UHGV virus genome: UHGV-1961940 | Source: a virus | Direction: 5' to 3' (one strand) | DNA length: 20,717 nt | Shown: piece by piece, positions 1 to 20,717 of the stretch | Position numbering within the stretch: position 1 is the stretch's first letter | How the letters are laid out: the number at the start of each line of letters is the position of its first letter | Notes under the pieces: model-generated | What the model saw: only the letters and a program-made list of their open reading frames with translations | What the model was told of the DNA's origin: nothing | Databases searched by the model: none | Made by a program: the position numbers and the translations under genes

Positions 1-792
1 CAGGAAGAAACTGGCAATCTGAGTTTTCGCGCTGGCAATCTGGGATTTTCCATCTTCTAATTTTTTCTTTGCATCTGCAAGTTGTGTTTTCCCGTCTTCC
101 AGTTTCTTCCTGGCATCTTCTAATTGTTTCTTACCATCTTTATATTGTTTCTTTCCGTCCTTAAGTTTCTTTTCACCGTCATCCAGTTCTTTCTTCGCAT
201 CTGCAAGTTTCTCATTGGCTTCTTTTTTGCCGTCTTCCAGTTCTTTCTTTGCATCTGCAAGCTTTTCATTGGCTTCATCCACTACTTCATCATAACGGAT
301 CTGACAACGTTCTTCCTCGATTCCCTTTACGCGTTCCTGCACTCTTTCTATCAGGCTTTCATAAGCATCCGTATAACTGATCAGATTTTGTGCCCCATGA
401 ACCTGCACATAAATCTGTGTAAATACTTCCTGATCAAAATTCTCCGGGAGTACATAAGCAAACCCGTTAACTTCACCTGAACCAAGAGTTGTATTTCCAC
501 GATTATAAGATATATAAAGAGGGCTCTCACCAATACCTACAACTGTATAATCTACATTCTGCAAAAGCTTGCTGTCCCCGTCCTGCTTCAGTGTAATCTG
601 ATCTCCGACTTCGTAACTGTTATTCTCGGCAAATATATAATCCAGAAATATCTCGCCACTCTTCTCGGGAATTCTTCCTTCCATAACAGTGATCTGGTTT
701 ACTGTTTCATTCACTGATTCCACGGAGCACTTATCGCAAACCTCAACGACATTGATAGTACCATAGTATTTATAAAGAATATAGCCAACGTA
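1..792 (-). pseudogene. Fragment of an FtsX/MacB-family ABC transporter permease (periplasmic core domain plus XXXLXXG heptad-repeat coiled-coil region). It is 5'-truncated by an in-frame TGA at 793-795, and its 3' end runs off the window start. An internal ATG at 682-684 could allow expression of a truncated product.
   Basis: Translating the minus strand by hand gives ...YKYYGTINVVEVCDKCSVESVNETVNQITVMEGRIPEKSGEIFLDYIFAENNSYEVGDQITLKQDGDSKLLQNVDYTVVGIGESPLYISYNRGNTTLGSGEVNGFAYVLPENFDQEVFTQIYVQV...EANEKLADAKKELEDGKKEANEKLADAKKELDDGEKKLKDGKKQYKDGKKQLEDARKKLEDGKTQLADAKKKLEDGKSQIASAKTQIASFFL. The frame is open down to nucleotide 1. This is the architecture of the large extracellular domain of Firmicutes FtsX-like permeases with LxxG heptads. 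There is no N-terminal TM segment and no SD in front of the ATG at 684. Confidence 0.5.
12..285 (-). repeat. Imperfect intragenic tandem repeats with a 21/42-nt period (heptad units) inside the permease fragment.
   Basis: ctggcaatctg occurs at 11-21 and 32-42. (tt)ctttctt(t/c)gcatctgcaag occurs at about 61-81, 187-207 and 241-261. ccgtcttccagtt occurs at 92-104 and 230-242. These encode repeated LADAKKELEDGKK-type heptads. Confidence 0.7.
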
Positions 793-1196
793 TCAAACAG
801 GTTAACCTGGTGGTCGTTGATAGTCCCCATGCATTTAGGATCACGGAACATATCAAAATGAATACCGGATAATCTTTCCATTAGCATAAAGTCATAACTG
901 TAGCAGTTATGGCAGTTCAAAGCTGTTGGTGACCAGTCAGAATTGCCTGTAAGCCAACCTTCCAACTCCGAAAAATCTGCTATGCGAACTTCAAAATCTT
1001 TATAAAGAGTTTTCTTTGCCAGAATGAAGTTCTTAGCCTTTTCTATATCCTCCTCGGAGTAGTGTGTGCGGTCATTTAGAGGAAGGAACAGCATAAAACG
1101 GTTCTTATTCAGCTCTTTAAACAGACCGCAGTGATAATAAAGATCTGGGTCTTCCAGCAAACCGGATGACTCAAAATCGAAAGACCACATACTCAT
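711..1196 (-). CDS. Hypothetical protein, 161 aa. The last ~28 codons (711-795) overlap the permease reading frame out of frame, so the C-terminus is probably not native.
   Basis: The ORF has an AAGGAG SD (revcomp of 1205-1210) 8 nt upstream of the ATG at 1196. The C-terminal tail ...DTLAIFFINTMVLSMSLRFAISAPWNQ lies exactly over permease-like sequence read in another frame. Confidence 0.5.
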   Translation of the reverse strand: MSMWSFDFESSGLLEDPDLYYHCGLFKELNKNRFMLFLPLNDRTHYSEEDIEKAKNFILAKKTLYKDFEVRIADFSELEGWLTGNSDWSPTALNCHNCYSYDFMLMERLSGIHFDMFRDPKCMGTINDHQVNLFDTLAIFFINTMVLSMSLRFAISAPWNQ

Positions 1197-1214
1197 ATAC
1201 AGTTCTCCTTAAAG

Positions 1215-1239
1215 GGGAGGCGGTTGTATTACCCCTCCC
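1215..1239 (-). promoter_or_regulatory. Intercistronic RNA hairpin (stem GGGAGG/CCTCCC, 13-nt loop) between the primase-helicase stop and the SD of the 161-aa gene.
   Basis: GGGAGG at 1215-1220 pairs with CCTCCC at 1234-1239. On the minus-strand RNA it is followed by UUUAAGGAG and then AUG. The same stem sequence recurs at 6075-6091. Confidence 0.35.
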
Positions 1240-1254
1240 ACTCTTTGTTAAACA

Positions 1255-3333
1255 TTAAAAAGGCGTTTCATCATCCTCAAAACCAGGGACCGGGTCAGAG
1301 GATGGATCATCGTACTGGAGGTCTTCCTGCGTGTCAACAGGCTTAACAGTAGGAGTTACAACCTTATCAGCCACAACCTTGCCCATAGGTGTTTCTACAA
1401 CTGCATGCTCCTGATCCTCAAACATAGCCTGAGGTCTCCAAACAACCTCCCCACCTTCTCCGTCTGTAAACATTTGCATTTCTTTGTCCCAGTACCAATT
1501 ACTGGCATCATGGAACTTACCTGTGTGCGGGTCCATAACCAAAGTGTCAGCAATACCTAGAGTTTTTGCTGGACGGTTTTTAAGACCTACCAGACGGACA
1601 CGTCCACGAGAACGATCCACCATTTCTTCGGCCTCGACACCTATGACTACCCAACTCAACTGTTCAAGCCCAGCCGATCCTCGCAAATTCTCTTTTCGCA
1701 CAGGATACCAGAAAGGTAATGGGTTACCATCCTTGTCCTTAGGGGGCACAATCTCTGTACGTTTGAGGTGAGCGATCACCAAGATAAACACGTTAAACTG
1801 CTTACAAAACGCAGCCAGTTGGGTCATAGCCATGTCCAGTTCTTTTCGCTCATCCTTAACATTAAGCCCTGAAATTACCATGGACAGGTGATCCAGCACA
1901 ATATAACGACAATGGTACAGGCAAACCATTTGCTTAAGCTTGGTAATCAACTCGTCCACTGGAATAGACCCGAAATGTTTGAACACTTTGATTTTTCCAG
2001 CTTTTGCCCATGATTGGTGAATCTCTGCGTGTTCTTGATCAGTTAAAAACTGGCTAGGATCTTCAACAAACTCTTTAACATCAAACCCTAACTGGTTTGC
2101 ATACAAGGAGTTAATTGCTTCCTCTGGGTCCTCCTCAAGATGAATCATGCATAGACGATCATCCTCTTCGTAATCATCAGCCTTTGGACATGTCGGGTCC
2201 ATTAGGTATCTTGCAATACAGTGTTCCAGTTTTTTAGCTACAGTTGTTTTACCGCCTCCTGATGGACCTGTAAGCATTACGAGTGTCCCTTTGTGCAAGC
2301 CTTTTAGCATTTTTTGCAGTTTTGGGAACTCTGCGCTGATATCTACCCCGTTGGAAGTCTTTTTCCGCAAAGATTCGATAGAGAAGTCTTCTAAATCCGA
2401 TACAGCATCCGGTACATACTTAACAGGATGCCGGAACATGTTTACAATATCTTCCAGCTTTTTAGCCTTCAGCATGTCACGGATATCTTTTACACCGTCA
2501 GGATCGTTTACTTCACCAGGGTACTCTACGTGGTAAACGTTATCAGCCATCAAAAATGCTGCGATATTGTGCGTAGCCTCAACACCTTTAATGACGTGTT
2601 TTTGCTTCTCTACCTCGTTAGCTGCATCGTTATCCATTGCCAGCACAACTGTTCCATAGCTACGGATAAACTTCTCATTGTTTGCAAAAGTATCTACTGC
2701 GTTTGCACATCCGCAGTTAATTCCAACAAAAGGTAGGCAGGGTTTTCCTGCCAGATCACCACCGTTGATAACTGCATCGATCCCGTCCTGTACCTCTTTA
2801 GCCCACTGCTTCACCTTTGCCGGGGCTTTAGCGTTGGTGAGAATCCCTTTTACTTGTATCTGATATGCAGCCTGCCATGCTGCAATAACATCACCTTCTC
2901 CCTCGCAAACGTTAATCTGCTTACGGTTGTTGGAAGATGCACACAGCTTTTGACCAAACATCTGGGAGTTAGCCTTTACGATGCCAACAACGGAGAAATG
3001 GCCCCTTTGCTCTTTAGGAATCGTCCAGTCGCGCTTTTTGAAACCGGACAGATTTCCGTAGCGGTCGTAATATGGGAAATATGTTGCAGTGACTGTCACA
3101 CCGTCTTCTTGGGACAATGCTGATCGCACACCAAAATATTGTGCAGCCATCAGACCGATATTTTGTTGTGGGACAGGGACAATTTTAGTATTTTCTAAAA
3201 CAGTCTCTACAGTTTCAACTTCTTTTTCATCACGATAGTCTCGTTTCACACTTCCCCCACTTTTATACTTAGTTGCTTTCGGGTTTGGCTCACCGAAACG
3301 GTTGTATGCAGATGCCATAAATTTACTTCCCAT
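1255..3333 (-). CDS. Bifunctional DNA primase/helicase (T7 gp4-like): an N-terminal TOPRIM DnaG-type primase domain without a Cys4 zinc-binding domain, plus a C-terminal DnaB/RecA-fold hexameric helicase, ending in an acidic tail.
   Basis: TOPRIM motifs are CEGEGD and VVLAMDNDAAN. Walker A is TGPSGGGKTT and Walker B is YIVLDHL. The C-terminal tail is QYDDPSSDPVPGFEDDETPF. An AAGGAG SD lies upstream of the ATG at 3333. Confidence 0.9.
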   Translation of the reverse strand: MGSKFMASAYNRFGEPNPKATKYKSGGSVKRDYRDEKEVETVETVLENTKIVPVPQQNIGLMAAQYFGVRSALSQEDGVTVTATYFPYYDRYGNLSGFKKRDWTIPKEQRGHFSVVGIVKANSQMFGQKLCASSNNRKQINVCEGEGDVIAAWQAAYQIQVKGILTNAKAPAKVKQWAKEVQDGIDAVINGGDLAGKPCLPFVGINCGCANAVDTFANNEKFIRSYGTVVLAMDNDAANEVEKQKHVIKGVEATHNIAAFLMADNVYHVEYPGEVNDPDGVKDIRDMLKAKKLEDIVNMFRHPVKYVPDAVSDLEDFSIESLRKKTSNGVDISAEFPKLQKMLKGLHKGTLVMLTGPSGGGKTTVAKKLEHCIARYLMDPTCPKADDYEEDDRLCMIHLEEDPEEAINSLYANQLGFDVKEFVEDPSQFLTDQEHAEIHQSWAKAGKIKVFKHFGSIPVDELITKLKQMVCLYHCRYIVLDHLSMVISGLNVKDERKELDMAMTQLAAFCKQFNVFILVIAHLKRTEIVPPKDKDGNPLPFWYPVRKENLRGSAGLEQLSWVVIGVEAEEMVDRSRGRVRLVGLKNRPAKTLGIADTLVMDPHTGKFHDASNWYWDKEMQMFTDGEGGEVVWRPQAMFEDQEHAVVETPMGKVVADKVVTPTVKPVDTQEDLQYDDPSSDPVPGFEDDETPF

Positions 3334-3466
3334 TAATTCTGCTCCTTACTACAGGCTCGTTTGCTAAGAATACAGCTTTTGCCCAGCCAATAACTGCACC
3401 ACCAGACCCGTCAAATAGACTCCACACAACACCTTTGTGGTAGTGTTCTTTGTAGATGAATTTCAA
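3323..3466 (-). CDS. Possible 47-aa small ORF (TTG start, MKFIYKEHYHKGVVWSLFDGSGGAVIGWAKAVFLANEPVVRSRINGK) overlapping the primase start by 11 nt. It may instead be a relic of a duplicated gene start.
   Basis: An AGGAGACAGC SD lies 3 nt before the TTG. The SD, start and first codons are a diverged copy of the initiation region of the 401-aa gene at 8995-9033 (MIFIYEHFKTRK versus MKFIYKEHYHKG). Confidence 0.2.
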   Translation of the reverse strand: MKFIYKEHYHKGVVWSLFDGSGGAVIGWAKAVFLANEPVVRSRINGK

Positions 3467-3479
3467 TTTGCTGTCTCCT
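3444..3479 (-). repeat. Copy A of a diverged translation-initiation cassette (AGGAGACAGC ... start ... TTCATCTAC ... GAACA). Copy B is at 9002-9032.
   Basis: On the plus strand, tgttc / gtagatgaa / gctgtctcct are shared in the same order and spacing at both loci. Confidence 0.5.
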
Positions 3480-3484
3480 AATGC

Positions 3485-3512
3485 AAAAAGCCCCACCCTT
3501 TCGGGCAGGGCC
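3485..3512 (-). terminator. Rho-independent terminator on the minus strand, immediately after the 68-aa gene stop.
   Basis: Minus-strand RNA reads GGCCCUGCCCGAAAGGGUGGGGC followed by UUUUU. This gives a 4-bp plus 3-bp GC stem with a 2x2 internal loop and a GAAA tetraloop. Confidence 0.6.
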
Positions 3513-3517
3513 TAGTG

Positions 3518-3724
3518 TTAAACCCGGATACCTATTGTATACTCGGTGGATACCAATGTCAAATCTAAATTTAAAATTTCTTGCATCTCATAATATGCGT
3601 CCAGGGTTAGATACATTTCCCCATCCTTTTCTACATACTTGTCCAAGTGCTTGAGGCATTTCGGATAACTATCAAGTGCAGCTTTCAGGCACTCAAACTC
3701 TGTGCTGTTGATGAATCCTTCCAT
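3518..3724 (-). CDS. Hypothetical protein, 68 aa.
   Basis: ORF in the leftward operon, 5 nt downstream of the preceding gene. No recognisable motifs. Confidence 0.5.
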   Translation of the reverse strand: MEGFINSTEFECLKAALDSYPKCLKHLDKYVEKDGEMYLTLDAYYEMQEILNLDLTLVSTEYTIGIRV

Positions 3725-3729
3725 CTTGG

Positions 3730-3996
3730 CTACCCGTTCTTAATGATAGCACTGTAGTGAGATTTAGCTTCCTGAATGCAATGGGTCCAAGCATCAACCT
3801 TCTCTTCGAAAAGTCCAAAGAACTTCTTTTTGGTGAGCTTCAGATTCTTTAAGTGCTTAAGCACTCGGTTGCCGATTACAGCCACATCACGAAACTTAAG
3901 AATCACTTTGTCGATATCCTCGCGACCTATTTTCACAAAACAGGCCTTACACATTTCAGGGGAGGAATAACCAACTTTCCACATAAAATCTGACAT
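3730..3996 (-). CDS. Hypothetical protein, 88 aa.
   Basis: ORF in the leftward operon; tightly spaced. An SD GGAGAAGG lies upstream of the ATG at 3996. Confidence 0.55.
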   Translation of the reverse strand: MSDFMWKVGYSSPEMCKACFVKIGREDIDKVILKFRDVAVIGNRVLKHLKNLKLTKKKFFGLFEEKVDAWTHCIQEAKSHYSAIIKNG

Positions 3997-4008
3997 ACCA
4001 CCTTCTCC

Positions 4009-4311
4009 TTATTCCTTAAAAGCTATGATATCATAGGAACTTGCAGATGATTCTGGTGAAGAATGACTCCAGTCCAGGTCATCAGAATAGTCAGCGTACT
4101 GTGCGCCACTACGCAGTTTGTATTTTACCCACTTACCTGGTGCAGGGTTTTCACCACCTTCCCATACTTCCCAGCCTTCTGGCAGGCCGTCCTGAGCGTA
4201 GTCATCCACCTCACTAATGATCTTAGGGTTTGGCACCAAGATCCCCGCAGGCTCTTCCTTCCGGATAAGTGTCCACACAGCGTATGTGTCTGAGCAGGCG
4301 CATGATAGCAA
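4009..4311 (-). CDS. Hypothetical protein, about 100 aa, with an apparent TTG start and no internal Met.
   Basis: The frame is open from 4311 to 4009 with no in-frame ATG. It contains an acidic Trp-rich motif EGWEVWEGGENPAPGKW. The start codon is uncertain. Confidence 0.45.
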   Translation of the reverse strand: MLSCACSDTYAVWTLIRKEEPAGILVPNPKIISEVDDYAQDGLPEGWEVWEGGENPAPGKWVKYKLRSGAQYADYSDDLDWSHSSPESSASSYDIIAFKE

Positions 4312-4402
4312 AGTATATCCACTATTCAGAACTTCTGCAAGCTCTTTTCAGCATCTTCCAATTTGGCTAAGTGGTATTGGATAATCTTCACACCTGTAAT
4401 CA

Positions 4403-4708
4403 TCAGAAACCTCCCACTTCTTCAGCAAATGCAGCTGCTGTCGTCGCTGCATCCAGATAGGACTCTAGTTCACGGGCTGCACGTTTGTAAATTGAGTGGC
4501 GCATATCGTTTGGCAGTTGGTGGGAGTCCACCTCTTCACCGTTGTGGTAAACATGCACATCGGTGATTTGTCTAAATCCGTAACAGTCAACATCAGAATC
4601 CCGGCACTCCGGATCTGGCAACTGAACAACTGCCTGAGCTTCCACAGTAAACATATCGTCAAGTTCGAAATCGATTTCAAAAGTGTATGGTTTATAACGT
4701 TTCATCAT
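4403..4708 (-). CDS. Hypothetical protein, 101 aa.
   Basis: ORF in the leftward operon, 13 nt downstream of the methyltransferase stop. Confidence 0.55.
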   Translation of the reverse strand: MMKRYKPYTFEIDFELDDMFTVEAQAVVQLPDPECRDSDVDCYGFRQITDVHVYHNGEEVDSHQLPNDMRHSIYKRAARELESYLDAATTAAAFAEEVGGF

Positions 4709-4721
4709 TTGATTGTACTCT

Positions 4722-6047
4722 TTATTGATCAGAATTATCTTTCGTAATTAAGGTCTGGGTAAGTTTGTAATAGCGGAAGCCACCGCCACCTTGCCAGCTT
4801 GCAGACTTAGAAATACCACCTTGATCTTCACCATCAATCACTTTTTGCAAGCGAGGGATAATATGGGTATGACAATGATCACCCAGTTCGATCAAGATCC
4901 AACGTCTTTTCATCTTGTGGGCTACAGCAGCAGTAGTTCCCGAACCGCCGAATGAATCCAATACCAAATCACCTTCTCGCGTACACATTTCGAGAATCCG
5001 CTTCAAAAGCGCTTCTGGTTTTTTTCCATTTTTGAAACTAACGCCGCCTTCATTTGCTATTCCATTCCAACTAATGTCTGTCCAAACATCAGTTATTAGT
5101 TCCGCAGGTTGCATCTCACCGTCAATTTCCAAAAGCCTGTTGGAGTAAAAGACCATTTGCCTACCATTTGCGATATAAAATCCTTCAACATCCTCATTCG
5201 GATGTACATAAACCTTATCCCTATCTTTCTTTGACTTCTCGATAGTTTCTTTTCTCTTTATTTTAGCGCCACCACCAATTGCAACAGATTGAAATACACG
5301 TTCTGCATTATCAATTGCGAATTGTGCTAATTCATCATCGAATGTATCAGGCAGTTTTTTCTTGGCTTCTTTTGCATCTTTATAGCCATTGGCCTTTGCA
5401 AACGCATCGGCAATACCGCACCACGTCCAATTTTTATAATGGTCATCCGGGTTTAATAGGTATTTGTTATATCCTGTATCATACCCTTTAGGTATATAGA
5501 TTTTGTTAAGCGGTTTCTGGGTGCGATCTTTTGCATATACAAGCAAAAAGTTTGCTGTGGAGAAAACTGTGGCTCCTGTTGCCTTAAATCCCGAAGGGGA
5601 ATTTGTGGTCATCGATATGGTATTTAACTGATTTGCACGACCAAAAATCTCGTCCATCAAAACTTTTAAATACGCCATTTCGCAATCATCTAAGTGAACG
5701 AATATTACCCCATCATCACTTAGAAGATTACGAATTATTTCTAACCTATCCCTCATTAAGCCCAGCCAAATGGAATGCTCCAGGCTATCATCGTAATGCT
5801 CAAAAGCCCTCCCGGTATTGAATGGTGGGTCTATGTAAACACACTTCACTTTGCCTGCATACTCTTGCTCTAGCGCCTTCAATGCTAATAAGTTATCTCC
5901 AAAAATCAGTTTATTATCAAAAATATCGTTTTCGGTCACTTTCTGGCTGTGGTAAGATTTGCTAGAATCTTCTAACAAAATGTGTGGCTCTAACTTTTTG
6001 CGCTCGTTTTTACCTATCCAGGTAAGTTCTAATTTGGTTTTGCTCAT
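4722..6047 (-). CDS. Site-specific DNA methyltransferase, beta class (N6-adenine/N4-cytosine; Type III Mod-like). Orphan: no restriction subunit is adjacent.
   Basis: Motif IV is VYIDPPFNTG. It precedes motif I, LVLDSFGGSGTTAAVA, which is the beta-class order seen in EcoP15I Mod. The N-terminal LELTWIGK resembles the Mod N-terminal LxWxGK. An AAGGAGAG SD is present. Confidence 0.9.
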   Translation of the reverse strand: MSKTKLELTWIGKNERKKLEPHILLEDSSKSYHSQKVTENDIFDNKLIFGDNLLALKALEQEYAGKVKCVYIDPPFNTGRAFEHYDDSLEHSIWLGLMRDRLEIIRNLLSDDGVIFVHLDDCEMAYLKVLMDEIFGRANQLNTISMTTNSPSGFKATGATVFSTANFLLVYAKDRTQKPLNKIYIPKGYDTGYNKYLLNPDDHYKNWTWCGIADAFAKANGYKDAKEAKKKLPDTFDDELAQFAIDNAERVFQSVAIGGGAKIKRKETIEKSKKDRDKVYVHPNEDVEGFYIANGRQMVFYSNRLLEIDGEMQPAELITDVWTDISWNGIANEGGVSFKNGKKPEALLKRILEMCTREGDLVLDSFGGSGTTAAVAHKMKRRWILIELGDHCHTHIIPRLQKVIDGEDQGGISKSASWQGGGGFRYYKLTQTLITKDNSDQ

Positions 6048-6074
6048 CGTTTGGTGCTCTCCTTAGTTTTTTGT

Positions 6075-6091
6075 GGGGAGGAGGCCTCCCC
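6075..6091 (-). promoter_or_regulatory. Intercistronic RNA hairpin GGGGAGG-AGG-CCTCCCC between the 113-aa gene stop and the methyltransferase SD.
   Basis: Perfect 7-bp GC-rich stem. It has the same stem sequence and the same position (stop, hairpin, UUU, AAGGAG, ATG) as the hairpin at 1215-1239. Confidence 0.35.
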
Positions 6092-6108
6092 TTTATACTC
6101 ACATCTTA

Positions 6109-6450
6109 CTACTCAAGGTCTTCAGAGTCAAGCTCAAAAAGAATCAAACTGTGCATGCCTGCAGATAGATTAACACACCCTGCAACAATAAGGGTCTGAT
6201 AGTAAGGTTCAGCACCCTCAATGTCTTCGTTAAAATCCACAACAAGGTAGTCACCTTTGTTAAAGGTGTATTTGTCCGATGTAAACGCAAAACCTGCCCA
6301 GTCCCCTACTGCAGGGTCTTTATCAGTCACCTTTGTTAACAGTAGATCTTTTTCACGGGATCTTTTAGTAAAATCGTGAATCACAACATCCTTCTCTTCA
6401 GGAGTTGGATTGCCACACACGTAGTTAACTATATTTCTCCACAAACTCAT
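6109..6450 (-). CDS. Hypothetical protein, 113 aa. The start is reassigned to the internal ATG at 6450.
   Basis: The track ORF 6109..6492 would overlap the helicase by 68 nt. The ATG at 6448-6450 has a GAGGGG SD and overlaps the helicase stop by only 26 nt. Confidence 0.6.
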   Translation of the reverse strand: MSLWRNIVNYVCGNPTPEEKDVVIHDFTKRSREKDLLLTKVTDKDPAVGDWAGFAFTSDKYTFNKGDYLVVDFNEDIEGAEPYYQTLIVAGCVNLSAGMHSLILFELDSEDLE

Positions 6451-7816
6451 ACGTCCCCTCTTCGGCTCTGGTTTCAAAATCTTTCCTGACAATTTTGTCT
6501 AAGTCAGGGAATGTTGTATTGTAAAACTCTACGACTCGCGGGTCAACAATAATGTCAACTTCTCTTAGTGGACGCAACAAGTTTATTCCTTGTATTGTCT
6601 TAACCCGACTCAAAGCAACATACGTCATCCCAGGAGAGAAAGCTCCGTTCTTTCCAAGGTCCAGGTTGTAACAATCTAGCGTAAGTCCTTGACTTTTATG
6701 AGATGTTACGGCATACCCAGATTTCAGAGGAAGTTGCCTGTATGACCCAATCACTACCCTCTCTATAAACTTCTCCATCTTCCTTTCTGCAATGTTGTAT
6801 CTCTGAGATGGCTTATACTCGTTATTTTCCCACAACCTCTGCTCTATGTCAACCTGTGTTCCATCTTCAAGCTCTACCACCACCGCCTTGTTCTTAAATT
6901 TAACAATTGTGGCACGTGTTCCGTTAACATAATAAGGTACTTTGTGCGTCGGGTCAACATCGTTGGCGGTTATCATAACTTTCATGCCAATTTTCAACTT
7001 CATCTCCTGCTCAACTGGCAGGGTGGAGGGAAACTTACCCTTCATTTCACCAGTGTATACCTTCTCTGGGGCGTTGATGGCATCATAGAACCTTCTGTTC
7101 ACTTCCTCTGCTTGTTTGTTGGTGGCGCAAATTGTGAGAGCGTCTGTTGGTACACCGCCTTTGTAACAGCGAGCATTAAGTTCTGCTACAACCTCTTTTA
7201 TGCGACGACCCTCACGAACACAGTTGAGCATTGTGGCAAATCGAATAGACTCCTGTCGGAACTGGTCTATTAGGGCTATGTTGTGAAGGTCCAGCTCTTT
7301 CCAAGATTCGGTATAGCAACATAGGTCTGTGTGGTAGAAGTTGAAGTAGGCCTCCTTCTCCATAGAAGAGACAACAGGAGGTGCCTGGTAAAAATCGCCA
7401 AACAATATGACCTGTATGCCTCCGAAAGGTTTGTCATTTTTTCGAAGGAAGCGGAGTTTTCTATCCATCTCTATAAACTTATCAGCACGGATCATAGAGA
7501 TTTCATCGATAATTAGGATGGTAAATGCCTTGCTTTTCAAAGGCTTTGCTGTTTTTGCCCTTATTGCAGTCCAGTCAGACTCCATGCTCACACCTGCTGC
7601 AAGATCGAAGGTTCGGTGTGCTGTTGCTCCATTAACGTTTAAAGCGGCTACCCCTGTCGGGGCAACCGTTATGCAAGAGTCTCCATACATTGACTGGATC
7701 ATGTTGATGAGGTACGTCTTCCCACAACCTGCGGGTCCTGAAACGAAGACATTCTCCCCACTCATGATTGCAACAAGGGCAGCATCTGTGCCTACATCAT
7801 ACTGCCCTTTTTCCAT
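6425..7816 (-). CDS. SF1B DNA helicase, Dda/RecD/Pif1-like.
   Basis: Walker A is VSGPAGCGKTYL and Walker B is LIIDEISM. The C-terminal block is GYAVTSHKSQGLTLD. A GAGGAGG SD is present. The start overlaps the upstream gene's stop as TAATG. Confidence 0.85.
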   Translation of the reverse strand: MEKGQYDVGTDAALVAIMSGENVFVSGPAGCGKTYLINMIQSMYGDSCITVAPTGVAALNVNGATAHRTFDLAAGVSMESDWTAIRAKTAKPLKSKAFTILIIDEISMIRADKFIEMDRKLRFLRKNDKPFGGIQVILFGDFYQAPPVVSSMEKEAYFNFYHTDLCCYTESWKELDLHNIALIDQFRQESIRFATMLNCVREGRRIKEVVAELNARCYKGGVPTDALTICATNKQAEEVNRRFYDAINAPEKVYTGEMKGKFPSTLPVEQEMKLKIGMKVMITANDVDPTHKVPYYVNGTRATIVKFKNKAVVVELEDGTQVDIEQRLWENNEYKPSQRYNIAERKMEKFIERVVIGSYRQLPLKSGYAVTSHKSQGLTLDCYNLDLGKNGAFSPGMTYVALSRVKTIQGINLLRPLREVDIIVDPRVVEFYNTTFPDLDKIVRKDFETRAEEGTYEFVEKYS

Positions 7817-9021
7817 TACGCCTCCTCGTAGATAATGTCGATGATGTTACCATCACGGTCAACTACGTATTCAATCGGATCGCCATCTTTGCGTGATTCC
7901 GGTGCTGCTACGATTTCGTAGCGGCATGCACGGCACTTAGCACTGTTGTGTTGGTATGGCACACTAACCACATCCGCAGGGTCAACCATAACCATCATTA
8001 CAGTGCCATAGCCCGCTGCATACTCTTTGCTGGCGCAGTGCAGGCCATAAGAACACGCAGCTTCCGGATCATCTTCTACAAAGTTACGAGGCATGGACAC
8101 AAAAGCACCCTGGTATTGTGGAACTTTACCGCTGTGCCAATCCACCCACCTGCTCCCGTTAAACTGAACCCCCTTATAGCAAATGATTCGACCATCTTCT
8201 GCAACCTGGATGTCATTAGCCTGCATGAAATCGTAGAGCATGTTCACAGATTTTGCAGACGGGTTGCGTAGCAGACGGACAAGGAATTTAACATATCGGT
8301 CGTCCAGTGTTCCATCTACATAATCTTCCTCAATTTTCTTTGCAATGGTGGATCGCATCTCTACACCGTAGTAGTAGAGCTTACCATCTTTCATGATCAG
8401 GTTGTCTGCAAGTGTGGTGAACTCATTCTTGCGTTCCAGCCAGACAAGGATTTCACCAATTGCCTCATCATATTCCTGAACAGAAATATGGTCGAAGACT
8501 TTCTGGTAAACTTCCTCACTTTCGCTGCGGCGAATTTCAAAAATGCCTTCGTTGCAGGTGATCTGGAGGAGTTCCCCGCAAATAACTACCAAAGGCTCGA
8601 TGCTTCGAGACTGTTGCTGAGACACACTGCTCACTACTTCCAGCACCGGATCTTTGACTTCTACTAAAGGTTCTTCTGACTTGATTGCTACCCCAGTGAA
8701 CCCCACACCGTGAACAACACACAGTGGGTATACCACGCCCCAACGTTTAACGGAACCTTCACCTGAATCTAAGATCATGGCGTACTTACCGTTGTCTTCC
8801 AGTCCGTAGCGGAATAAACGGGCCTCTTCGCGGGTTTCAAAATCCTCACGGGTATAGCAGACACTGTCTCGGTCAGGATCAAACAGCTCTGGGGCACCTA
8901 CTGCCAGTGTCCATGTTGTAGTACCTTTCTCAATAGCACATGTGAAACCCTTCTTCTCAAGTTCTGCACGGCGGTCGCGTGCTTCTTTACGAGTTTTGAA
9001 ATGTTCGTAGATGAAAATCAT
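7816..9021 (-). CDS. Hypothetical protein, 401 aa. The conserved-looking C-terminal block is of unknown family.
   Basis: Long ORF with a TAAGGAGACAGC SD. The C-terminal region is ...GLHCASKEYAAGYGTVMMVMVDPADVVSVPYQHNSAKCRACRYE.... I could not assign a domain from sequence alone. Confidence 0.7.
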   Translation of the reverse strand: MIFIYEHFKTRKEARDRRAELEKKGFTCAIEKGTTTWTLAVGAPELFDPDRDSVCYTREDFETREEARLFRYGLEDNGKYAMILDSGEGSVKRWGVVYPLCVVHGVGFTGVAIKSEEPLVEVKDPVLEVVSSVSQQQSRSIEPLVVICGELLQITCNEGIFEIRRSESEEVYQKVFDHISVQEYDEAIGEILVWLERKNEFTTLADNLIMKDGKLYYYGVEMRSTIAKKIEEDYVDGTLDDRYVKFLVRLLRNPSAKSVNMLYDFMQANDIQVAEDGRIICYKGVQFNGSRWVDWHSGKVPQYQGAFVSMPRNFVEDDPEAACSYGLHCASKEYAAGYGTVMMVMVDPADVVSVPYQHNSAKCRACRYEIVAAPESRKDGDPIEYVVDRDGNIIDIIYEEA

Positions 9022-9032
9022 AGCTGTCTCCT
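9002..9032 (-). repeat. Copy B of the translation-initiation cassette (see 3444-3479).
   Basis: AGGAGACAGC-TATG-ATT-TTCATCTAC-GAACA on the minus strand matches AGGAGACAGC-AAATTG-AAA-TTCATCTAC-AAAGAACA at copy A. Confidence 0.5.
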
Positions 9033-11014
9033 TATTTGGTGTTATTCTTTGCGTCGATCAGTTCACGGTATTCAATCATAGCAGGAGTGTCCCAATATTT
9101 CAAGCCCACATGCTTCAAAAGTGGATATTTCTTTTCCAATCTTGCAATATAGGCCTTCCCGCACTTGACTCGGTTGGCGATTAAGATTTTGGCACGATGA
9201 TTTAGCTCACTGTGCTTCCACGCGGTGTTACCTTCCCACTTGTGGAAATGTGGCCGATAATTTCCAAAATCTTGCATGGGGATAATTTTCCCTAATTGTC
9301 TATACAGGCTGTCATATGAAGTTTCATTTGCTGCGCGAGTCAGTAAGAATTTCCAAGCATCCTCTTTCAACAAATGTTCCACATTCTTCTCTGTAACATA
9401 CTGGCAATCAGGATCAGTCCAAAGCAGACGAGATTCTGATACCAAGTACAGATCTTCACCTTCAGGAATCTGGAGTGCAGCACGCACACGGTCATAATTT
9501 TGCTGGTAGATGTTACTCAGCTGTCCCAGCCAACAACTTCCACGTTGGATATCACCCTCATAAGGAATGCAGTGCTTAATCTTCTTGAACTCTGCCTTAG
9601 TAATACGTTCACGACGGAAGTAACCATCCTTCTCAAGCTTTTTAACCCAATAACCTGGCTCGTAATGAGTTTTTGTTTCACCTTTCTTCGCAGGTCGGCG
9701 AGGGAGCTCTGATAACAATTTGACAGTATCTGCAAAGAACGGATGGTGTGCCGCCTCTTTAAACTCTTTCACCAGATCCGTGTTCCGGCAATAGAAAACG
9801 TTGCGTCCGGTGATTTCGCTTAAGTAGTTACACTTATTTCGGTTATATTTACCATCTCCGTCGTTAAATACAAGGTATACACCTCGTAAGAACTCCGACT
9901 TTCCGTAACGAGCATAGCCTATGCGGCCTTTATTTAAGCCGCCAGCGAAAATTTCACAATCGCCTAAGTCGCCAAGCCCTGTTTCTTCCCAACGGTTCCA
10001 CATAAAGTTTTTGCCGAAGATGTGTCCGAACACTCCACTATTCTTCATCATTTCACGTGCTTCTGCGGAGGTTTTTGCCGTCTCCAGTTCTGCAATAACT
10101 TCTGCCCCGCGAAGACGTATACCTTCTTTGACAAAGGCCTCCAGGCGATCCTGGAATCCACCGTCGTCATGGCCCTCTATGGTCCATTCACGCCCAGGGT
10201 TAATATTGCAATCCCCAATAGGAATTTCCACGCAGATTGCAGGGTAATCGGTCAATGTCTCCAGGAACTTGGAGCGGTAAGGTTGGTGACCCATCACAAC
10301 ACGGCTCTCATCAGAACTGGTATAACCTTTCAGGATGGTCATTTTCCAGCCATCCTTCTCGTAATGATACTGTGCCTCAACCTTGTCACCTTCTAACATC
10401 TTACTGGTCATAGGATCGGTGACGATGAACGGAAACTTCGCATAGCGTAAGCACGATGCAATAGCAGTGCAATATTTCAGGACATGCTCTTTCTTAACAT
10501 GGAACTGAACTTTTACCCCGTTGTGCTCTTCAGTCTTCCGCTCACGGATCTTGGTAACGTTTGGGATACCCTGATCCAAGAACAATAGATATGTGCTTTC
10601 AACACCATTGTGCACACTGATCACATCGAAAGTGTCCACCATACTGAACGGAGCCTTTGAACCAACACCTTTATTACCTACCAGAGCGTTGCTGTTGCGC
10701 TTGGTTGACTCCCCGAGATTCATGAAAGTGTTGCGGACCATCTCTTCTGACATGCCCAATCCAACGTCCTGCACAAAGAAGTATGGTTCAAGGTCTGTAG
10801 GAGAGTGAATGATGATCGGTACATCACCCCGTCCAGACTCAACATGGGAGTCCACAGCATTGAAGATTGGTTCACGGCAGCTTGCCAGCACCTTATCTTC
10901 GTAAATCCCTTTAATGATTAGCCCAAAAGTCTCTTTGTTCAGAGAAATTGAGCCCCTGGTGACCTCCATATTTCCGGTCAGCACTGCTTTAGTTTCATTA
11001 CTGTTTACAATCAT
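9032..11014 (-). CDS. GHKL (Bergerat-fold; HATPase_c-type) ATPase domain protein, 660 aa, with a large uncharacterised C-terminal region.
   Basis: N box is REPIFNAVDS (ExxxNAxD), G1 box is DVGLGM and G2 box is GNKGVGSKAPF. An AAGGAG SD is present. The start overlaps the hydrolase stop as ATGA. Confidence 0.65.
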   Translation of the reverse strand: MIVNSNETKAVLTGNMEVTRGSISLNKETFGLIIKGIYEDKVLASCREPIFNAVDSHVESGRGDVPIIIHSPTDLEPYFFVQDVGLGMSEEMVRNTFMNLGESTKRNSNALVGNKGVGSKAPFSMVDTFDVISVHNGVESTYLLFLDQGIPNVTKIRERKTEEHNGVKVQFHVKKEHVLKYCTAIASCLRYAKFPFIVTDPMTSKMLEGDKVEAQYHYEKDGWKMTILKGYTSSDESRVVMGHQPYRSKFLETLTDYPAICVEIPIGDCNINPGREWTIEGHDDGGFQDRLEAFVKEGIRLRGAEVIAELETAKTSAEAREMMKNSGVFGHIFGKNFMWNRWEETGLGDLGDCEIFAGGLNKGRIGYARYGKSEFLRGVYLVFNDGDGKYNRNKCNYLSEITGRNVFYCRNTDLVKEFKEAAHHPFFADTVKLLSELPRRPAKKGETKTHYEPGYWVKKLEKDGYFRRERITKAEFKKIKHCIPYEGDIQRGSCWLGQLSNIYQQNYDRVRAALQIPEGEDLYLVSESRLLWTDPDCQYVTEKNVEHLLKEDAWKFLLTRAANETSYDSLYRQLGKIIPMQDFGNYRPHFHKWEGNTAWKHSELNHRAKILIANRVKCGKAYIARLEKKYPLLKHVGLKYWDTPAMIEYRELIDAKNNTK

Positions 11015-11511
11015 TTATTGCGCTCCTTGTAGTAGATATGGCTCCCGAATTGAGTTGTCCTCTGCATCTTTTTTGCCCATTTCGGTCGTACTTTGGTTGT
11101 ATGGTAGTGTGTTGCTCCACCTGTTATGTCCATAGCCATGTATGCAACATGGTTGTTATTATAGACCTTTATAAGCATCTTTGCAAGACTTTTAGCGTGA
11201 TCCCATGAATCTTTTTCTGTCACCTTAAAAGTTTTGCCGTGGTTTGTCCACGAAAACTGGTTAGGTTGGTAGACAATCTTTCTTATAGTGTCTGGGTATT
11301 TAGGGTGGGATTTCCTGTTTAGTGTGGCAAACCCAGATGCCAGCATACCCATCGTGCCATCTCCTCTAGCTTCCCTGTAGATATTGCATGCCAGAATGTT
11401 TTCCTTAGTATCTGATGGCTTGCAAGTATGATATACTTTTTGTTTTGGTGCTGCAACAACAGGCAGCGATAAAAGTGCGCTCAAAATAATAGCAAAGATC
11501 TTAATTTTCAC
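11011..11511 (-). CDS. Secreted cell-wall hydrolase of the SleB/CwlJ (Hydrolase_2) family, with an N-terminal signal peptide and a GTG start.
   Basis: The N-terminus MKIKIFAIILSALLSLPVVAAP is a typical signal peptide. The family block is ACNIYREARGDG...YPDTIRKIVYQPNQFSW. A GGAG SD lies 7 nt before the GTG. Confidence 0.75.
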   Translation of the reverse strand: MKIKIFAIILSALLSLPVVAAPKQKVYHTCKPSDTKENILACNIYREARGDGTMGMLASGFATLNRKSHPKYPDTIRKIVYQPNQFSWTNHGKTFKVTEKDSWDHAKSLAKMLIKVYNNNHVAYMAMDITGGATHYHTTKVRPKWAKKMQRTTQFGSHIYYKERNK

Positions 11512-11520
11512 AATGACTCC

Positions 11521-11548
11521 AAATAGAAAATCCCCGCCGAAGCGGGGG
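11521..11548 (-). terminator. Rho-independent terminator on the minus strand between the 126-aa gene and the hydrolase gene.
   Basis: Minus-strand RNA reads CCCCGC-UUCG-GCGGGG, a 6-bp GC stem with a UUCG tetraloop, followed by AUUUUCUAUUU. Confidence 0.6.
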
Positions 11549-11560
11549 AGGTCTTAGAAA

Positions 11561-11941
11561 TTAATCGTAGTGTGCCAAAATCTCTCCATCGTTGCAAGTT
11601 CCCTCTACAAAGTTATGAAGATTCATGCACTCATCTTGATAGAAGAATTTACCGCTTTTCAGCCGTAGGCCAAACAACTCCGCATCTCCACGATGGCAAG
11701 CCTCTACAAGTTCATAGATTTCATACGGCAACTCTCCGTCGTCATGGAAGAATCCAGCCTTATCGTTGACATAAATGAAGAAATAATCACTGCTATCGCA
11801 AGCGTCCAATATTTTAAACCAGACTTCATCTACATCTTTTTCTCGGATATCGATCACGCAAGTGGAACTGCATTCGTACTCCTTCTCCGGCTCCTCGGTC
11901 AATACCACCAGGTAGTTTCCCCGCTTACCTACTTTAGCCAT
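11561..11941 (-). CDS. Hypothetical protein, 126 aa. The start is reassigned to the internal ATG at 11941.
   Basis: The track ORF start at 11989 would overlap the MoxR gene by 38 nt. The ATG at 11939-11941 is preceded by an AAGGGGGG SD. Confidence 0.6.
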   Translation of the reverse strand: MAKVGKRGNYLVVLTEEPEKEYECSSTCVIDIREKDVDEVWFKILDACDSSDYFFIYVNDKAGFFHDDGELPYEIYELVEACHRGDAELFGLRLKSGKFFYQDECMNLHNFVEGTCNDGEILAHYD

Positions 11942-11951
11942 ACAACCCCCC

Positions 11952-13136
11952 TTAAGCTTTAGCCAAAATGGCGCTAAACTCTTCACCAAACTCTTTTACA
12001 ATCTTCATCAGGTTTGGGTATGCTTTGATCAGCTGAGCAACAATCTTGTCACGCCCTTTACCGATAAGCAAGGCATTTCCTAAGGCATTAGGTTTCATCA
12101 TCGCCATAAAGACTGAGAATACAAAATCTCGGTTCTCGTCCTTGAAGTTTTCCCAAAGGAAATCGAGGAAGTTTGCCACGCAGCTGACAAGATCTTCGTC
12201 TGAGATACTTGCATTTTCCATCATATTGCGAATAGCGATACAACCTTCAGATCCAAGAATCCACAAAATGTCTGGCTGCTTAGGACCTACGTATTCTTTG
12301 CAGCCACCTGCCATAATCCGACCGATTTCCGGTAAATTACGTTTCTTGGTGTGGTAAGTCCAGATCTCTACCGCTGCAGTGTGACCAATAGCACCTTGTA
12401 GAAGAACACGGGCCATAGCGTCAGAAATAATACCGCTGTCAAAATCGTGCAAGATGTCAGATGCAGCAACCCAAGATCGTGGTGTGGCAAAAGATGGACA
12501 ATTAATCTCAGCCATAGCCTCATAATTATCAATAGCTGATGGAACTCTTTTCAGATACCCAATTACAGAGGAGTGAACCCCGTTGAGGAATGCGTAGTCC
12601 TCAATAAACACCTCTGCATTGCTTGTAACCTCTACAATGATAAAACGGTTAGCCAGAGGGGCTTCGAGCGCCGAAAGAACCGCACCATCTGTAGAACGGT
12701 TACCCGCAGCCACAAAAACAGAACCCTTAGGGAATGCATAGGTGCCGCACTTGTGGTCAAGCATAATTTGCATTGCAACCTTTTGCAGGTAGTTATCTGC
12801 ATGAGTGAGCTCATCCAGAAAGATAATTCCGCTCCAGTCAGGATCCGCAGGCCAAAATTCTGGAATTGCAAACACTGTACGTGTAGTTCCATCCGCTTCT
12901 ACAGGGATAGGTAGCCCAGATAAGTCGGCAGGATCTTTATCTGACAGTCGCACGTCAACAAGGTTGTCATCTCGCTCACCGAACATATTATCAGCGATCT
13001 GCTTCATCACCTGGCTTTTACCCACACCCATTGGTCCCAAAATTAGGACAGATCGGCTATGACGTTGGGCAAACTGAATAATAGCTGGCAACTCACGGAC
13101 AGTGATTTGACCACTTTCGAATACGTTTCTTGACAT
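11952..13136 (-). CDS. MoxR/CbbQ/NorQ/CobS-like AAA+ ATPase (AAA_5 type).
   Basis: Walker A is LGPMGVGKSQ and Walker B is IIFLDELTHAD. The sensor/arginine-finger region is VFVAAGNRS...APLANRF. The start overlaps the upstream stop as TAATG. Confidence 0.85.
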   Translation of the reverse strand: MSRNVFESGQITVRELPAIIQFAQRHSRSVLILGPMGVGKSQVMKQIADNMFGERDDNLVDVRLSDKDPADLSGLPIPVEADGTTRTVFAIPEFWPADPDWSGIIFLDELTHADNYLQKVAMQIMLDHKCGTYAFPKGSVFVAAGNRSTDGAVLSALEAPLANRFIIVEVTSNAEVFIEDYAFLNGVHSSVIGYLKRVPSAIDNYEAMAEINCPSFATPRSWVAASDILHDFDSGIISDAMARVLLQGAIGHTAAVEIWTYHTKKRNLPEIGRIMAGGCKEYVGPKQPDILWILGSEGCIAIRNMMENASISDEDLVSCVANFLDFLWENFKDENRDFVFSVFMAMMKPNALGNALLIGKGRDKIVAQLIKAYPNLMKIVKEFGEEFSAILAKA

Positions 13137-13405
13137 TAGTAAAAGTCCTCTACTTGTGTGTAAGTGTTTTCAAAGTTTTCCAAAACAGATATCACATCGA
13201 ATCTGTCAATATCATACGTGACTCTCCAGTTGTACGCAACCCTTTCTGCTGTTGCCTCTTCTGGCGCTAGTCGTCTGCTGGCATAAAAGAGTGTTGGAGT
13301 ACACTTTCTTGCTTGCCCTCTAACTTTCCCATAATAATATCTGTGAATATCTTTGTCAAAATTTAACTCTTTTTCTGCACGAAGTTCATATTGCTGGTAT
13401 AACAT
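13136..13405 (-). CDS. Hypothetical protein, 89 aa.
   Basis: ORF with an AAGGAG SD 9 nt upstream. Translationally coupled to the MoxR gene. Confidence 0.55.
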   Translation of the reverse strand: MLYQQYELRAEKELNFDKDIHRYYYGKVRGQARKCTPTLFYASRRLAPEEATAERVAYNWRVTYDIDRFDVISVLENFENTYTQVEDFY

Positions 13406-13449
13406 CTCTACTACTCCTTAAGCAGCATCCTTGCCGCCATTCCTGCCCA

Positions 13450-13830
13450 CTAAAATGCAGTCCGAATCCAGACAAGGTTCTTATCTGCCCAATCATAGAG
13501 GCAAGTCATTGCACTATTGAATTGCTCACACGGAGGATAATCTTCTTCCATCTGGCGCATAGCAGAGCCTTGTGGGTAAAGCTCCCGTGCTGCAAACCAC
13601 GCATCGTAGTCATCAACGGTGTCGAAGTAGTATACAACATCCTCTAACTCAGGATCGAACTTTGAACTATCAGGATCCAGTTGTTCAGGGAACTTGGAGC
13701 GTAACTTGCCAGCCACAATACTTGCCAACTCGCTAACATGCTTATTGTCCCACTCCACTAGCTTCCCGTCTTCAGTGATGCGTCCTAACCACTGATCATG
13801 AAGGTCAACTGTTGTCTTCCACTGAGCCAT
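13450..13830 (-). CDS. Hypothetical protein, 126 aa.
   Basis: ORF in the leftward operon, 2 nt from the upstream gene. Confidence 0.6.
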   Translation of the reverse strand: MAQWKTTVDLHDQWLGRITEDGKLVEWDNKHVSELASIVAGKLRSKFPEQLDPDSSKFDPELEDVVYYFDTVDDYDAWFAARELYPQGSAMRQMEEDYPPCEQFNSAMTCLYDWADKNLVWIRTAF

Positions 13831-13832
13831 TA

Positions 13833-14090
13833 TCAGTCCACCTCTTCTTCTCGTTGTAGTTCAAGATACCCGTAGGTCTGGACATCTTGAAGGGTGTGGA
13901 ACTCCCCCTCTGCCGCTAAGGCACGAACAACTTGGCACAAAACCTTATGAGGAACTTCATCCAAACCTAGATTCAGTGCAGGAAACACCTTATCTAAGTC
14001 AACAAAATAAACGAACTGTAGCTCACCAGCTTCAAAAGGTGTATCTTCAATAAACATCTTCTCGGCATTAGTCAAGATCTGCACTTTCAT
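13833..14090 (-). CDS. Hypothetical protein, 85 aa.
   Basis: ORF whose start is TAATG-coupled to the upstream gene. Confidence 0.55.
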   Translation of the reverse strand: MKVQILTNAEKMFIEDTPFEAGELQFVYFVDLDKVFPALNLGLDEVPHKVLCQVVRALAAEGEFHTLQDVQTYGYLELQREEEVD

Positions 14091-14446
14091 TATTCTACCT
14101 CCTCTTCTTTTTCTTCGGCATTAGTTTCATGGCTACCCCACTCGGGAGTTTCCACCTCGATAGTAAACTCACGCACTACACGGTAATTGCCCATGAAGCG
14201 CTCTACTTCGTCAAGGCTTATGGAGAGGCCATTGGCAACCAGGTCTGCAGCACCCTCTTCTACCAGGTAGTCCAGATTGGCTTCCAGAGCCTCAGGTTCA
14301 AACCCTGTCAATGCAATCAGATAACCTTCCCCTTCATCAGGGAGGACAATACAGCCCAATTGATTTTCTTTAAAAAGGCAGTGACCATCATTATTGATTG
14401 GGTGTTCATTGCAGTAAATAGCTGCACGATAAGTAACTTTAGACAT
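14090..14446 (-). CDS. Hypothetical acidic protein, 118 aa, starting MSKVTYRA. The start is reassigned to the internal ATG, which has an AAGGAG SD.
   Basis: AAGGAGACCTTACCG ATG TCT AAA GTT.... The first 24 coding nt plus 5 upstream nt are identical to 16285-16313. The C-terminal EEKEEEVE is acidic. Confidence 0.6.
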   Translation of the reverse strand: MSKVTYRAAIYCNEHPINNDGHCLFKENQLGCIVLPDEGEGYLIALTGFEPEALEANLDYLVEEGAADLVANGLSISLDEVERFMGNYRVVREFTIEVETPEWGSHETNAEEKEEEVE

Positions 14447-14451
14447 CGGTA
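14423..14451 (-). repeat. Copy 1 of a perfect 29-nt repeat taccgATGTCTAAAGTTACTTATCGTGCA spanning a start codon. Copy 2 is at 16285-16313 on the opposite strand.
   Basis: Exact 29/29 identity, read by hand on both strands. Confidence 0.85.
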
Positions 14452-14459
14452 AGGTCTCC

Positions 14460-14738
14460 TTAGGCAATTGTCATTTTACATTCTTGAAATTTTAACACAA
14501 GACGGTAATTGTGTCTAGTGTCTAAAAAGATTTTTTCAACCATCAGGCACACGGTATAACCGTCCATCTTGTTGACAACAAAATCTCCAGGATGAGGGAG
14601 GATGTCTCCCGGATTGGGGAAACATAGTCCACTCAGAAAGGCATCGTCAGTGGTGGACTTAATAGATTTCCACACACTGTCTGCCTGAACATGTTCACCG
14701 ACGTAATATACATTACCACATGCCTTCATCATAGTCAA
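14460..14738 (-). CDS. Hypothetical protein, 92 aa.
   Basis: ORF whose start overlaps the stop of the upstream 299-aa gene. Confidence 0.55.
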   Translation of the reverse strand: MTMMKACGNVYYVGEHVQADSVWKSIKSTTDDAFLSGLCFPNPGDILPHPGDFVVNKMDGYTVCLMVEKIFLDTRHNYRLVLKFQECKMTIA

Positions 14739-15634
14739 ACCCTCGCATAAATTAAACTTGTATCAGTATACTTCTTTAATGGGTAAATATCCTGTCCATA
14801 GATGCAATCATTAAACACCTCATCTACCCAAAGGCTACACTTATATCCCATCATTTCTAAAACACCCATCTCTTCTTCGGTAAACTTATCACCGCTCTTG
14901 CAAGATGTCAATACCTCATTCTGAACTCTTGCTACCTCGAAGCGGTTATTGGCAATATCGCTATTGGCGATCAAATACTCACCTAGAGGGTGTGCGGCAT
15001 TAAAGATGCACAGTGGACGGCTGACGTAATAGTCTCCAGGTGTATAAAAATTGTTGAGGTCTTTCACTAGAACATTCTTATCAGTCACTTCATTTATAAC
15101 ATCATGCATATCGCACATCTTTATATGTTTGAGGATTCCATCCCCCATCACAAAATAAAAACTTGCTGAGACACTTTCGGCATAGATCTTACTAGATCCG
15201 TTGTAGTTGTATTTTACTCGGATGCTAACGGGGGTTTTTCCTGTCGCGTTAGCCATCATCCAAAGAAATGGCAGCTCATACTTCTCCTCTGAGGAAACAA
15301 AAGGTGAGGTAGCCAGAGATCGAAAACCTCCAGAGAAGTTGAAAGTTACAGAACCGCTCCGGCGGTATGATACCGCGTATTCTACTTTTATATCGACATA
15401 CCCATTGGAATAGGTGTGTCCTTCATTATCTAAATATGTCCACTTATCAGACCCAGATACCAATCTACGCTCAATAACCTTCATCACTATAGGAATTAAT
15501 GGGTTGGTACAAACCGCTTTTGAAGTAGCTTTATCATCTAAAGCCTCGTAAATTGCAGAAAGGATGTCCCCAGCTGAAAGATTGGTTGTTATGTCCTGTT
15601 TCCACCGCGTACTAAAACTGTTAAGATTTGCCAT
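14735..15634 (-). CDS. Hypothetical protein, 299 aa. It is the first gene of the leftward operon.
   Basis: An AGGAG SD lies 9 nt upstream of the ATG at 15634. The gene is immediately downstream of the predicted leftward promoter. Confidence 0.65.
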   Translation of the reverse strand: MANLNSFSTRWKQDITTNLSAGDILSAIYEALDDKATSKAVCTNPLIPIVMKVIERRLVSGSDKWTYLDNEGHTYSNGYVDIKVEYAVSYRRSGSVTFNFSGGFRSLATSPFVSSEEKYELPFLWMMANATGKTPVSIRVKYNYNGSSKIYAESVSASFYFVMGDGILKHIKMCDMHDVINEVTDKNVLVKDLNNFYTPGDYYVSRPLCIFNAAHPLGEYLIANSDIANNRFEVARVQNEVLTSCKSGDKFTEEEMGVLEMMGYKCSLWVDEVFNDCIYGQDIYPLKKYTDTSLIYARV

Positions 15635-15674
15635 AAGTAAGTGCTCCTATGTTAGTTTTCTTTCGAATGGGTGC

Positions 15675-15703
15675 ACTATATTGTGGAGTTAGAGTAAAGT
15701 CAA
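15675..15703 (-). promoter_or_regulatory. Sigma70/SigA-type promoter for the leftward operon: TTGACT, 17 nt, TATAGT.
   Basis: On the minus strand, the -35 TTGACT is the revcomp of 15698-15703, the spacer is 17 nt, and the -10 TATAGT is the revcomp of 15675-15680. It lies about 40 nt upstream of the ATG at 15634. Confidence 0.5.
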
Positions 15704-15721
15704 CACGTTTTTGATGTTGAC
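15699..15721. promoter_or_regulatory. Candidate operator: perfect inverted repeat GTCAACA-N9-TGTTGAC. Each arm contains a -35 hexamer of one of the two divergent promoters.
   Basis: GTCAACA is at 15699-15705 and TGTTGAC at 15715-15721. The left arm overlaps the minus-strand TTGACT. The right arm overlaps the plus-strand TTGACA at 15717-15722. Confidence 0.4.
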
Positions 15722-16754
15722 ATCTGTTGAGACAATTGATACGATTTCTTCACTTACAGAGCACGAGAGACGACTCATGAATCTTGAAAAATATTATACA
15801 CCAGAAGAGTTAGAGCGCTTGCTCAAAAAATATAGACGCAAACAGAATAACGCACGGAAACGAGATATAGAGTTCGACCTGTCATGGGAAGAATACCTCC
15901 TATTTGGTAAAAAACTTTTAGGAGATGGAGTATGCGACTATACCCTTATACCTTTTGACATGCACACAGATGAAAACGGGCTGGGGAATCCTTTCTACCC
16001 ATCCCTGGAGCGGATAGATGATGAAGGTCCTTATGCGGTTGATAACTGTTGTGTGGTGGGATTGAGATGCAACTCTCTAAAGGACTGTCTGGTAGATAAA
16101 AAGACTGCAGTCTTGATTAAAGACGAAACTGATCGAAAAATTGTCCAGCAGATGATGCTCCACCTGAGCGAAGAGCGTATGGAGAAATTGAAAGGTGATT
16201 ATACTTTTGAAGATTTCATCTTGCAATATGGAACGGAAGAGGATAAACTAGCACTCTTTGACGAAGAAGAGGAGGAAGATATGCTACCGATGTCTAAAGT
16301 TACTTATCGTGCACCCAAGAAGCACATTTCCGACATTGTAAACGAGCCTATCACAGAAGAGATTGAAGAAATGACGCAACAGGTGCATGAAGAGGAAAAA
16401 GAGACTCAGGAGGTCGAAGAGGAGCTTACAGAAGAGGTTCCTGCACTACCTGATGATGTTGAGATTGCCAAAGCTTACACTTTCTATTGTCAAACGTTCT
16501 ACGATGTAGGTATGAAAGTTGATCTGTCGTTCAGCCAATTTAAGAGTTCGTATATTCGCAAATGCTGTGCTTTAACTGGTGAACGTCTTGGAGCTGGACT
16601 TAAACCCCTGTTGGTGACCGACTGGAATAAAGGTTTCACTAAAGGAAACTTTATGGTAGTATCTCCAATTATGAAGAAAGCTATGACAGATCTTATGAAG
16701 ACCACCCGCATGACAATGACCGAGTTGGCAGGTATTTTCAAACACGTTAAATAA
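15711..16754 (+). CDS. Protein with two tandem, degenerate Endo VII-like (HNH-fold, recombination endonuclease VII family) modules. The start is uncertain: TTG 15711 or ATG 15714 have no SD; the ATG at 15777 has a weak GAGAGA SD. An internal in-frame start at 16281/16291 with a GAGGAGG SD could give a nested C-terminal isoform.
   Basis: Module 1 is ARKRDIEFDLSWEEYLLFGKKLLGDGVCDYTLIPFDMHTDENG...LRCNSL. This resembles Endo VII family RKxYGIxxEEYxxLxxxQGGxCAICG...VDHDHxTG...LLCxxCN. Module 2 is IRKCCALTGERLGAGLKPLLVTDWNKGFTKGNFMVVSP, with DWNK in place of DHDH. The assignment is by remembered motif pattern, not by search. Confidence 0.5.
   Translation: MMLTSVETIDTISSLTEHERRLMNLEKYYTPEELERLLKKYRRKQNNARKRDIEFDLSWEEYLLFGKKLLGDGVCDYTLIPFDMHTDENGLGNPFYPSLERIDDEGPYAVDNCCVVGLRCNSLKDCLVDKKTAVLIKDETDRKIVQQMMLHLSEERMEKLKGDYTFEDFILQYGTEEDKLALFDEEEEEDMLPMSKVTYRAPKKHISDIVNEPITEEIEEMTQQVHEEEKETQEVEEELTEEVPALPDDVEIAKAYTFYCQTFYDVGMKVDLSFSQFKSSYIRKCCALTGERLGAGLKPLLVTDWNKGFTKGNFMVVSPIMKKAMTDLMKTTRMTMTELAGIFKHVK
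15717..15745 (+). promoter_or_regulatory. Candidate rightward promoter: TTGACA, 17 nt, TACGAT.
   Basis: The -35 is a perfect TTGACA at 15717-15722. The -10-like TACGAT at 15740-15745 has the TAnnnT pattern. If this promoter is used, the rightward gene more likely starts at the ATG at 15777. Confidence 0.3.
16285..16313 (+). repeat. Copy 2 of the perfect 29-nt start-codon repeat (MSKVTYRA), inside the Endo VII-like ORF directly after a GAGGAGG motif.
   Basis: Identical to the revcomp of 14423-14451. Confidence 0.85.
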
Positions 16755-16758
16755 TGAC

Positions 16759-16775
16759 AGGGGCCAATGGCCCCT
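16759..16775 (+). promoter_or_regulatory. GC-rich hairpin AGGGGCC-AAT-GGCCCCT just after the Endo VII-like gene stop. It sequesters the ATG at 16767.
   Basis: 7-bp stem with a 3-nt loop, followed by TCTGGAGTTTTAATG. It may act as an attenuator or terminator and argues for the downstream start at 16788. Confidence 0.3.
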
Positions 16776-18248
16776 TCTGGAGTTTTAATGGATAGCAGAA
16801 GTTCAGAAATCATTGCCTCGCAGAAAGATGATGCCCTGAGAATGTTGCAGGCTGCACGTATGTATCTCCTTGAAAAGCTGCCGTTTTATGGCACACTACT
16901 GTCAGGGTTGCAGTTCGTAGAAAACCACACATGGTGCTCCACCATGGCAACCGACCATAAACGCATCTATTACAGTCCTGAGTTCATTATGGGATTGGCT
17001 GATGAACGCAAGGCTATTCTTAAGGCTTCTCTAACTGACGAGCAGTTTGAGATGGCTGAAGTTTTCTATTCTCCAAAATCTGTGAAAGAGGTGGCCTTCC
17101 TTCTGTCACATGAGGTGGGGCATATTATCTGTGATCACCTAGTCCGTGGTAAAAGCTTTGAGCCGGAACTGTTCAATATTGCTTGTGATCACGTTATCAA
17201 CACAGGCCTTGTGGTTGACTTTAGCAAACCTCCTTGTGTTTTCTTCCCGAAGGGGAAAAGCACTACGTTCATGAAAGGTAAGCCTTTTGGCTTCTTAGCC
17301 AGCTGCTACTGCGACATGAAGTTTCATGGATGGATTGCTGAGAACGTTTATGCAGTTCTTGATAAGCAAAGAGATCAGAATAACGGTAAAAGTAAGAACG
17401 GTAAAGGTGAGAACTCTCAAAGTGATAAGCGACAAACCGATGATCACATGAGTGGGAACGGTGGCACCAGTGATAATCTTGGAAAGGCTATGGGGTATGA
17501 TCAGCCACAACCTGTAATCAGCCAATCTGATAAAGATCAGGCCATGCAGGACTCTGGTGATATGCTGGAGGCAGCAATGCAAGCGTCCGGAGGCCGTTGC
17601 CCTGAGGCGGTGCGTGAGTTTGTCAAGAACAGAGGTAAGCCTGTAATCAACTATATAGACATCATTAAGCAACGTATGTTGTCTAAAAGAAAGGCCGAAC
17701 TGACCTACAGAAAACCTGGTCGCCGATCTGGGTCTTTGACCAGCACAATGCGAAAAGTTGGGGCTATAAACAAGAACCAGCACGTTATTGTTCCTGGTCG
17801 TAATCCGGAAAACACTATAGATATTGTGGTGGCTTTAGACGTTTCTGGCTCGATCTCTCAAAGAACTTTAAAGAAAATGTTCAATGAAATCACCGGATTG
17901 TGCAATCTGTATAAAGAGTTTAAGGTTACAATGTTCTGTTGGTCAACTGAGGTTGGAGAGGTTAAAGTATACACTCGCGGCAACATAGACGAGATGGTCA
18001 ACTATGAGGTCCACTCAACATGGGGCACAACAGCTGCTTGCGTGTTCGAGTATCTGGATGCCAACATACCTAATGCAAAAGATGTCATCGTCCTGACCGA
18101 CCTATACTTTGAGCATAACTTTGAACAAAAGGTTGTTGACAACAAGTGGAAAAAGTACGATACTCTATGGGTCCTCACTGAGGGGTATAATAAAAATTAT
18201 ATCCCGAGCTTTGGGAAAACTGTGGAATTAATCGAGTACGCTAAGTAA
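16767..18248 (+). CDS. Zincin-like putative metallopeptidase domain (HExxH) fused to a von Willebrand factor A (VWA) domain. Probable partner of the MoxR-like ATPase. The ATG at 16788 (MDSRSSEI, GGAG SD) is an alternative start.
   Basis: The N-terminal domain contains HEVGHIICDH. The MIDAS motif is IVVALDVSGSIS (DxSGS). This matches DUF2201_N plus VWA (CoxE/NorD/CobT-like) architecture. Confidence 0.8.
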   Translation: MAPSGVLMDSRSSEIIASQKDDALRMLQAARMYLLEKLPFYGTLLSGLQFVENHTWCSTMATDHKRIYYSPEFIMGLADERKAILKASLTDEQFEMAEVFYSPKSVKEVAFLLSHEVGHIICDHLVRGKSFEPELFNIACDHVINTGLVVDFSKPPCVFFPKGKSTTFMKGKPFGFLASCYCDMKFHGWIAENVYAVLDKQRDQNNGKSKNGKGENSQSDKRQTDDHMSGNGGTSDNLGKAMGYDQPQPVISQSDKDQAMQDSGDMLEAAMQASGGRCPEAVREFVKNRGKPVINYIDIIKQRMLSKRKAELTYRKPGRRSGSLTSTMRKVGAINKNQHVIVPGRNPENTIDIVVALDVSGSISQRTLKKMFNEITGLCNLYKEFKVTMFCWSTEVGEVKVYTRGNIDEMVNYEVHSTWGTTAACVFEYLDANIPNAKDVIVLTDLYFEHNFEQKVVDNKWKKYDTLWVLTEGYNKNYIPSFGKTVELIEYAK

Positions 18249-18263
18249 GAGAGGAGGTTATTT

Positions 18264-18527
18264 ATGGCAACAGAGTTAAAATTTGCATCAAACCGTAAAA
18301 CTAAGAAGTATCTGTCCTCAGTAGCTCCAGGCACTGTGGTGATGTTTGTTGATGAACTTGGGGATGTGAATACAGCACTTGTTGTAAAATCACATCCTGC
18401 AAACATATATGTTGGGGTATTTGACCTGTTCAGAAAGGTGTTTGTAGAACTGCCTCACAGTTTGGTTGTTACAGAAATGGATGCCTGCATAGAAATTCTT
18501 GGCGAAGTTATGGTGGAGGAACAATAA
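18264..18527 (+). CDS. Small protein, 87 aa. Paralog 1 of a four-member tandem family.
   Basis: MATELKFASNRKTKKYLSSVAPGTVV...VTEMDACIEILGE. A GAGGAGG SD is present. It aligns clearly with paralog 2. Confidence 0.65.
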   Translation: MATELKFASNRKTKKYLSSVAPGTVVMFVDELGDVNTALVVKSHPANIYVGVFDLFRKVFVELPHSLVVTEMDACIEILGEVMVEEQ

Positions 18528-18790
18528 TGGCTACCAGCATTGTATTCAATTCTAAGGTGAAGAACAAAAAGCGTGCAGACAGTTTTCCGTGTGGGACCGT
18601 GGTAAGTTGCGACGGAGACGGCATTCAAAACATAGTTATGATTGTCAAAACAGGAGAACATTGTGTGTGGGGGTTCGATTTAGAAAATAATGAGTTGTAC
18701 GATCTGCCGCCAAACATGAAAGTTACAGAGCTTGACACCAAAATTACCATCCTTGGAGAGACAAGCTATTCAAAAGAAGGAGGAGAATAA
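18527..18790 (+). CDS. Small protein, 87 aa. Paralog 2.
   Basis: MATSIVFNSKVKNKKRADSFPCGTVV...VTELDTKITILGE. The start is TAATG-coupled to paralog 1. Confidence 0.65.
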   Translation: MATSIVFNSKVKNKKRADSFPCGTVVSCDGDGIQNIVMIVKTGEHCVWGFDLENNELYDLPPNMKVTELDTKITILGETSYSKEGGE

Positions 18791-19053
18791 TGACCACAAA
18801 AATCACTATCGCAGAACCGAAAGCTAACACTCAGCCTATCGAAAAGTTTAAGTACGGTGAGGTGGTAACATTCACACCAGATAATGAAGATGCTAAGATT
18901 TTCGCAATGGTCACAGCTGAGTGGATGTGTGACAACACCACACAGGTTCTGCGTTTTGACACCTATCTTACCGATGAAATCAGGAACGACAAGATTGTGA
19001 CTGGTGTGGATACTGAGATTGTTTTCTACAAGAGCTTTTTAGAGGGTTTCTGA
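18790..19053 (+). CDS. Small protein, 87 aa. Paralog 3 (more diverged).
   Basis: MTTKITIAEPKANTQPIEKFKYGEVVTF...KIFAMVTAE. TAATG-coupled. GAAGGAGGAG upstream. Confidence 0.6.
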   Translation: MTTKITIAEPKANTQPIEKFKYGEVVTFTPDNEDAKIFAMVTAEWMCDNTTQVLRFDTYLTDEIRNDKIVTGVDTEIVFYKSFLEGF

Positions 19054-19054
19054 T

Positions 19055-19288
19055 ATGGCAAAAATTAGAAAATTATCTAGCAATCAGGTTGTGAAAGACT
19101 TCGAATCTGGAGAGATTCTTTATGTTCGTGATGCAGATGACGAAGGTGAAGATCTCGTTATGTTGGTGGGGCACGCTGAGGACGGATGCATCCAAGCTGT
19201 TTTTCTTGAAACAGCTATGGTGCACTGGATAGAGCTGGACCTGAAAGCACGAAAACCTAAAGCAGAAATCCTGATTTACGAAGATTAA
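19055..19288 (+). CDS. Small protein, 77 aa. Paralog 4 (most diverged).
   Basis: MAKIRKLSSNQVVKDFESGEILYVRDADDEGEDLVMLVGHAE. The start lies 1 nt after the stop of paralog 3. Confidence 0.55.
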   Translation: MAKIRKLSSNQVVKDFESGEILYVRDADDEGEDLVMLVGHAEDGCIQAVFLETAMVHWIELDLKARKPKAEILIYED

Positions 19289-19304
19289 CAAAAAGGAGAT
19301 AGCC

Positions 19305-19754
19305 GTGTTGAGCAAACGTGAATGCGACAGCATTAGCCTGAATTCTTATAAGAAACAATGGTTTGGGGTGGAAGTTTGCCGACTGCGGCTAGGCTCCTAC
19401 CTGAACTTCGTTTATTATGAGAGTGACAGTCGTATCGTTTCTTATGAAGTGTTCTACACTAAGAACACATTCGAACTGCGCCGTAAAGTAGATGGCGGGA
19501 GAACTACCACCCAGAATAATTGGGAAACTATTCTGCCTCCAGATGTTATAGGAAGTCCCCTGAATGTATCTGAAGATGAAAATCTTATGGTTCATGCTAT
19601 GATGGGACTTGACAGCTTAGAGCTGGCAATCTATGATATGTCCATCGAAGCAGTTAAGCTGGACTACATCGAAAACACTTTAGAGGAAGGTATCAAGAAG
19701 TTTCTCAGTGAGAAATTAAAAGACCACTTTCATAAGGAGCTATATCTGTTATGA
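19305..19754 (+). CDS. Hypothetical protein, 149 aa, with a GTG start.
   Basis: An AAAGGAG SD lies 6 nt before the GTG at 19305. Coding-like ORF. Confidence 0.6.
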   Translation: MLSKRECDSISLNSYKKQWFGVEVCRLRLGSYLNFVYYESDSRIVSYEVFYTKNTFELRRKVDGGRTTTQNNWETILPPDVIGSPLNVSEDENLMVHAMMGLDSLELAIYDMSIEAVKLDYIENTLEEGIKKFLSEKLKDHFHKELYLL

Positions 19755-19996
19755 AGACCCGTAAAGAACGTAACAAAATTTTACCTGGAGCTCTCGAACA
19801 CCTGATGAAGTGCAGATCTATTTGGCACTCTGCCAAGGAAGGGCAGAAGGTGGTTGTGGTTAGTGACAATACCAACCCGTTTGGAGATTATACCACCATG
19901 ATGGCCCCATATGTCCGTGATGGCGTTGTAGAAGTGGTCCCTTACAACGGTTTGCATGAACGGCACTTTGAAAGCACTTTGCTAGTGGAGCTATAG
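19751..19996 (+). CDS. Hypothetical protein, 81 aa.
   Basis: ATGA-coupled to the upstream gene. Confidence 0.55.
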   Translation: MKTRKERNKILPGALEHLMKCRSIWHSAKEGQKVVVVSDNTNPFGDYTTMMAPYVRDGVVEVVPYNGLHERHFESTLLVEL

Positions 19997-19998
19997 TC

Positions 19999-20565
19999 AT
20001 GGCGGTCAATGTGGCTTACAACACAGGAAAGCTTGACAGAGACATTGGGTGTCTTGTCCTTTCAGATACAGAAGAGTATTGGGGTTATGGGTTGCTGTCA
20101 GACCCACACCCGAGCAACCTTGTATCAACAGTGCTATACCGCTACGACCCTGTGCCAACGGTACACGACAAAGACATTCACGACCTTCGGATCAAGTGTC
20201 TGGAAGATCTGCTGAACAATGGTTGCAACGATCTGCGGGTAGCCAAGGAGAAGCTTACAAACATTCACAAAGAGGAAGTGATGAGTACCCTCAGTAAAAG
20301 ATCAGTGCACAAAAAGATGATGCTGAACTTTGCAATGGGTATCTACATGGATGGGTATAAGGGAGGGGATCCGATCCTCAAGCTTCGCTGCCCGACACTG
20401 TGGGAAAGAGTGGTTGACAGTAAGGACGGTACTGCCCTGCTCGAACTCCACACTGCAGGTTGGATTTGGCGGTATGTAGACGGATACCCTCTGTGGGCAT
20501 GTGGACCTGGGGAATTTGTTGACAGACCTAGCGCGGTGGTGGACTTACTATTGCAGTTTGAATAA
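19999..20565 (+). CDS. Hypothetical protein, 188 aa.
   Basis: The ORF begins 2 nt after the upstream stop. Confidence 0.6.
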   Translation: MAVNVAYNTGKLDRDIGCLVLSDTEEYWGYGLLSDPHPSNLVSTVLYRYDPVPTVHDKDIHDLRIKCLEDLLNNGCNDLRVAKEKLTNIHKEEVMSTLSKRSVHKKMMLNFAMGIYMDGYKGGDPILKLRCPTLWERVVDSKDGTALLELHTAGWIWRYVDGYPLWACGPGEFVDRPSAVVDLLLQFE

Positions 20566-20622
20566 AAAGGTGAGTTATAAGGTATTCATACACCTACCAA
20601 CAATACAACAGGAGAGACTAAG

Positions 20623-20717
20623 ATGACGAAAGAAGAGGCCGACGTATTAGATTTTGCACTAGAGGCTACGCAGGAGGCTTTGGTGTTAGCTTGGAAAATG
20701 AACCAGCGTGCAGTGTG
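20623..20717 (+). CDS. Hypothetical protein, partial (5' end only; continues beyond the window).
   Basis: CAGGAGAGA SD, then ATG at 20623 (MTKEEADVLDFALEATQEALVLAWKMNQRAV...). The frame is open to the window end. Confidence 0.4.
   Translation, partial: MTKEEADVLDFALEATQEALVLAWKMNQRAV

Follow-up and report, generated by a model that had tools for sequence, protein, structure and literature searches.

At the left end of the gut virus genome UHGV-1961940, a phage-like gene module runs straight into part of a bacterial permease gene, and the locus raises the question of whether this join was made in a living cell or arose by technical means. We analysed the whole available stretch of 20,717 nt (hereafter the window). 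The preliminary description of this DNA left three options open: a prophage or other mobile element inserted in a surface-permease gene, a captured fragment of a host gene, and an assembly chimera. Based on the comparisons presented here, the left 784 nt of the window are probably a technical chimera and not a biological feature, and we put the probability that they were formed by template switching during amplification at roughly 0.78. The DNA-level identities indicate that material from three unrelated gut sources is joined in this one record: part of a permease gene from Blautia, 57 nt of a DUF4301 gene from Bacteroidales, and a stretch of a virulent, rV5-like phage of E. coli.

The reading frames that had been described at the locus are indeed present. 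The minus-strand frame is open from nucleotide 1 up to an in-frame TGA at 793-795, and a 161-aa ORF with an ATG start (711-1196, minus strand) runs in another frame into the permease region. The abrupt junction that had been reported is correct in so far as sequence identity changes sharply; however, there are two junctions and not one, with the 57-nt Bacteroidales piece between them. Sequence comparison places the breakpoints at 723/724 and 780/781, the second with a crossover inside the ATAG at 781-784. Base composition is similar on both sides of the junction (~40-45% GC) and is uninformative; it is DNA-level identity that settles the origin of every piece of the window. All three pieces have independent counterparts among public sequences, at 99-100% identity, so chance matching is not the cause.

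The leftmost piece (10-723, minus strand) is identical at 713 of 714 nt to positions 5714-5001 of locus L002, from an uncultured Blautia MAG of the Hadza gut (CAKRWH010000004.1), and the single mismatch is synonymous. In a scan of the translated left window against one genome per GTDB species, query residues 24-261 matched the Blautia MAG at 100% amino-acid identity over 238 residues. The intact parent gene (L002 4689-8465) encodes a 1258-aa permease of the FtsX/MacB type with a coiled-coil insert, which has two FtsX domain matches (1.6e-28) and a MacB_PCD match (1e-12); an ABC ATPase gene lies directly upstream. In the native locus the permease gene is whole and is interrupted by no large ORF. 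The window holds codons 105-342 of the 1258, or ~19% of the gene. These codons take in a portion of the MacB periplasmic core domain and run into the first of the coiled-coil repeats; in the minus-strand product the repeats are rich in Lys, Glu and Asp. Missing from the N-terminus are 104 codons, close to the 100-150 estimated in the preliminary description, and, with Blautia identity lost again at window position 9/10, ~916 codons on the C-terminal side are not part of the Blautia piece. Neither a start codon, nor the N-terminal TM helix, nor an FtsX domain is found in the 10-723 fragment, and in comparison with the intact Blautia permease most of the coiled coil, both FtsX domains and the partner ATPase gene are absent. 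Intact homologues that naturally begin near the truncation would, according to the preliminary description, have spoken against its reading; they do not begin there, the intact Blautia gene starting 104 codons earlier, next to the ABC ATPase gene.

The permease homology was also overextended when it was read from the open frame: it truly ends at 723 and not at 792, and the top 23 codons of the minus-strand frame consist of 19 codons antisense to the Bacteroidales DUF4301 fragment followed by 4 phage codons. The core domain and the repeats that had been described are present, the fragment showing coiled-coil repeats and a partial MacB_PCD match. This Pfam match covers profile positions 100-194 and scores 19.3 bits, below the cutoff of 27; no FtsX match accompanies it. 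As the parent carries both FtsX and MacB_PCD domains and the fragment stays below threshold, the fragment derives from such a gene without being a functional member of the family. The suggested kinship with YhgE/Pip-type phage receptors is contradicted by the NCBIfam scan, in which no YhgE/Pip model matched either the intact 1258-aa Blautia protein or the fragment; the only matches were to FtsX/LolCE/YbbP-type permeases and to coiled-coil (SMC-like) proteins, all of them below cutoff.

The 57 nt at 724-780, which encode ..GALIANLNDIDSTIVFIKN.. on the plus strand, match neither the Blautia nor the phage parent. They are found as an exact match (57/57) in a Bacteroidales MAG (DAAP01000003.1; L038 3092-3148), where they lie in frame within an intact ORF of 510 aa that gives a full-length match to DUF4301 in Pfam (E = 2.5e-210). 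The same 57-mer is exact in three human-gut metagenome contigs (L040-L042, of 1.5, 127 and 210 kb), and the metagenome scan with this sequence returned native, non-chimeric Bacteroidales contigs only; IMG/VR does not contain it. Its exact presence in native gut contigs identifies it as a fragment of a native Bacteroidales gene. An adapter, linker or vector origin was considered and rejected, since the sequence lies in frame within an intact DUF4301 gene in four native Bacteroidales contigs. A plasmid search with the 57-mer returned a single weak match, of 75% identity, to a Prevotella replicon. This match may represent a homologue of the DUF4301 gene. The replicon itself (NC_022111.1, Prevotella sp. 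oral taxon 299) is 1.77 Mb long, is filed as a 'plasmid' in PLSDB with one annotated feature, and is probably a second chromosome.

From position 781 onwards the window is phage DNA. When 1-3400 is compared by blastn with 50,697 phage records, matches begin only at 781, with 99.9% identity to APECc02 over 781-3389, and a megablast search with the whole window shows that 781-20711 is collinear with the E. coli Vequintavirus phages ime, HdK5 and nimi at 99.0% identity. When compared with rV5, ime (MN850576), HdK5 (MK373780) and APECc02 (NC_041869), this segment has the same gene order and 97-99.9% identity. It encodes the N-terminus of a DNA polymerase, a primase/helicase, one or more methyltransferases, a helicase, rIIB/rIIA, a cell-wall hydrolase, a MoxR-like ATPase and a metallopeptidase-like protein, and it is an ordinary member of the Vequintavirus group. 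The BASEL paper (PMC8594841) describes the subfamily as myoviruses that have 131-140 kb genomes and are often isolated on E. coli. A Blautia phage carrying a permease gene was also considered as the source of the left end and was rejected, as window 1-780 finds no match in the 50,697 phage records, even in a search mode for distant similarity.

The window copy differs from the reference Vequintaviruses in two respects: it stops in codon 139 of the DNA polymerase gene, and 621 nt of a Dcm-like methyltransferase gene are gone. The reference gene that starts at the equivalent of window position 1196 encodes an 809-aa family-A DNA polymerase. By BLASTP, the 161-aa ORF is identical to APECc02 gp012 at 139 of 142 residues, and residues 1-138 are exact. 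Codon 139 straddles 780/781, and codons 139-161 are a meaningless read-through of the Bacteroidales and Blautia pieces. The out-of-frame tail that had been suspected on this ORF thus exists, although it comprises 23 residues and not ~28. In total, 671 of the 809 polymerase codons are lost, among them the DNA_pol_A region (reference residues 620-742), which is missing from the 161-aa ORF. The truncated product has no Pfam match, and the exact 161-aa sequence is not on record in the collections scanned. The joined molecule could not replicate as a phage with its essential DNA polymerase cut mid-gene, and there is nothing functional at the junction region.

Several features of the related phages were observed alongside. 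Just left of where the phage part of the window stops (L001/L043 1-3416), both APECc02 and ime have an HNH endonuclease gene after the 809-aa polymerase ORF and a further ORF after that; the APECc02 annotation calls this last ORF 'DNA polymerase', that of ime a hypothetical protein. This arrangement suggests that the polymerase of these phages is split by a homing-endonuclease cassette. In HdK5 the region contains an additional HNH gene. At 18264-19053 on the plus strand, the window contains three head-to-tail ORFs of equal length, 87 aa each (18264-18527, 18527-18790 and 18790-19053), and three 264-nt ORFs for hypothetical proteins, two of them in the same VOG (VOG5597), lie at the equivalent site in ime; the three 87-aa ORFs may be a tandem triplication of a small gene. 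Finally, 16 unannotated GenBank records named 'Campylobacter phage', with Campylobacter jejuni as the host (e.g. MG065635.1, MG065646.1, MG065647.1), are 96-98% identical to the phage segment of the window over ~20 kb and look like mislabelled or contaminant coliphages.

The three parents can be aligned to the base at both joints. At the first junction, the Blautia parent reads ...GATTCCAC up to the break and continues with ATGG, the Bacteroidales parent reads ...GAGGCCAC and continues with GGAGC, and the window reads ...GATTCCACGGAGC; a seven-sequence alignment shows that the CCAC at 720-723 is common to the Blautia and Bacteroidales parents. At the second junction (781-791), the Bacteroidales parent reads ...AGAATATAGACAACGT and continues with TGTCC, the phage reads ...GGCTCATAGCCAACGTATC and the window ...AGAATATAGCCAACGTATC. 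Here the alignment of the parents reveals an imperfect homology of 10/11 over 781-791 (phage ATAGCCAACGT, Bacteroidales ATAGACAACGT), and the window has the phage allele at base 785. Microhomology of at least 4 nt is expected at a random junction with P = 0.016 analytically and 0.017 empirically with these sequences, and at both junctions with P ~2.4e-4; it is therefore above chance. The three origins, the two breakpoints and these microhomologies are read directly from the aligned sequences. A de Bruijn or overlap assembler works with overlaps much longer than 4 nt and is unlikely to have made the join by itself; the chimera must consequently already have existed in the reads.

Could this be a genuine boundary, with a prophage or mobile element inside a surface-permease gene, or with host gene fragments captured by a phage? 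The sharp junction, the truncated permease gene and the short microhomology, which is also known from in-vivo illegitimate recombination, are what such an event may leave, and the abrupt change from phage to bacterial DNA inside a bacterial ORF is also seen at prophage attachment-site junctions. Unlike such junctions, however, the window has no integrase and contains a piece of a third genome at the joint, and its phage part belongs to the Vequintavirus (rV5-like) phages, which we take to be strictly virulent; moreover, the bacterial gene comes from another phylum than the host of the phage. The phage sequence is truncated within an essential gene: the break follows codon 138 of the 809 in the DNA polymerase ORF and does not coincide with a genome terminus or att site. 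The absence of an integrase and of a tRNA had been noted in the preliminary description and is borne out: no integrase, recombinase or transposase domain was detected by Pfam in the 20 ORFs scanned, none is listed for this segment in the annotated reference phages, and no tRNA is present in the window. Window 1-3389 contains the chimeric end together with 2.6 kb of phage sequence (781-3389) and has no match in 5,426 complete E. coli genomes, and the absence of the tested phage segment from these genomes is consistent with strict virulence. Likewise, the 1-780 stretch is in no phage record, and the Blautia gene is intact in its native locus with its ATPase partner upstream. No host chromosome continues beyond the permease fragment, as Blautia identity ends again at 9/10. 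The far end of such an element, where an att core and the rest of the host gene would be expected, lies beyond the window.

Taken with the 99.9-100% identity of the Blautia and Bacteroidales fragments now joined to an E. coli Vequintavirus, these observations make a prophage boundary or gene capture very improbable, and neither is credible. The proposed disruption of a YhgE/Pip-like receptor gene by a prophage is accordingly refuted by the difference in phyla, the cut polymerase, the lack of any E. coli genome match and the lack of a YhgE/Pip model match. The captured-fragment option fails on the same combination of Blautia and Bacteroidales DNA with a coliphage whose polymerase is cut at codon 139. 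The hosts of the three pieces differ at the phylum level, Blautia being a Firmicute, so that no single cell supplies all three DNAs. A last biological variant would be an in-vivo product, in which a defective rV5-like genome was joined to Blautia and Bacteroidales DNA by microhomology-mediated illegitimate recombination and was then packaged in virions. An E. coli cell that had earlier acquired foreign gut DNA could, for instance, have been the site of such a capture; we consider its chances slimmer still. If it did occur, it would show directly that a virulent coliphage can capture DNA across phyla.

The third option of the preliminary description, a chimera, fits the three origins at 99-100% identity, and its most probable route would be a polymerase that switched templates while human-gut metagenome or virome DNA was being amplified, as in phi29 multiple displacement amplification (MDA). 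This mechanism is one that we infer. A displaced 3' end would have re-primed on another template at a few complementary bases, namely the CCAC at 720-723 and the ATAG at the second junction with its 10/11 homology over 781-791. Three pieces, 714 nt of Blautia, 57 nt of Bacteroidales and 19.9 kb of phage DNA, would thereby have entered one molecule or read, and the join would have been carried into the contig. In one study of MDA chimeras, more than 85% were inverted with an intervening deletion, and more than 70% were primed at 2-21 complementary nt (Lasken & Stockwell 2007, PMC1855051). The window junctions show complementarity of 3-5 nt, and up to 10/11 at one of them, and thus lie inside this 2-21 nt range.

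The same process may have produced inverted fold-backs at both ends of the window. At the left end (1-14), the alignment to the Blautia locus L002 ends at window position 10 and bases 1-9 are unmatched to the Blautia gene. A reverse-complement k-mer comparison shows that bases 1-14 are the exact reverse complement of 99-112, with the fold-back at 9/10 and a microhomology, ACTGG, at 10-14. The mismatch at 1-9 could also be read as strain variation in the repeat region of the Blautia gene, but with an exact inverted match of 14 nt to 99-112 a fold-back is the more convincing reading. A 23-mer spanning the window start is absent from all fetched loci. At the right end (20709-20717), all phage alignments stop at 20711, 6 nt before the end of the window, and 20449-20457 recurs as its reverse complement in the last 9 nt, with a 3-nt microhomology, TGC; as only 6 bases are novel, a fold-back here is no more than suggested. 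The two ends are inverted relative to sequence 90 nt and 255 nt inside the window, with only 9 and 6 novel bases, respectively, and orientation is undefinable for the joins between genomes. Inversions with intervening gaps of 90 nt and 255 nt would resemble the published class of MDA chimeras. The inverted ends, together with reference matches that stop 9 nt and 6 nt short of them, point to a complete contig bounded on either side by a fold-back chimera.

A further discontinuity lies within the phage segment. Relative to 109 of the 110 matching phage records, 621 nt of the gene for a Dcm-like C5-cytosine methyltransferase are missing at 3373-3389; the region concerned in the reference loci L001/L043 is 5610-6213, and the gene adjoins the primase/helicase gene in the reference Vequintaviruses. 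A direct repeat of 14-17 nt, CAGCTTTTGCCCAG(C/T)CA, flanks the lost stretch exactly, one copy on either side, and two short ORFs remain (3323-3496 and 3518-3724). The deletion junction is spanned in one piece by a single one of the 110 records (MG065646.1, 95% identity). The loss may be natural, as a rare deletion variant, or may be one more template-switch artefact, and a deletion between direct repeats of this length would also fit the behaviour of MDA chimeras.

Several points count against the template-switch route. MDA chimeras are mostly intramolecular inversions, whereas the central junctions of the window are inter-molecular and join the genomes of different organisms; inter-molecular chimeras are a minority class in MDA. 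In addition, microhomology of 4 nt is also typical of illegitimate recombination in vivo, the fold-backs at the ends involve only 9 and 6 novel bases, and the source contig did not turn up in the collections scanned. The join could also be technical in another way, by blunt or sticky ligation during library construction, by a chimeric long read, or by an assembler that stitched the end of a phage contig to low-coverage bacterial reads. This would draw on the same three-origin evidence, and a middle piece as short as 57 nt is expected from the ligation of small fragments; the phage piece also ends in the polymerase region, where the reference phages have HNH genes, and such variable regions beside the polymerase may be places where assemblies break. 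Ligation, however, predicts no excess of microhomology, and both junctions have at least 4 nt (P ~2.4e-4), with up to 10/11 at one of them. An assembler error would need overlaps of tens of bases and not of 4, and no adapter or vector sequence is present at the joints, the plasmid search having yielded the weak Prevotella homologue only. We therefore regard these other routes as unlikely.

Concatenation in silico, by a scaffolding or record-handling error that placed contigs from one gut metagenome end to end, deserves hardly any weight. It would agree with the human-gut origin of all three parent sequences and with the further discontinuities within 6-9 nt of the window ends; however, neither the microhomology at the two joints nor the 57-nt piece nor the inverted fold-backs would be produced by software, and there are no runs of N and no linker sequences.

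Template switching during amplification thus remains our preferred reading, and the contig matters as a case of quality control and not of biology. Before any downstream use, positions 1-784 and the last 6 nt are to be trimmed. Near-identical matches to unrelated genomes, in combination with breaks in essential genes and 4-nt microhomologies with terminal fold-backs, provide a signature by which amplification chimeras can be screened. Taken at face value, the contig would falsely tie a coliphage to Blautia or Bacteroidales and give rise to a spurious account of a prophage in a receptor gene, and protein databases would receive the 161-aa chimeric product as a genuine protein.

Follow-up and report, generated by a model that had tools for sequence, protein, structure and literature searches.

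A divergently encoded MoxR-class ATPase and zincin-like/VWA protein in an rV5-like phage as a probable N4 gp24/gp25-type remodelling module

Do an AAA+ ATPase and a zincin-like/VWA protein that are encoded on opposite strands of one phage genome belong to a single machine, and if so, of what kind? The question is raised by the window, a 20,717-nt stretch of virus genome UHGV-1961940, which is 99.9% identical to the Vequintavirus Escherichia phage Murica and, by this sequence match, comes from an rV5-like coliphage. A sequence-only reading had placed a 394-aa ATPase ORF at 11952–13136 (minus strand) and a 493-aa VWA ORF at 16767–18248 (plus strand), about 3.6 kb apart; both ORFs were confirmed, and the distance between them, which contains a divergent promoter region, is 3.63–3.65 kb. 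In the GenBank records of rV5-like phages the genes are already named MoxR ATPase and metallopeptidase with VWA domain. Both having been annotated before, our result for the window is mainly confirmatory; the pair itself is known, and what is new here is that its split is conserved. Our answer, which we consider probable, is that the two proteins form the rV5-lineage counterpart of the phage N4 gp24/gp25 module, a NorQ/NorD-like AAA+/VWA remodelling complex equipped with a zincin module.

The ATPase is a homologue of N4 gp24 (phrog_1297 match at 2e-110). Its Walker A, GPMGVGKS, lies at residues 33–40 (13017–13040, minus strand), its helix-2-insert hairpin at residues 74–89 (12870–12917, minus strand) and its Walker B at D107-E108 (12813–12818, minus strand); sensor-1 is N145, the arginine finger R163 and sensor-2 R219, and an extra C-terminal helical domain runs from about residue 270 to 393. 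GxxGxGKS (33–40), LDE (106–108), AAGN145, PLANR163 and ATPR219 do not vary among 43 homologues, and conservation along the ATPase is highest in the helix-2-insert region. In the AF2 model (pLDDT 85.6), DSSP assigns two predicted strands after helix 2 (74–80 and 83–89), which would form the helix-2-insert hairpin, and a short predicted pre-sensor-1 hairpin (128–133) ahead of strand 139–144.

Assigning this protein to a class needed a profile and a structure model, since the simpler searches stopped at the P-loop: Pfam scored AAA_5 at 16.7 bits against a cut-off of 22, with all AAA families below threshold and AAA_3 absent; Pfam and NCBIfam together returned P-loop matches only, all sub-threshold; and a single-sequence search of the PDB went no further than similarity to ClpB and ClpC at the level of Walker A. 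The sequence profile, by comparison, matched Midasin AAA domains in the PDB at 2e-9, and Foldseek with the model gave NorQ (3.7e-9) and CbbQ2 (1e-8) as top matches, at target-normalised TM-scores of 0.62–0.68, the NorQ structures coming from NorQ–NorD VWA complexes. Homologues at 1e-44 bear AAA_3, AAA_5 and bpMoxR domains, which in homologues of 31–36% identity are mostly weak matches. From homologues, motifs and the predicted structure, the protein is a MoxR-class ATPase; the ORF and the class proposed earlier stand, and AAA_5 is not a significant Pfam match. The sub-threshold Pfam scores and the Walker A-level similarity to ClpB and ClpC are what one would expect of a generic P-loop or AAA protein outside the MoxR class, whose co-occurrence with a VWA gene would be coincidental. 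We hold this to be very improbable, and indeed effectively refuted by the domains of the 1e-44 homologues, by the structural matches to NorQ and CbbQ, with sensor and arginine-finger motifs of MoxR type, and by the adjacency to a VWA gene in 83/100 loci described below. PADLOC defence models gave only sub-significant P-loop matches to the ATPase, none to the VWA protein and no match to the neighbouring genes.

The gene of the putative partner, a homologue of N4 gp25, probably starts at ATG 16788 and not at 16767, giving a protein of 486 aa (16788–18248, plus strand). A GGAG ribosome-binding site precedes ATG 16788, which is the start in all GenBank annotations, and ATG 16767 falls in the loop of a GC-rich hairpin (16759–16775). 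The start of the 493-aa ORF was accordingly revised, and its zincin-like plus VWA architecture was upheld: Pfam finds, in N-to-C order and both above the gathering score, DUF2201_N (PF13203; 99.1 bits, cut-off 23.2) and DUF2201 (PF09967; 44.0 bits, cut-off 26.4). The HEVGH noted earlier is indeed present (residues 115–119 of the 493-aa ORF; 17109–17123, plus strand), in the form HExxH(x4)H, and is borne by helix 99–114 of the predicted structure. HExxH is invariant among 43 homologues, at identities down to 21%, and so are H117 and D134 of the 486-aa protein. A disordered linker occupies residues 202–228 (486-aa protein), and a conserved RPxRR-type motif reads KPGRR in the window. The VWA fold carries a full MIDAS, DxSxS...T...D, formed by D351-x-S-x-S355 (17838–17852, plus strand) and completed by T414 and D438, and the NorD VWA is among its top structure matches.

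It is conservation of the HExxH motif that suggests that the partner may be a protease. Its N-domain profile gave marginal matches in the PDB to minigluzincin (0.0017) and to M48 peptidases (0.12–0.2), while fold searches with the model returned VWA matches only and no zincin. We tentatively propose, as a possibility, that the gp24/gp25 family is a new type of ATP-dependent protease, in which a MoxR ring would act through a MIDAS-VWA adaptor supplied in trans and a zincin domain would cleave a specific host or phage protein. The characterised MoxR–VWA pairs are all maturation or metal-insertion factors and none is a protease (PMC9976466, PMC13036017, PMC3893208), which speaks for a machine of the NorQD, CobST or MoxR type that works without proteolysis, as a chaperone or in metal insertion, and matures a phage or host metalloenzyme, with HExxH(x4)H holding or transferring metal or being structural. 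That NorQ, NorD and CbbQ are the nearest structures, and that a ferrochelatase gene adjoins the bacterial homologue, fits this as well. We nevertheless judge it unlikely: the catalytic glutamate of HExxH is invariant at 21–82% identity, as expected of a hydrolase and unneeded for metal storage, the N-domain profile finds peptidases, and no metalloenzyme client gene is conserved with the pair across phage groups.

The relation to N4 is close at the profile level, with hhalign probabilities of 99.9% (E 5e-35) for the ATPase against gp24 and 100% (E 2.6e-55) for the VWA protein against gp25. These are two of the 14 core genes of N4-like phages, where they are of the middle class (PMC4193335). Pairs of this type are present in N4-like, rV5-like and several jumbo phages and also in bacteria; the VWA-protein profile recovers 26,636 representatives at 50% identity (E ≤ 1e-10), and a scan of 185,579 species genomes found the phage-type ATPase clade on 10 contigs only, all from MAGs, which say little about its bacterial surroundings. 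Literature searches on DUF2201, COG3864, PF13203, MoxR with rV5 and N4 gp24/gp25 found no functional study, and the CRISPRi-ART paper holds no genome-wide data for EdH4 or N4.

How unusual the divergent arrangement is was addressed with a gene-order census, started from the ATPase, of 100 loci bearing an ATPase homologue. The VWA gene lies directly downstream on the same strand, at 2–534 nt, in 83 of these, and a divergent split of 3.56–3.94 kb occurs in five, all of the rV5 clade, with ATPase identities of 49–98% and counted as independent lineages. As the genes are neighbours also in N4, in jumbo phage K64-1 and on the Sulfurivermis chromosome, the claim that such pairs are usually adjacent and are split here is quantitatively correct. 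No second VWA gene was found near the ATPase. The phylogenetic profile that the sequence-only reading had suggested shows both proteins in the same phage groups, and the MoxR/VWA pairing that it put forward is supported by the NorQ and CbbQ structure matches, by the VWA fold and MIDAS of the partner, and by the neighbouring homologues.

The region between the two genes is organised around a strand switch at 15635–15776, where the GC skew also changes sign. The palindrome that had been taken for a shared control region is a real inverted repeat (GTCAACA-N9-TGTTGAC, 15699–15721), which is not necessarily an operator, because each arm is the −35 hexamer of one of a pair of sigma-70-like promoters lying back to back. 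The leftward candidate (15675–15703, minus strand; −35 TTGACT, 17-nt spacer, −10 TATAGT) coincides with a promoter annotation in phage Gotham and is conserved in loci L007 and L092; the rightward one (15717–15745, plus strand) combines −35 TTGACA and a 17-nt spacer with a TG-extended −10, TACGAT. GTCAA..TTGAC is conserved in L007, L092 and L093, and the back-to-back −35 layout is kept in two more diverged lineages.

On the leftward arm, headed by the leftward promoter, the ATPase is the seventh gene. The interval from promoter to ATPase holds no convincing terminator (a weak terminator-like site at 13460–13473 was discarded, folding giving it no support, z +0.3), and the unit is closed one gene past the ATPase by an intrinsic terminator, CCCCGC-UUCG-GCGGGG plus a U tract (11532–11547, minus strand; −13.5 kcal/mol, z −2.2), that is annotated in Murica and Gotham. 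An 89-aa ORF directly precedes the ATPase (13136–13405, minus strand) and ends in an overlap of its stop codon with the start codon of the ATPase gene (TAATG), which makes translational coupling of the two probable; the overlap is also kept in L007 and L092. For the 89-aa product a role as accessory subunit is possible, and its PHROG label, "ATPase", has no support. Inside this ORF lies a promoter-like site (TTGACA-17-TATTAT, 13331–13359, minus strand), some 190 nt ahead of the ATPase gene, that matches at 11/12 positions, as it also does in L007 and in L092, a lineage of 73% identity; it is possibly an independent ATPase promoter, and coding constraint could be an alternative cause of its conservation.

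On the rightward arm, the first gene encodes a 325-aa Srd-like protein (15777–16754, plus strand; "anti-sigma factor" in GenBank records), for which the start at 15777 is preferred because TTG 15711 and ATG 15714 lie upstream of the promoter. It stands immediately upstream of the VWA gene in all split lineages. Between the two is the GC-rich hairpin already mentioned (16759–16775, plus strand), with a 7-bp stem followed by UUCUGGAGUUUUA; at −13.4 kcal/mol its z is only −1.5, it carries a terminator annotation in Murica, and it is possibly a leaky terminator or attenuator. That a single control region governs both the ATPase and the VWA gene is plausible, and, with this hairpin before the VWA gene and the conserved promoter-like site before the ATPase, not obligatory. 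In the rV5 clade both genes apparently lie in an early region of host-takeover type, beside the Srd-like gene, rIIA and rIIB. We also observe that rIIA and rIIB are near the pair in the rV5-type genome and in N4 alike.

Has the split, then, ended the partnership? The two genes are in different transcription units, and upstream of the ATPase there is a conserved ORF, coupled to it, as well as a separate promoter-like site; in lineage L091, of 59% identity, a VWA gene is missing from the 8 kb around the ATPase, and a search of the phage collection with the ATPase of 59% identity (P0005) did not recover its lineage. In phage PA5oct and in locus L089, moreover, the ATPase and VWA genes are 1.5–2.9 kb apart, so that tight coupling would be dispensable and independence is conceivable. 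The rV5-like proteins might on these grounds have lost their partnership and be functionally independent, each acting alone or with another partner such as the 89-aa ORF product. We regard this as quite improbable, for every split lineage examined, at 42–49% identity at the lowest, keeps both genes with catalytic and MIDAS residues intact, the helix-2-insert, through which NorQ and CbbQ bind their partners, is still the most conserved part of the ATPase, and from lineage to lineage the divergence of one protein is paralleled by that of the other. As to outgroups, in L009 the rightward arm opens with the ATPase and VWA genes, and in L089 the two are on one strand, separated by four small genes; neither gave clear support to an origin of the split by a single inversion.

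Returning to the gp24/gp25-type remodelling complex, which we favour, we outline how it might work. Homology, motifs, folds, gene-order statistics and promoter architecture were computed, and from these we infer physical interaction, stoichiometry, proteolysis, target, expression timing and co-regulation. Most likely, by analogy with NorQ/NorD and CbbQ/CbbO, a hexameric ATPase ring would dock one adaptor via its VWA domain. The VWA domain would use its MIDAS site to hold an acidic residue of the target protein, and ATP hydrolysis would then deform the adaptor, by twisting or stretching, in such a way that the zincin domain can act on the target, most plausibly by cleavage. Expression would be early or middle in infection. 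In rV5-like phages an ancestral ATPase→VWA operon would have been split, with the ATPase now part of the leftward unit and the VWA gene in second place on the rightward one, so the products would have to assemble in trans.

If the protease proposal holds, such a machine would serve host takeover or an essential maturation step, and the rV5-type split would mean assembly from separately expressed subunits. The gp24/gp25 family is very large, a core module of N4-like phages and a major "dark" phage gene family. For this family the rV5-clade split amounts to a natural experiment, in which gene adjacency and translational coupling appear dispensable. Both N4 and rV5-like phages such as EdH4 are open to genetic work, which makes the pair a practical way into the function of the family, and it could serve to test whether MoxR–VWA machines can be proteolytic.

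Among other MoxR–VWA systems, the predicted ATPase structure is closest to NorQ and CbbQ2, and the phage partner shares with NorD the layout of N-domain, disordered linker and C-terminal MIDAS VWA (PMC9976466, PMC13036017). As with NorQ/NorD, the genes of phage-type homologues are usually neighbours. The differences are that NorD and CbbO lack the zincin-like HExxH N-domain of the phage partner, that the phage ATPase has an additional C-terminal helical domain of about 120 residues compared with NorQ and CbbQ, and that the phage-encoded pair comes without a cNOR or Rubisco client gene. Neither the window nor related loci contain cNOR, Rubisco or CobN client genes, and since the partner N-domain also differs (DUF2201_N), we reject identity with NorQD, CbbQO and CobST. 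CobS/CobT and RavA/ViaA share the logic of an AAA+ hexamer plus VWA adaptor, but a CobN-like or other client is absent here, the partner architecture differs, and neither system is among the best structural or sequence matches. Bacterial DUF2201_N plus DUF2201 proteins have the same two-domain architecture above Pfam thresholds, with an AAA gene directly upstream in Sulfurivermis fontis, but are only 21–31% identical to the rV5-type pair. The N4 pair (Schitoviridae), at only 21–27% identity, is adjacent and co-directional with a 167-nt gap, whereas the rV5-type genes are separated by 3.65 kb and a change of strand; the proteins that they encode are longer than those of N4 (394 vs 352 aa for the ATPase, 486 vs 380 aa for the VWA protein), and the VWA protein has an insertion of about 16 residues after the RPxRR motif. 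Even so, rV5-type and N4 pairs have near full-length homology and common motifs.

In the phage collection search, Escherichia phage Murica (Vequintavirus) matches positions 11000–19000 of the window at 99.9% identity, and at least 80% of the same segment is covered by 115 rV5-like records. In GenBank, the ATPase gene (394 aa) goes under “ATPase” or “MoxR ATPase”, and the VWA gene (486 aa) under “metallopeptidase, contains von Willebrand factor domain”. Sixteen “Campylobacter phage” records with Campylobacter jejuni as host also match this E. coli rV5-like segment (among the matches listed, Campylobacter phage C12 is 99.5% identical to it), and these host labels look doubtful. The ATPase ORF is present at 11952–13136 (minus strand), and its coordinates match the annotations. 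For the VWA gene, on the plus strand, the sequence-only reading had given a 493-aa ORF from 16767; that ORF exists, but the protein is probably of 486 aa (16788–18248), because the ATG at 16767 falls in the loop of a GC-rich hairpin just 5′ of the gene (16759–16775, plus strand), a GGAG ribosome-binding site precedes the ATG at 16788, and the gene starts at 16788 in all records inspected.

We accept the ATPase as MoxR-class on the basis of the domains of its homologues, its invariant motifs, a profile match and a structure model. The proposed MoxR-type assignment thus holds, while formal AAA_5 membership does not, all AAA matches in Pfam being sub-threshold. The homologue search returned thousands of relatives, among them proteins of about 360 aa (31–36% identity, E about 1e-44) carrying AAA_3, AAA_5 and bpMoxR domains. 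Walker A, Walker B, sensor-1 (AAGN), the arginine finger (PLANR) and sensor-2 (ATPR) are invariant in a 43-sequence alignment, in which the block of highest conservation is the helix-2-insert region (DVRLSDK-P-D--G-P-P...FWP-DP). Against the PDB, the profile finds the Midasin AAA domains (2e-9). The AF2 model (pLDDT 85.6, pTM 0.80) has the helix-2-insert and pre-sensor-1 hairpins and an extra C-terminal helical domain, and the PDB structures that fit it best are NorQ (2026 complexes with the NorD VWA domain) and CbbQ2, at E 4e-9 to 1e-8. That the gene encodes a generic P-loop protein, near the VWA gene by coincidence, is a very improbable alternative, and we regard it as effectively excluded.

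The partner matches DUF2201_N (4e-28) and DUF2201 (3e-11), both over the Pfam threshold. Across 43 homologues, down to 21% identity, the residues H108-E-x-x-H112, H117 and D134 and the MIDAS residues D351, S353, S355, T414 and D438 are invariant, and an RPxRR-type motif ahead of the first VWA strand is nearly so. In its AF2 model (pLDDT 82.7) a disordered linker (202–228) joins a helical N-terminal domain to a compact VWA domain. Compared with peptidases, the N-domain profile gives marginal matches: E 0.0017 for minigluzincin MJ1213 and 0.12–0.2 for M48 HtpX and BepA. The family is large, with 26,636 representatives at 50% identity matching the VWA-protein profile at E ≤ 1e-10. Both phrog_1314 (the DUF2201 zincin and VWA group, matched by the window gene at 16788–18248) and phrog_3118 (Srd-like, matched by that at 15777–16754) are described as “HNH endonuclease”, a label also found in RefSeq/GenBank on N4 gp25 (2165–3307 of the fetched N4 locus, L088), PA5oct gp144 (6581–7501 of the PA5oct locus, L104) and in many N4-like phages. 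It looks like a propagated mis-annotation, since HMMs find DUF2201 and no HNH domain.

The two proteins occur in the same phage groups by tblastn (Vequintavirinae and relatives, N4-like phages and several jumbo phages), and their genes are typically neighbours. We scored every fetched locus with HMMs of both families, which gave 100 loci with an ATPase homologue: in 83 the VWA gene follows the ATPase gene on the same strand after 2–534 nt (median 104 nt), and 10 run off the contig. Such pairs are therefore usually adjacent, as the sequence-only reading had stated. Adjacency is found for the closest ATPase relatives among environmental phages and on a Sulfurivermis bacterial chromosome, with the DUF2201 gene immediately downstream in both, and in the isolates N4 and K64-1. 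At L009, a locus with 35% identity, the rightward arm of a comparable divergent region begins with the adjacent pair. In PA5oct, gp149 and gp144 are separated by 2.85 kb that hold a homing endonuclease plus three small genes (L104, PA5oct 234078–239264); the ATPase gp149 carries the annotation “ESI-MS/MS”, that is, detection by mass spectrometry.

The placement in the window, on opposite strands and 3.6 kb apart across the control region as described, is indeed unusual: an opposite-strand split, of 3.56–3.94 kb, occurs in 5/100 loci, whose ATPases are 98% (L007), 73% (L092), 53% (L008), 51% (L093) and 49% (L090) identical to that of the window. At one further locus (L089, ATPase 42%), four small genes intervene. 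At L091 (ATPase 59%), no VWA/DUF2201 gene was found within 8 kb on either side on a 17-kb Logan contig (SRR16894747), so the partner has either moved far off or been lost; tail-fibre and baseplate genes lie there upstream of the ATPase, on the same strand. That the two proteins have become functionally uncoupled in the rV5 clade is improbable in our judgement. The window holds no further VWA-like gene near the ATPase, so the refuting check set by the sequence-only reading came out negative.

The two genes flank a 142-nt intergenic region with two sigma-70-like promoters recognised by sequence match, one leftward (TTGACT-17-TATAGT, 15703–15675, minus strand) and one rightward (TTGACA-17-(TG)TACGAT, 15717–15745, plus strand); the phage Gotham record has promoters annotated at both sites, and strand polarity and GC skew both change at about 15.65 kb. 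The palindrome noticed here earlier is real, and is explained by back-to-back −35 boxes: oriented outwards, they make up the inverted repeat GTCAACA-N9-TGTTGAC (15699–15721). Folded as RNA or DNA, its hairpin is unexceptional (z −1.1). We read it from its sequence as conserved promoter architecture because the GTCAA..TTGAC arrangement recurs in the near-identical L007, in L092 and in L093, the last two having VWA proteins 62% and 48% identical to that of the window.

The case for co-regulation of the two genes is weakened by the hairpin before the VWA gene and by a promoter-like site before the ATPase. The leftward unit comprises eight genes, with the ATPase seventh, and ends at a strong intrinsic terminator (11532–11547, minus strand). 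The promoter-like site (TTGACA-17-TATTAT, 13331–13359, minus strand) is a near-consensus sigma-70 match (11/12), kept at 11/12 in L092; it could be an internal ATPase promoter or reflect coding constraint (FD...YY codons), as it lies inside an 89-aa ORF (13136–13405, minus strand). This ORF ends in a stop codon that shares bases with the ATPase start (TAATG); the overlap, kept in L007 and L092, suggests translational coupling. The ORF has the PHROG label “ATPase” (phrog_13164) and no Pfam match, and could encode an accessory subunit of the ATPase.

The first rightward gene (15777–16754, plus strand; 325 aa) is an “anti-sigma factor” in GenBank and matches PHROGs described as T4 Srd / “decoy of host sigma70” (3e-15, 3e-10), with no Pfam or PDB match. 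Its start is probably 15777 rather than 15711 or 15714, as those codons fall upstream of the predicted rightward promoter. The split loci L008, L090 and L092 each carry a similar-sized gene at this position, next to their VWA gene, and homology is confirmed by sequence for L007 and L008. Three consecutive 264-nt genes follow the VWA gene (18264–19053, plus strand), the first two being paralogues (both phrog_10698); the near-identical L007 holds only one copy of this type, so the window shows either a recent tandem duplication or a difference in copy number. Downstream of the ATPase, the leftward block (1255–11511, minus strand) encodes a SleB-like cell-wall hydrolase, rIIA (HATPase_c_3), rIIB, a PIF1-like helicase, an N6/N4 DNA methylase and a DnaB-like helicase. 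In N4, too, a few kb separate rIIA and rIIB from gp24 and gp25. Mobile elements sit in the same early region of two split loci: in L090 (6081–7178), the stretch from the divergent promoter to the ATPase contains an IS605-type OrfB/TnpB gene and an RlaP gene, and in L092 (1–1557) the PIF1-like helicase gene harbours an intein that carries a LAGLIDADG domain.

By hhalign, the window ATPase is a homologue of N4 gp24 (probability 99.9%, E 5e-35) and the VWA protein of gp25 (probability 100%, E 2.6e-55), two of the 14 N4-like core genes, both of the middle class and with no assigned function (PMC4193335; PMC2784036). The divergent sigma-70 hub, the Srd-like neighbour, the nearby rIIA/rIIB and the middle-class gp24/gp25 together suggest early or middle expression and a role in host takeover or maturation. 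We found no functional study of the family (DUF2201, gp24/gp25) in the literature. The sequence-only reading was essentially right in observation and interpretation. The pair's genes were already annotated in rV5-like phages and the family catalogued; new are the quantified rarity of the split with its conservation across deep divergence in the rV5 clade, and the explanation of the palindrome. The instance in the window is ordinary; the family is a large, tractable unknown.

The best-supported reading of mechanism is by analogy with NorQD and CbbQO, in which a MoxR hexamer binds one adaptor via a VWA-domain finger that sits in the pore and touches the helix-2 inserts, the client is held through an acidic patch at the MIDAS site, and ATP-driven rotation stretches the linker between VWA domain and N-domain (PMC9976466, PMC13036017). 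The phage adaptor has the same layout of N-domain, linker and VWA domain, yet bears at its N-terminus a zincin-like domain in which the catalytic glutamate is invariant, for which reason we propose that a MIDAS-bound target would be presented, driven by ATP, to a putative adaptor-borne metalloprotease; interaction, proteolysis and target alike we infer. Its RPxRR segment (residues about 299–343) is a candidate for the loop or finger that would enter the pore. A chaperone for non-proteolytic maturation or metal insertion is unlikely, though less so than uncoupling. The family is a variant of the MoxR–VWA systems with a zincin-like domain, already catalogued as N4 gp24/gp25 and Pfam DUF2201.

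Follow-up and report, generated by a model that had tools for sequence, protein, structure and literature searches.

Site-specific invertible segments – the G segment of Mu (Gin), the C segment of P1 (Cin), the Hin system of Salmonella and the invertons of gut bacteria – are familiar cases in which short inverted repeats allow a piece of DNA to be read in two arrangements. The locus described here, in a window of 20,717 nt of viral DNA (UHGV virus genome UHGV-1961940) that was analysed as a whole, resembles them in several ways: its short inverted repeats lie in frame within coding sequence, inversion re-pairs constant and variable parts of genes, promoters lie inside the segment and both orientations are found in nature. 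Unlike the Gin, Cin and Hin segments, it has no nearby invertase gene and no dyad-symmetric crossover site; its repeat is unconserved in the genus, with an apparently recent and accidental origin still visible, and each source shows one orientation, with no coexistence seen in contigs.

Homologous recombination between short repeats offers another point of comparison. In Escherichia coli, RecA-dependent recombination has a minimal processing segment of roughly 25 bp, and our locus fits such exchange in its 27–29 bp of perfect identity, in an exchange point that lies within the shared stretch and in a rare product found as a fixed lineage variant; it differs in that the outcome happens to leave two reading frames, and both units of transcription, intact. 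As to how a perfect repeat can arise, Ripley's model (T4, E. coli) reportedly describes quasipalindrome-type template-switch mutation. Here, too, an imperfect inverted repeat, anchored by microhomology, existed beforehand, the multi-nucleotide replacement reproduces the other arm exactly as its reverse complement, and several codons changed together in one step on the tree; unlike in the usual case, a distance of 1,833 nt, not tens to hundreds, separates the arms, and 12 nt were removed. The gene that received the copy, gp011, resembles T4 Srd (anti-sigma / sigma-70 decoy) in its N-terminal module, which matches PHROGs 1400 and 4592 at ~1e-10 to 1e-13, and differs from it in an extra acidic linker and C-terminal module and in having no Pfam or PDB relative.

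In our view the repeat is probably a mutational scar of recent date that came to serve, secondarily, as a substrate for recombination; there is no sign of a recombinase dedicated to it, of any regulatory role or of selection in its favour. The preliminary description had combined inversion of the segment by recombination with a gene-start cassette, a cis-element, an endonuclease target and a newly created start; of these, only the inversion is supported. On our reading, the locus would offer a clean and datable case in which a single templated mutation makes a perfect inverted repeat out of two chance microhomologies that lie 1.8 kb apart, with donor, recipient, ancestral state and anchors all visible. 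The new repeat would in turn permit a rearrangement – in-frame module reshuffling and an early-promoter swap – that destroys neither operon, a natural split/fusion experiment on an early, Srd-like protein of rV5-like phages, a group used in biocontrol of E. coli O157.

The inverted repeat and its setting

The window belongs to Vequintavirus (rV5-like coliphages) and is 99.9% identical to phage Murica. The 29-mer TACCGATGTCTAAAGTTACTTATCGTGCA has exactly two places in it, 16285–16313 on the plus strand and 14423–14451 on the minus strand, with 0 mismatches, and each arm encodes MSKVTYRA in the frame of its own gene – gp011 and gp008, respectively – although the two proteins are otherwise unrelated. 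That this perfect repeat, 29/29 identical and in frame twice, is far beyond chance, as had been claimed, is upheld by arithmetic (~1e-9 inverted 29-mers expected in 20.7 kb) and by dinucleotide shuffles of the window, 0 of 100 of which gave any match to it. All exact inverted k-mer pairs of at least 15 nt in the window are part of the repeat; the runner-up exact inverted match is 14 nt long and the longest direct match 18 nt. Chance or an assembly error in the window can be rejected, both copies having been verified in four other, independent sequences: Murica, Gotham, MiataMamis and a gut contig (L018). The proposed search of the complete genome and its relatives for extra copies found no third: two-copy genomes hold exactly two places, and the remaining phage matches are 18-nt chance matches.

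The left arm (14423..14451, minus strand), which we take as the donor copy, consists of 5 nt of the spacer between ribosome-binding site and ATG plus codons 1–8 of gp008 (14090..14446, minus strand), a 118-aa protein of phrog_12908 for which Pfam, NCBIfam and PDB searches gave nothing significant. The gp008 ribosome-binding site AAGGAG (14456..14461, minus strand), seen in the sequence and in the Murica annotation 9 nt upstream of the gp008 ATG, lies outside the repeat and precedes the gp011 C-module in inverted isomers (L020 junction). The right arm (16285..16313, plus strand), the putatively derived copy, lies in the gp011 linker, from the last two bases of codon L170 to A179, and begins 4 nt after GAGGAGGAAGAT rather than directly after it, as first described. 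It can be divided into a left microhomology anchor, ACCGATG (16286..16292), which linkers of the rV5 and NHEP1 types already have and which includes the pre-existing ATG of M172; a templated core of 13 nt, TCTAAAGTTACTT (16293..16305), delimited by alignments with rV5, NHEP1, I29, JeffSchatz, AlexBoehm and IMG/VR contigs; and a right anchor, ATCGTGCA (16306..16313), formerly ATCGTGCAGC in rV5/I29-type linkers, a 10-nt match to gp008.

Between the arms lies a segment of 1,833 nt (14452..16284), found inverted in the sequencing run ERR6406626, which contains gp009 (14460–14732, minus strand), gp010 (14735–15634, minus strand), bidirectional promoters and gp011 codons 1–169. The promoters, candidates from a consensus scan, are sigma-70-like and stand back to back at 15675..15745: TTGACT-17-TATAGT on the minus strand (15703 to 15675) and TTGACA-17-TACGAT with a TG on the plus strand (15717 to 15745), the −35 boxes of both sitting in a palindrome at 15699–15721.

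The Srd-like gp011 (15777..16754, plus strand) most likely starts at the ATG at 15777, as annotated in Murica, and would thus be 325 aa long; this corrects the 347-aa reading frame of the preliminary description, whose TTG start (15711) precedes the promoter-like site (15717–15745). Its N-module (~residues 13–130) has matches to the Srd, sigma-70 decoy and Endo VII PHROGs, with profile E-values – annotation-level matches – of 2.4e-10 for phrog_1400 (Srd) and 3.4e-13 for phrog_4592 (sigma-70 decoy), and the rV5 paper describes gp11 as a probable Srd homologue. The C-module (~residues 226–325) lies outside the Srd and sigma-70 decoy profiles. Neither the whole protein nor either of its two halves has a Pfam match at E = 10, no PDB relative appears at E = 1, NCBIfam gave nothing significant, and the halves align to each other with a BLASTP E of 2.2, which does not show paralogy of the two modules. 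The intervening acidic linker (~164–222) is the most indel-rich region and, at pLDDT 28–34, the lowest part of an AlphaFold model that is weak overall; its mean pLDDT of 57 was too poor for a fold search of gp011.

Distribution of the two copies among relatives

The gp008 start region, ATGTCTAAAGTTACTTATCGTGCA, is found in ~118 Vequintavirus records, and the gp011 copy in only 28 of about 114–118; the latter is absent from rV5, NHEP1, I29 and others, as well as from all more distant homologues and outgroups. With 101 nt around the gp011 copy as the query, 27 records matched at 100%, ECP32 at 97% and 86 at 60–80%. In 86 of the 114 records the ancestral linker takes the place of the copy, and identity is bimodal, with no intermediate states between ancestral and derived linker among them. 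Comparison across these records shows that the gp011 copy evidently decays independently of the gp008 copy, their identity not being maintained; in ECP32 the two share only 24 nt, and variants P0054 and P0055 carry an S-to-P change in the gp011 copy.

It is on this lack of conservation that the case against a function rests. A portable gene-start cassette or conserved cis-regulatory element, as first proposed, finds no backing in a gp011 copy that occurs in 28 records and in no outgroup, and a shared translational or sRNA-target element fares no better, as the copies are not conserved together and accessibility is not improved. Nor is the repeat an isolated feature absent from all related genomes, the other possibility that had been raised, given the 28 phage records with the gp011 copy and the inversion junctions described below. 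The locus thus cautions that relatives should be checked before long perfect repeats in phages are called conserved control elements.

Origin of the gp011 copy

In rV5-type linkers, ACCGATG and ATCGTGCAGC both match the gp008 start and flank non-matching cores of 25 nt (linker) versus 13 nt (gp008). The ancestral 25 nt, CAGGAyTTTAAAAAyTTyATGGCTr, have been replaced by 13 nt identical to gp008, a net loss of four codons (12 nt) that turns QDFKNFMAD into SKVTY. The anchors together with the ancestral sequence are found in rV5, NHEP1, ECP26, HMD-6, I29, JeffSchatz, AlexBoehm and two IMG/VR contigs, and outgroup proteins (55–67% identity) carry the ancestral-type linker, which indicates that copying went from gp008 to gp011. 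Comparison of these sequences thus shows one non-reciprocal templated event, by which the gp008 start was copied into the gp011 linker.

Two other sources were considered and rejected. A reciprocal double crossover – inversion, followed by re-inversion at the other anchor – is ruled out because gp008 keeps its own sequence, without the gp011 patch; and no C-module gene that might have supplied the "cassette" was found in relatives, both modules being fused in all 21 homologue clusters. Frameshifted or truncated calls aside, these clusters hold no stand-alone C-module gene in normally arranged genomes.

The comparison places two pre-existing chance matches to the inverted gp008 start in the ancestor of the Murica/FFH2-like Vequintaviruses; templated copying of the 13 nt between these anchors then made an imperfect inverted repeat perfect over 29–31 bp. 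The event may have been primed at the microhomologies and have taken the form either of a double template switch by a nascent strand or of short-tract ectopic gene conversion (SDSA-type repair). Template switching is known to turn imperfect inverted repeats perfect, with documented arms usually tens to hundreds of nucleotides apart (PMC8604942, PMC7954356); because the arms here are 1,833 nt apart and 12 nt were removed, such gene conversion in the course of recombination-dependent replication is an equally good candidate. The patch probably persisted because it lies in the poorly conserved acidic linker. The new allele, now out of step with its donor, spreads among phages by ordinary homologous recombination, as in ECP32; this phage is NHEP1-like, mostly at ~92–100% identity, except over 16249–16486, where it is 97.5% identical to the window versus 81% to NHEP1. 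On either side of the patch there are a few further substitutions – TC to CT at 16284–16285, G to C at 16314 and C to G at 16319 – none of which is explained by the gp008 template; they may reflect ordinary divergence of a fast-evolving linker or be part of a more complex event.

Inversion of the 1.8-kb segment

Recombination between the copies had been predicted to invert the segment. The predicted products are in frame – a fusion of the gp011 N-module to gp008 (gp011N::gp008) and a C-module of 154 aa standing alone behind the ribosome-binding site of gp008 – and exact look-ups in public assemblies found both as exact sequences, the 310-aa fusion (P0037) and the 154-aa protein (P0051). Ten further variant fusion or 154-aa C-module sequences were absent from the collection. 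The search of public sequence for the inversion isomer likewise succeeded: both inverted junctions, J1 and J2, occur in one Logan run (ERR6406626, k=31), on contigs L019 and L020 of 14.5 and 6.7 kb. L019 joins window positions 15665–16313 to 14451–4085 through the repeat, L020 joins 15539–14423 to 16287–18275, and the two are colinear parts of one inverted genome, with junction flanks of 620 nt to >10 kb. In this strain the arms share 27 nt, whereas Logan assembles contigs from 31-mers that were seen two or more times, so the junctions have to be present in the reads. As the contigs also run unbroken through the repeat, no uninverted junction can be detected there; unbranched as they are, they suggest a single orientation.

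The robust evidence for inversion thus consists of assembled contigs of one sequencing run. J2 alone also occurs on seven short ENA contigs (<2 kb), with coverage of 0.19–2x in the three that report it and gp009-side flanks of only ~25–170 nt each; such short flanks fit small-k chimeric joins, and these contigs may be assembly chimeras, a reminder that, where metagenome coverage is low, multi-k assemblers can turn such repeats into inversion-like chimeras. Calls of the 154-aa protein occur only on J2-type contigs; 157-aa calls starting at M169 (P0052, P0056) exist as well, outside the contig tracing. No inverted isolate was found among 116–118 GenBank phage records, and no inversion junction in IMG/VR or GTDB genomes; a 137-kb gut contig from JGI/ENA, colinear with the window, has the uninverted form. 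An A/G polymorphism upstream of gp008 was rejected as a marker of the inverted lineage, as G also occurs in isolates of normal orientation.

The sample that contains both junctions shows that 27–29 bp of identity suffice for rare crossing-over, presumably by general homologous recombination, with inversion of the 1.8-kb segment. Because the arms are in the same frame and the promoters in the segment face outwards, inversion should keep both flanking operons transcribed, and it gives two intact reading frames, gp011 N-module::gp008 and, with the ribosome-binding site of gp008 in front, the C-module of gp011 by itself.

Alternative readings

It is unlikely that the repeat is an inert scar that never recombines productively, all inverted contigs, ERR6406626 included, being library or assembly artefacts. 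Such a reading would account for the 0 inverted genomes among 116–118 isolates, for the 26 contig blocks of at least 20 kb that carry normal gp011 (P0022) when the longest contig with P0051 measures 6.7 kb, and for the ENA J2 contigs, which are shorter than 2 kb, of low coverage where it is given, extend on the gp009 side by one read length at most and show haplotypes that mirror different normal-orientation strains, as chimeras would. It is at odds with ERR6406626, where arms sharing 27 nt cannot be joined in a 31-mer graph without real junction reads, where both reciprocal junctions occur in one run with flanks of 620 nt to >10 kb, and where contigs are unbroken through the repeat with the uninverted junction not detectably present. 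The opposite extreme, a programmed or frequent switch in which the segment toggles, swapping P10/P11 between early operons and a fused for a split Srd-like protein, strikes us as very unlikely. The logic resembles that of the in-frame invertible segments of Mu (G) and P1 (C), both predicted reading frames stay intact and both operons would be transcribed after inversion, to judge from sequence, and J2 lies on at least five haplotypes in eight samples, if the ENA contigs are real. Yet no recombinase Pfam domain was found in the window genes from 11952 to 18248, and no recombinase, invertase or resolvase among the called genes within ~10 kb either side, on L019 and L020 (of a 137-kb genome); on inspection no dyad half-sites, as in hix and gix, are seen in the 29-mer; and the repeat is missing in about three quarters of the genus and not kept identical. 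ERR6406626 has one orientation only and all isolates the other, which fits fixed lineages over mixed populations. A doubtful variant, to which we give little credence, is that the repeat accidentally made a bistable element without an invertase, whose segment flips recurrently in Murica-like phages. Flipping would then alternate a fused Srd-like protein and free gp008 with a Srd-N::gp008 fusion and a free C-module, an inverton-like switch at its birth, for which the same multi-haplotype J2 contigs, if real, are the cue.

As an alternative to the scar that occasionally recombines, the copied gp008 initiation region could have been kept by selection for internal initiation, yielding a free C-module; we consider this highly improbable. 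The patch does reproduce a real start site from position −5 to +24 and has a purine-rich SD-like run upstream of it, a short recombinant tract carried the allele into ECP32, and the inverted lineage evidently tolerates a free C-module. The repeat did not create this start, however, as had been supposed: the in-frame ATGs at 16281 (M169) and 16290 (M172) are older than the patch, being present in relatives without the second copy, and M169 is nearly invariant among gp011 homologues. The real gp008 SD was not copied; the SD-like GGAGG at 16271–16275, which with the M169 ATG (16281–16283) forms a plus-strand element (16271..16283) recognised from sequence only, stands 5 nt from ATG169 and 14 nt from the repeat's ATG172. 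RNA folding predicts that the unpaired probability near the ATG drops from 0.61 to 0.45 after the patch, the product from 16290 would have 154 aa instead of the 152 first given, and its calls come only from J2-type contigs. The ECP32 tract needs no selection, because mosaicism is pervasive in these phages. A homing-endonuclease target or co-conversion tract, finally, is barely conceivable. In its favour is the annotation of gp011 and gp012 as "HNH endonuclease", but none of gp008–gp012 has an HNH, GIY-YIG or LAGLIDADG Pfam match, gp011 and gp012 have none to Endo VII either, gp011 lacks any Pfam (E = 10) or PDB (E = 1) match, and genomes with and without the patch do not differ in the presence of an endonuclease gene. 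Gp11 was placed with the Srd-like proteins by the rV5 authors, while gp012, a metallopeptidase/VWA protein, combines DUF2201_N with a VWA-like domain; the label "HNH endonuclease", as given by RefSeq and by annotations of the Pharokka kind, derives from PHROG names.

Genomic setting of the repeat

The window derives from a Vequintavirus – an rV5-like myovirus of E. coli – and is 99.9% identical over 13800-17000 to phage Murica, whose gene numbering is used here. The 29-mer TACCGATGTCTAAAGTTACTTATCGTGCA at 16285-16313 (plus strand) recurs as its reverse complement at 14423-14451, and the perfect inverted match at two gene positions, as given in the preliminary description, was confirmed: none of 100 dinucleotide-preserving shuffles held any match to the repeat. 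All exact inverted k-mer pairs of at least 15 nt in the window belong to it, the longest exact matches outside it being 14 nt (inverted) and 18 nt (direct).

The left copy (14423-14451, minus strand) takes in the 5 nt immediately ahead of the ATG and the first eight codons of gp008 (14090-14446, minus strand), a 118-aa gene of phrog_12908 with no known function, whose AAGGAG ribosome-binding site, 9 nt upstream of the ATG, lies outside the repeat. After gp008 come gp009 and gp010, also on the minus strand. The right copy (16285-16313, plus strand) sits in frame within gp011 (15777-16754, plus strand; 325 aa) and codes for residues 170-179. Between gp010 and gp011, a 141-nt intergenic stretch contains predicted back-to-back sigma-70-like promoters; rV5 has likewise been reported to have bidirectional promoters between its genes 10 and 11 (PMC3606486). 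Within a palindrome with 8-bp arms, GTCAACATCAAAAACGTGTTGAC (15699-15721), lie the two -35 boxes, TTGACA for the plus-strand promoter-like site and TTGACT for the minus-strand one; the palindrome could be an operator common to both early promoters.

The N-terminal module of gp011 has PHROG matches (1e-10 to 1e-13) to T4 Srd, 'decoy of host sigma70' and Endo VII-like families, and the rV5 authors considered the gp011 counterpart a probable Srd homologue (PMC3606486). No relatives of gp011 were found in Pfam, NCBIfam or PDB, and a BLASTP comparison of its two halves (E = 2.2) did not demonstrate homology between them. Both modules are fused in all 21 gp011 homologue clusters; the linker joining them is the most variable, indel-rich region of the protein and has the lowest confidence of all regions (28-34) in an AlphaFold model that is itself poor (mean pLDDT 57). 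The neighbouring gp012 (16767-18248) has a DUF2201_N metallopeptidase and a VWA-like domain, and its product probably partners the MoxR-like AAA ATPase encoded at 11952-13136, on the far side of the divergent promoter. Both gp011 and gp012 are named 'HNH endonuclease' in RefSeq/Pharokka-style records and 'anti-sigma factor' in others. The HNH labels lack domain support, and the suggestion that the repeat is a nuclease target is not supported.

In several public contigs, a frameshift after VDKK at the A-run in GATAAAAAGACT (~16098-16104) splits gp011 into two ORFs, as with P0062 (114 aa) and P0018 (203 aa) on one 9,738-nt Logan contig; P0065 is similar, and the proteins P0017 and P0021 reflect frameshifts farther downstream. 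These may be sequencing errors or genuine homopolymer slippage.

Origin of the gp011 copy

A 31-nt query matched 146 places in 118 Vequintavirus records, 28 of which carry two copies and about 90 a single one, always at the gp008 start. When 101 nt with the gp011 copy in the middle served as the query, the result was sharply bimodal, with 27 records at 100%, phage ECP32 at 97% and 86 records at 60-80%, the linker of the last group being 12 nt longer. The gp011 copy is absent from the prototype rV5 and from NHEP1, ECP26, HMD-6, I29, JeffSchatz, AlexBoehm and two IMG/VR contigs, and in more distant gp011 homologues (55-67% identical at the protein level) the linker is of ancestral type, with QELREFMEKR aligned to QDFKNFMADR; this makes gp008 the donor and the gp011 copy the derived one. 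Present in only 28 of 118 records and missing from rV5 and more distant homologues, it does not behave as the conserved cassette or regulatory element first proposed. Sixteen unannotated 'Campylobacter phage' records (C12, C2, A14x and others; host listed as C. jejuni) match 13800-17000 with up to 99.6% identity to E. coli Vequintaviruses, and are likely mislabelled or contaminated.

The ancestral rV5-type linker reads ATGTCACCGATG, then CAGGATTTTAAAAATTTCATGGCTG, then ATCGTGCAGCCAAC; the gp008 start reads CTTACCGATG, then TCTAAAGTTACTT, then ATCGTGCAGCTATT; and the gp011 linker of the window reads ATGCTACCGATG, then TCTAAAGTTACTT, then ATCGTGCACCCAAG. This three-way alignment indicates that two inverted microhomologies, of 7 and 10 nt, pre-existed, and that the 13 nt between those of gp008 replaced the 25 nt between those of gp011, with the net loss of four codons and the frame kept. 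The internal start attributed to the repeat is older than it, since both ATGs (M169 and M172) occur in relatives without the repeat.

As gp008 retains its own sequence, the event was non-reciprocal, and a pair of reciprocal crossovers is ruled out as its origin. Templated mutation can turn an imperfect inverted repeat into a perfect one (PMC8604942, PMC7954356), and the replacement in gp011 carries its signature. Only the 1,833-nt spacing of the arms is atypical of template-switch-type events, and with such a spacing ectopic gene conversion over a short tract is just as plausible a route. Beside the patch, the gp008 template leaves a few substitutions unexplained; in so variable a linker, ordinary divergence may account for them. 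The best description of the repeat is a scar left by a recent templated mutation and since turned into a substrate for general recombination.

Inversion between the two copies

The two arms share one codon phase, so a crossover between them should yield two intact ORFs: gp011(1-171) fused to gp008, and a 154-aa frame behind the gp008 ribosome-binding site, running from MSKVTYRAPKK... through the gp011 end. Neither junction was found in GenBank phage records, none of which is inverted, and a gut contig of 137 kb aligns colinearly with the window. Exact-sequence look-ups, however, retrieved both predicted proteins. In the Logan assembly of run ERR6406626, contig L019 (14,494 nt) encodes the fusion (310 aa, including a Prodigal-called upstream extension) and contig L020 (6,743 nt) the 154-aa protein, which also occurs on six short ENA contigs, with a variant on a seventh. 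By BLAST against the window, L019 joins 15665-16313 via the repeat to 14451 down to 4085, and L020 joins 15539 down to 14423 to 16287-18275. These are the two reciprocal junctions belonging to a single inverted genome, in which gp010-gp009 is followed by a free gp011 C-module and gp012, and the fusion of the Srd-like N-module with gp008 by gp007 onward.

In this strain, 27 nt are common to both arms. Logan assembles its contigs from 31-mers that occur two or more times (PMC12424806), and a de Bruijn graph cannot link the two loci unless reads contain the junctions. Because the shared stretch is shorter than k and the contigs are unbranched through the repeat, we take the inversion to be genuine and the inverted form to predominate in this sample. 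The earlier proposal that the repeat could mediate inversion is accordingly borne out by both reciprocal junctions in at least one natural sample.

The seven ENA contigs, which carry only the junction from the gp009 side into the C-module, are a different matter. Recurrent inversion could account for them, but chimeric joins by multi-k assemblers at k = 21-29 in low-coverage data fit at least as well: the contigs are short (572-1,975 nt), the three reporting coverage give 0.19-2x, and the gp009 side spans only ~25-170 nt, about the length of a read, whereas the opposite flank extends for 490-1,812 nt. Their haplotypes, moreover, are similar to several different normal-orientation strains, and the inverted-type C-module protein P0051 falls in contig blocks below 2 kb in six of seven cases, against 26 blocks of at least 20 kb and three below 2 kb for the normal gp011, P0022. 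These contigs were left out as independent evidence for inversion.

Both outward promoters lie inside the segment, so both flanking operons would still be transcribed after inversion, which plausibly explains the viability of the inverted form. A further promoter-like site (14489-14517, minus strand; TAGACA-17-TAAAAT, extended -10 TG) is found in the gp009 3' end, just upstream of gp008; if real, it would move with the segment on inversion and direct expression of the free C-module in the inverted form.

Maintenance and spread of the derived copy

To judge from its sequence, the repeat bears no sign of maintenance or function. Only 24 nt are common to the two copies in ECP32, and in the genomes encoding the gp011 variants P0054 and P0055, an S-to-P change affects the gp011 copy alone. 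The genuine gp008 Shine–Dalgarno sequence was not copied, the nearest GGAGG lying 14 nt from ATG172, and predicted accessibility around the ATG is lower after conversion (0.45 against 0.61). No invertase was found among Pfam domains, in genes near the repeat or on L019 and L020; the repeat is not conserved, and there is no evidence for a programmed switch. Both underlying processes are already well known, and the case is notable mainly in that origin and consequence are both visible and in that modules are exchanged in frame around a bidirectional promoter.

ECP32 is NHEP1-like over a 5-kb region (mostly ~92-100% identity) except at 16249-16486, where it is 97.5% identical to the window and 81% to NHEP1; it therefore gained the converted linker by homologous recombination. 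This 250-500-bp tract, a Murica-type gp011 linker in an otherwise NHEP1-like genome, exemplifies very short mosaic exchange between co-circulating Vequintaviruses.

Other features of the window

Across 18236-18723, the identity of the window and of phage MiataMamis to rV5, NHEP1 and ECP32 drops to 43-54%, against 94-100% in the flanking intervals, and L020 does not align to the window over 18275-18779; a cassette seems to have been replaced here, where an array of small genes begins. Four successive small genes (87, 87, 87 and 77 aa) of similar-looking sequence, with abutting or 1-nt-overlapping stop/start junctions, occupy 18264-19288. They resemble a tandem paralogue array of variable copy number, the neighbouring small genes of different phages being listed as 85/87/77 or 87/87/87/77 aa. 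At the edge of the window, a minus-strand ORF contains, on its coding strand, a periodic direct repeat (44-276; family D1; spacing 21/42 nt, identity 60-89%), the product of which is probably a repeat protein of heptad-like type.

Follow-up and report, generated by a model that had tools for sequence, protein, structure and literature searches.

A perfect inverted repeat, GTCAACA-N9-TGTTGAC, stands between two diverging genes in a 20,717-nucleotide stretch of viral DNA (hereafter the window), and its arms overlap the -35 boxes of two outward-facing promoters. The question raised by this locus is whether the symmetry marks an operator, or whether it follows from the placement of two promoters back to back. 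The window belongs to an rV5-like coliphage and is 99.9-100% identical to phage Murica, a virulent rV5-like myovirus classified as Vequintavirus in the taxonomy of its record and described as lytic. The site lies between the divergent homologues of rV5 genes 10 and 11, at one of the two points of the genome where gene orientation diverges.

Direct inspection of the sequence and a motif search placed the repeat, which has no strand of its own, at 15699-15721, with the left arm GTCAACA at 15699-15705, a 9-nt inner spacer (cgtttttga) at 15706-15714 and the right arm TGTTGAC at 15715-15721. These coordinates agree throughout with the first-pass annotation, and the two promoters that it had read there were also recovered by promoter scanning. 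On the minus strand, TTGACT (15703-15698) supplies most of the left arm and is followed after 17 nt by TATAGT (15680-15675). On the plus strand, TTGACA (15717-15722) supplies most of the right arm and is followed, again after 17 nt, by a -10 box of the TAnnnT type, TACGAT (15740-15745), which the TG found upstream of it (15737-15738) turns into the extended -10 TGaTACGAT (15737-15745). An independent promoter scan gave a consensus match of 10/12 for each promoter, consensus scanning being by itself not discriminating (44 sites found versus 36 expected in shuffled sequences). The -35 hexamers are separated by 13 bp (15704-15716, no strand) containing a run of five T at 15708-15712, which is A5 on the minus strand, the leftward promoter reading AAAA-ACG-TGTTGAC-T-N17-TATAGT. 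The -10 boxes are 59 bp apart, and start sites are predicted at an A near 15668 (minus strand) and an A near 15752 (plus strand), about 84 bp from each other, with predicted leaders of 34 nt on the ORF10 side and 25 nt on the ORF11 side. Both hexamer pairs are contained in the 142-bp intergenic gap (15635-15776), each oriented toward its divergent gene.

Both promoters were already known as predictions, and in this respect the finding is ordinary. Table S4 of the rV5 genome paper (Kropinski et al. 2013, Virol J 10:76, PMC3606486) lists P010, CAAAAACGTG TTGACT...TATAGT, the homologue of the leftward promoter, and its Table S4B lists P011, TTGACA...TGATACGAT, which matches the rightward one; these are in silico predictions, and the inverted repeat is not commented on there. 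The rV5 GenBank record DQ832317 annotates P11 as 'Sigma70-type promoter; P11', and the record of phage Gotham carries PhagePromoter features on both strands at exactly these coordinates. The rV5 locus aligns with the window without gaps and with identical hexamers. Neither mapped transcription start sites nor RNA-seq for any Vequintavirus were found in the searchable literature, and both promoters therefore remain predictions.

Conservation was assessed on an alignment of 14 relatives, of which 10 are in-genus sequences and L013-L016 form a clade from IMG/VR. All 12 bases of the two -35 hexamers are invariant across the 14 sequences (6/6 each), and 5 of the 6 positions of each -10 hexamer are invariant within the genus, the rightward -10 being TAAGAT in relatives versus TACGAT in the window. 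The promoter spacers always measure 17 nt, with 5/17 and 7/17 of their positions unchanged. Fixed hexamers joined by drifting spacers of fixed length are what promoters should show.

One exact copy of the palindrome is present in the window, and the whole 135-kb genome of Murica likewise has a single copy, where 0.03 are expected from Markov simulations. Considered by itself this is more than chance; once two -35 boxes close to the consensus stand back to back, it is not. The symmetry between GTCAA and TTGAC arises because outward-facing -35 boxes are reverse complements by construction, and this -35 core accounts for 5 of the 7 arm bases, the remaining two being TG. The same dinucleotide precedes the -35 box in 9 of the 27 published rV5 promoters and in 20 of the 73 promoter-like TTGAC sites of Murica, a genome in which TGTTGAC is found 66 times versus 17.7 expected. 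When all pairs drawn from the 27 published promoters are set back to back, 12.8% yield arms of at least 7 bp. The inverted repeat is thus no separate element, and its two extra symmetric bases are the TG that is frequent before -35 boxes in this phage group. The first-pass annotation had read the repeat as the site of a dimeric repressor shutting both directions; its symmetry is explained by the -35 boxes together with this common TG/G extension.

Hexamer spacing, location in a divergent gap, retention of the hexamers while the spacers drift and orthology with rV5 are all as expected of a promoter pair. We propose, with a probability of roughly 0.8, that the site consists of two closely packed promoters of the host sigma70 type, facing away from each other and homologous to rV5 P010 and P011, at the divergence point of a virulent Vequintavirus. 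In this scheme TTGACT-N17-TATAGT would recruit the E. coli RNA polymerase holoenzyme for leftward transcription, starting near 15668 and running from ORF10 to ORF3, and TTGACA-N17-TGaTACGAT would recruit it for rightward transcription of the Srd-like gene 11 from a start near 15752, both presumably early in infection. In favour of this reading, the annotation of Murica contains no gene for an RNA polymerase, and outward-facing pairs are seen again at the other divergent junction of the genome and before the gene 11 homologue in four sister genera. For the leftward promoter at least, the A/T run separating the boxes (15708-15712) probably serves as an UP-like element; AAAA is present within 10 nt upstream of the -35 box in 12 of the 27 rV5 promoters, and the T-run is kept in 14/14 sequences, as T6 in two of them. 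If the two promoters are shut off jointly, we infer that a global change in polymerase is a more likely cause than a site-specific repressor.

The first leftward gene (14735-15634, minus strand), homologous to rV5 ORF10, encodes a 299-residue protein of unknown function that falls in phrog_12338 and has no Pfam match; some records name it a putative alpha-1,3-fucosyltransferase. The first rightward gene (15777-16754, plus strand) encodes the homologue of rV5 gp11, a 325-residue Srd-like protein with an HNH/EndoVII-like N-terminal region. Its PHROG matches are 'HNH endonuclease', 'decoy of host sigma70' and 'Srd anti-sigma factor', it has no match in Pfam, and the other flanking genes scanned are of unknown function. 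Directly after the ORF11 stop codon, a hairpin GGGGCC-AAT-GGCCCC (16760-16774, plus strand), given as a terminator in the Murica record, probably terminates the rightward unit in part. On the leftward side, the intrinsic terminator t003 (11532-11547, minus strand), annotated in Murica and Gotham and listed in rV5 Table S4D (PMC3606486), probably ends the first transcription unit after eight genes, and further internal sigma70-like promoters and terminators follow beyond it. The '25-gene leftward operon' of the first-pass annotation was therefore overstated.

The two promoters might also be coupled. Each alpha-CTD/UP region would overlap the -35 box of the other promoter, the gap would be held at the helically equivalent lengths of 3-4 or 13-14 bp, and polymerase binding in one direction would exclude or assist binding in the other, the outcome being a fixed ratio or a toggle of leftward versus rightward early transcripts. 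The spacing across relatives speaks for this reading. Vequintavirus and the L013-L016 clade have 13-14 bp between the hexamers, as against 3-4 bp, about one helical turn less, in four sister genera, Seunavirus, Mydovirus (Ro1), Avunavirus and Henunavirus (phages PVP-SE1, EC152, Ro1, Av-05 and Hena1), where a back-to-back arrangement again precedes the gene 11 homologue. The second divergent junction of Murica is also back to back with a gap in the 3-4 bp range (TTTCAA-GTG-TTGACA, rV5 P081), and the A/T run between the boxes is conserved. However, L011 and L014 have a gap 1 bp longer (14 bp), the candidate leftward promoters of the other genera reach no more than 8/12 consensus matches, and the predicted starts are far enough apart that the core footprints need not clash. 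An IMG/VR search with the gene 11 protein returned six loci only, a mid-distance clade with too few members for co-variation statistics. We regard this coupling as unlikely. Slightly more doubtful still is the broader idea that the two helically equivalent gaps found across Vequintavirinae reflect either a coupled bidirectional unit or a small phage protein reading GTCAAC-N11-GTTGAC in Vequintavirus only; if it were true, this site would fix the ratio or timing of early transcripts on the rII side versus the Srd side.

A dedicated operator, GTCAACA-N9-TGTTGAC, at which a dimeric phage or host repressor would occlude both -35 boxes and switch both early units off, appears quite improbable. Such an operator should present two equivalent half-sites, and the perfect 7-bp arms on either side of a 9-bp spacer do so; these arms extend over both -35 boxes, the repeat has no second copy in the genome, and the exact 35-mer of the window, 100% identical in rV5, is retained by 68 of about 117 GenBank relatives. 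However, what is conserved in these half-sites does not extend beyond promoter function, only the -35 hexamers being invariant among the 14 aligned relatives. The right-arm extension (15715-15716) is TG, GG, GA or AG, position 15704 is C or T, 31 of the approximately 117 GenBank relatives carry GGTTGAC, the natural allele of FV3, and hence no 7-bp repeat, and in L012 the symmetry is down to 5 bp. The half-site spacing is not fixed either, with hexamer gaps of 13, 14 or 3-4 bp among relatives, i.e. 1 bp longer in L011 and L014 and 10 bp shorter in the four sister genera, and in relatives further removed the rightward promoter is retained but lacks an inverted partner. Two observations leave some room for an additional constraint, from an UP element or a bound protein: the inner spacer is invariant at 7/9 positions within the genus and is thus better kept than the promoter spacers, and in phage Aya the G just upstream of both -35 boxes is changed to A on the two sides together, preserving a 6-bp symmetry.

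A search for further copies of the palindrome yielded none that were meaningful in the window (up to 3 mismatches) or in Murica (up to 2 mismatches, variable spacing), and no convincing copy with 2 mismatches or fewer was found at any Murica promoter. A third TGTTGA at 15725-15730, considered as part of a binding array, is broken in 3/10 in-genus sequences and absent in L013-L016. Among the flanking proteins, none of the nine compared with Pfam and none of the seven compared with PHROGs matched an HTH or repressor family. One HTH protein, gp71, is annotated elsewhere in Murica, at about 64 kb. The phage is virulent and has dozens of other sigma70-like promoters, so the site cannot be the master early switch that it had been taken for. 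The earlier description of a single palindromic operator carrying divergent promoters is thus supported as regards the divergent promoter pair and not supported as regards the operator, whose arm extension and half-site spacing are not conserved. Finally, we consider it highly improbable that the palindrome is a structural element (a minus-strand hairpin terminator, a cruciform or a replication-origin element at the GC-skew switch): scanning does pick up a weak terminator-like signal here on the minus strand, and the GC skew switches sign at 15-16 kb, but its 7-bp stem with 3 G-C pairs and 9-nt loop folds as a single-stranded DNA hairpin with only -5.4 kcal/mol (z = -1.96) and is followed by a poor T-tail (TTTACTCT), it lies upstream of both predicted starts and of both genes, which diverge rather than converge, so that an intrinsic terminator at 15699-15721 was rejected, and an origin at 15-16 kb was set aside as well since the rV5 authors explain the skew switch by the reversal of transcription orientation (PMC3606486).

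The promoters of rV5-like phages, all of them, have so far only been predicted, and the importance of the present locus beyond annotation is slight. Phages of this type are components of cocktails directed at E. coli O157. The general lesson is that an inverted repeat over outward-facing -35 boxes should be called an operator only where conservation extends to the half-site spacing and to bases beyond the hexamers.

Comparison with known systems helps to place the site. It shares with the operators of temperate phages and of the LexA type an inverted repeat lying over -35 boxes between divergent genes, but differs from them in that no cognate repressor gene is found among the scanned flanking genes, the repeat is present as a single copy in a virulent phage, the half-site bases outside the hexamers are not conserved and the spacing is variable. 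Back-to-back divergent promoters are reportedly one of the arrangements in the classification drawn up by Beck and Warren in 1988, and the present pair has the features of that class: two non-overlapping core promoters on opposite strands, with abutting upstream regions and predicted starts about 84 bp apart. Many cellular back-to-back promoters have a regulator site in between, whereas the comparative data give no evidence for such a site here. The symmetric -10 promoters of Warman et al. 2021, as summarised in PMC10268837 and PMC12825309, share one near-symmetric -10 box and initiate 7-25 bp apart, usually 18 bp. They resemble our case in that the promoter elements themselves give rise to the symmetry of a divergent promoter; the site differs, and falls outside the class, in that it comprises two complete promoters, with the symmetry in the -35 boxes, the -10 boxes 59 bp apart and the predicted starts about 84 bp apart. 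A closer parallel is the early-promoter consensus of Certrevirus, AAAA(N3-4)TGTTGAC(N17-19)TATAAT, described for Pectobacterium phage CB7 and Cronobacter phages CR3, CR8 and CR9 (PMC7344957). Certrevirus belongs to the same subfamily, Vequintavirinae, the TGTTGAC of its consensus is the palindrome arm, and the leftward AAAA-ACG-TGTTGAC has the extended -35 and A-tract of that class; in contrast, TG is present in only about 30% of Vequintavirus sigma70-like promoters, and the rightward promoter has TGTTGAC with a T5 run in place of the A-run. The closest system is the rV5 pair P010/P011 itself (PMC3606486), with the same locus between genes 10 and 11, the same hexamers, the same 17-nt spacing and an identical palindrome; a few positions in the spacer of the leftward promoter are all that distinguish the two, and nothing of substance differs.

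Nucleotide comparison over 5.5 kb around the palindrome gave 99.9% identity to Escherichia phage Murica (100% across 701 bp centred on the palindrome) and 90-100% identity to about 120 other rV5-like phages (genus Vequintavirus, subfamily Vequintavirinae), which are virulent myoviruses with genomes of about 136 kb; the Murica annotation lists no RNA polymerase gene. Sixteen near-identical genomes were deposited as 'Campylobacter phage' with Campylobacter jejuni as host, yet share 91-99% identity with E. coli rV5-like phages; in these records either the host appears to be wrongly assigned or the material contaminated. The palindrome lies in a 142-bp non-coding gap (15635-15776) between divergent homologues of rV5 ORF10 (14735-15634, minus strand, 299 aa) and gene 11 (15777-16754, plus strand, 325 aa). 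The gene 11 product had no Pfam match; PHROG matches were to HNH endonuclease, 'decoy of host sigma70' and 'Srd anti-sigma factor', the Srd/'sigma70 decoy' and HNH/endonuclease VII matches both spanning residues ~13-130, and public records name it anti-sigma factor, anti-termination protein or HNH endonuclease. Further along the plus strand, three 87-aa genes lie in tandem (18264-19053), end to end or with a one-base overlap; they are diverged paralogues, the other two being 38% and 19% identical to the first.

On re-reading of the sequence, all coordinates of the first-pass annotation were correct. The left arm GTCAACA (15699-15705) is followed after nine bases by the right arm TGTTGAC (15715-15721). 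On the minus strand, the -35 hexamer TTGACT (15703-15698) is separated by 17 nt from the -10 box TATAGT (15680-15675); on the plus strand, TTGACA (15717-15722) is separated by 17 nt from TACGAT (15740-15745), with a TG just ahead (15737-15738). Both promoters scored 10 of 12 matches in a consensus scan. A search for further copies of the exact palindrome gave a single occurrence in the window and a single one in the complete Murica genome, compared to 0.03 expected there from Markov simulations. A third TGTTGA (15725-15730; the others are at 15715-15720 and 15700-15705) lies in the spacer of the rightward promoter, 10 bp past the right arm; this copy is disrupted in SYGMH1 and in the compared loci L011 and L012, and absent in the IMG/VR clade L013-L016. 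Phage Aya carries the same G to A change in all three copies (xATTGA), although this is one lineage and could be chance.

Conservation was assessed on 14 aligned junctions, from the window, rV5, FV3, V18, JEP1, SYGMH1, phiWec189, Aya and six IMG/VR contigs (two at ~90% protein identity, four at 62-65%). Both -35 hexamers were invariant in all 14. Within the genus, five of six positions were invariant in the -10 boxes, while the spacers kept a constant length of 17 nt with just 5/17 and 7/17 positions invariant. Judged from the aligned sequences, this combination of fixed hexamers and drifting spacers of constant length is promoter-type conservation. The right arm read TGTTGAC in 4 junctions, GGTTGAC in 5, GATTGAC in 1 and AGTTGAC in 4, and the left arm GTCAACA in 12 and GTCAATA in 2; the perfect 7-bp repeat is therefore limited to the rV5/Murica lineage, with a 6-bp repeat in most of the other sequences and just the 5-bp core in L012. 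The exact 35-mer of the window occurs in 68 of ~117 GenBank records, and the FV3 allele (GGTTGAC), without the seventh pair, in another 31. The -35 hexamers are 13 bp apart, or 14 bp in L011 and L014 through one extra T in the T-run.

The symmetry GTCAA...TTGAC arises because outward-facing -35 boxes are each other's reverse complements, and only two bases per arm are left to explain (CA at 15704-05, TG at 15715-16), that is, the TG directly upstream of each TTGAC. TG is the most frequent of the 16 dinucleotides preceding TTGAC in the Murica genome (66 of 395 sites; 20 of 73 promoter-like ones), and TGTTGAC occurs 66 times against 17.7 expected. Among 27 published rV5 promoters, TG directly precedes the -35 box in 9 and G in 13. 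This TG is a common context in the rV5-like group. The early-promoter consensus of the sister genus Certrevirus, AAAA(N3-4)TGTTGAC(N17-19)TATAAT (PMC7344957), contains TGTTGAC, so that the palindrome arm corresponds to an extended -35 box. Pairing any two of the 27 rV5 promoters back to back yields perfect arms of at least 7 bp in 12.8% of cases; given two promoters, the repeat is unremarkable.

Host sigma70 holoenzyme would bind each promoter independently and transcribe outward, from predicted starts at an A at 15668 (minus strand) and an A at 15752 (plus strand), ~84 bp apart, with predicted leaders of 34 nt leftward and 25 nt rightward. Thanks to the conserved A/T run that separates the boxes, the leftward promoter has the AAAA-N3-TGTTGAC context usual in this subfamily. 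The RNA polymerase alpha-CTD contacts A-tracts, and on this basis the run is probably a UP-like element. Interference or coupling between the promoters is possible because each upstream region overlaps the other's -35 box. The leftward unit would run from ORF10 to ORF3 and probably end at rV5 terminator t003 (11532-11547), an intrinsic terminator eight genes downstream. The 25-gene operon proposed earlier is overstated: besides t003, internal promoters (rV5 P4, 13359-13331; rV5 P231, 3562-3534) and another strong terminator (3488-3513) were located. The rightward unit would comprise gene 11 up to a G+C-rich perfect hairpin right after its stop codon (GGGGCC-AAT-GGCCCC, 16760-16774, plus strand), which has a weak T-tail, is annotated as a terminator in Murica and suggests that gene 11 is partly insulated from the downstream metallopeptidase/VWA gene. 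The site had also been seen as a master early switch, a role contradicted by the dozens of sigma70-like promoters in the genome (33 in the rV5 paper, 73 loose matches in Murica), none of the others carrying the palindrome. Shut-off, should there be any, would more plausibly act globally; a possible part for the Srd-like gp11 in an early/late switch was put forward as speculation by the rV5 authors.

A strong rightward promoter is retained ahead of the gene 11 homologue in other genera, with the opposing box just 3-4 bp off: AATCAA-GTG/GTA-TTGACA in PVP-SE1 and EC152, AATCAA-GTG-TTGACA in Ro1, AGTCAA-CGC-TTGACA in Av-05 and AAGCAA-GTGG-TTGACA in Hena1. Mydo has no partner box in its 70-bp intergenic gap, and the upstream gene of ChuuTotoro and SSBI34 runs in the same direction. 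The 13-14 bp gap occurs in Vequintavirus (window 15698-15722) and L013-L016; the 3-4 bp gap in Seunavirus, Mydovirus Ro1, Avunavirus, Henunavirus (L007 ~1420-1437, L008 ~1430-1445, L010 ~1398-1413, L023, L026) and Murica's second divergent junction (~65465-65480). There, between genes 73 and 74 (Murica 65,380-65,530; L005 ~15380-15530), TTTCAA-GTG-TTGACA shows the same 3-bp arrangement. Its leftward promoter is clear (published rV5 P081, TTGAAA-N17-TATACT); the rightward TGTTGACA lacks a convincing -10 box at a distance of 16-18 nt, in agreement with the rV5 authors, who found no bidirectional pair at this junction. The two gap lengths differ by about one helical turn, so that coupled bidirectional control keeps a small probability.

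The dimeric-repressor operator proposed for the palindrome is not supported. The arm bases vary, and a repressor dimer could not use half-sites whose spacing is 16 bp in one genus but ~8-9 bp in another; independent promoters can tolerate such a change. No HTH repressor was found in the flanking genes scanned (Pfam, PHROG), as had been remarked, and its absence near the palindrome is expected of a virulent phage. Folded as DNA, the repeat forms a weak hairpin (-5.4 kcal/mol, z = -1.96), and a terminator role is excluded by its position upstream of both predicted start sites. GC skew changes sign at 15-16 kb; as noted for rV5, whose authors tied the switch to gene orientation, it mirrors the orientation change.

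The reading as divergent promoters is supported by their hexamers, their conservation and their rV5 counterparts. The literature search turned up neither mapped start sites nor a transcriptome for any Vequintavirus, and the promoters in the rV5 paper, the rV5 record and the Gotham record are all computational predictions. Four transcriptional units, genes 10-1-238-164 and genes 11-26 among them, were proposed in the rV5 genome paper, whose Table S4 lists P010 (CAAAAACGTG-TTGACT-...-TATAGT, minus strand) and P011 (TTGACA-...-TGATACGAT, plus strand), with hexamers identical to those of the window. A 'Sigma70-type promoter; P11' feature stands at the corresponding place in the GenBank entry for rV5, and the PhagePromoter predictions in the entry for phage Gotham cover both strands and fall exactly on window 15675-15703 and 15717-15745. 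The predicted divergent-promoter pair is thus already published and known from rV5.

Follow-up and report, generated by a model that had tools for sequence, protein, structure and literature searches.

Locus and transcription signals

The window, i.e., the whole stretch of DNA that was analysed, comprises 20,717 nt, and an open-reading-frame scan placed an ORF at 15711-16754 on the + strand. The source phage is an rV5-like coliphage, and the gene is the first in a rightward early operon. Its leading position behind a sigma-70-like promoter agrees with the initial annotation. Its neighbours, rIIA, rIIB, and the gene for a Dda-like helicase, are early genes. In Vequintavirus and Mydovirus, the gene holds a fixed syntenic position as the first of the rightward unit, and the homologue in Proteus phage Mydo likewise opens a divergent unit. 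Among the 119 matching records, 117 covered at least 80% of the query, and nothing pointed to a patchy distribution. The following features were assigned to the gene and its flanks.

15699..15721, no strand: palindrome GTCAACACGTTTTTGATGTTGAC; each arm holds the -35 hexamer of one of two divergent promoters
15717..15745, + strand: sigma-70-like promoter of the rightward unit (TTGACA, 17 nt, TACGAT, and a TG extension; 10/12 matches)
15765..15769, + strand: Shine-Dalgarno-like GAGAG, 7 nt upstream of the ATG at 15777, recognised from the sequence
15777..16754, + strand: coding sequence from the ATG start, 325 aa plus stop, a Srd homologue of the rV5 gp11 type (PHROG 3118)
16759..16775, + strand: GC-rich AGGGGCC-AAT-GGCCCCT hairpin, after the stop codon and before the ribosome-binding site of the downstream gene, recognised from the sequence

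ATG 15777 was taken as the start codon; it is the start of the same gene (325 aa) in the GenBank and RefSeq records of 99.8%-identical phages, and a ribosome-binding site is annotated at the place equivalent to GAGAG in phages Murica and LL12. TTG 15711 is only the mechanical start of the ORF and adds 22 codons before the ATG, an extension that is not conserved in homologues at 58-68% identity. Both promoter boxes (TTGACA at 15717-15722 and TACGAT at 15740-15745) lie within this extension, and because the promoter is downstream of TTG 15711, this codon cannot be the start if the promoter is used. The starts at TTG 15711 and ATG 15714, which yield the 346-347 aa forms among metagenome gene calls, were ruled out by the promoter position and the non-conservation. 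Residues are numbered here from ATG 15777; the residue numbers of the initial annotation are larger by 22.

The hexamers in the palindrome arms are TTGACT (leftward from 15703) and the TTGACA of the rightward promoter. These two back-to-back -35 boxes account for the palindrome adequately, and its roles as an operator or a terminator were rejected. A terminator-like prediction at the palindrome was on the minus strand with weak pairing. The hairpin downstream of the stop codon is annotated in Murica as a terminator and may be a partial terminator or an attenuator.

Two copies of one module in a single chain

The gene product was divided into two modules, a helical extension, and a linker, as follows.

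15798..16112, + strand, residues 8-112: N module, a zinc-less PacI-type His-Me finger with, by alignment, a complete PacI-type active-site set
15999..16082, + strand, residues 75-102: beta-beta-alpha core of the N module, located by the PacI alignments and conservation
16113..16277, + strand, residues 113-167: helical extension of the N domain, four helices, pLDDT >93
16278..16442, + strand, residues 168-222: acidic linker, net charge -12, pLDDT ~50, predicted disordered, poorly conserved
16443..16751, + strand, residues 223-325: C module, a second, degenerate copy of the N module that shares its predicted fold, net basic (+6)

The presence of two tandem degenerate modules in one ORF, as claimed in the initial annotation, proved to be real, and the modules are homologous to each other. 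With profiles built from 115 family members, hhalign aligned residues 8-112 with residues 222-325 over 80 columns (probability 97.9%, E 5.5e-13). The probability was <1% with only 7 close homologues, a null result due to the shallowness of that alignment and reversed with 115 sequences. These 115 relatives are diverse, being mostly 20-40% identical to the gene product. The C-module HMM alone matched the single canonical module of three unrelated proteins (P0100, P0125, and P0151) with 29-35 bits, and the matches fell where those of the N-module HMM fall. Two stretches of T4 Srd (NP_049634) also aligned, one for each module: residues 4-133 to the N module (E 3e-7; BLASTP over residues 8-143) and residues 30-80 to the C module (E 9e-4). 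Secondary-structure elements follow one another in the same order in the two modules, and the PacI fold is predicted for each, which supports the HNH (His-Me finger) fold proposed earlier for both at the level of fold membership. The whole-protein model had a pTM of 0.59, which concerns the relative placement of the modules.

Independent expression of the second module from a "29-nt cassette" start had also been proposed and was not sustained. Positions 15712 and 16454 have only 9 nt (TGATGTTGA) in common, and neither the ATG nor the TTG codon at the latter is in frame with the ORF. The copy of TGATGTTGA at 16454 belongs to a different frame, within an out-of-frame ORF of 40 aa, and a direct-repeat search found no repeats touching the ORF. 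The existence of independent C-module genes was rejected, as database proteins with the C module only are truncated by contig ends (P0038 is cut in this way).

PacI-type site of the N module and its loss in the C module

The closest characterised relative of the N module was PacI. When the N-module profile was compared with 177,635 PDB sequences, PacI was matched by HMMER with an E of 0.002 and 21 bits; in a direct comparison with PacI, hhalign gave a probability of 94.3% with an E of 1e-7. A shallow full-length profile had no match among the PDB sequences, and neither did the C-module profile; only the N-module profile reached PacI, so that the C module is tied to PacI only through the N module and the fold. 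In addition, the PacI fragment matched the PHROG of the gene itself (PHROG 3118) at 0.0013. The core of the N module reads P-S-L-E78-R79-I-D81 ... G-P-Y86 ... N90 ... C98-N99-S-L-K102, and that of PacI begins with D92-R93-S-D95. In both alignments, D92-R93-D95, Y100, N104, N113, and K116 of PacI corresponded to E78-R79-D81, Y86, N90, N99, and K102, and C112 of PacI aligned to C98. The Asp that serves as a metal ligand in PacI is presumably D92. By this alignment, E78 and D81 would form the acidic pair, R79 occupies the His position, Y86 belongs to the loop, N90 would be structural, and N99 would be a metal ligand, with K102 completing the set. Judged from sequence alignment, the N module keeps counterparts of all PacI active-site residues; the geometry of a site without zinc is a matter of the predicted AF2 model.

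These positions were strongly constrained among the 115 relatives. R79 (at the position of the canonical catalytic His), Y86, and N90 were invariant (115/115), and K102 was present in 112. Position 78 was either E (101) or D (14), and position 99 was either N (110) or H (5), the latter being the classic HNH/HNN alternation. Y86, the equivalent of PacI Y100, is the sole Tyr between the two strands. Of the zinc cysteines, C53 alone is conserved family-wide, and C53 and C98 remain in this protein; the other zinc positions are T56, G95, and A, V, S, or C at 98.

The initial annotation took the replaced residues to suggest that the protein is not an active nuclease; for the N module, this inference from the missing His is not supported. 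PacI is an active enzyme without a catalytic His; it has an Arg at the His position, a Tyr of the omega-loop serves as base or nucleophile, and a single Asp and a single Asn coordinate the metal (PMC5714182, PMC4081073). Since PacI is active with the same His-to-Arg replacement, the loss of the His and zinc cysteines does not show inactivity, and the N module keeps the PacI-type set. Compared with the PacI-like group (group 20), sequence and profile similarity, a His-less loop Tyr, and counterparts of the Asp and Asn ligands were found in the N module, and the structural Cys4 zinc sites were absent from it. Because the PacI zinc ligands are absent, the gene product was treated as a divergent zinc-less relative of PacI rather than an orthologue. 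PacI differs from it in three respects: PacI has two Cys4 zinc sites, whereas one conserved Cys is present per module here; PacI is a homodimer of a one-domain protein, whereas two copies, the second degenerate, are joined here in one chain; and PacI is a bacterial sequence-specific restriction enzyme, whereas the gene product is an early phage protein.

The description "Endo VII-like" was correct at the superfamily level and misplaced as to the closest characterised relative. PHROG 1035, labelled endonuclease VII, matched the N module (5e-11), T4 Endo VII (4e-6), PacI (1e-6), and T4 Srd (9e-8). The suggested search with PF02945 was run, and neither this model nor any other Pfam HNH model matched the whole protein or either module (E up to 10) or the 115 relatives (E up to 0.1). 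No meaningful match was retrieved from Pfam and NCBIfam for the protein, its modules, the 115 relatives, T4 Srd, or nine proteins with one or two canonical modules. The hhalign probability of the N-module profile was 8.4% for T4 Endo VII vs 94.3% for PacI. T4 Endo VII (gp49; PF02945; PHROG 423) relies on a His general base, carries a Cys4 zinc site, and resolves junctions as a domain-swapped dimer, and none of these features is evident here. The CxxC...CxxC zinc site flanking the beta-beta-alpha motif was absent, and where strand 1 should carry the catalytic His of the D-H motif, the N module has R79 and the C module V280. Pfam contains no model of the domain, although 764 representative clusters were obtained in an exhaustive search.

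The C module was confirmed to be devoid of catalytic residues: E78, R79, Y86, N99, and K102 are replaced by L279, V280, F287, K300, and M303, and the corresponding positions are family-wide L/F, V/I, hydrophobic (V/I/F/L), Q/G/A/K, and L/M. It keeps C264, T267, G268, D282, and N291, so that only the structural Asn and one Asp survive from the PacI set and only C264 is conserved among the zinc cysteines. The replacement of the canonical His and of three of the four zinc cysteines in both modules, as described in the initial annotation, was also borne out. Sequence conservation in the C vs N module was 70-75% vs 65-70% for the most distant of the close homologues and 25% vs 31% for the distant ones, and the linker was not conserved in the same comparison. 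This conservation indicates that the C module is under purifying selection equal to that of the N module. As its residues were lost and the conservation is equal, the C module probably serves as a non-catalytic partner. Its predicted fold is unchanged although the catalytic residues are gone; the fold therefore does not depend on them, and their invariance in the N module reflects function.

Relationship to T4 Srd and competing explanations

The gene has already been annotated as a Srd homologue; rV5 gp11 was called a probable homologue of Srd in 2013 from a PSI-BLAST assignment, and a role in the early-to-late switch was proposed (PMC3606486). The database labels of the Srd family vary between "anti-sigma factor", "HNH endonuclease", and "anti-termination protein". 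T4 Srd matched the N-module HMM with 61 bits and PHROG 3118 at 1.5e-16, and the gene product matched PHROG 4592 at 3e-15 and PHROG 1400 at 3e-10. The matches to PHROGs 4592 and 1400 reach into the helical extension, which is partly common to T4 Srd. T4 Srd keeps E-R-x-D, G-Y, N, and N. Its residues 100-249 had no match to the C-module HMM or the linker HMM; T4 Srd has one module, the N copy, shared together with the helical extension, whereas the gene product has two modules, and the proteins are not colinear over their full length. Both are early genes of large lytic coliphages. According to papers citing Qi et al. (2015), T4 Srd associates with the N-terminal half of RNase E, stimulates this enzyme, and accelerates host mRNA decay, an effect that needs RNase E. 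In papers up to 2026, T4 Srd is described solely as a binding partner of RNase E, and no link between Srd and HNH or PacI was found in the literature searched. The transfer of function is uncertain because T4 Srd lacks the C module.

We favour, with a confidence slightly above even, a T4 Srd-family protein that acts early in host takeover and in which a zinc-less PacI-type beta-beta-alpha-metal (His-Me finger) domain has been duplicated in tandem, the N copy being catalytic and the C copy its partner. The N copy would bind a divalent metal and a nucleic-acid phosphodiester, which it would probably cleave by the tyrosine-assisted mechanism of PacI. The C copy would replace the second subunit of the PacI homodimer as a non-catalytic partner and hold the substrate or a host protein, with the acidic linker as a tether. 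By homology to T4 Srd, the role would be early host shut-off via faster destruction of host RNA (possibly DNA), where the RNA would be destroyed by the protein alone or together with RNase E. A comparable pairing occurs in Sau3AI, a PD-(D/E)XK enzyme with an active and a degenerate copy of one nuclease domain; its fold differs from that of this protein, and the likeness lies in the pairing of a catalytic copy with a decayed copy retained to bind or regulate. The literature searched contained no account of active and degenerate His-Me fingers paired in tandem, and the duplication and the PacI-type site appear to be undescribed. Inactive His-Me fingers that keep the fold and are reused for binding are represented by Smad MH1 and the nuclease-like domain of Enpp (PMC5714182); these are single inactive domains in eukaryotic proteins, whereas the present case is a tandem pair in a phage.

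It is possible, if doubtful, that the protein has no catalysis of its own and serves RNase E as an adaptor or activator. The PacI-like fold would then be only a scaffold whose conserved polar residues contact RNase E or RNA and cut neither, and host mRNA decay would be sped purely by protein-protein or protein-RNA contacts. This would be consistent with the dependence of T4 Srd on RNase E and its association with the N-terminal half of that enzyme (Qi et al. 2015, as cited in later papers), with the region common with Srd being the N module and helical extension, with the loss of the PacI zinc sites, and with the reuse of Smad MH1 and Enpp for binding. However, the never-varying residues are exactly the catalytic and metal-binding set of PacI, with only E/D and N/H alternation, which is unusual for a purely protein-binding surface; moreover, T4 Srd lacks the C module and the proteins are not colinear.

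We consider it unlikely that both modules are dead nuclease relics forming a resolvase-derived DNA-binding regulator that acts on the palindrome at its own promoter, which was the initial reading. The gene is first in its operon, the palindrome overlaps the promoter region, the canonical His and the Cys4 site are absent, the C module is basic, and precedents such as Smad MH1 exist. Nevertheless, the palindrome arms are simply the divergent -35 hexamers, and a complete PacI-type site is retained in the N module. Phages whose promoters are arranged differently (e.g., Aeromonas phiA047 and T4) also have homologues, nothing ties the family to operator binding, and T4 Srd, the sole studied homologue, works on host mRNA decay via RNase E.

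Less probable still is a free-standing homing HNH endonuclease encoded by a selfish mobile gene. RefSeq and PHROG 3118 carry the label "HNH endonuclease" and such genes are common in phages, but the gene is conserved like a core early gene, its position is fixed in Vequintavirus and Mydovirus without patchy presence, and NUMOD, AP2, and other DNA-targeting modules were absent in the Pfam and NCBIfam searches. An anti-sigma factor or sigma-70/sigma-S decoy redirecting RNA polymerase is scarcely credible: this database annotation is borne by many GenBank records and PHROGs 1400 and 4592 and accords with the switch role proposed in the rV5 paper (PMC3606486), but the label derives from a resemblance postulated between T4 Srd and RpoD, no Pfam match of any kind, sigma-70 region included, was obtained for the protein (E<=10), the 115 relatives (E<=0.1), or T4 Srd (E<=1), NCBIfam likewise gave no sigma-70 or anti-sigma match, the predicted fold is that of an HNH nuclease, and the experimental work on Srd, as cited in later papers, points to RNase E. 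From this analysis, we infer that neither sigma-factor mimicry nor operator binding is the role.

A wider reading, which we put forward tentatively, is that the proteins of the Srd family, T4 Srd among them, are PacI-type metal nucleases that depend on a tyrosine, or at least catalytic phosphodiester-binding enzymes, acting directly on host RNA or DNA, the version of the rV5 lineage being a pseudo-dimer. If this is true, Srd proteins would be neither passive activators of RNase E nor sigma decoys and would, for example, make the first cuts that RNase E then exploits. The enzyme of the rV5 lineage would be an intramolecular pseudo-dimer with one live and one dead site, i.e., a single-strand cutter. 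If the N module is inactive, the protein would represent another nuclease fold recruited for regulation. The live-plus-dead tandem offers a natural experiment that separates the needs of the fold from the needs of function. The PacI-type site, with its complete set kept across more than 100 diverse phage proteins, gives a hypothesis testable by point mutants, and neither sequence nor fold backs the "anti-sigma" label. The Srd family may therefore consist of enzymes rather than sigma-factor decoys.

Gene boundaries and genomic context

The region 15000-18300 was 99.8% identical to the genomes of Escherichia phages Murica, LL12, and other Vequintavirus (rV5-like) members, in whose records the gene is labelled "anti-sigma factor", "HNH endonuclease", "anti-termination protein", or "hypothetical protein". 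The gene and its homology to Srd, the T4 stimulator of RNase E, are already known and widely annotated; its rV5 counterpart gp11 was assigned by PSI-BLAST as "probably a Srd homolog" (Kropinski et al., PMC3606486). Sixteen public records matching the same region (90-99.7% identical to E. coli rV5-like phages) are named "Campylobacter phage" with C. jejuni as the host, and they are probably mislabelled or contaminant genomes.

15711-16754 (+): mechanical open reading frame from TTG, 347 aa (ORF listing)
15777-16754 (+): curated gene from ATG, 325 aa (curated records)
15765-15769 (+): GAG(AG) Shine-Dalgarno (sequence and curated records)
15717-15722 and 15740-15745 (+): sigma-70-like promoter, TTGACA, 17 nt, TACGAT, with 10/12 matches and a TG extension
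Read from 15703 (-): TTGACT, -35 box of a divergent leftward promoter (promoter search)

The rightward promoter lies within the 22-codon extension of the TTG form, and this extension was missing or different in homologues at 58-68% identity. Because of these two observations and the leftward -35 box at 15703, the 325-aa form was favoured, and its residue numbers are used here (those of the initial annotation are higher by 22). The palindrome at 15699-15721 had been proposed as the operator of a DNA-binding regulator encoded by this gene. Given the positions of the two divergent -35 boxes, it is made of the back-to-back hexamers GTCAA / TTGAC and two flanking bases, and we consider such a regulator improbable, even though the gene was correctly placed first in the rightward operon, as it also is in Proteus phage Mydo.

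The "29-nt cassette start" proposed for independent expression of the second module was reduced to a shared 9-mer, TGATGTTGA, at 15712 and 16454. The ATG and TTG codons at 16454 do not share the reading frame of the ORF; they fall inside a 40-aa alternative-frame ORF. The repeat search identified no repeat family touching the gene. C-module-only proteins as independent genes (database protein P0038) were rejected, as they were cut by contig ends.

The neighbouring genes are of early type, namely rIIA, rIIB, a Dda-like helicase, a primase/helicase, and a MoxR-like ATPase.

16759-16775: GC-rich hairpin AGGGGCC-AAT-GGCCCCT, between the gp11 stop (16754) and the GGAG site of the next gene (16779-16782)
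16767/16788-18248 (+): next gene (rV5 gp12 type), with Pfam matches to the DUF2201_N putative metallopeptidase (4e-28) and DUF2201 VWA-like (3e-11) domains
11955-13136 (-): MoxR-like ATPase, the usual partner of the DUF2201 gene

In phage Murica the hairpin carries a terminator annotation, and it could leave gp11 partly monocistronic. The label "HNH endonuclease" of the gp12-type gene (RefSeq, PHROG 1314) is a mis-annotation; its order after the gp11-like gene recurs in a metagenome contig (L004) and Proteus phage Mydo. Further downstream, two adjacent 87-aa paralogous genes lie at 18264-18527 (+) and 18527-18790 (+), with 39% identity (E 1.5e-12). The small genes at 18790-19053 and 19055-19288 resemble them by eye, with no similarity in BLASTP; small early genes may be arrayed in tandem here. 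The divergent neighbour at 14738-15634 (-) encodes 299 aa (PHROG 12338); several records name it "putative alpha 1-3 fucosyltransferase", but Pfam yielded no match for it up to E 0.001. A family of imperfect direct repeats occupies the left end of the window (44-276; 53-nt units, start-to-start spacing of 21, 42, or 54 nt, 60-89% identity) and overlaps the ORF 124-480 (+), suggesting that one of the strands encodes a repetitive, coiled-coil-like region there.

Two homologous modules and their family

The two modules of the initial annotation (N, residues 8-112; C, residues 223-325) are real and homologous. A first profile comparison using seven close homologues failed to detect the homology. 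An exhaustive HMM search retrieved 764 relatives, and most of the 150 listed matches were 230-350 aa long and aligned over two distinct segments, N and C. With a deeper alignment of 115 of the listed relatives, hhalign matched residues 8-112 to 222-325 with a probability of 97.9% (E 5.5e-13, 80 columns). The C-module HMM matched the single canonical module of three database proteins (P0100, P0125, and P0151) at 29-35 bits, at the positions that the N-module HMM also matched, and both modules could be aligned to T4 Srd. In the AlphaFold2 model (pLDDT 88.6 overall, above 90 for each module), the order of long helix, strand, short helix, hairpin, and beta-beta-alpha occurs twice, with two segments between the modules.

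Residues 113-167: four-helix extension (AlphaFold2 model)
Residues 168-222: acidic linker, net charge -12, non-conserved, low-confidence in the model

Neither Pfam nor NCBIfam yielded a meaningful match, whether searched with the whole protein, the separate modules, the 115 relatives, T4 Srd, or the single-module relatives, and PF02945 likewise went unmatched. Structure comparison, by contrast, was unambiguous, and both modules are predicted to have the PacI fold. The protein belongs to PHROG 3118 ("HNH endonuclease", 1.5e-112). The N module alone matched PHROG 3322 ("endonuclease", 1e-13), PHROG 1035 ("endonuclease VII", about 1e-10), and both Srd families (PHROG 4592 and PHROG 1400). In the search of the whole PDB with a profile of 33 N-type modules, the HNH restriction enzyme PacI was the sole significant match (E 0.002), and hhalign of the N-type profile gave 94.3% for PacI (E 1e-7) versus 8.4% for T4 Endo VII. 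PHROG 1035 was common to the N module (5e-11), T4 Srd (9e-8), PacI (1e-6), and T4 Endo VII (4e-6). From this bridge and the preference for PacI, "Endo VII-like" is tenable at the superfamily level only and fails as a family assignment. Among characterised proteins, PacI is the nearest relative.

Predicted active site of the N module and conservation of the C module

Among HNH enzymes, PacI is a textbook exception, having no catalytic His; a tyrosine of the omega loop is the general base or nucleophile, and a single metal ion is held by one Asp and one Asn (PMC5714182, PMC4081073). In both the HMMER and hhalign alignments, V-D92-R93-S-D95 ... G-Y100 ... N104 ... C112-N113-R-I-K116 of PacI corresponded to L-E78-R79-I-D81 ... 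P-Y86 ... N90 ... C98-N99-S-L-K102, and no Tyr other than Y100 lies between the two PacI strands. D92 is reportedly the Asp metal ligand of PacI, a finding ascribed to Shen et al. in 2010. In the alignment of the 115 relatives, most of which share 20-40% identity with this protein, R79, Y86, and N90 were unchanged (115/115), only E (101) or D (14) occurred at position 78 and only N (110) or H (5) at position 99, and K102 was present in 112. The alternation at 99 is the classic HNH/HNN exchange of a metal ligand. T4 Srd retains L-E-R-F-D, G-Y, G-N, and Y-N.

The reported replacement of the zinc-ligand Cys and catalytic His was confirmed, and the zinc sites are lost: at the ligand positions C63, C66, C109, and C112, C53 alone is conserved family-wide, C98 is found in the rV5 subgroup, and R79 stands where His is expected. 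The conclusion that the protein is not an active nuclease does not follow for the N module, which retains the residues matching the PacI active site. Each module keeps one Cys in a C-x-Y/L-T-G hairpin, C53 (15933-15935; 113/115 relatives) and C264 (16566-16568; 107/115), while the other three ancestral Cys4 knuckle ligands are gone; extra cysteines of the rV5 subgroup are C91, C92, C98, and C104.

The second module indeed lacks the catalytic residues, its active-site columns being L279 (F/Y/L/W in the family), V280 (V/I/L), F287 (V/I/F/L), K300 (Q/G/A/K), and M303 (L/M), and only C264, T267, G268, D282, and N291 are retained. It serves as an internal control: the fold is maintained without these residues, so that function, not stability, accounts for their invariance in the N module. 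The C module is not decaying, its conservation being equal to that of the N module; among the seven close homologues, the most distant show 70-75% identity for the C module versus 65-70% for the N module (25% versus 31% in remote homologues). It is basic (net charge +6), whereas the remainder of the protein is acidic.

Proposed function

The analysis shows that this early sigma-70-driven gene encodes two tandem copies of a zinc-less PacI-type His-Me finger, one with a complete set of catalytic residues and the other degenerate yet conserved. The N copy would bind a metal ion and a phosphodiester and probably cuts nucleic acid with the assistance of Y86. The C copy may take the role that the second subunit plays in the PacI dimer, serving as the half that binds a substrate or partner. 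By analogy with Srd, the protein might act early to destroy host RNA (or DNA), either by itself or in concert with RNase E. We lean slightly towards this mechanism as a whole, comprising the duplication, N-module cleavage, the C-module partner half, and the Srd-like role.

T4 Srd (NC_000866) matched the N-module HMM at 61 bits. Its residues 100-249 matched neither the C-module nor the linker HMM, so the homology extends over the PacI-like domain plus a portion of the helical extension, and not over the entire protein. Papers from 2020 and 2026 still present Srd solely as an associate of the RNase E N-terminal half that stimulates host mRNA decay, possibly by protein-protein contact.

The main rival, a purely non-catalytic RNase E adaptor, is unlikely. 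A homing endonuclease is very improbable, and an anti-sigma factor, a label supported by neither sequence nor fold, is the least credible.

The literature search found no paper connecting Srd with an HNH or PacI fold. What appears to be new is that the protein is internally duplicated, that the Srd domain is of PacI type with its tyrosine and metal site intact, and that the two copies form a live-plus-dead pair. These points provide a direct and cheap experimental handle on the mechanism of Srd.

Follow-up and report, generated by a model that had tools for sequence, protein, structure and literature searches.

The window analysed here, the whole 20,717-nt stretch of the virus genome UHGV-1961940, comes from a Vequintavirus, an rV5-like myovirus of E. 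coli, and the 3.2 kb surrounding the genes considered below are 99.9% identical to phage Murica and are matched by 118 phage records. At the centre of this region lies an array of four consecutive plus-strand genes, p1 (18264..18527), p2 (18527..18790), p3 (18790..19053) and p4 (19055..19288), which encode proteins of 87, 87, 87 and 77 amino acids, as the preliminary description of this DNA had proposed. All four products are acidic, with a pI of 4.5-5.0 and a net charge between -4 and -8 (p4, -8). The array is annotated as four consecutive coding sequences for hypothetical proteins in Murica, JLBYU08 and HeinrichReichert (Bas58, where the genes are bas58_0051-0054), and the purifying selection seen at the codon level in the plus-strand frame establishes the four as real genes.

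The junctions between the genes are tight, and the TAATG or 1-nt spacing reported for them earlier was confirmed when the sequences were read directly (GGAGGAACAATAATG, AGGAGGAGAATAATG and GAGGGTTTCTGATATG for p1/p2, p2/p3 and p3/p4, respectively). At the p1/p2 junction (18523..18531), the TAA stop codon overlaps the ATG within TAATG and GGAGGA lies just 5'; the p2/p3 junction (18786-18794) is built in the same way around TAATG; and at the p3/p4 junction (19051-19057) the arrangement is TGAtATG, preceded by GAGGG. The GGAGG-like Shine-Dalgarno sequences of p2, p3 and p4 thus fall within the last codons of the gene before. This geometry is typical of translational coupling, by which p1 through p4 are probably linked. 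Comparable stop/start overlaps are also present elsewhere in the operons of these phages.

Directly 5' of the array is a gene for a DUF2201_N metallopeptidase combined with a DUF2201 VWA-like region (16788..18248; Pfam E=4e-28 and 3e-11), here called the VWA gene, and p1 begins 16 nt past its stop codon, in the same operon. Upstream of the VWA gene is an Srd-like "anti-sigma" gene (15777-16754), and 3' of the array a homolog of rV5 gp017 (19305..19754; phrog_6790) is followed by homologs of gp018 and gp019, all on the plus strand. A TG-extended, sigma-70-like promoter (TTGACA-17-TACGAT, 15717..15745, plus strand) was found 5' of the Srd-like gene, within a divergent intergenic region that forms a bidirectional promoter region, and a scan from this promoter to the end of the window returned no terminator-like site on the plus strand. 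No GC anomaly was detected across the array, which speaks against a foreign origin. On the minus strand, a 394-aa ATPase (11952-13136) is a putative MoxR and the counterpart of bas58_0063, which is annotated as a MoxR ATPase and shares its position and number with bas54_0063 of phage Bas54; from this position and numbering we infer that the ATPase of the window is the ortholog of bas54_0063. In the rV5 paper, genes 11-26 are proposed to form one transcription unit, the structural genes include 27-66, away from the unit that holds the array, and the gene table gives gp14-16 neither a homolog nor a function.

Homology of the four proteins

The preliminary description had treated all four proteins as clearly related paralogs, which is unambiguous for p1 and p2 and holds for p3 and p4 as a remote relationship, visible once the profile is widened. 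p1 and p2 are 37% identical (Smith-Waterman z=20, a score reached by 0 of 500 shuffles), both match the phrog_10698 HMM over positions 1-87 of 87 (E=7.6e-43 and 4.8e-41, respectively), and the motifs quoted for them occur in both. p3 and p4 have full-length HMM matches to families of their own, phrog_12861 (E=3.3e-60) and phrog_12046 (E=5.1e-55). In pairwise comparison, p3 and p4 resemble the other paralogs weakly (z=1.2-3.6), identities among the array paralogs range from 17% to 37%, and the G(E/T)VV core said to be retained in p4 reads GEIL there. No repeat was found within the array at the DNA level, and the duplications must therefore be old.

Stronger evidence came from profile comparison. 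Against a narrow profile of the p1/p2 family, in which rV5 gp014 is included (A1), p3 gave P=1.4e-4 and p4 gave P=0.02, the latter score being reached by 6 of 400 shuffles and nearly equalled by the reversed sequence. A wider profile (A9) combines this family with two divergent metagenomic proteins, P0025 and P0027, which came out of an HMM search run exhaustively against 1.84 billion representative proteins. When aligned to A9 with hhalign, p3 reached a probability of 90% (P=1.6e-6) over 75 collinear columns and p4 a probability of 51% (P=1.5e-4) over 67, and column-shuffled p3 and p4 alignments matched these results in 0 of 380 cases each (z=13.3 and 7.8, respectively). The scores of 36.6 for p3 and 26.3 for p4 also exceed the best score (14.7) among 37 control small proteins from this and related phages, which include gp018, N4 gp21 and the VWA-adjacent genes of 85-87 aa found in sister genera. 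Because the signal is specific and rises as the profile is diversified, p3 is, by this sequence evidence, near-certainly homologous to the p1/p2 family and p4 very probably so; the alignments that join all four into one superfamily are both collinear and specific. PHROGs keeps phrog_10698, phrog_12861 and phrog_12046 separate, and it is the profile-profile comparison made here that links them. Further candidates for membership, namely the 85-87 aa genes 5' of the VWA gene in PVP-SE1, Av-05 and KB57, gp018 and N4 gp21, were rejected at the level of sequence, all with hhalign P of at least 0.05.

Predicted fold

The AlphaFold2 model of p2 is all-beta with a pLDDT of 82 and matches SH3-like barrels (Tudor, KOW, uL2). 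It has the five-stranded, bent antiparallel barrel of the SH3-like small beta-barrels, the very fold for which a check had been suggested. Its structural neighbours include the KOW domains of Spt5 and the C-terminal Tudor domains of UvrD/PcrA, at low Z. In BFVD, the best matches of the p2 model are a p1-type protein (TM 0.85) and a gp014-type protein, followed by many uncharacterised small phage proteins, among them the p4 ortholog of phage naam (E=0.018, TM 0.50-0.55). p4 was modelled from p3 and p4 sequences alone, for independence from the p1/p2 family; the resulting model is of low confidence (pLDDT 58), has its core strands in the same order as p2, and in a BFVD search weakly returned a p1-type model.

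These models bear on the one reading in which the array is not a single family, namely that p1, p2 and p3 are homologous and p4 is an unrelated protein whose likeness to them comes from beta-rich composition and size. The behaviour of p4 against the narrow profile, the P of 0.02-0.03 obtained when the p3 and p4 profiles are compared with each other and the low confidence of the p4 model would all agree with such a reading. However, the wider-profile alignment of p4 stands well clear of both its shuffles and the control proteins, the predicted strand order matches that of p2, the fold matches are weak but reciprocal, and p4 lies adjacent to p3 on the same strand and is of similar length, so that an unrelated p4 seems to us unlikely.

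As had been anticipated, no known family could be assigned, since searches of Pfam, PADLOC and PDB sequences all ended without a significant match. No match to Pfam KOW (PF00467) or Tudor was obtained at E<=1, PADLOC, which covers defence proteins only, gave no match for any paralog, and the best PDB sequence match, a KOW domain of Spt5, is non-significant (E=0.12) but agrees with the predicted fold. The array proteins differ from the known SH3-like domains (Tudor, KOW, PWWP, the uL2 C-terminal domain and the UvrD/PcrA C-terminal Tudor domain) in that none of p1-p4 has a significant sequence match to them, p2 has extra N- and C-terminal strands, and p1-p4 stand alone as proteins rather than forming domains of larger ones.

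The SH3-like fold is widespread among small phage proteins and is little guide to function. N4 gp21, an 87-aa protein of vB_EcoP_SU7 and others in BFVD are alike in size and in their predicted barrel (Foldseek E of 1e-3 to 1e-2, TM 0.5-0.65), and in N4 a MoxR-like ATPase paired with a DUF2201 VWA is likewise encoded close by. However, N4 gp21 and the array family are unrelated in sequence (hhalign P=0.11), and the likeness in fold is no greater than any small barrel would be expected to show.

Distribution and copy number

Matches to each of p1-p4 in tblastn searches were confined to 118 Vequintavirus records. In a collection of 5.8 billion proteins, the p1/p2/gp014 family accounts for 24 clusters and p3 and p4 jointly account for 20, all of them on Vequintavirus-like contigs, so that the family is a very narrow one; the exhaustive HMM search of the 1.84e9 representatives yielded 4 true matches, and IMG/VR yielded 4 loci.

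The copy number at the locus is graded across these genomes. PVP-SE1 (Seunavirus), Av-05 (Avunavirus) and KB57 (Mydovirus) have no copy, and the gp017 homolog directly follows the VWA gene in them. A 124-kb metagenomic relative (L015), whose VWA protein is 61% identical, has one copy, an 83-aa member between the VWA gene and gp017, and is without p3 and p4; two IMG/VR contigs of 139-141 kb (L024 and L025) likewise have one copy, which neighbours a gp023 homolog, and no VWA match was obtained in the 8 kb examined there. Three copies (gp014-type, p3 and p4) are present in rV5, FV3 and 72 further records, and four (p1-type, p2-type, p3 and p4) in the 44 records of Murica-type phages as well as in a divergent E. 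coli-associated contig (L014). The locally expanded character proposed for the array is thus borne out as a lineage-specific expansion, from no copy in sister genera and one in distant relatives to three or four in Vequintavirus. Because the gp017 homolog follows the VWA gene directly in the sister genera, it would seem that the array was inserted between these two genes and then expanded as the Vequintavirus lineage evolved. Both p3 and p4 have become fixed throughout the genus.

The variable first slot

Variation in gene content is concentrated at the start of the array, where p1 and p2 occupy the first slot in 44 of the 118 records and a gp014-type gene occupies it in the other 74. When the window is aligned with rV5, the two are nearly identical until codon four of the first small gene, a single gp014 then replaces p1 and p2, and identity returns at the start codon of p3; the breaks are sharp and lie at ORF boundaries. 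The p1-type, p2-type and gp014-type proteins form three clades with 35-41% mutual identity, gp014-type being a third lineage about 40% identical to p1 and to p2. Pr121LW, which is classified as Vequintavirus murica, has a gp014-type gene; the cassette type therefore does not track species assignment, which hints at recombinational exchange. By these comparisons, the first slot is a cassette, apparently swapped by recombination, that holds either p1 and p2 or one gp014-type gene. We also considered whether rV5 gp014 could be a chimera produced by unequal crossover between p1 and p2, and rejected this, as p1-like and p2-like sites are interspersed along it (Mann-Whitney p=0.77; best breakpoint p=0.2).

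Selection on the array genes

The spread of the paralogs from near-identical motifs to strong divergence had been taken as the pattern of a rapidly evolving family, a reading that is mistaken for p3 and p4 and lacks support for p1 and p2. Between the window and L014, p3 and p4 are 96.6% and 94.8% identical at the protein level, which places them among the best conserved in the region; the Srd-like, VWA, gp017 and gp019 proteins are 51%, 81%, 60% and 54.5% identical, respectively. p1 (57%) and p2 (62%) diverge at about the rate of their neighbours and show no sign of positive selection; their dN in the same comparison is about 0.3, like that of the neighbours, with dS saturated, and their dN/dS within the genus is 0.02-0.24. 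The spread among the paralogs reflects the old duplications instead.

For p3 and p4, the Nei-Gojobori dN/dS between the window and L014 is 0.03 and 0.04, respectively, at a dS of about 0.65. Within the genus, the ratio is 0.02-0.03 for p3 and 0.03-0.13 for p4, where the value of 0.13 comes from three differences. Synonymous divergence of p3 is unusually deep (dS of 0.35 against FV3, 0.51 against rV5 and 1.4 against phita32, and saturated against Aya). Judged by these ratios, purifying selection on p3 and p4 is very strong.

Transposon data from a related phage

A preprint that introduces HIDEN-SEQ (bioRxiv 10.1101/2025.11.20.689424) uses transposon sequencing to map which genes are essential in Bas54, a member of Vequintavirus whose array has three genes. 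The order given there is bas54_0055 (metallopeptidase, 1461 nt), bas54_0054 (267 nt), bas54_0053 (264 nt), bas54_0052 (234 nt) and bas54_0051 (450 nt), and from this order, the lengths and the flanking annotation we infer that the last four correspond to gp014-type, p3, p4 and gp017, respectively. The transposon data thus cover gp014-type, p3 and p4, as Bas54 carries no p1-type or p2-type gene. All three genes are classed as non-essential in E. coli K-12, with insertions in 17/17 (bas54_0054), 13/15 (bas54_0053) and 12/12 (bas54_0052) TA sites.

The same preprint also compares insertions in two clinical isolates, CFE303 and CFE311, whose sheets agree in the rows compared, so that the values given here belong to one or the other. 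In this resampling comparison, insertions in gp014-type (log2FC +0.46, q=1), p3 (+0.33, q=1) and p4 (-1.32, q=0.68) are not significantly depleted, unlike those in the MoxR ATPase gene bas54_0063 (-7.23, q=0) and in the VWA/metallopeptidase gene bas54_0055 (-2.20, q=0.009); the value for bas54_0051 (gp017) is -2.28 (q=0.195). These values speak weakly against the host-takeover or anti-defence role that the preliminary description had suggested for such arrays. A MoxR knockout is reported in the preprint to be sensitive to the DS-28 defence system.

Discussion

Taken together, the preliminary description is confirmed in its observation and supported in part in its interpretation. We read the array as a lineage-specific tandem expansion of acidic SH3-like barrels of 77-88 aa that are putative, dispensable binding modules for host interaction, and we give this reading a probability of about 0.6. 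In such a scheme, host RNA polymerase would start early transcription of p1-p4 at the sigma-70-like promoter (15717-15745), translation would proceed as a coupled chain, and each barrel would work on its own in binding a host macromolecule. The barrels could then tune host takeover or counter host functions that are relevant only in natural hosts or conditions, with the targets of p3 and p4 being conserved and those of the first-slot proteins more variable. The extreme conservation of p3 and p4, together with their dispensability in K-12, suggests a function relevant only in natural hosts.

Two other roles deserve consideration, and we hold both to be improbable. First, the paralogs could be accessory subunits or substrate adaptors of the MoxR ATPase and its VWA-metallopeptidase partner in countering DS-28, with each barrel recruiting a different target. 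The start of the array 16 nt behind the VWA gene in one operon, the equally direct 3' position of the single member in L015, the DS-28 sensitivity of the MoxR knockout and the depletion of VWA insertions in the clinical-isolate comparison are all consistent with this. However, insertions in gp014-type and p3 are not depleted in that comparison and those in p4 not significantly so, no family member accompanies the VWA gene at the locus in PVP-SE1, Av-05 and KB57, and the copy in L024 and L025 sits next to a gp023 homolog, with no VWA match in the 8 kb examined. Such inconsistent co-occurrence and the lack of co-depletion in that comparison argue that the array proteins are not obligate partners of the MoxR/VWA (DUF2201) pair. 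Second, the proteins could bind the host transcription machinery in the manner of KOW or Tudor domains and act with the Srd-like anti-sigma protein in early takeover. The operon common to the array and the Srd-like gene would suit this, as would the occurrence among the neighbours of the p2 model of Spt5 KOW and of the UvrD/PcrA C-terminal Tudor domains, which bind RNA polymerase, and the non-significant sequence match to Spt5 KOW. Against it, the fold matches are of the low-Z kind that is generic for small barrels, Pfam has no KOW or Tudor match for these proteins, and the gp014-type, p3 and p4 genes are non-essential in K-12 according to the Bas54 data.

A bolder version, to which we assign a slightly lower likelihood still, is that the barrels are interchangeable specificity adaptors for an anti-defence machine formed by MoxR and the VWA/metallopeptidase protein, or a panel of decoys, each with its own target in host immunity or takeover. 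If this were true, a swap of the first slot would let the phage address the defences that different E. coli lineages carry, and the near-invariant p3 and p4 would act on conserved host proteins. Finally, the array could encode proteins of the virion or of its morphogenesis, for instance a tail chaperone or decoration proteins. The "tail protein" label given to the adjacent gp017 family by RefSeq and PHROGs could point this way, and the preliminary description had named a structural role as the outcome that would overturn its reading. Such a role is very improbable, given that the array lies in the proposed gene 11-26 unit with its sigma-70-like promoter and apart from the structural genes, that gp14-16 are missing from the virion proteins which the rV5 proteomics text names, that the three orthologs in Bas54 are non-essential and took insertions at almost every TA site, and that the array is absent from sister genera whose virions are similar.

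The array genes resemble a known kind of locus. Large lytic phages have variable accessory-gene slots, among them anti-defence cassettes, moron cassettes and, in T4-like phages, the hyperplastic regions, and like these the array consists of small, laboratory-dispensable ORFs between conserved genes, with cassette alternatives exchanged by recombination at conserved flanks. It differs from such slots in that it varies in the first slot only, p3 and p4 being fixed and highly conserved. What is new here is that three orphan PHROG families are joined as a single SH3-like family, which has grown from one copy to four; otherwise the array, an expanded and dispensable group of small accessory genes, is of a type familiar from large lytic phages, and in this respect the gain is a tidy improvement in annotation. 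The main puzzle is that p3 and p4 are so strongly conserved and yet dispensable in the laboratory host.

In summary, Vequintavirus phages are common candidates for therapy and biocontrol, and for most of their early genes a function has yet to be assigned. The array offers a compact set of candidate host-interaction factors in this genus, next to a MoxR/VWA pair implicated by a recent screen in defence evasion.

Discussion

The preprint that describes transposon sequencing of phage Bas54 (HIDEN-SEQ, bioRxiv 10.1101/2025.11.20.689424) offers functional context for the neighborhood of the p1-p4 array. A 394-aa ATPase encoded on the minus strand (11952-13136) appears to be the ortholog of bas54_0063, on the basis of the equal position and gene number of its counterpart in phage Bas58 (bas58_0063), which is annotated as a MoxR ATPase. 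The DUF2201 VWA/metallopeptidase gene directly upstream of p1 (16788-18248, plus strand) appears to be the ortholog of bas54_0055. These partner genes lie on opposite strands in the window, about 3.6 kb apart. According to the preprint, overcoming DS-28 defence requires the MoxR gene; insertions in the VWA gene are likewise depleted (log2FC -2.2, q=0.009). In the stored version of its Extended Data Table 8, the resampling sheets for K-12 vs CFE303 and K-12 vs CFE311 (S6 and S7) list the same values for bas54_0060-0067 and give 27 significant genes in either header, and one of the two sheets may be a duplicate.

The gp017 homolog downstream of p4 (19305-19754) may belong to the same functional group as MoxR and VWA. 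It is located within the gene 11-26 operon proposed for rV5, and in sister genera it comes directly after the VWA gene. In the same preprint, gp017 is non-essential in K-12, and its depletion in the clinical-isolate table matches that of the VWA gene (log2FC -2.28, p=0.028, q=0.195; bioRxiv 10.1101/2025.11.20.689424). Its label varies by record between 'tail protein' (phrog_6790) and 'putative holin'; the structural one seems to lack foundation.

The interval that separates the Srd-like gene from the VWA gene contains a GC-rich hairpin, AGGGGCC-AAT-GGCCCCT (16759-16775). The VWA start proposed by the ORF finder, ATG 16767, falls within this hairpin, whereas annotation places the start at ATG 16788, which is preceded by GGAG. 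In the Murica record the hairpin carries a terminator annotation, and it may therefore act as an attenuator within the operon. The rV5 reference (L006, 767-2228) annotates the VWA/metallopeptidase as two overlapping genes, gp012 (441 aa) and gp013 (81 aa). In the window and other genomes it is a single 486-aa gene, and the split in the reference probably reflects a frameshift or an error in sequencing.

The family of predicted SH3-like barrels is not confined to this position. Two IMG/VR contigs of 139-141 kb (L024 and L025) carry a single member of the P0025 type (83 aa, 4001-4252) immediately 5' of a gp023 homolog. The 8 kb fetched from them contain nothing that matches VWA, and the family has therefore changed position. 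A 124-kb metagenomic relative (L015) has a TnpB-like gene with OrfB_IS605 and Cas12f1-like_TNB domains (2119-3258), inserted in the bidirectional promoter region of the fucosyltransferase-like/Srd-like interval, as well as two gp019 paralogs in tandem (6938-7531 and 7577-8128).

Sixteen Vequintavirus records that match window 17500-20717 are named 'Campylobacter phage', among them C12 (98.5% identity to the window), and 15 of the 16 give C. jejuni as host; these host labels look doubtful.

Within the genus, p3 (18790-19053) stands out in its synonymous divergence. When the window was compared with L006 (rV5), L007, L009 and L010, dS of p3 was 0.35 against FV3, 0.51 against rV5, 1.4 against phita32 and saturated against Aya, far deeper than the values of about 0.09-0.14 obtained for p1 or gp018 in several of those comparisons. 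The dN/dS of p3 was about 0.02-0.03 in the same set. This pattern suggests that p3 exists as old allelic lineages shuffled by recombination, with the protein under very strong constraint.
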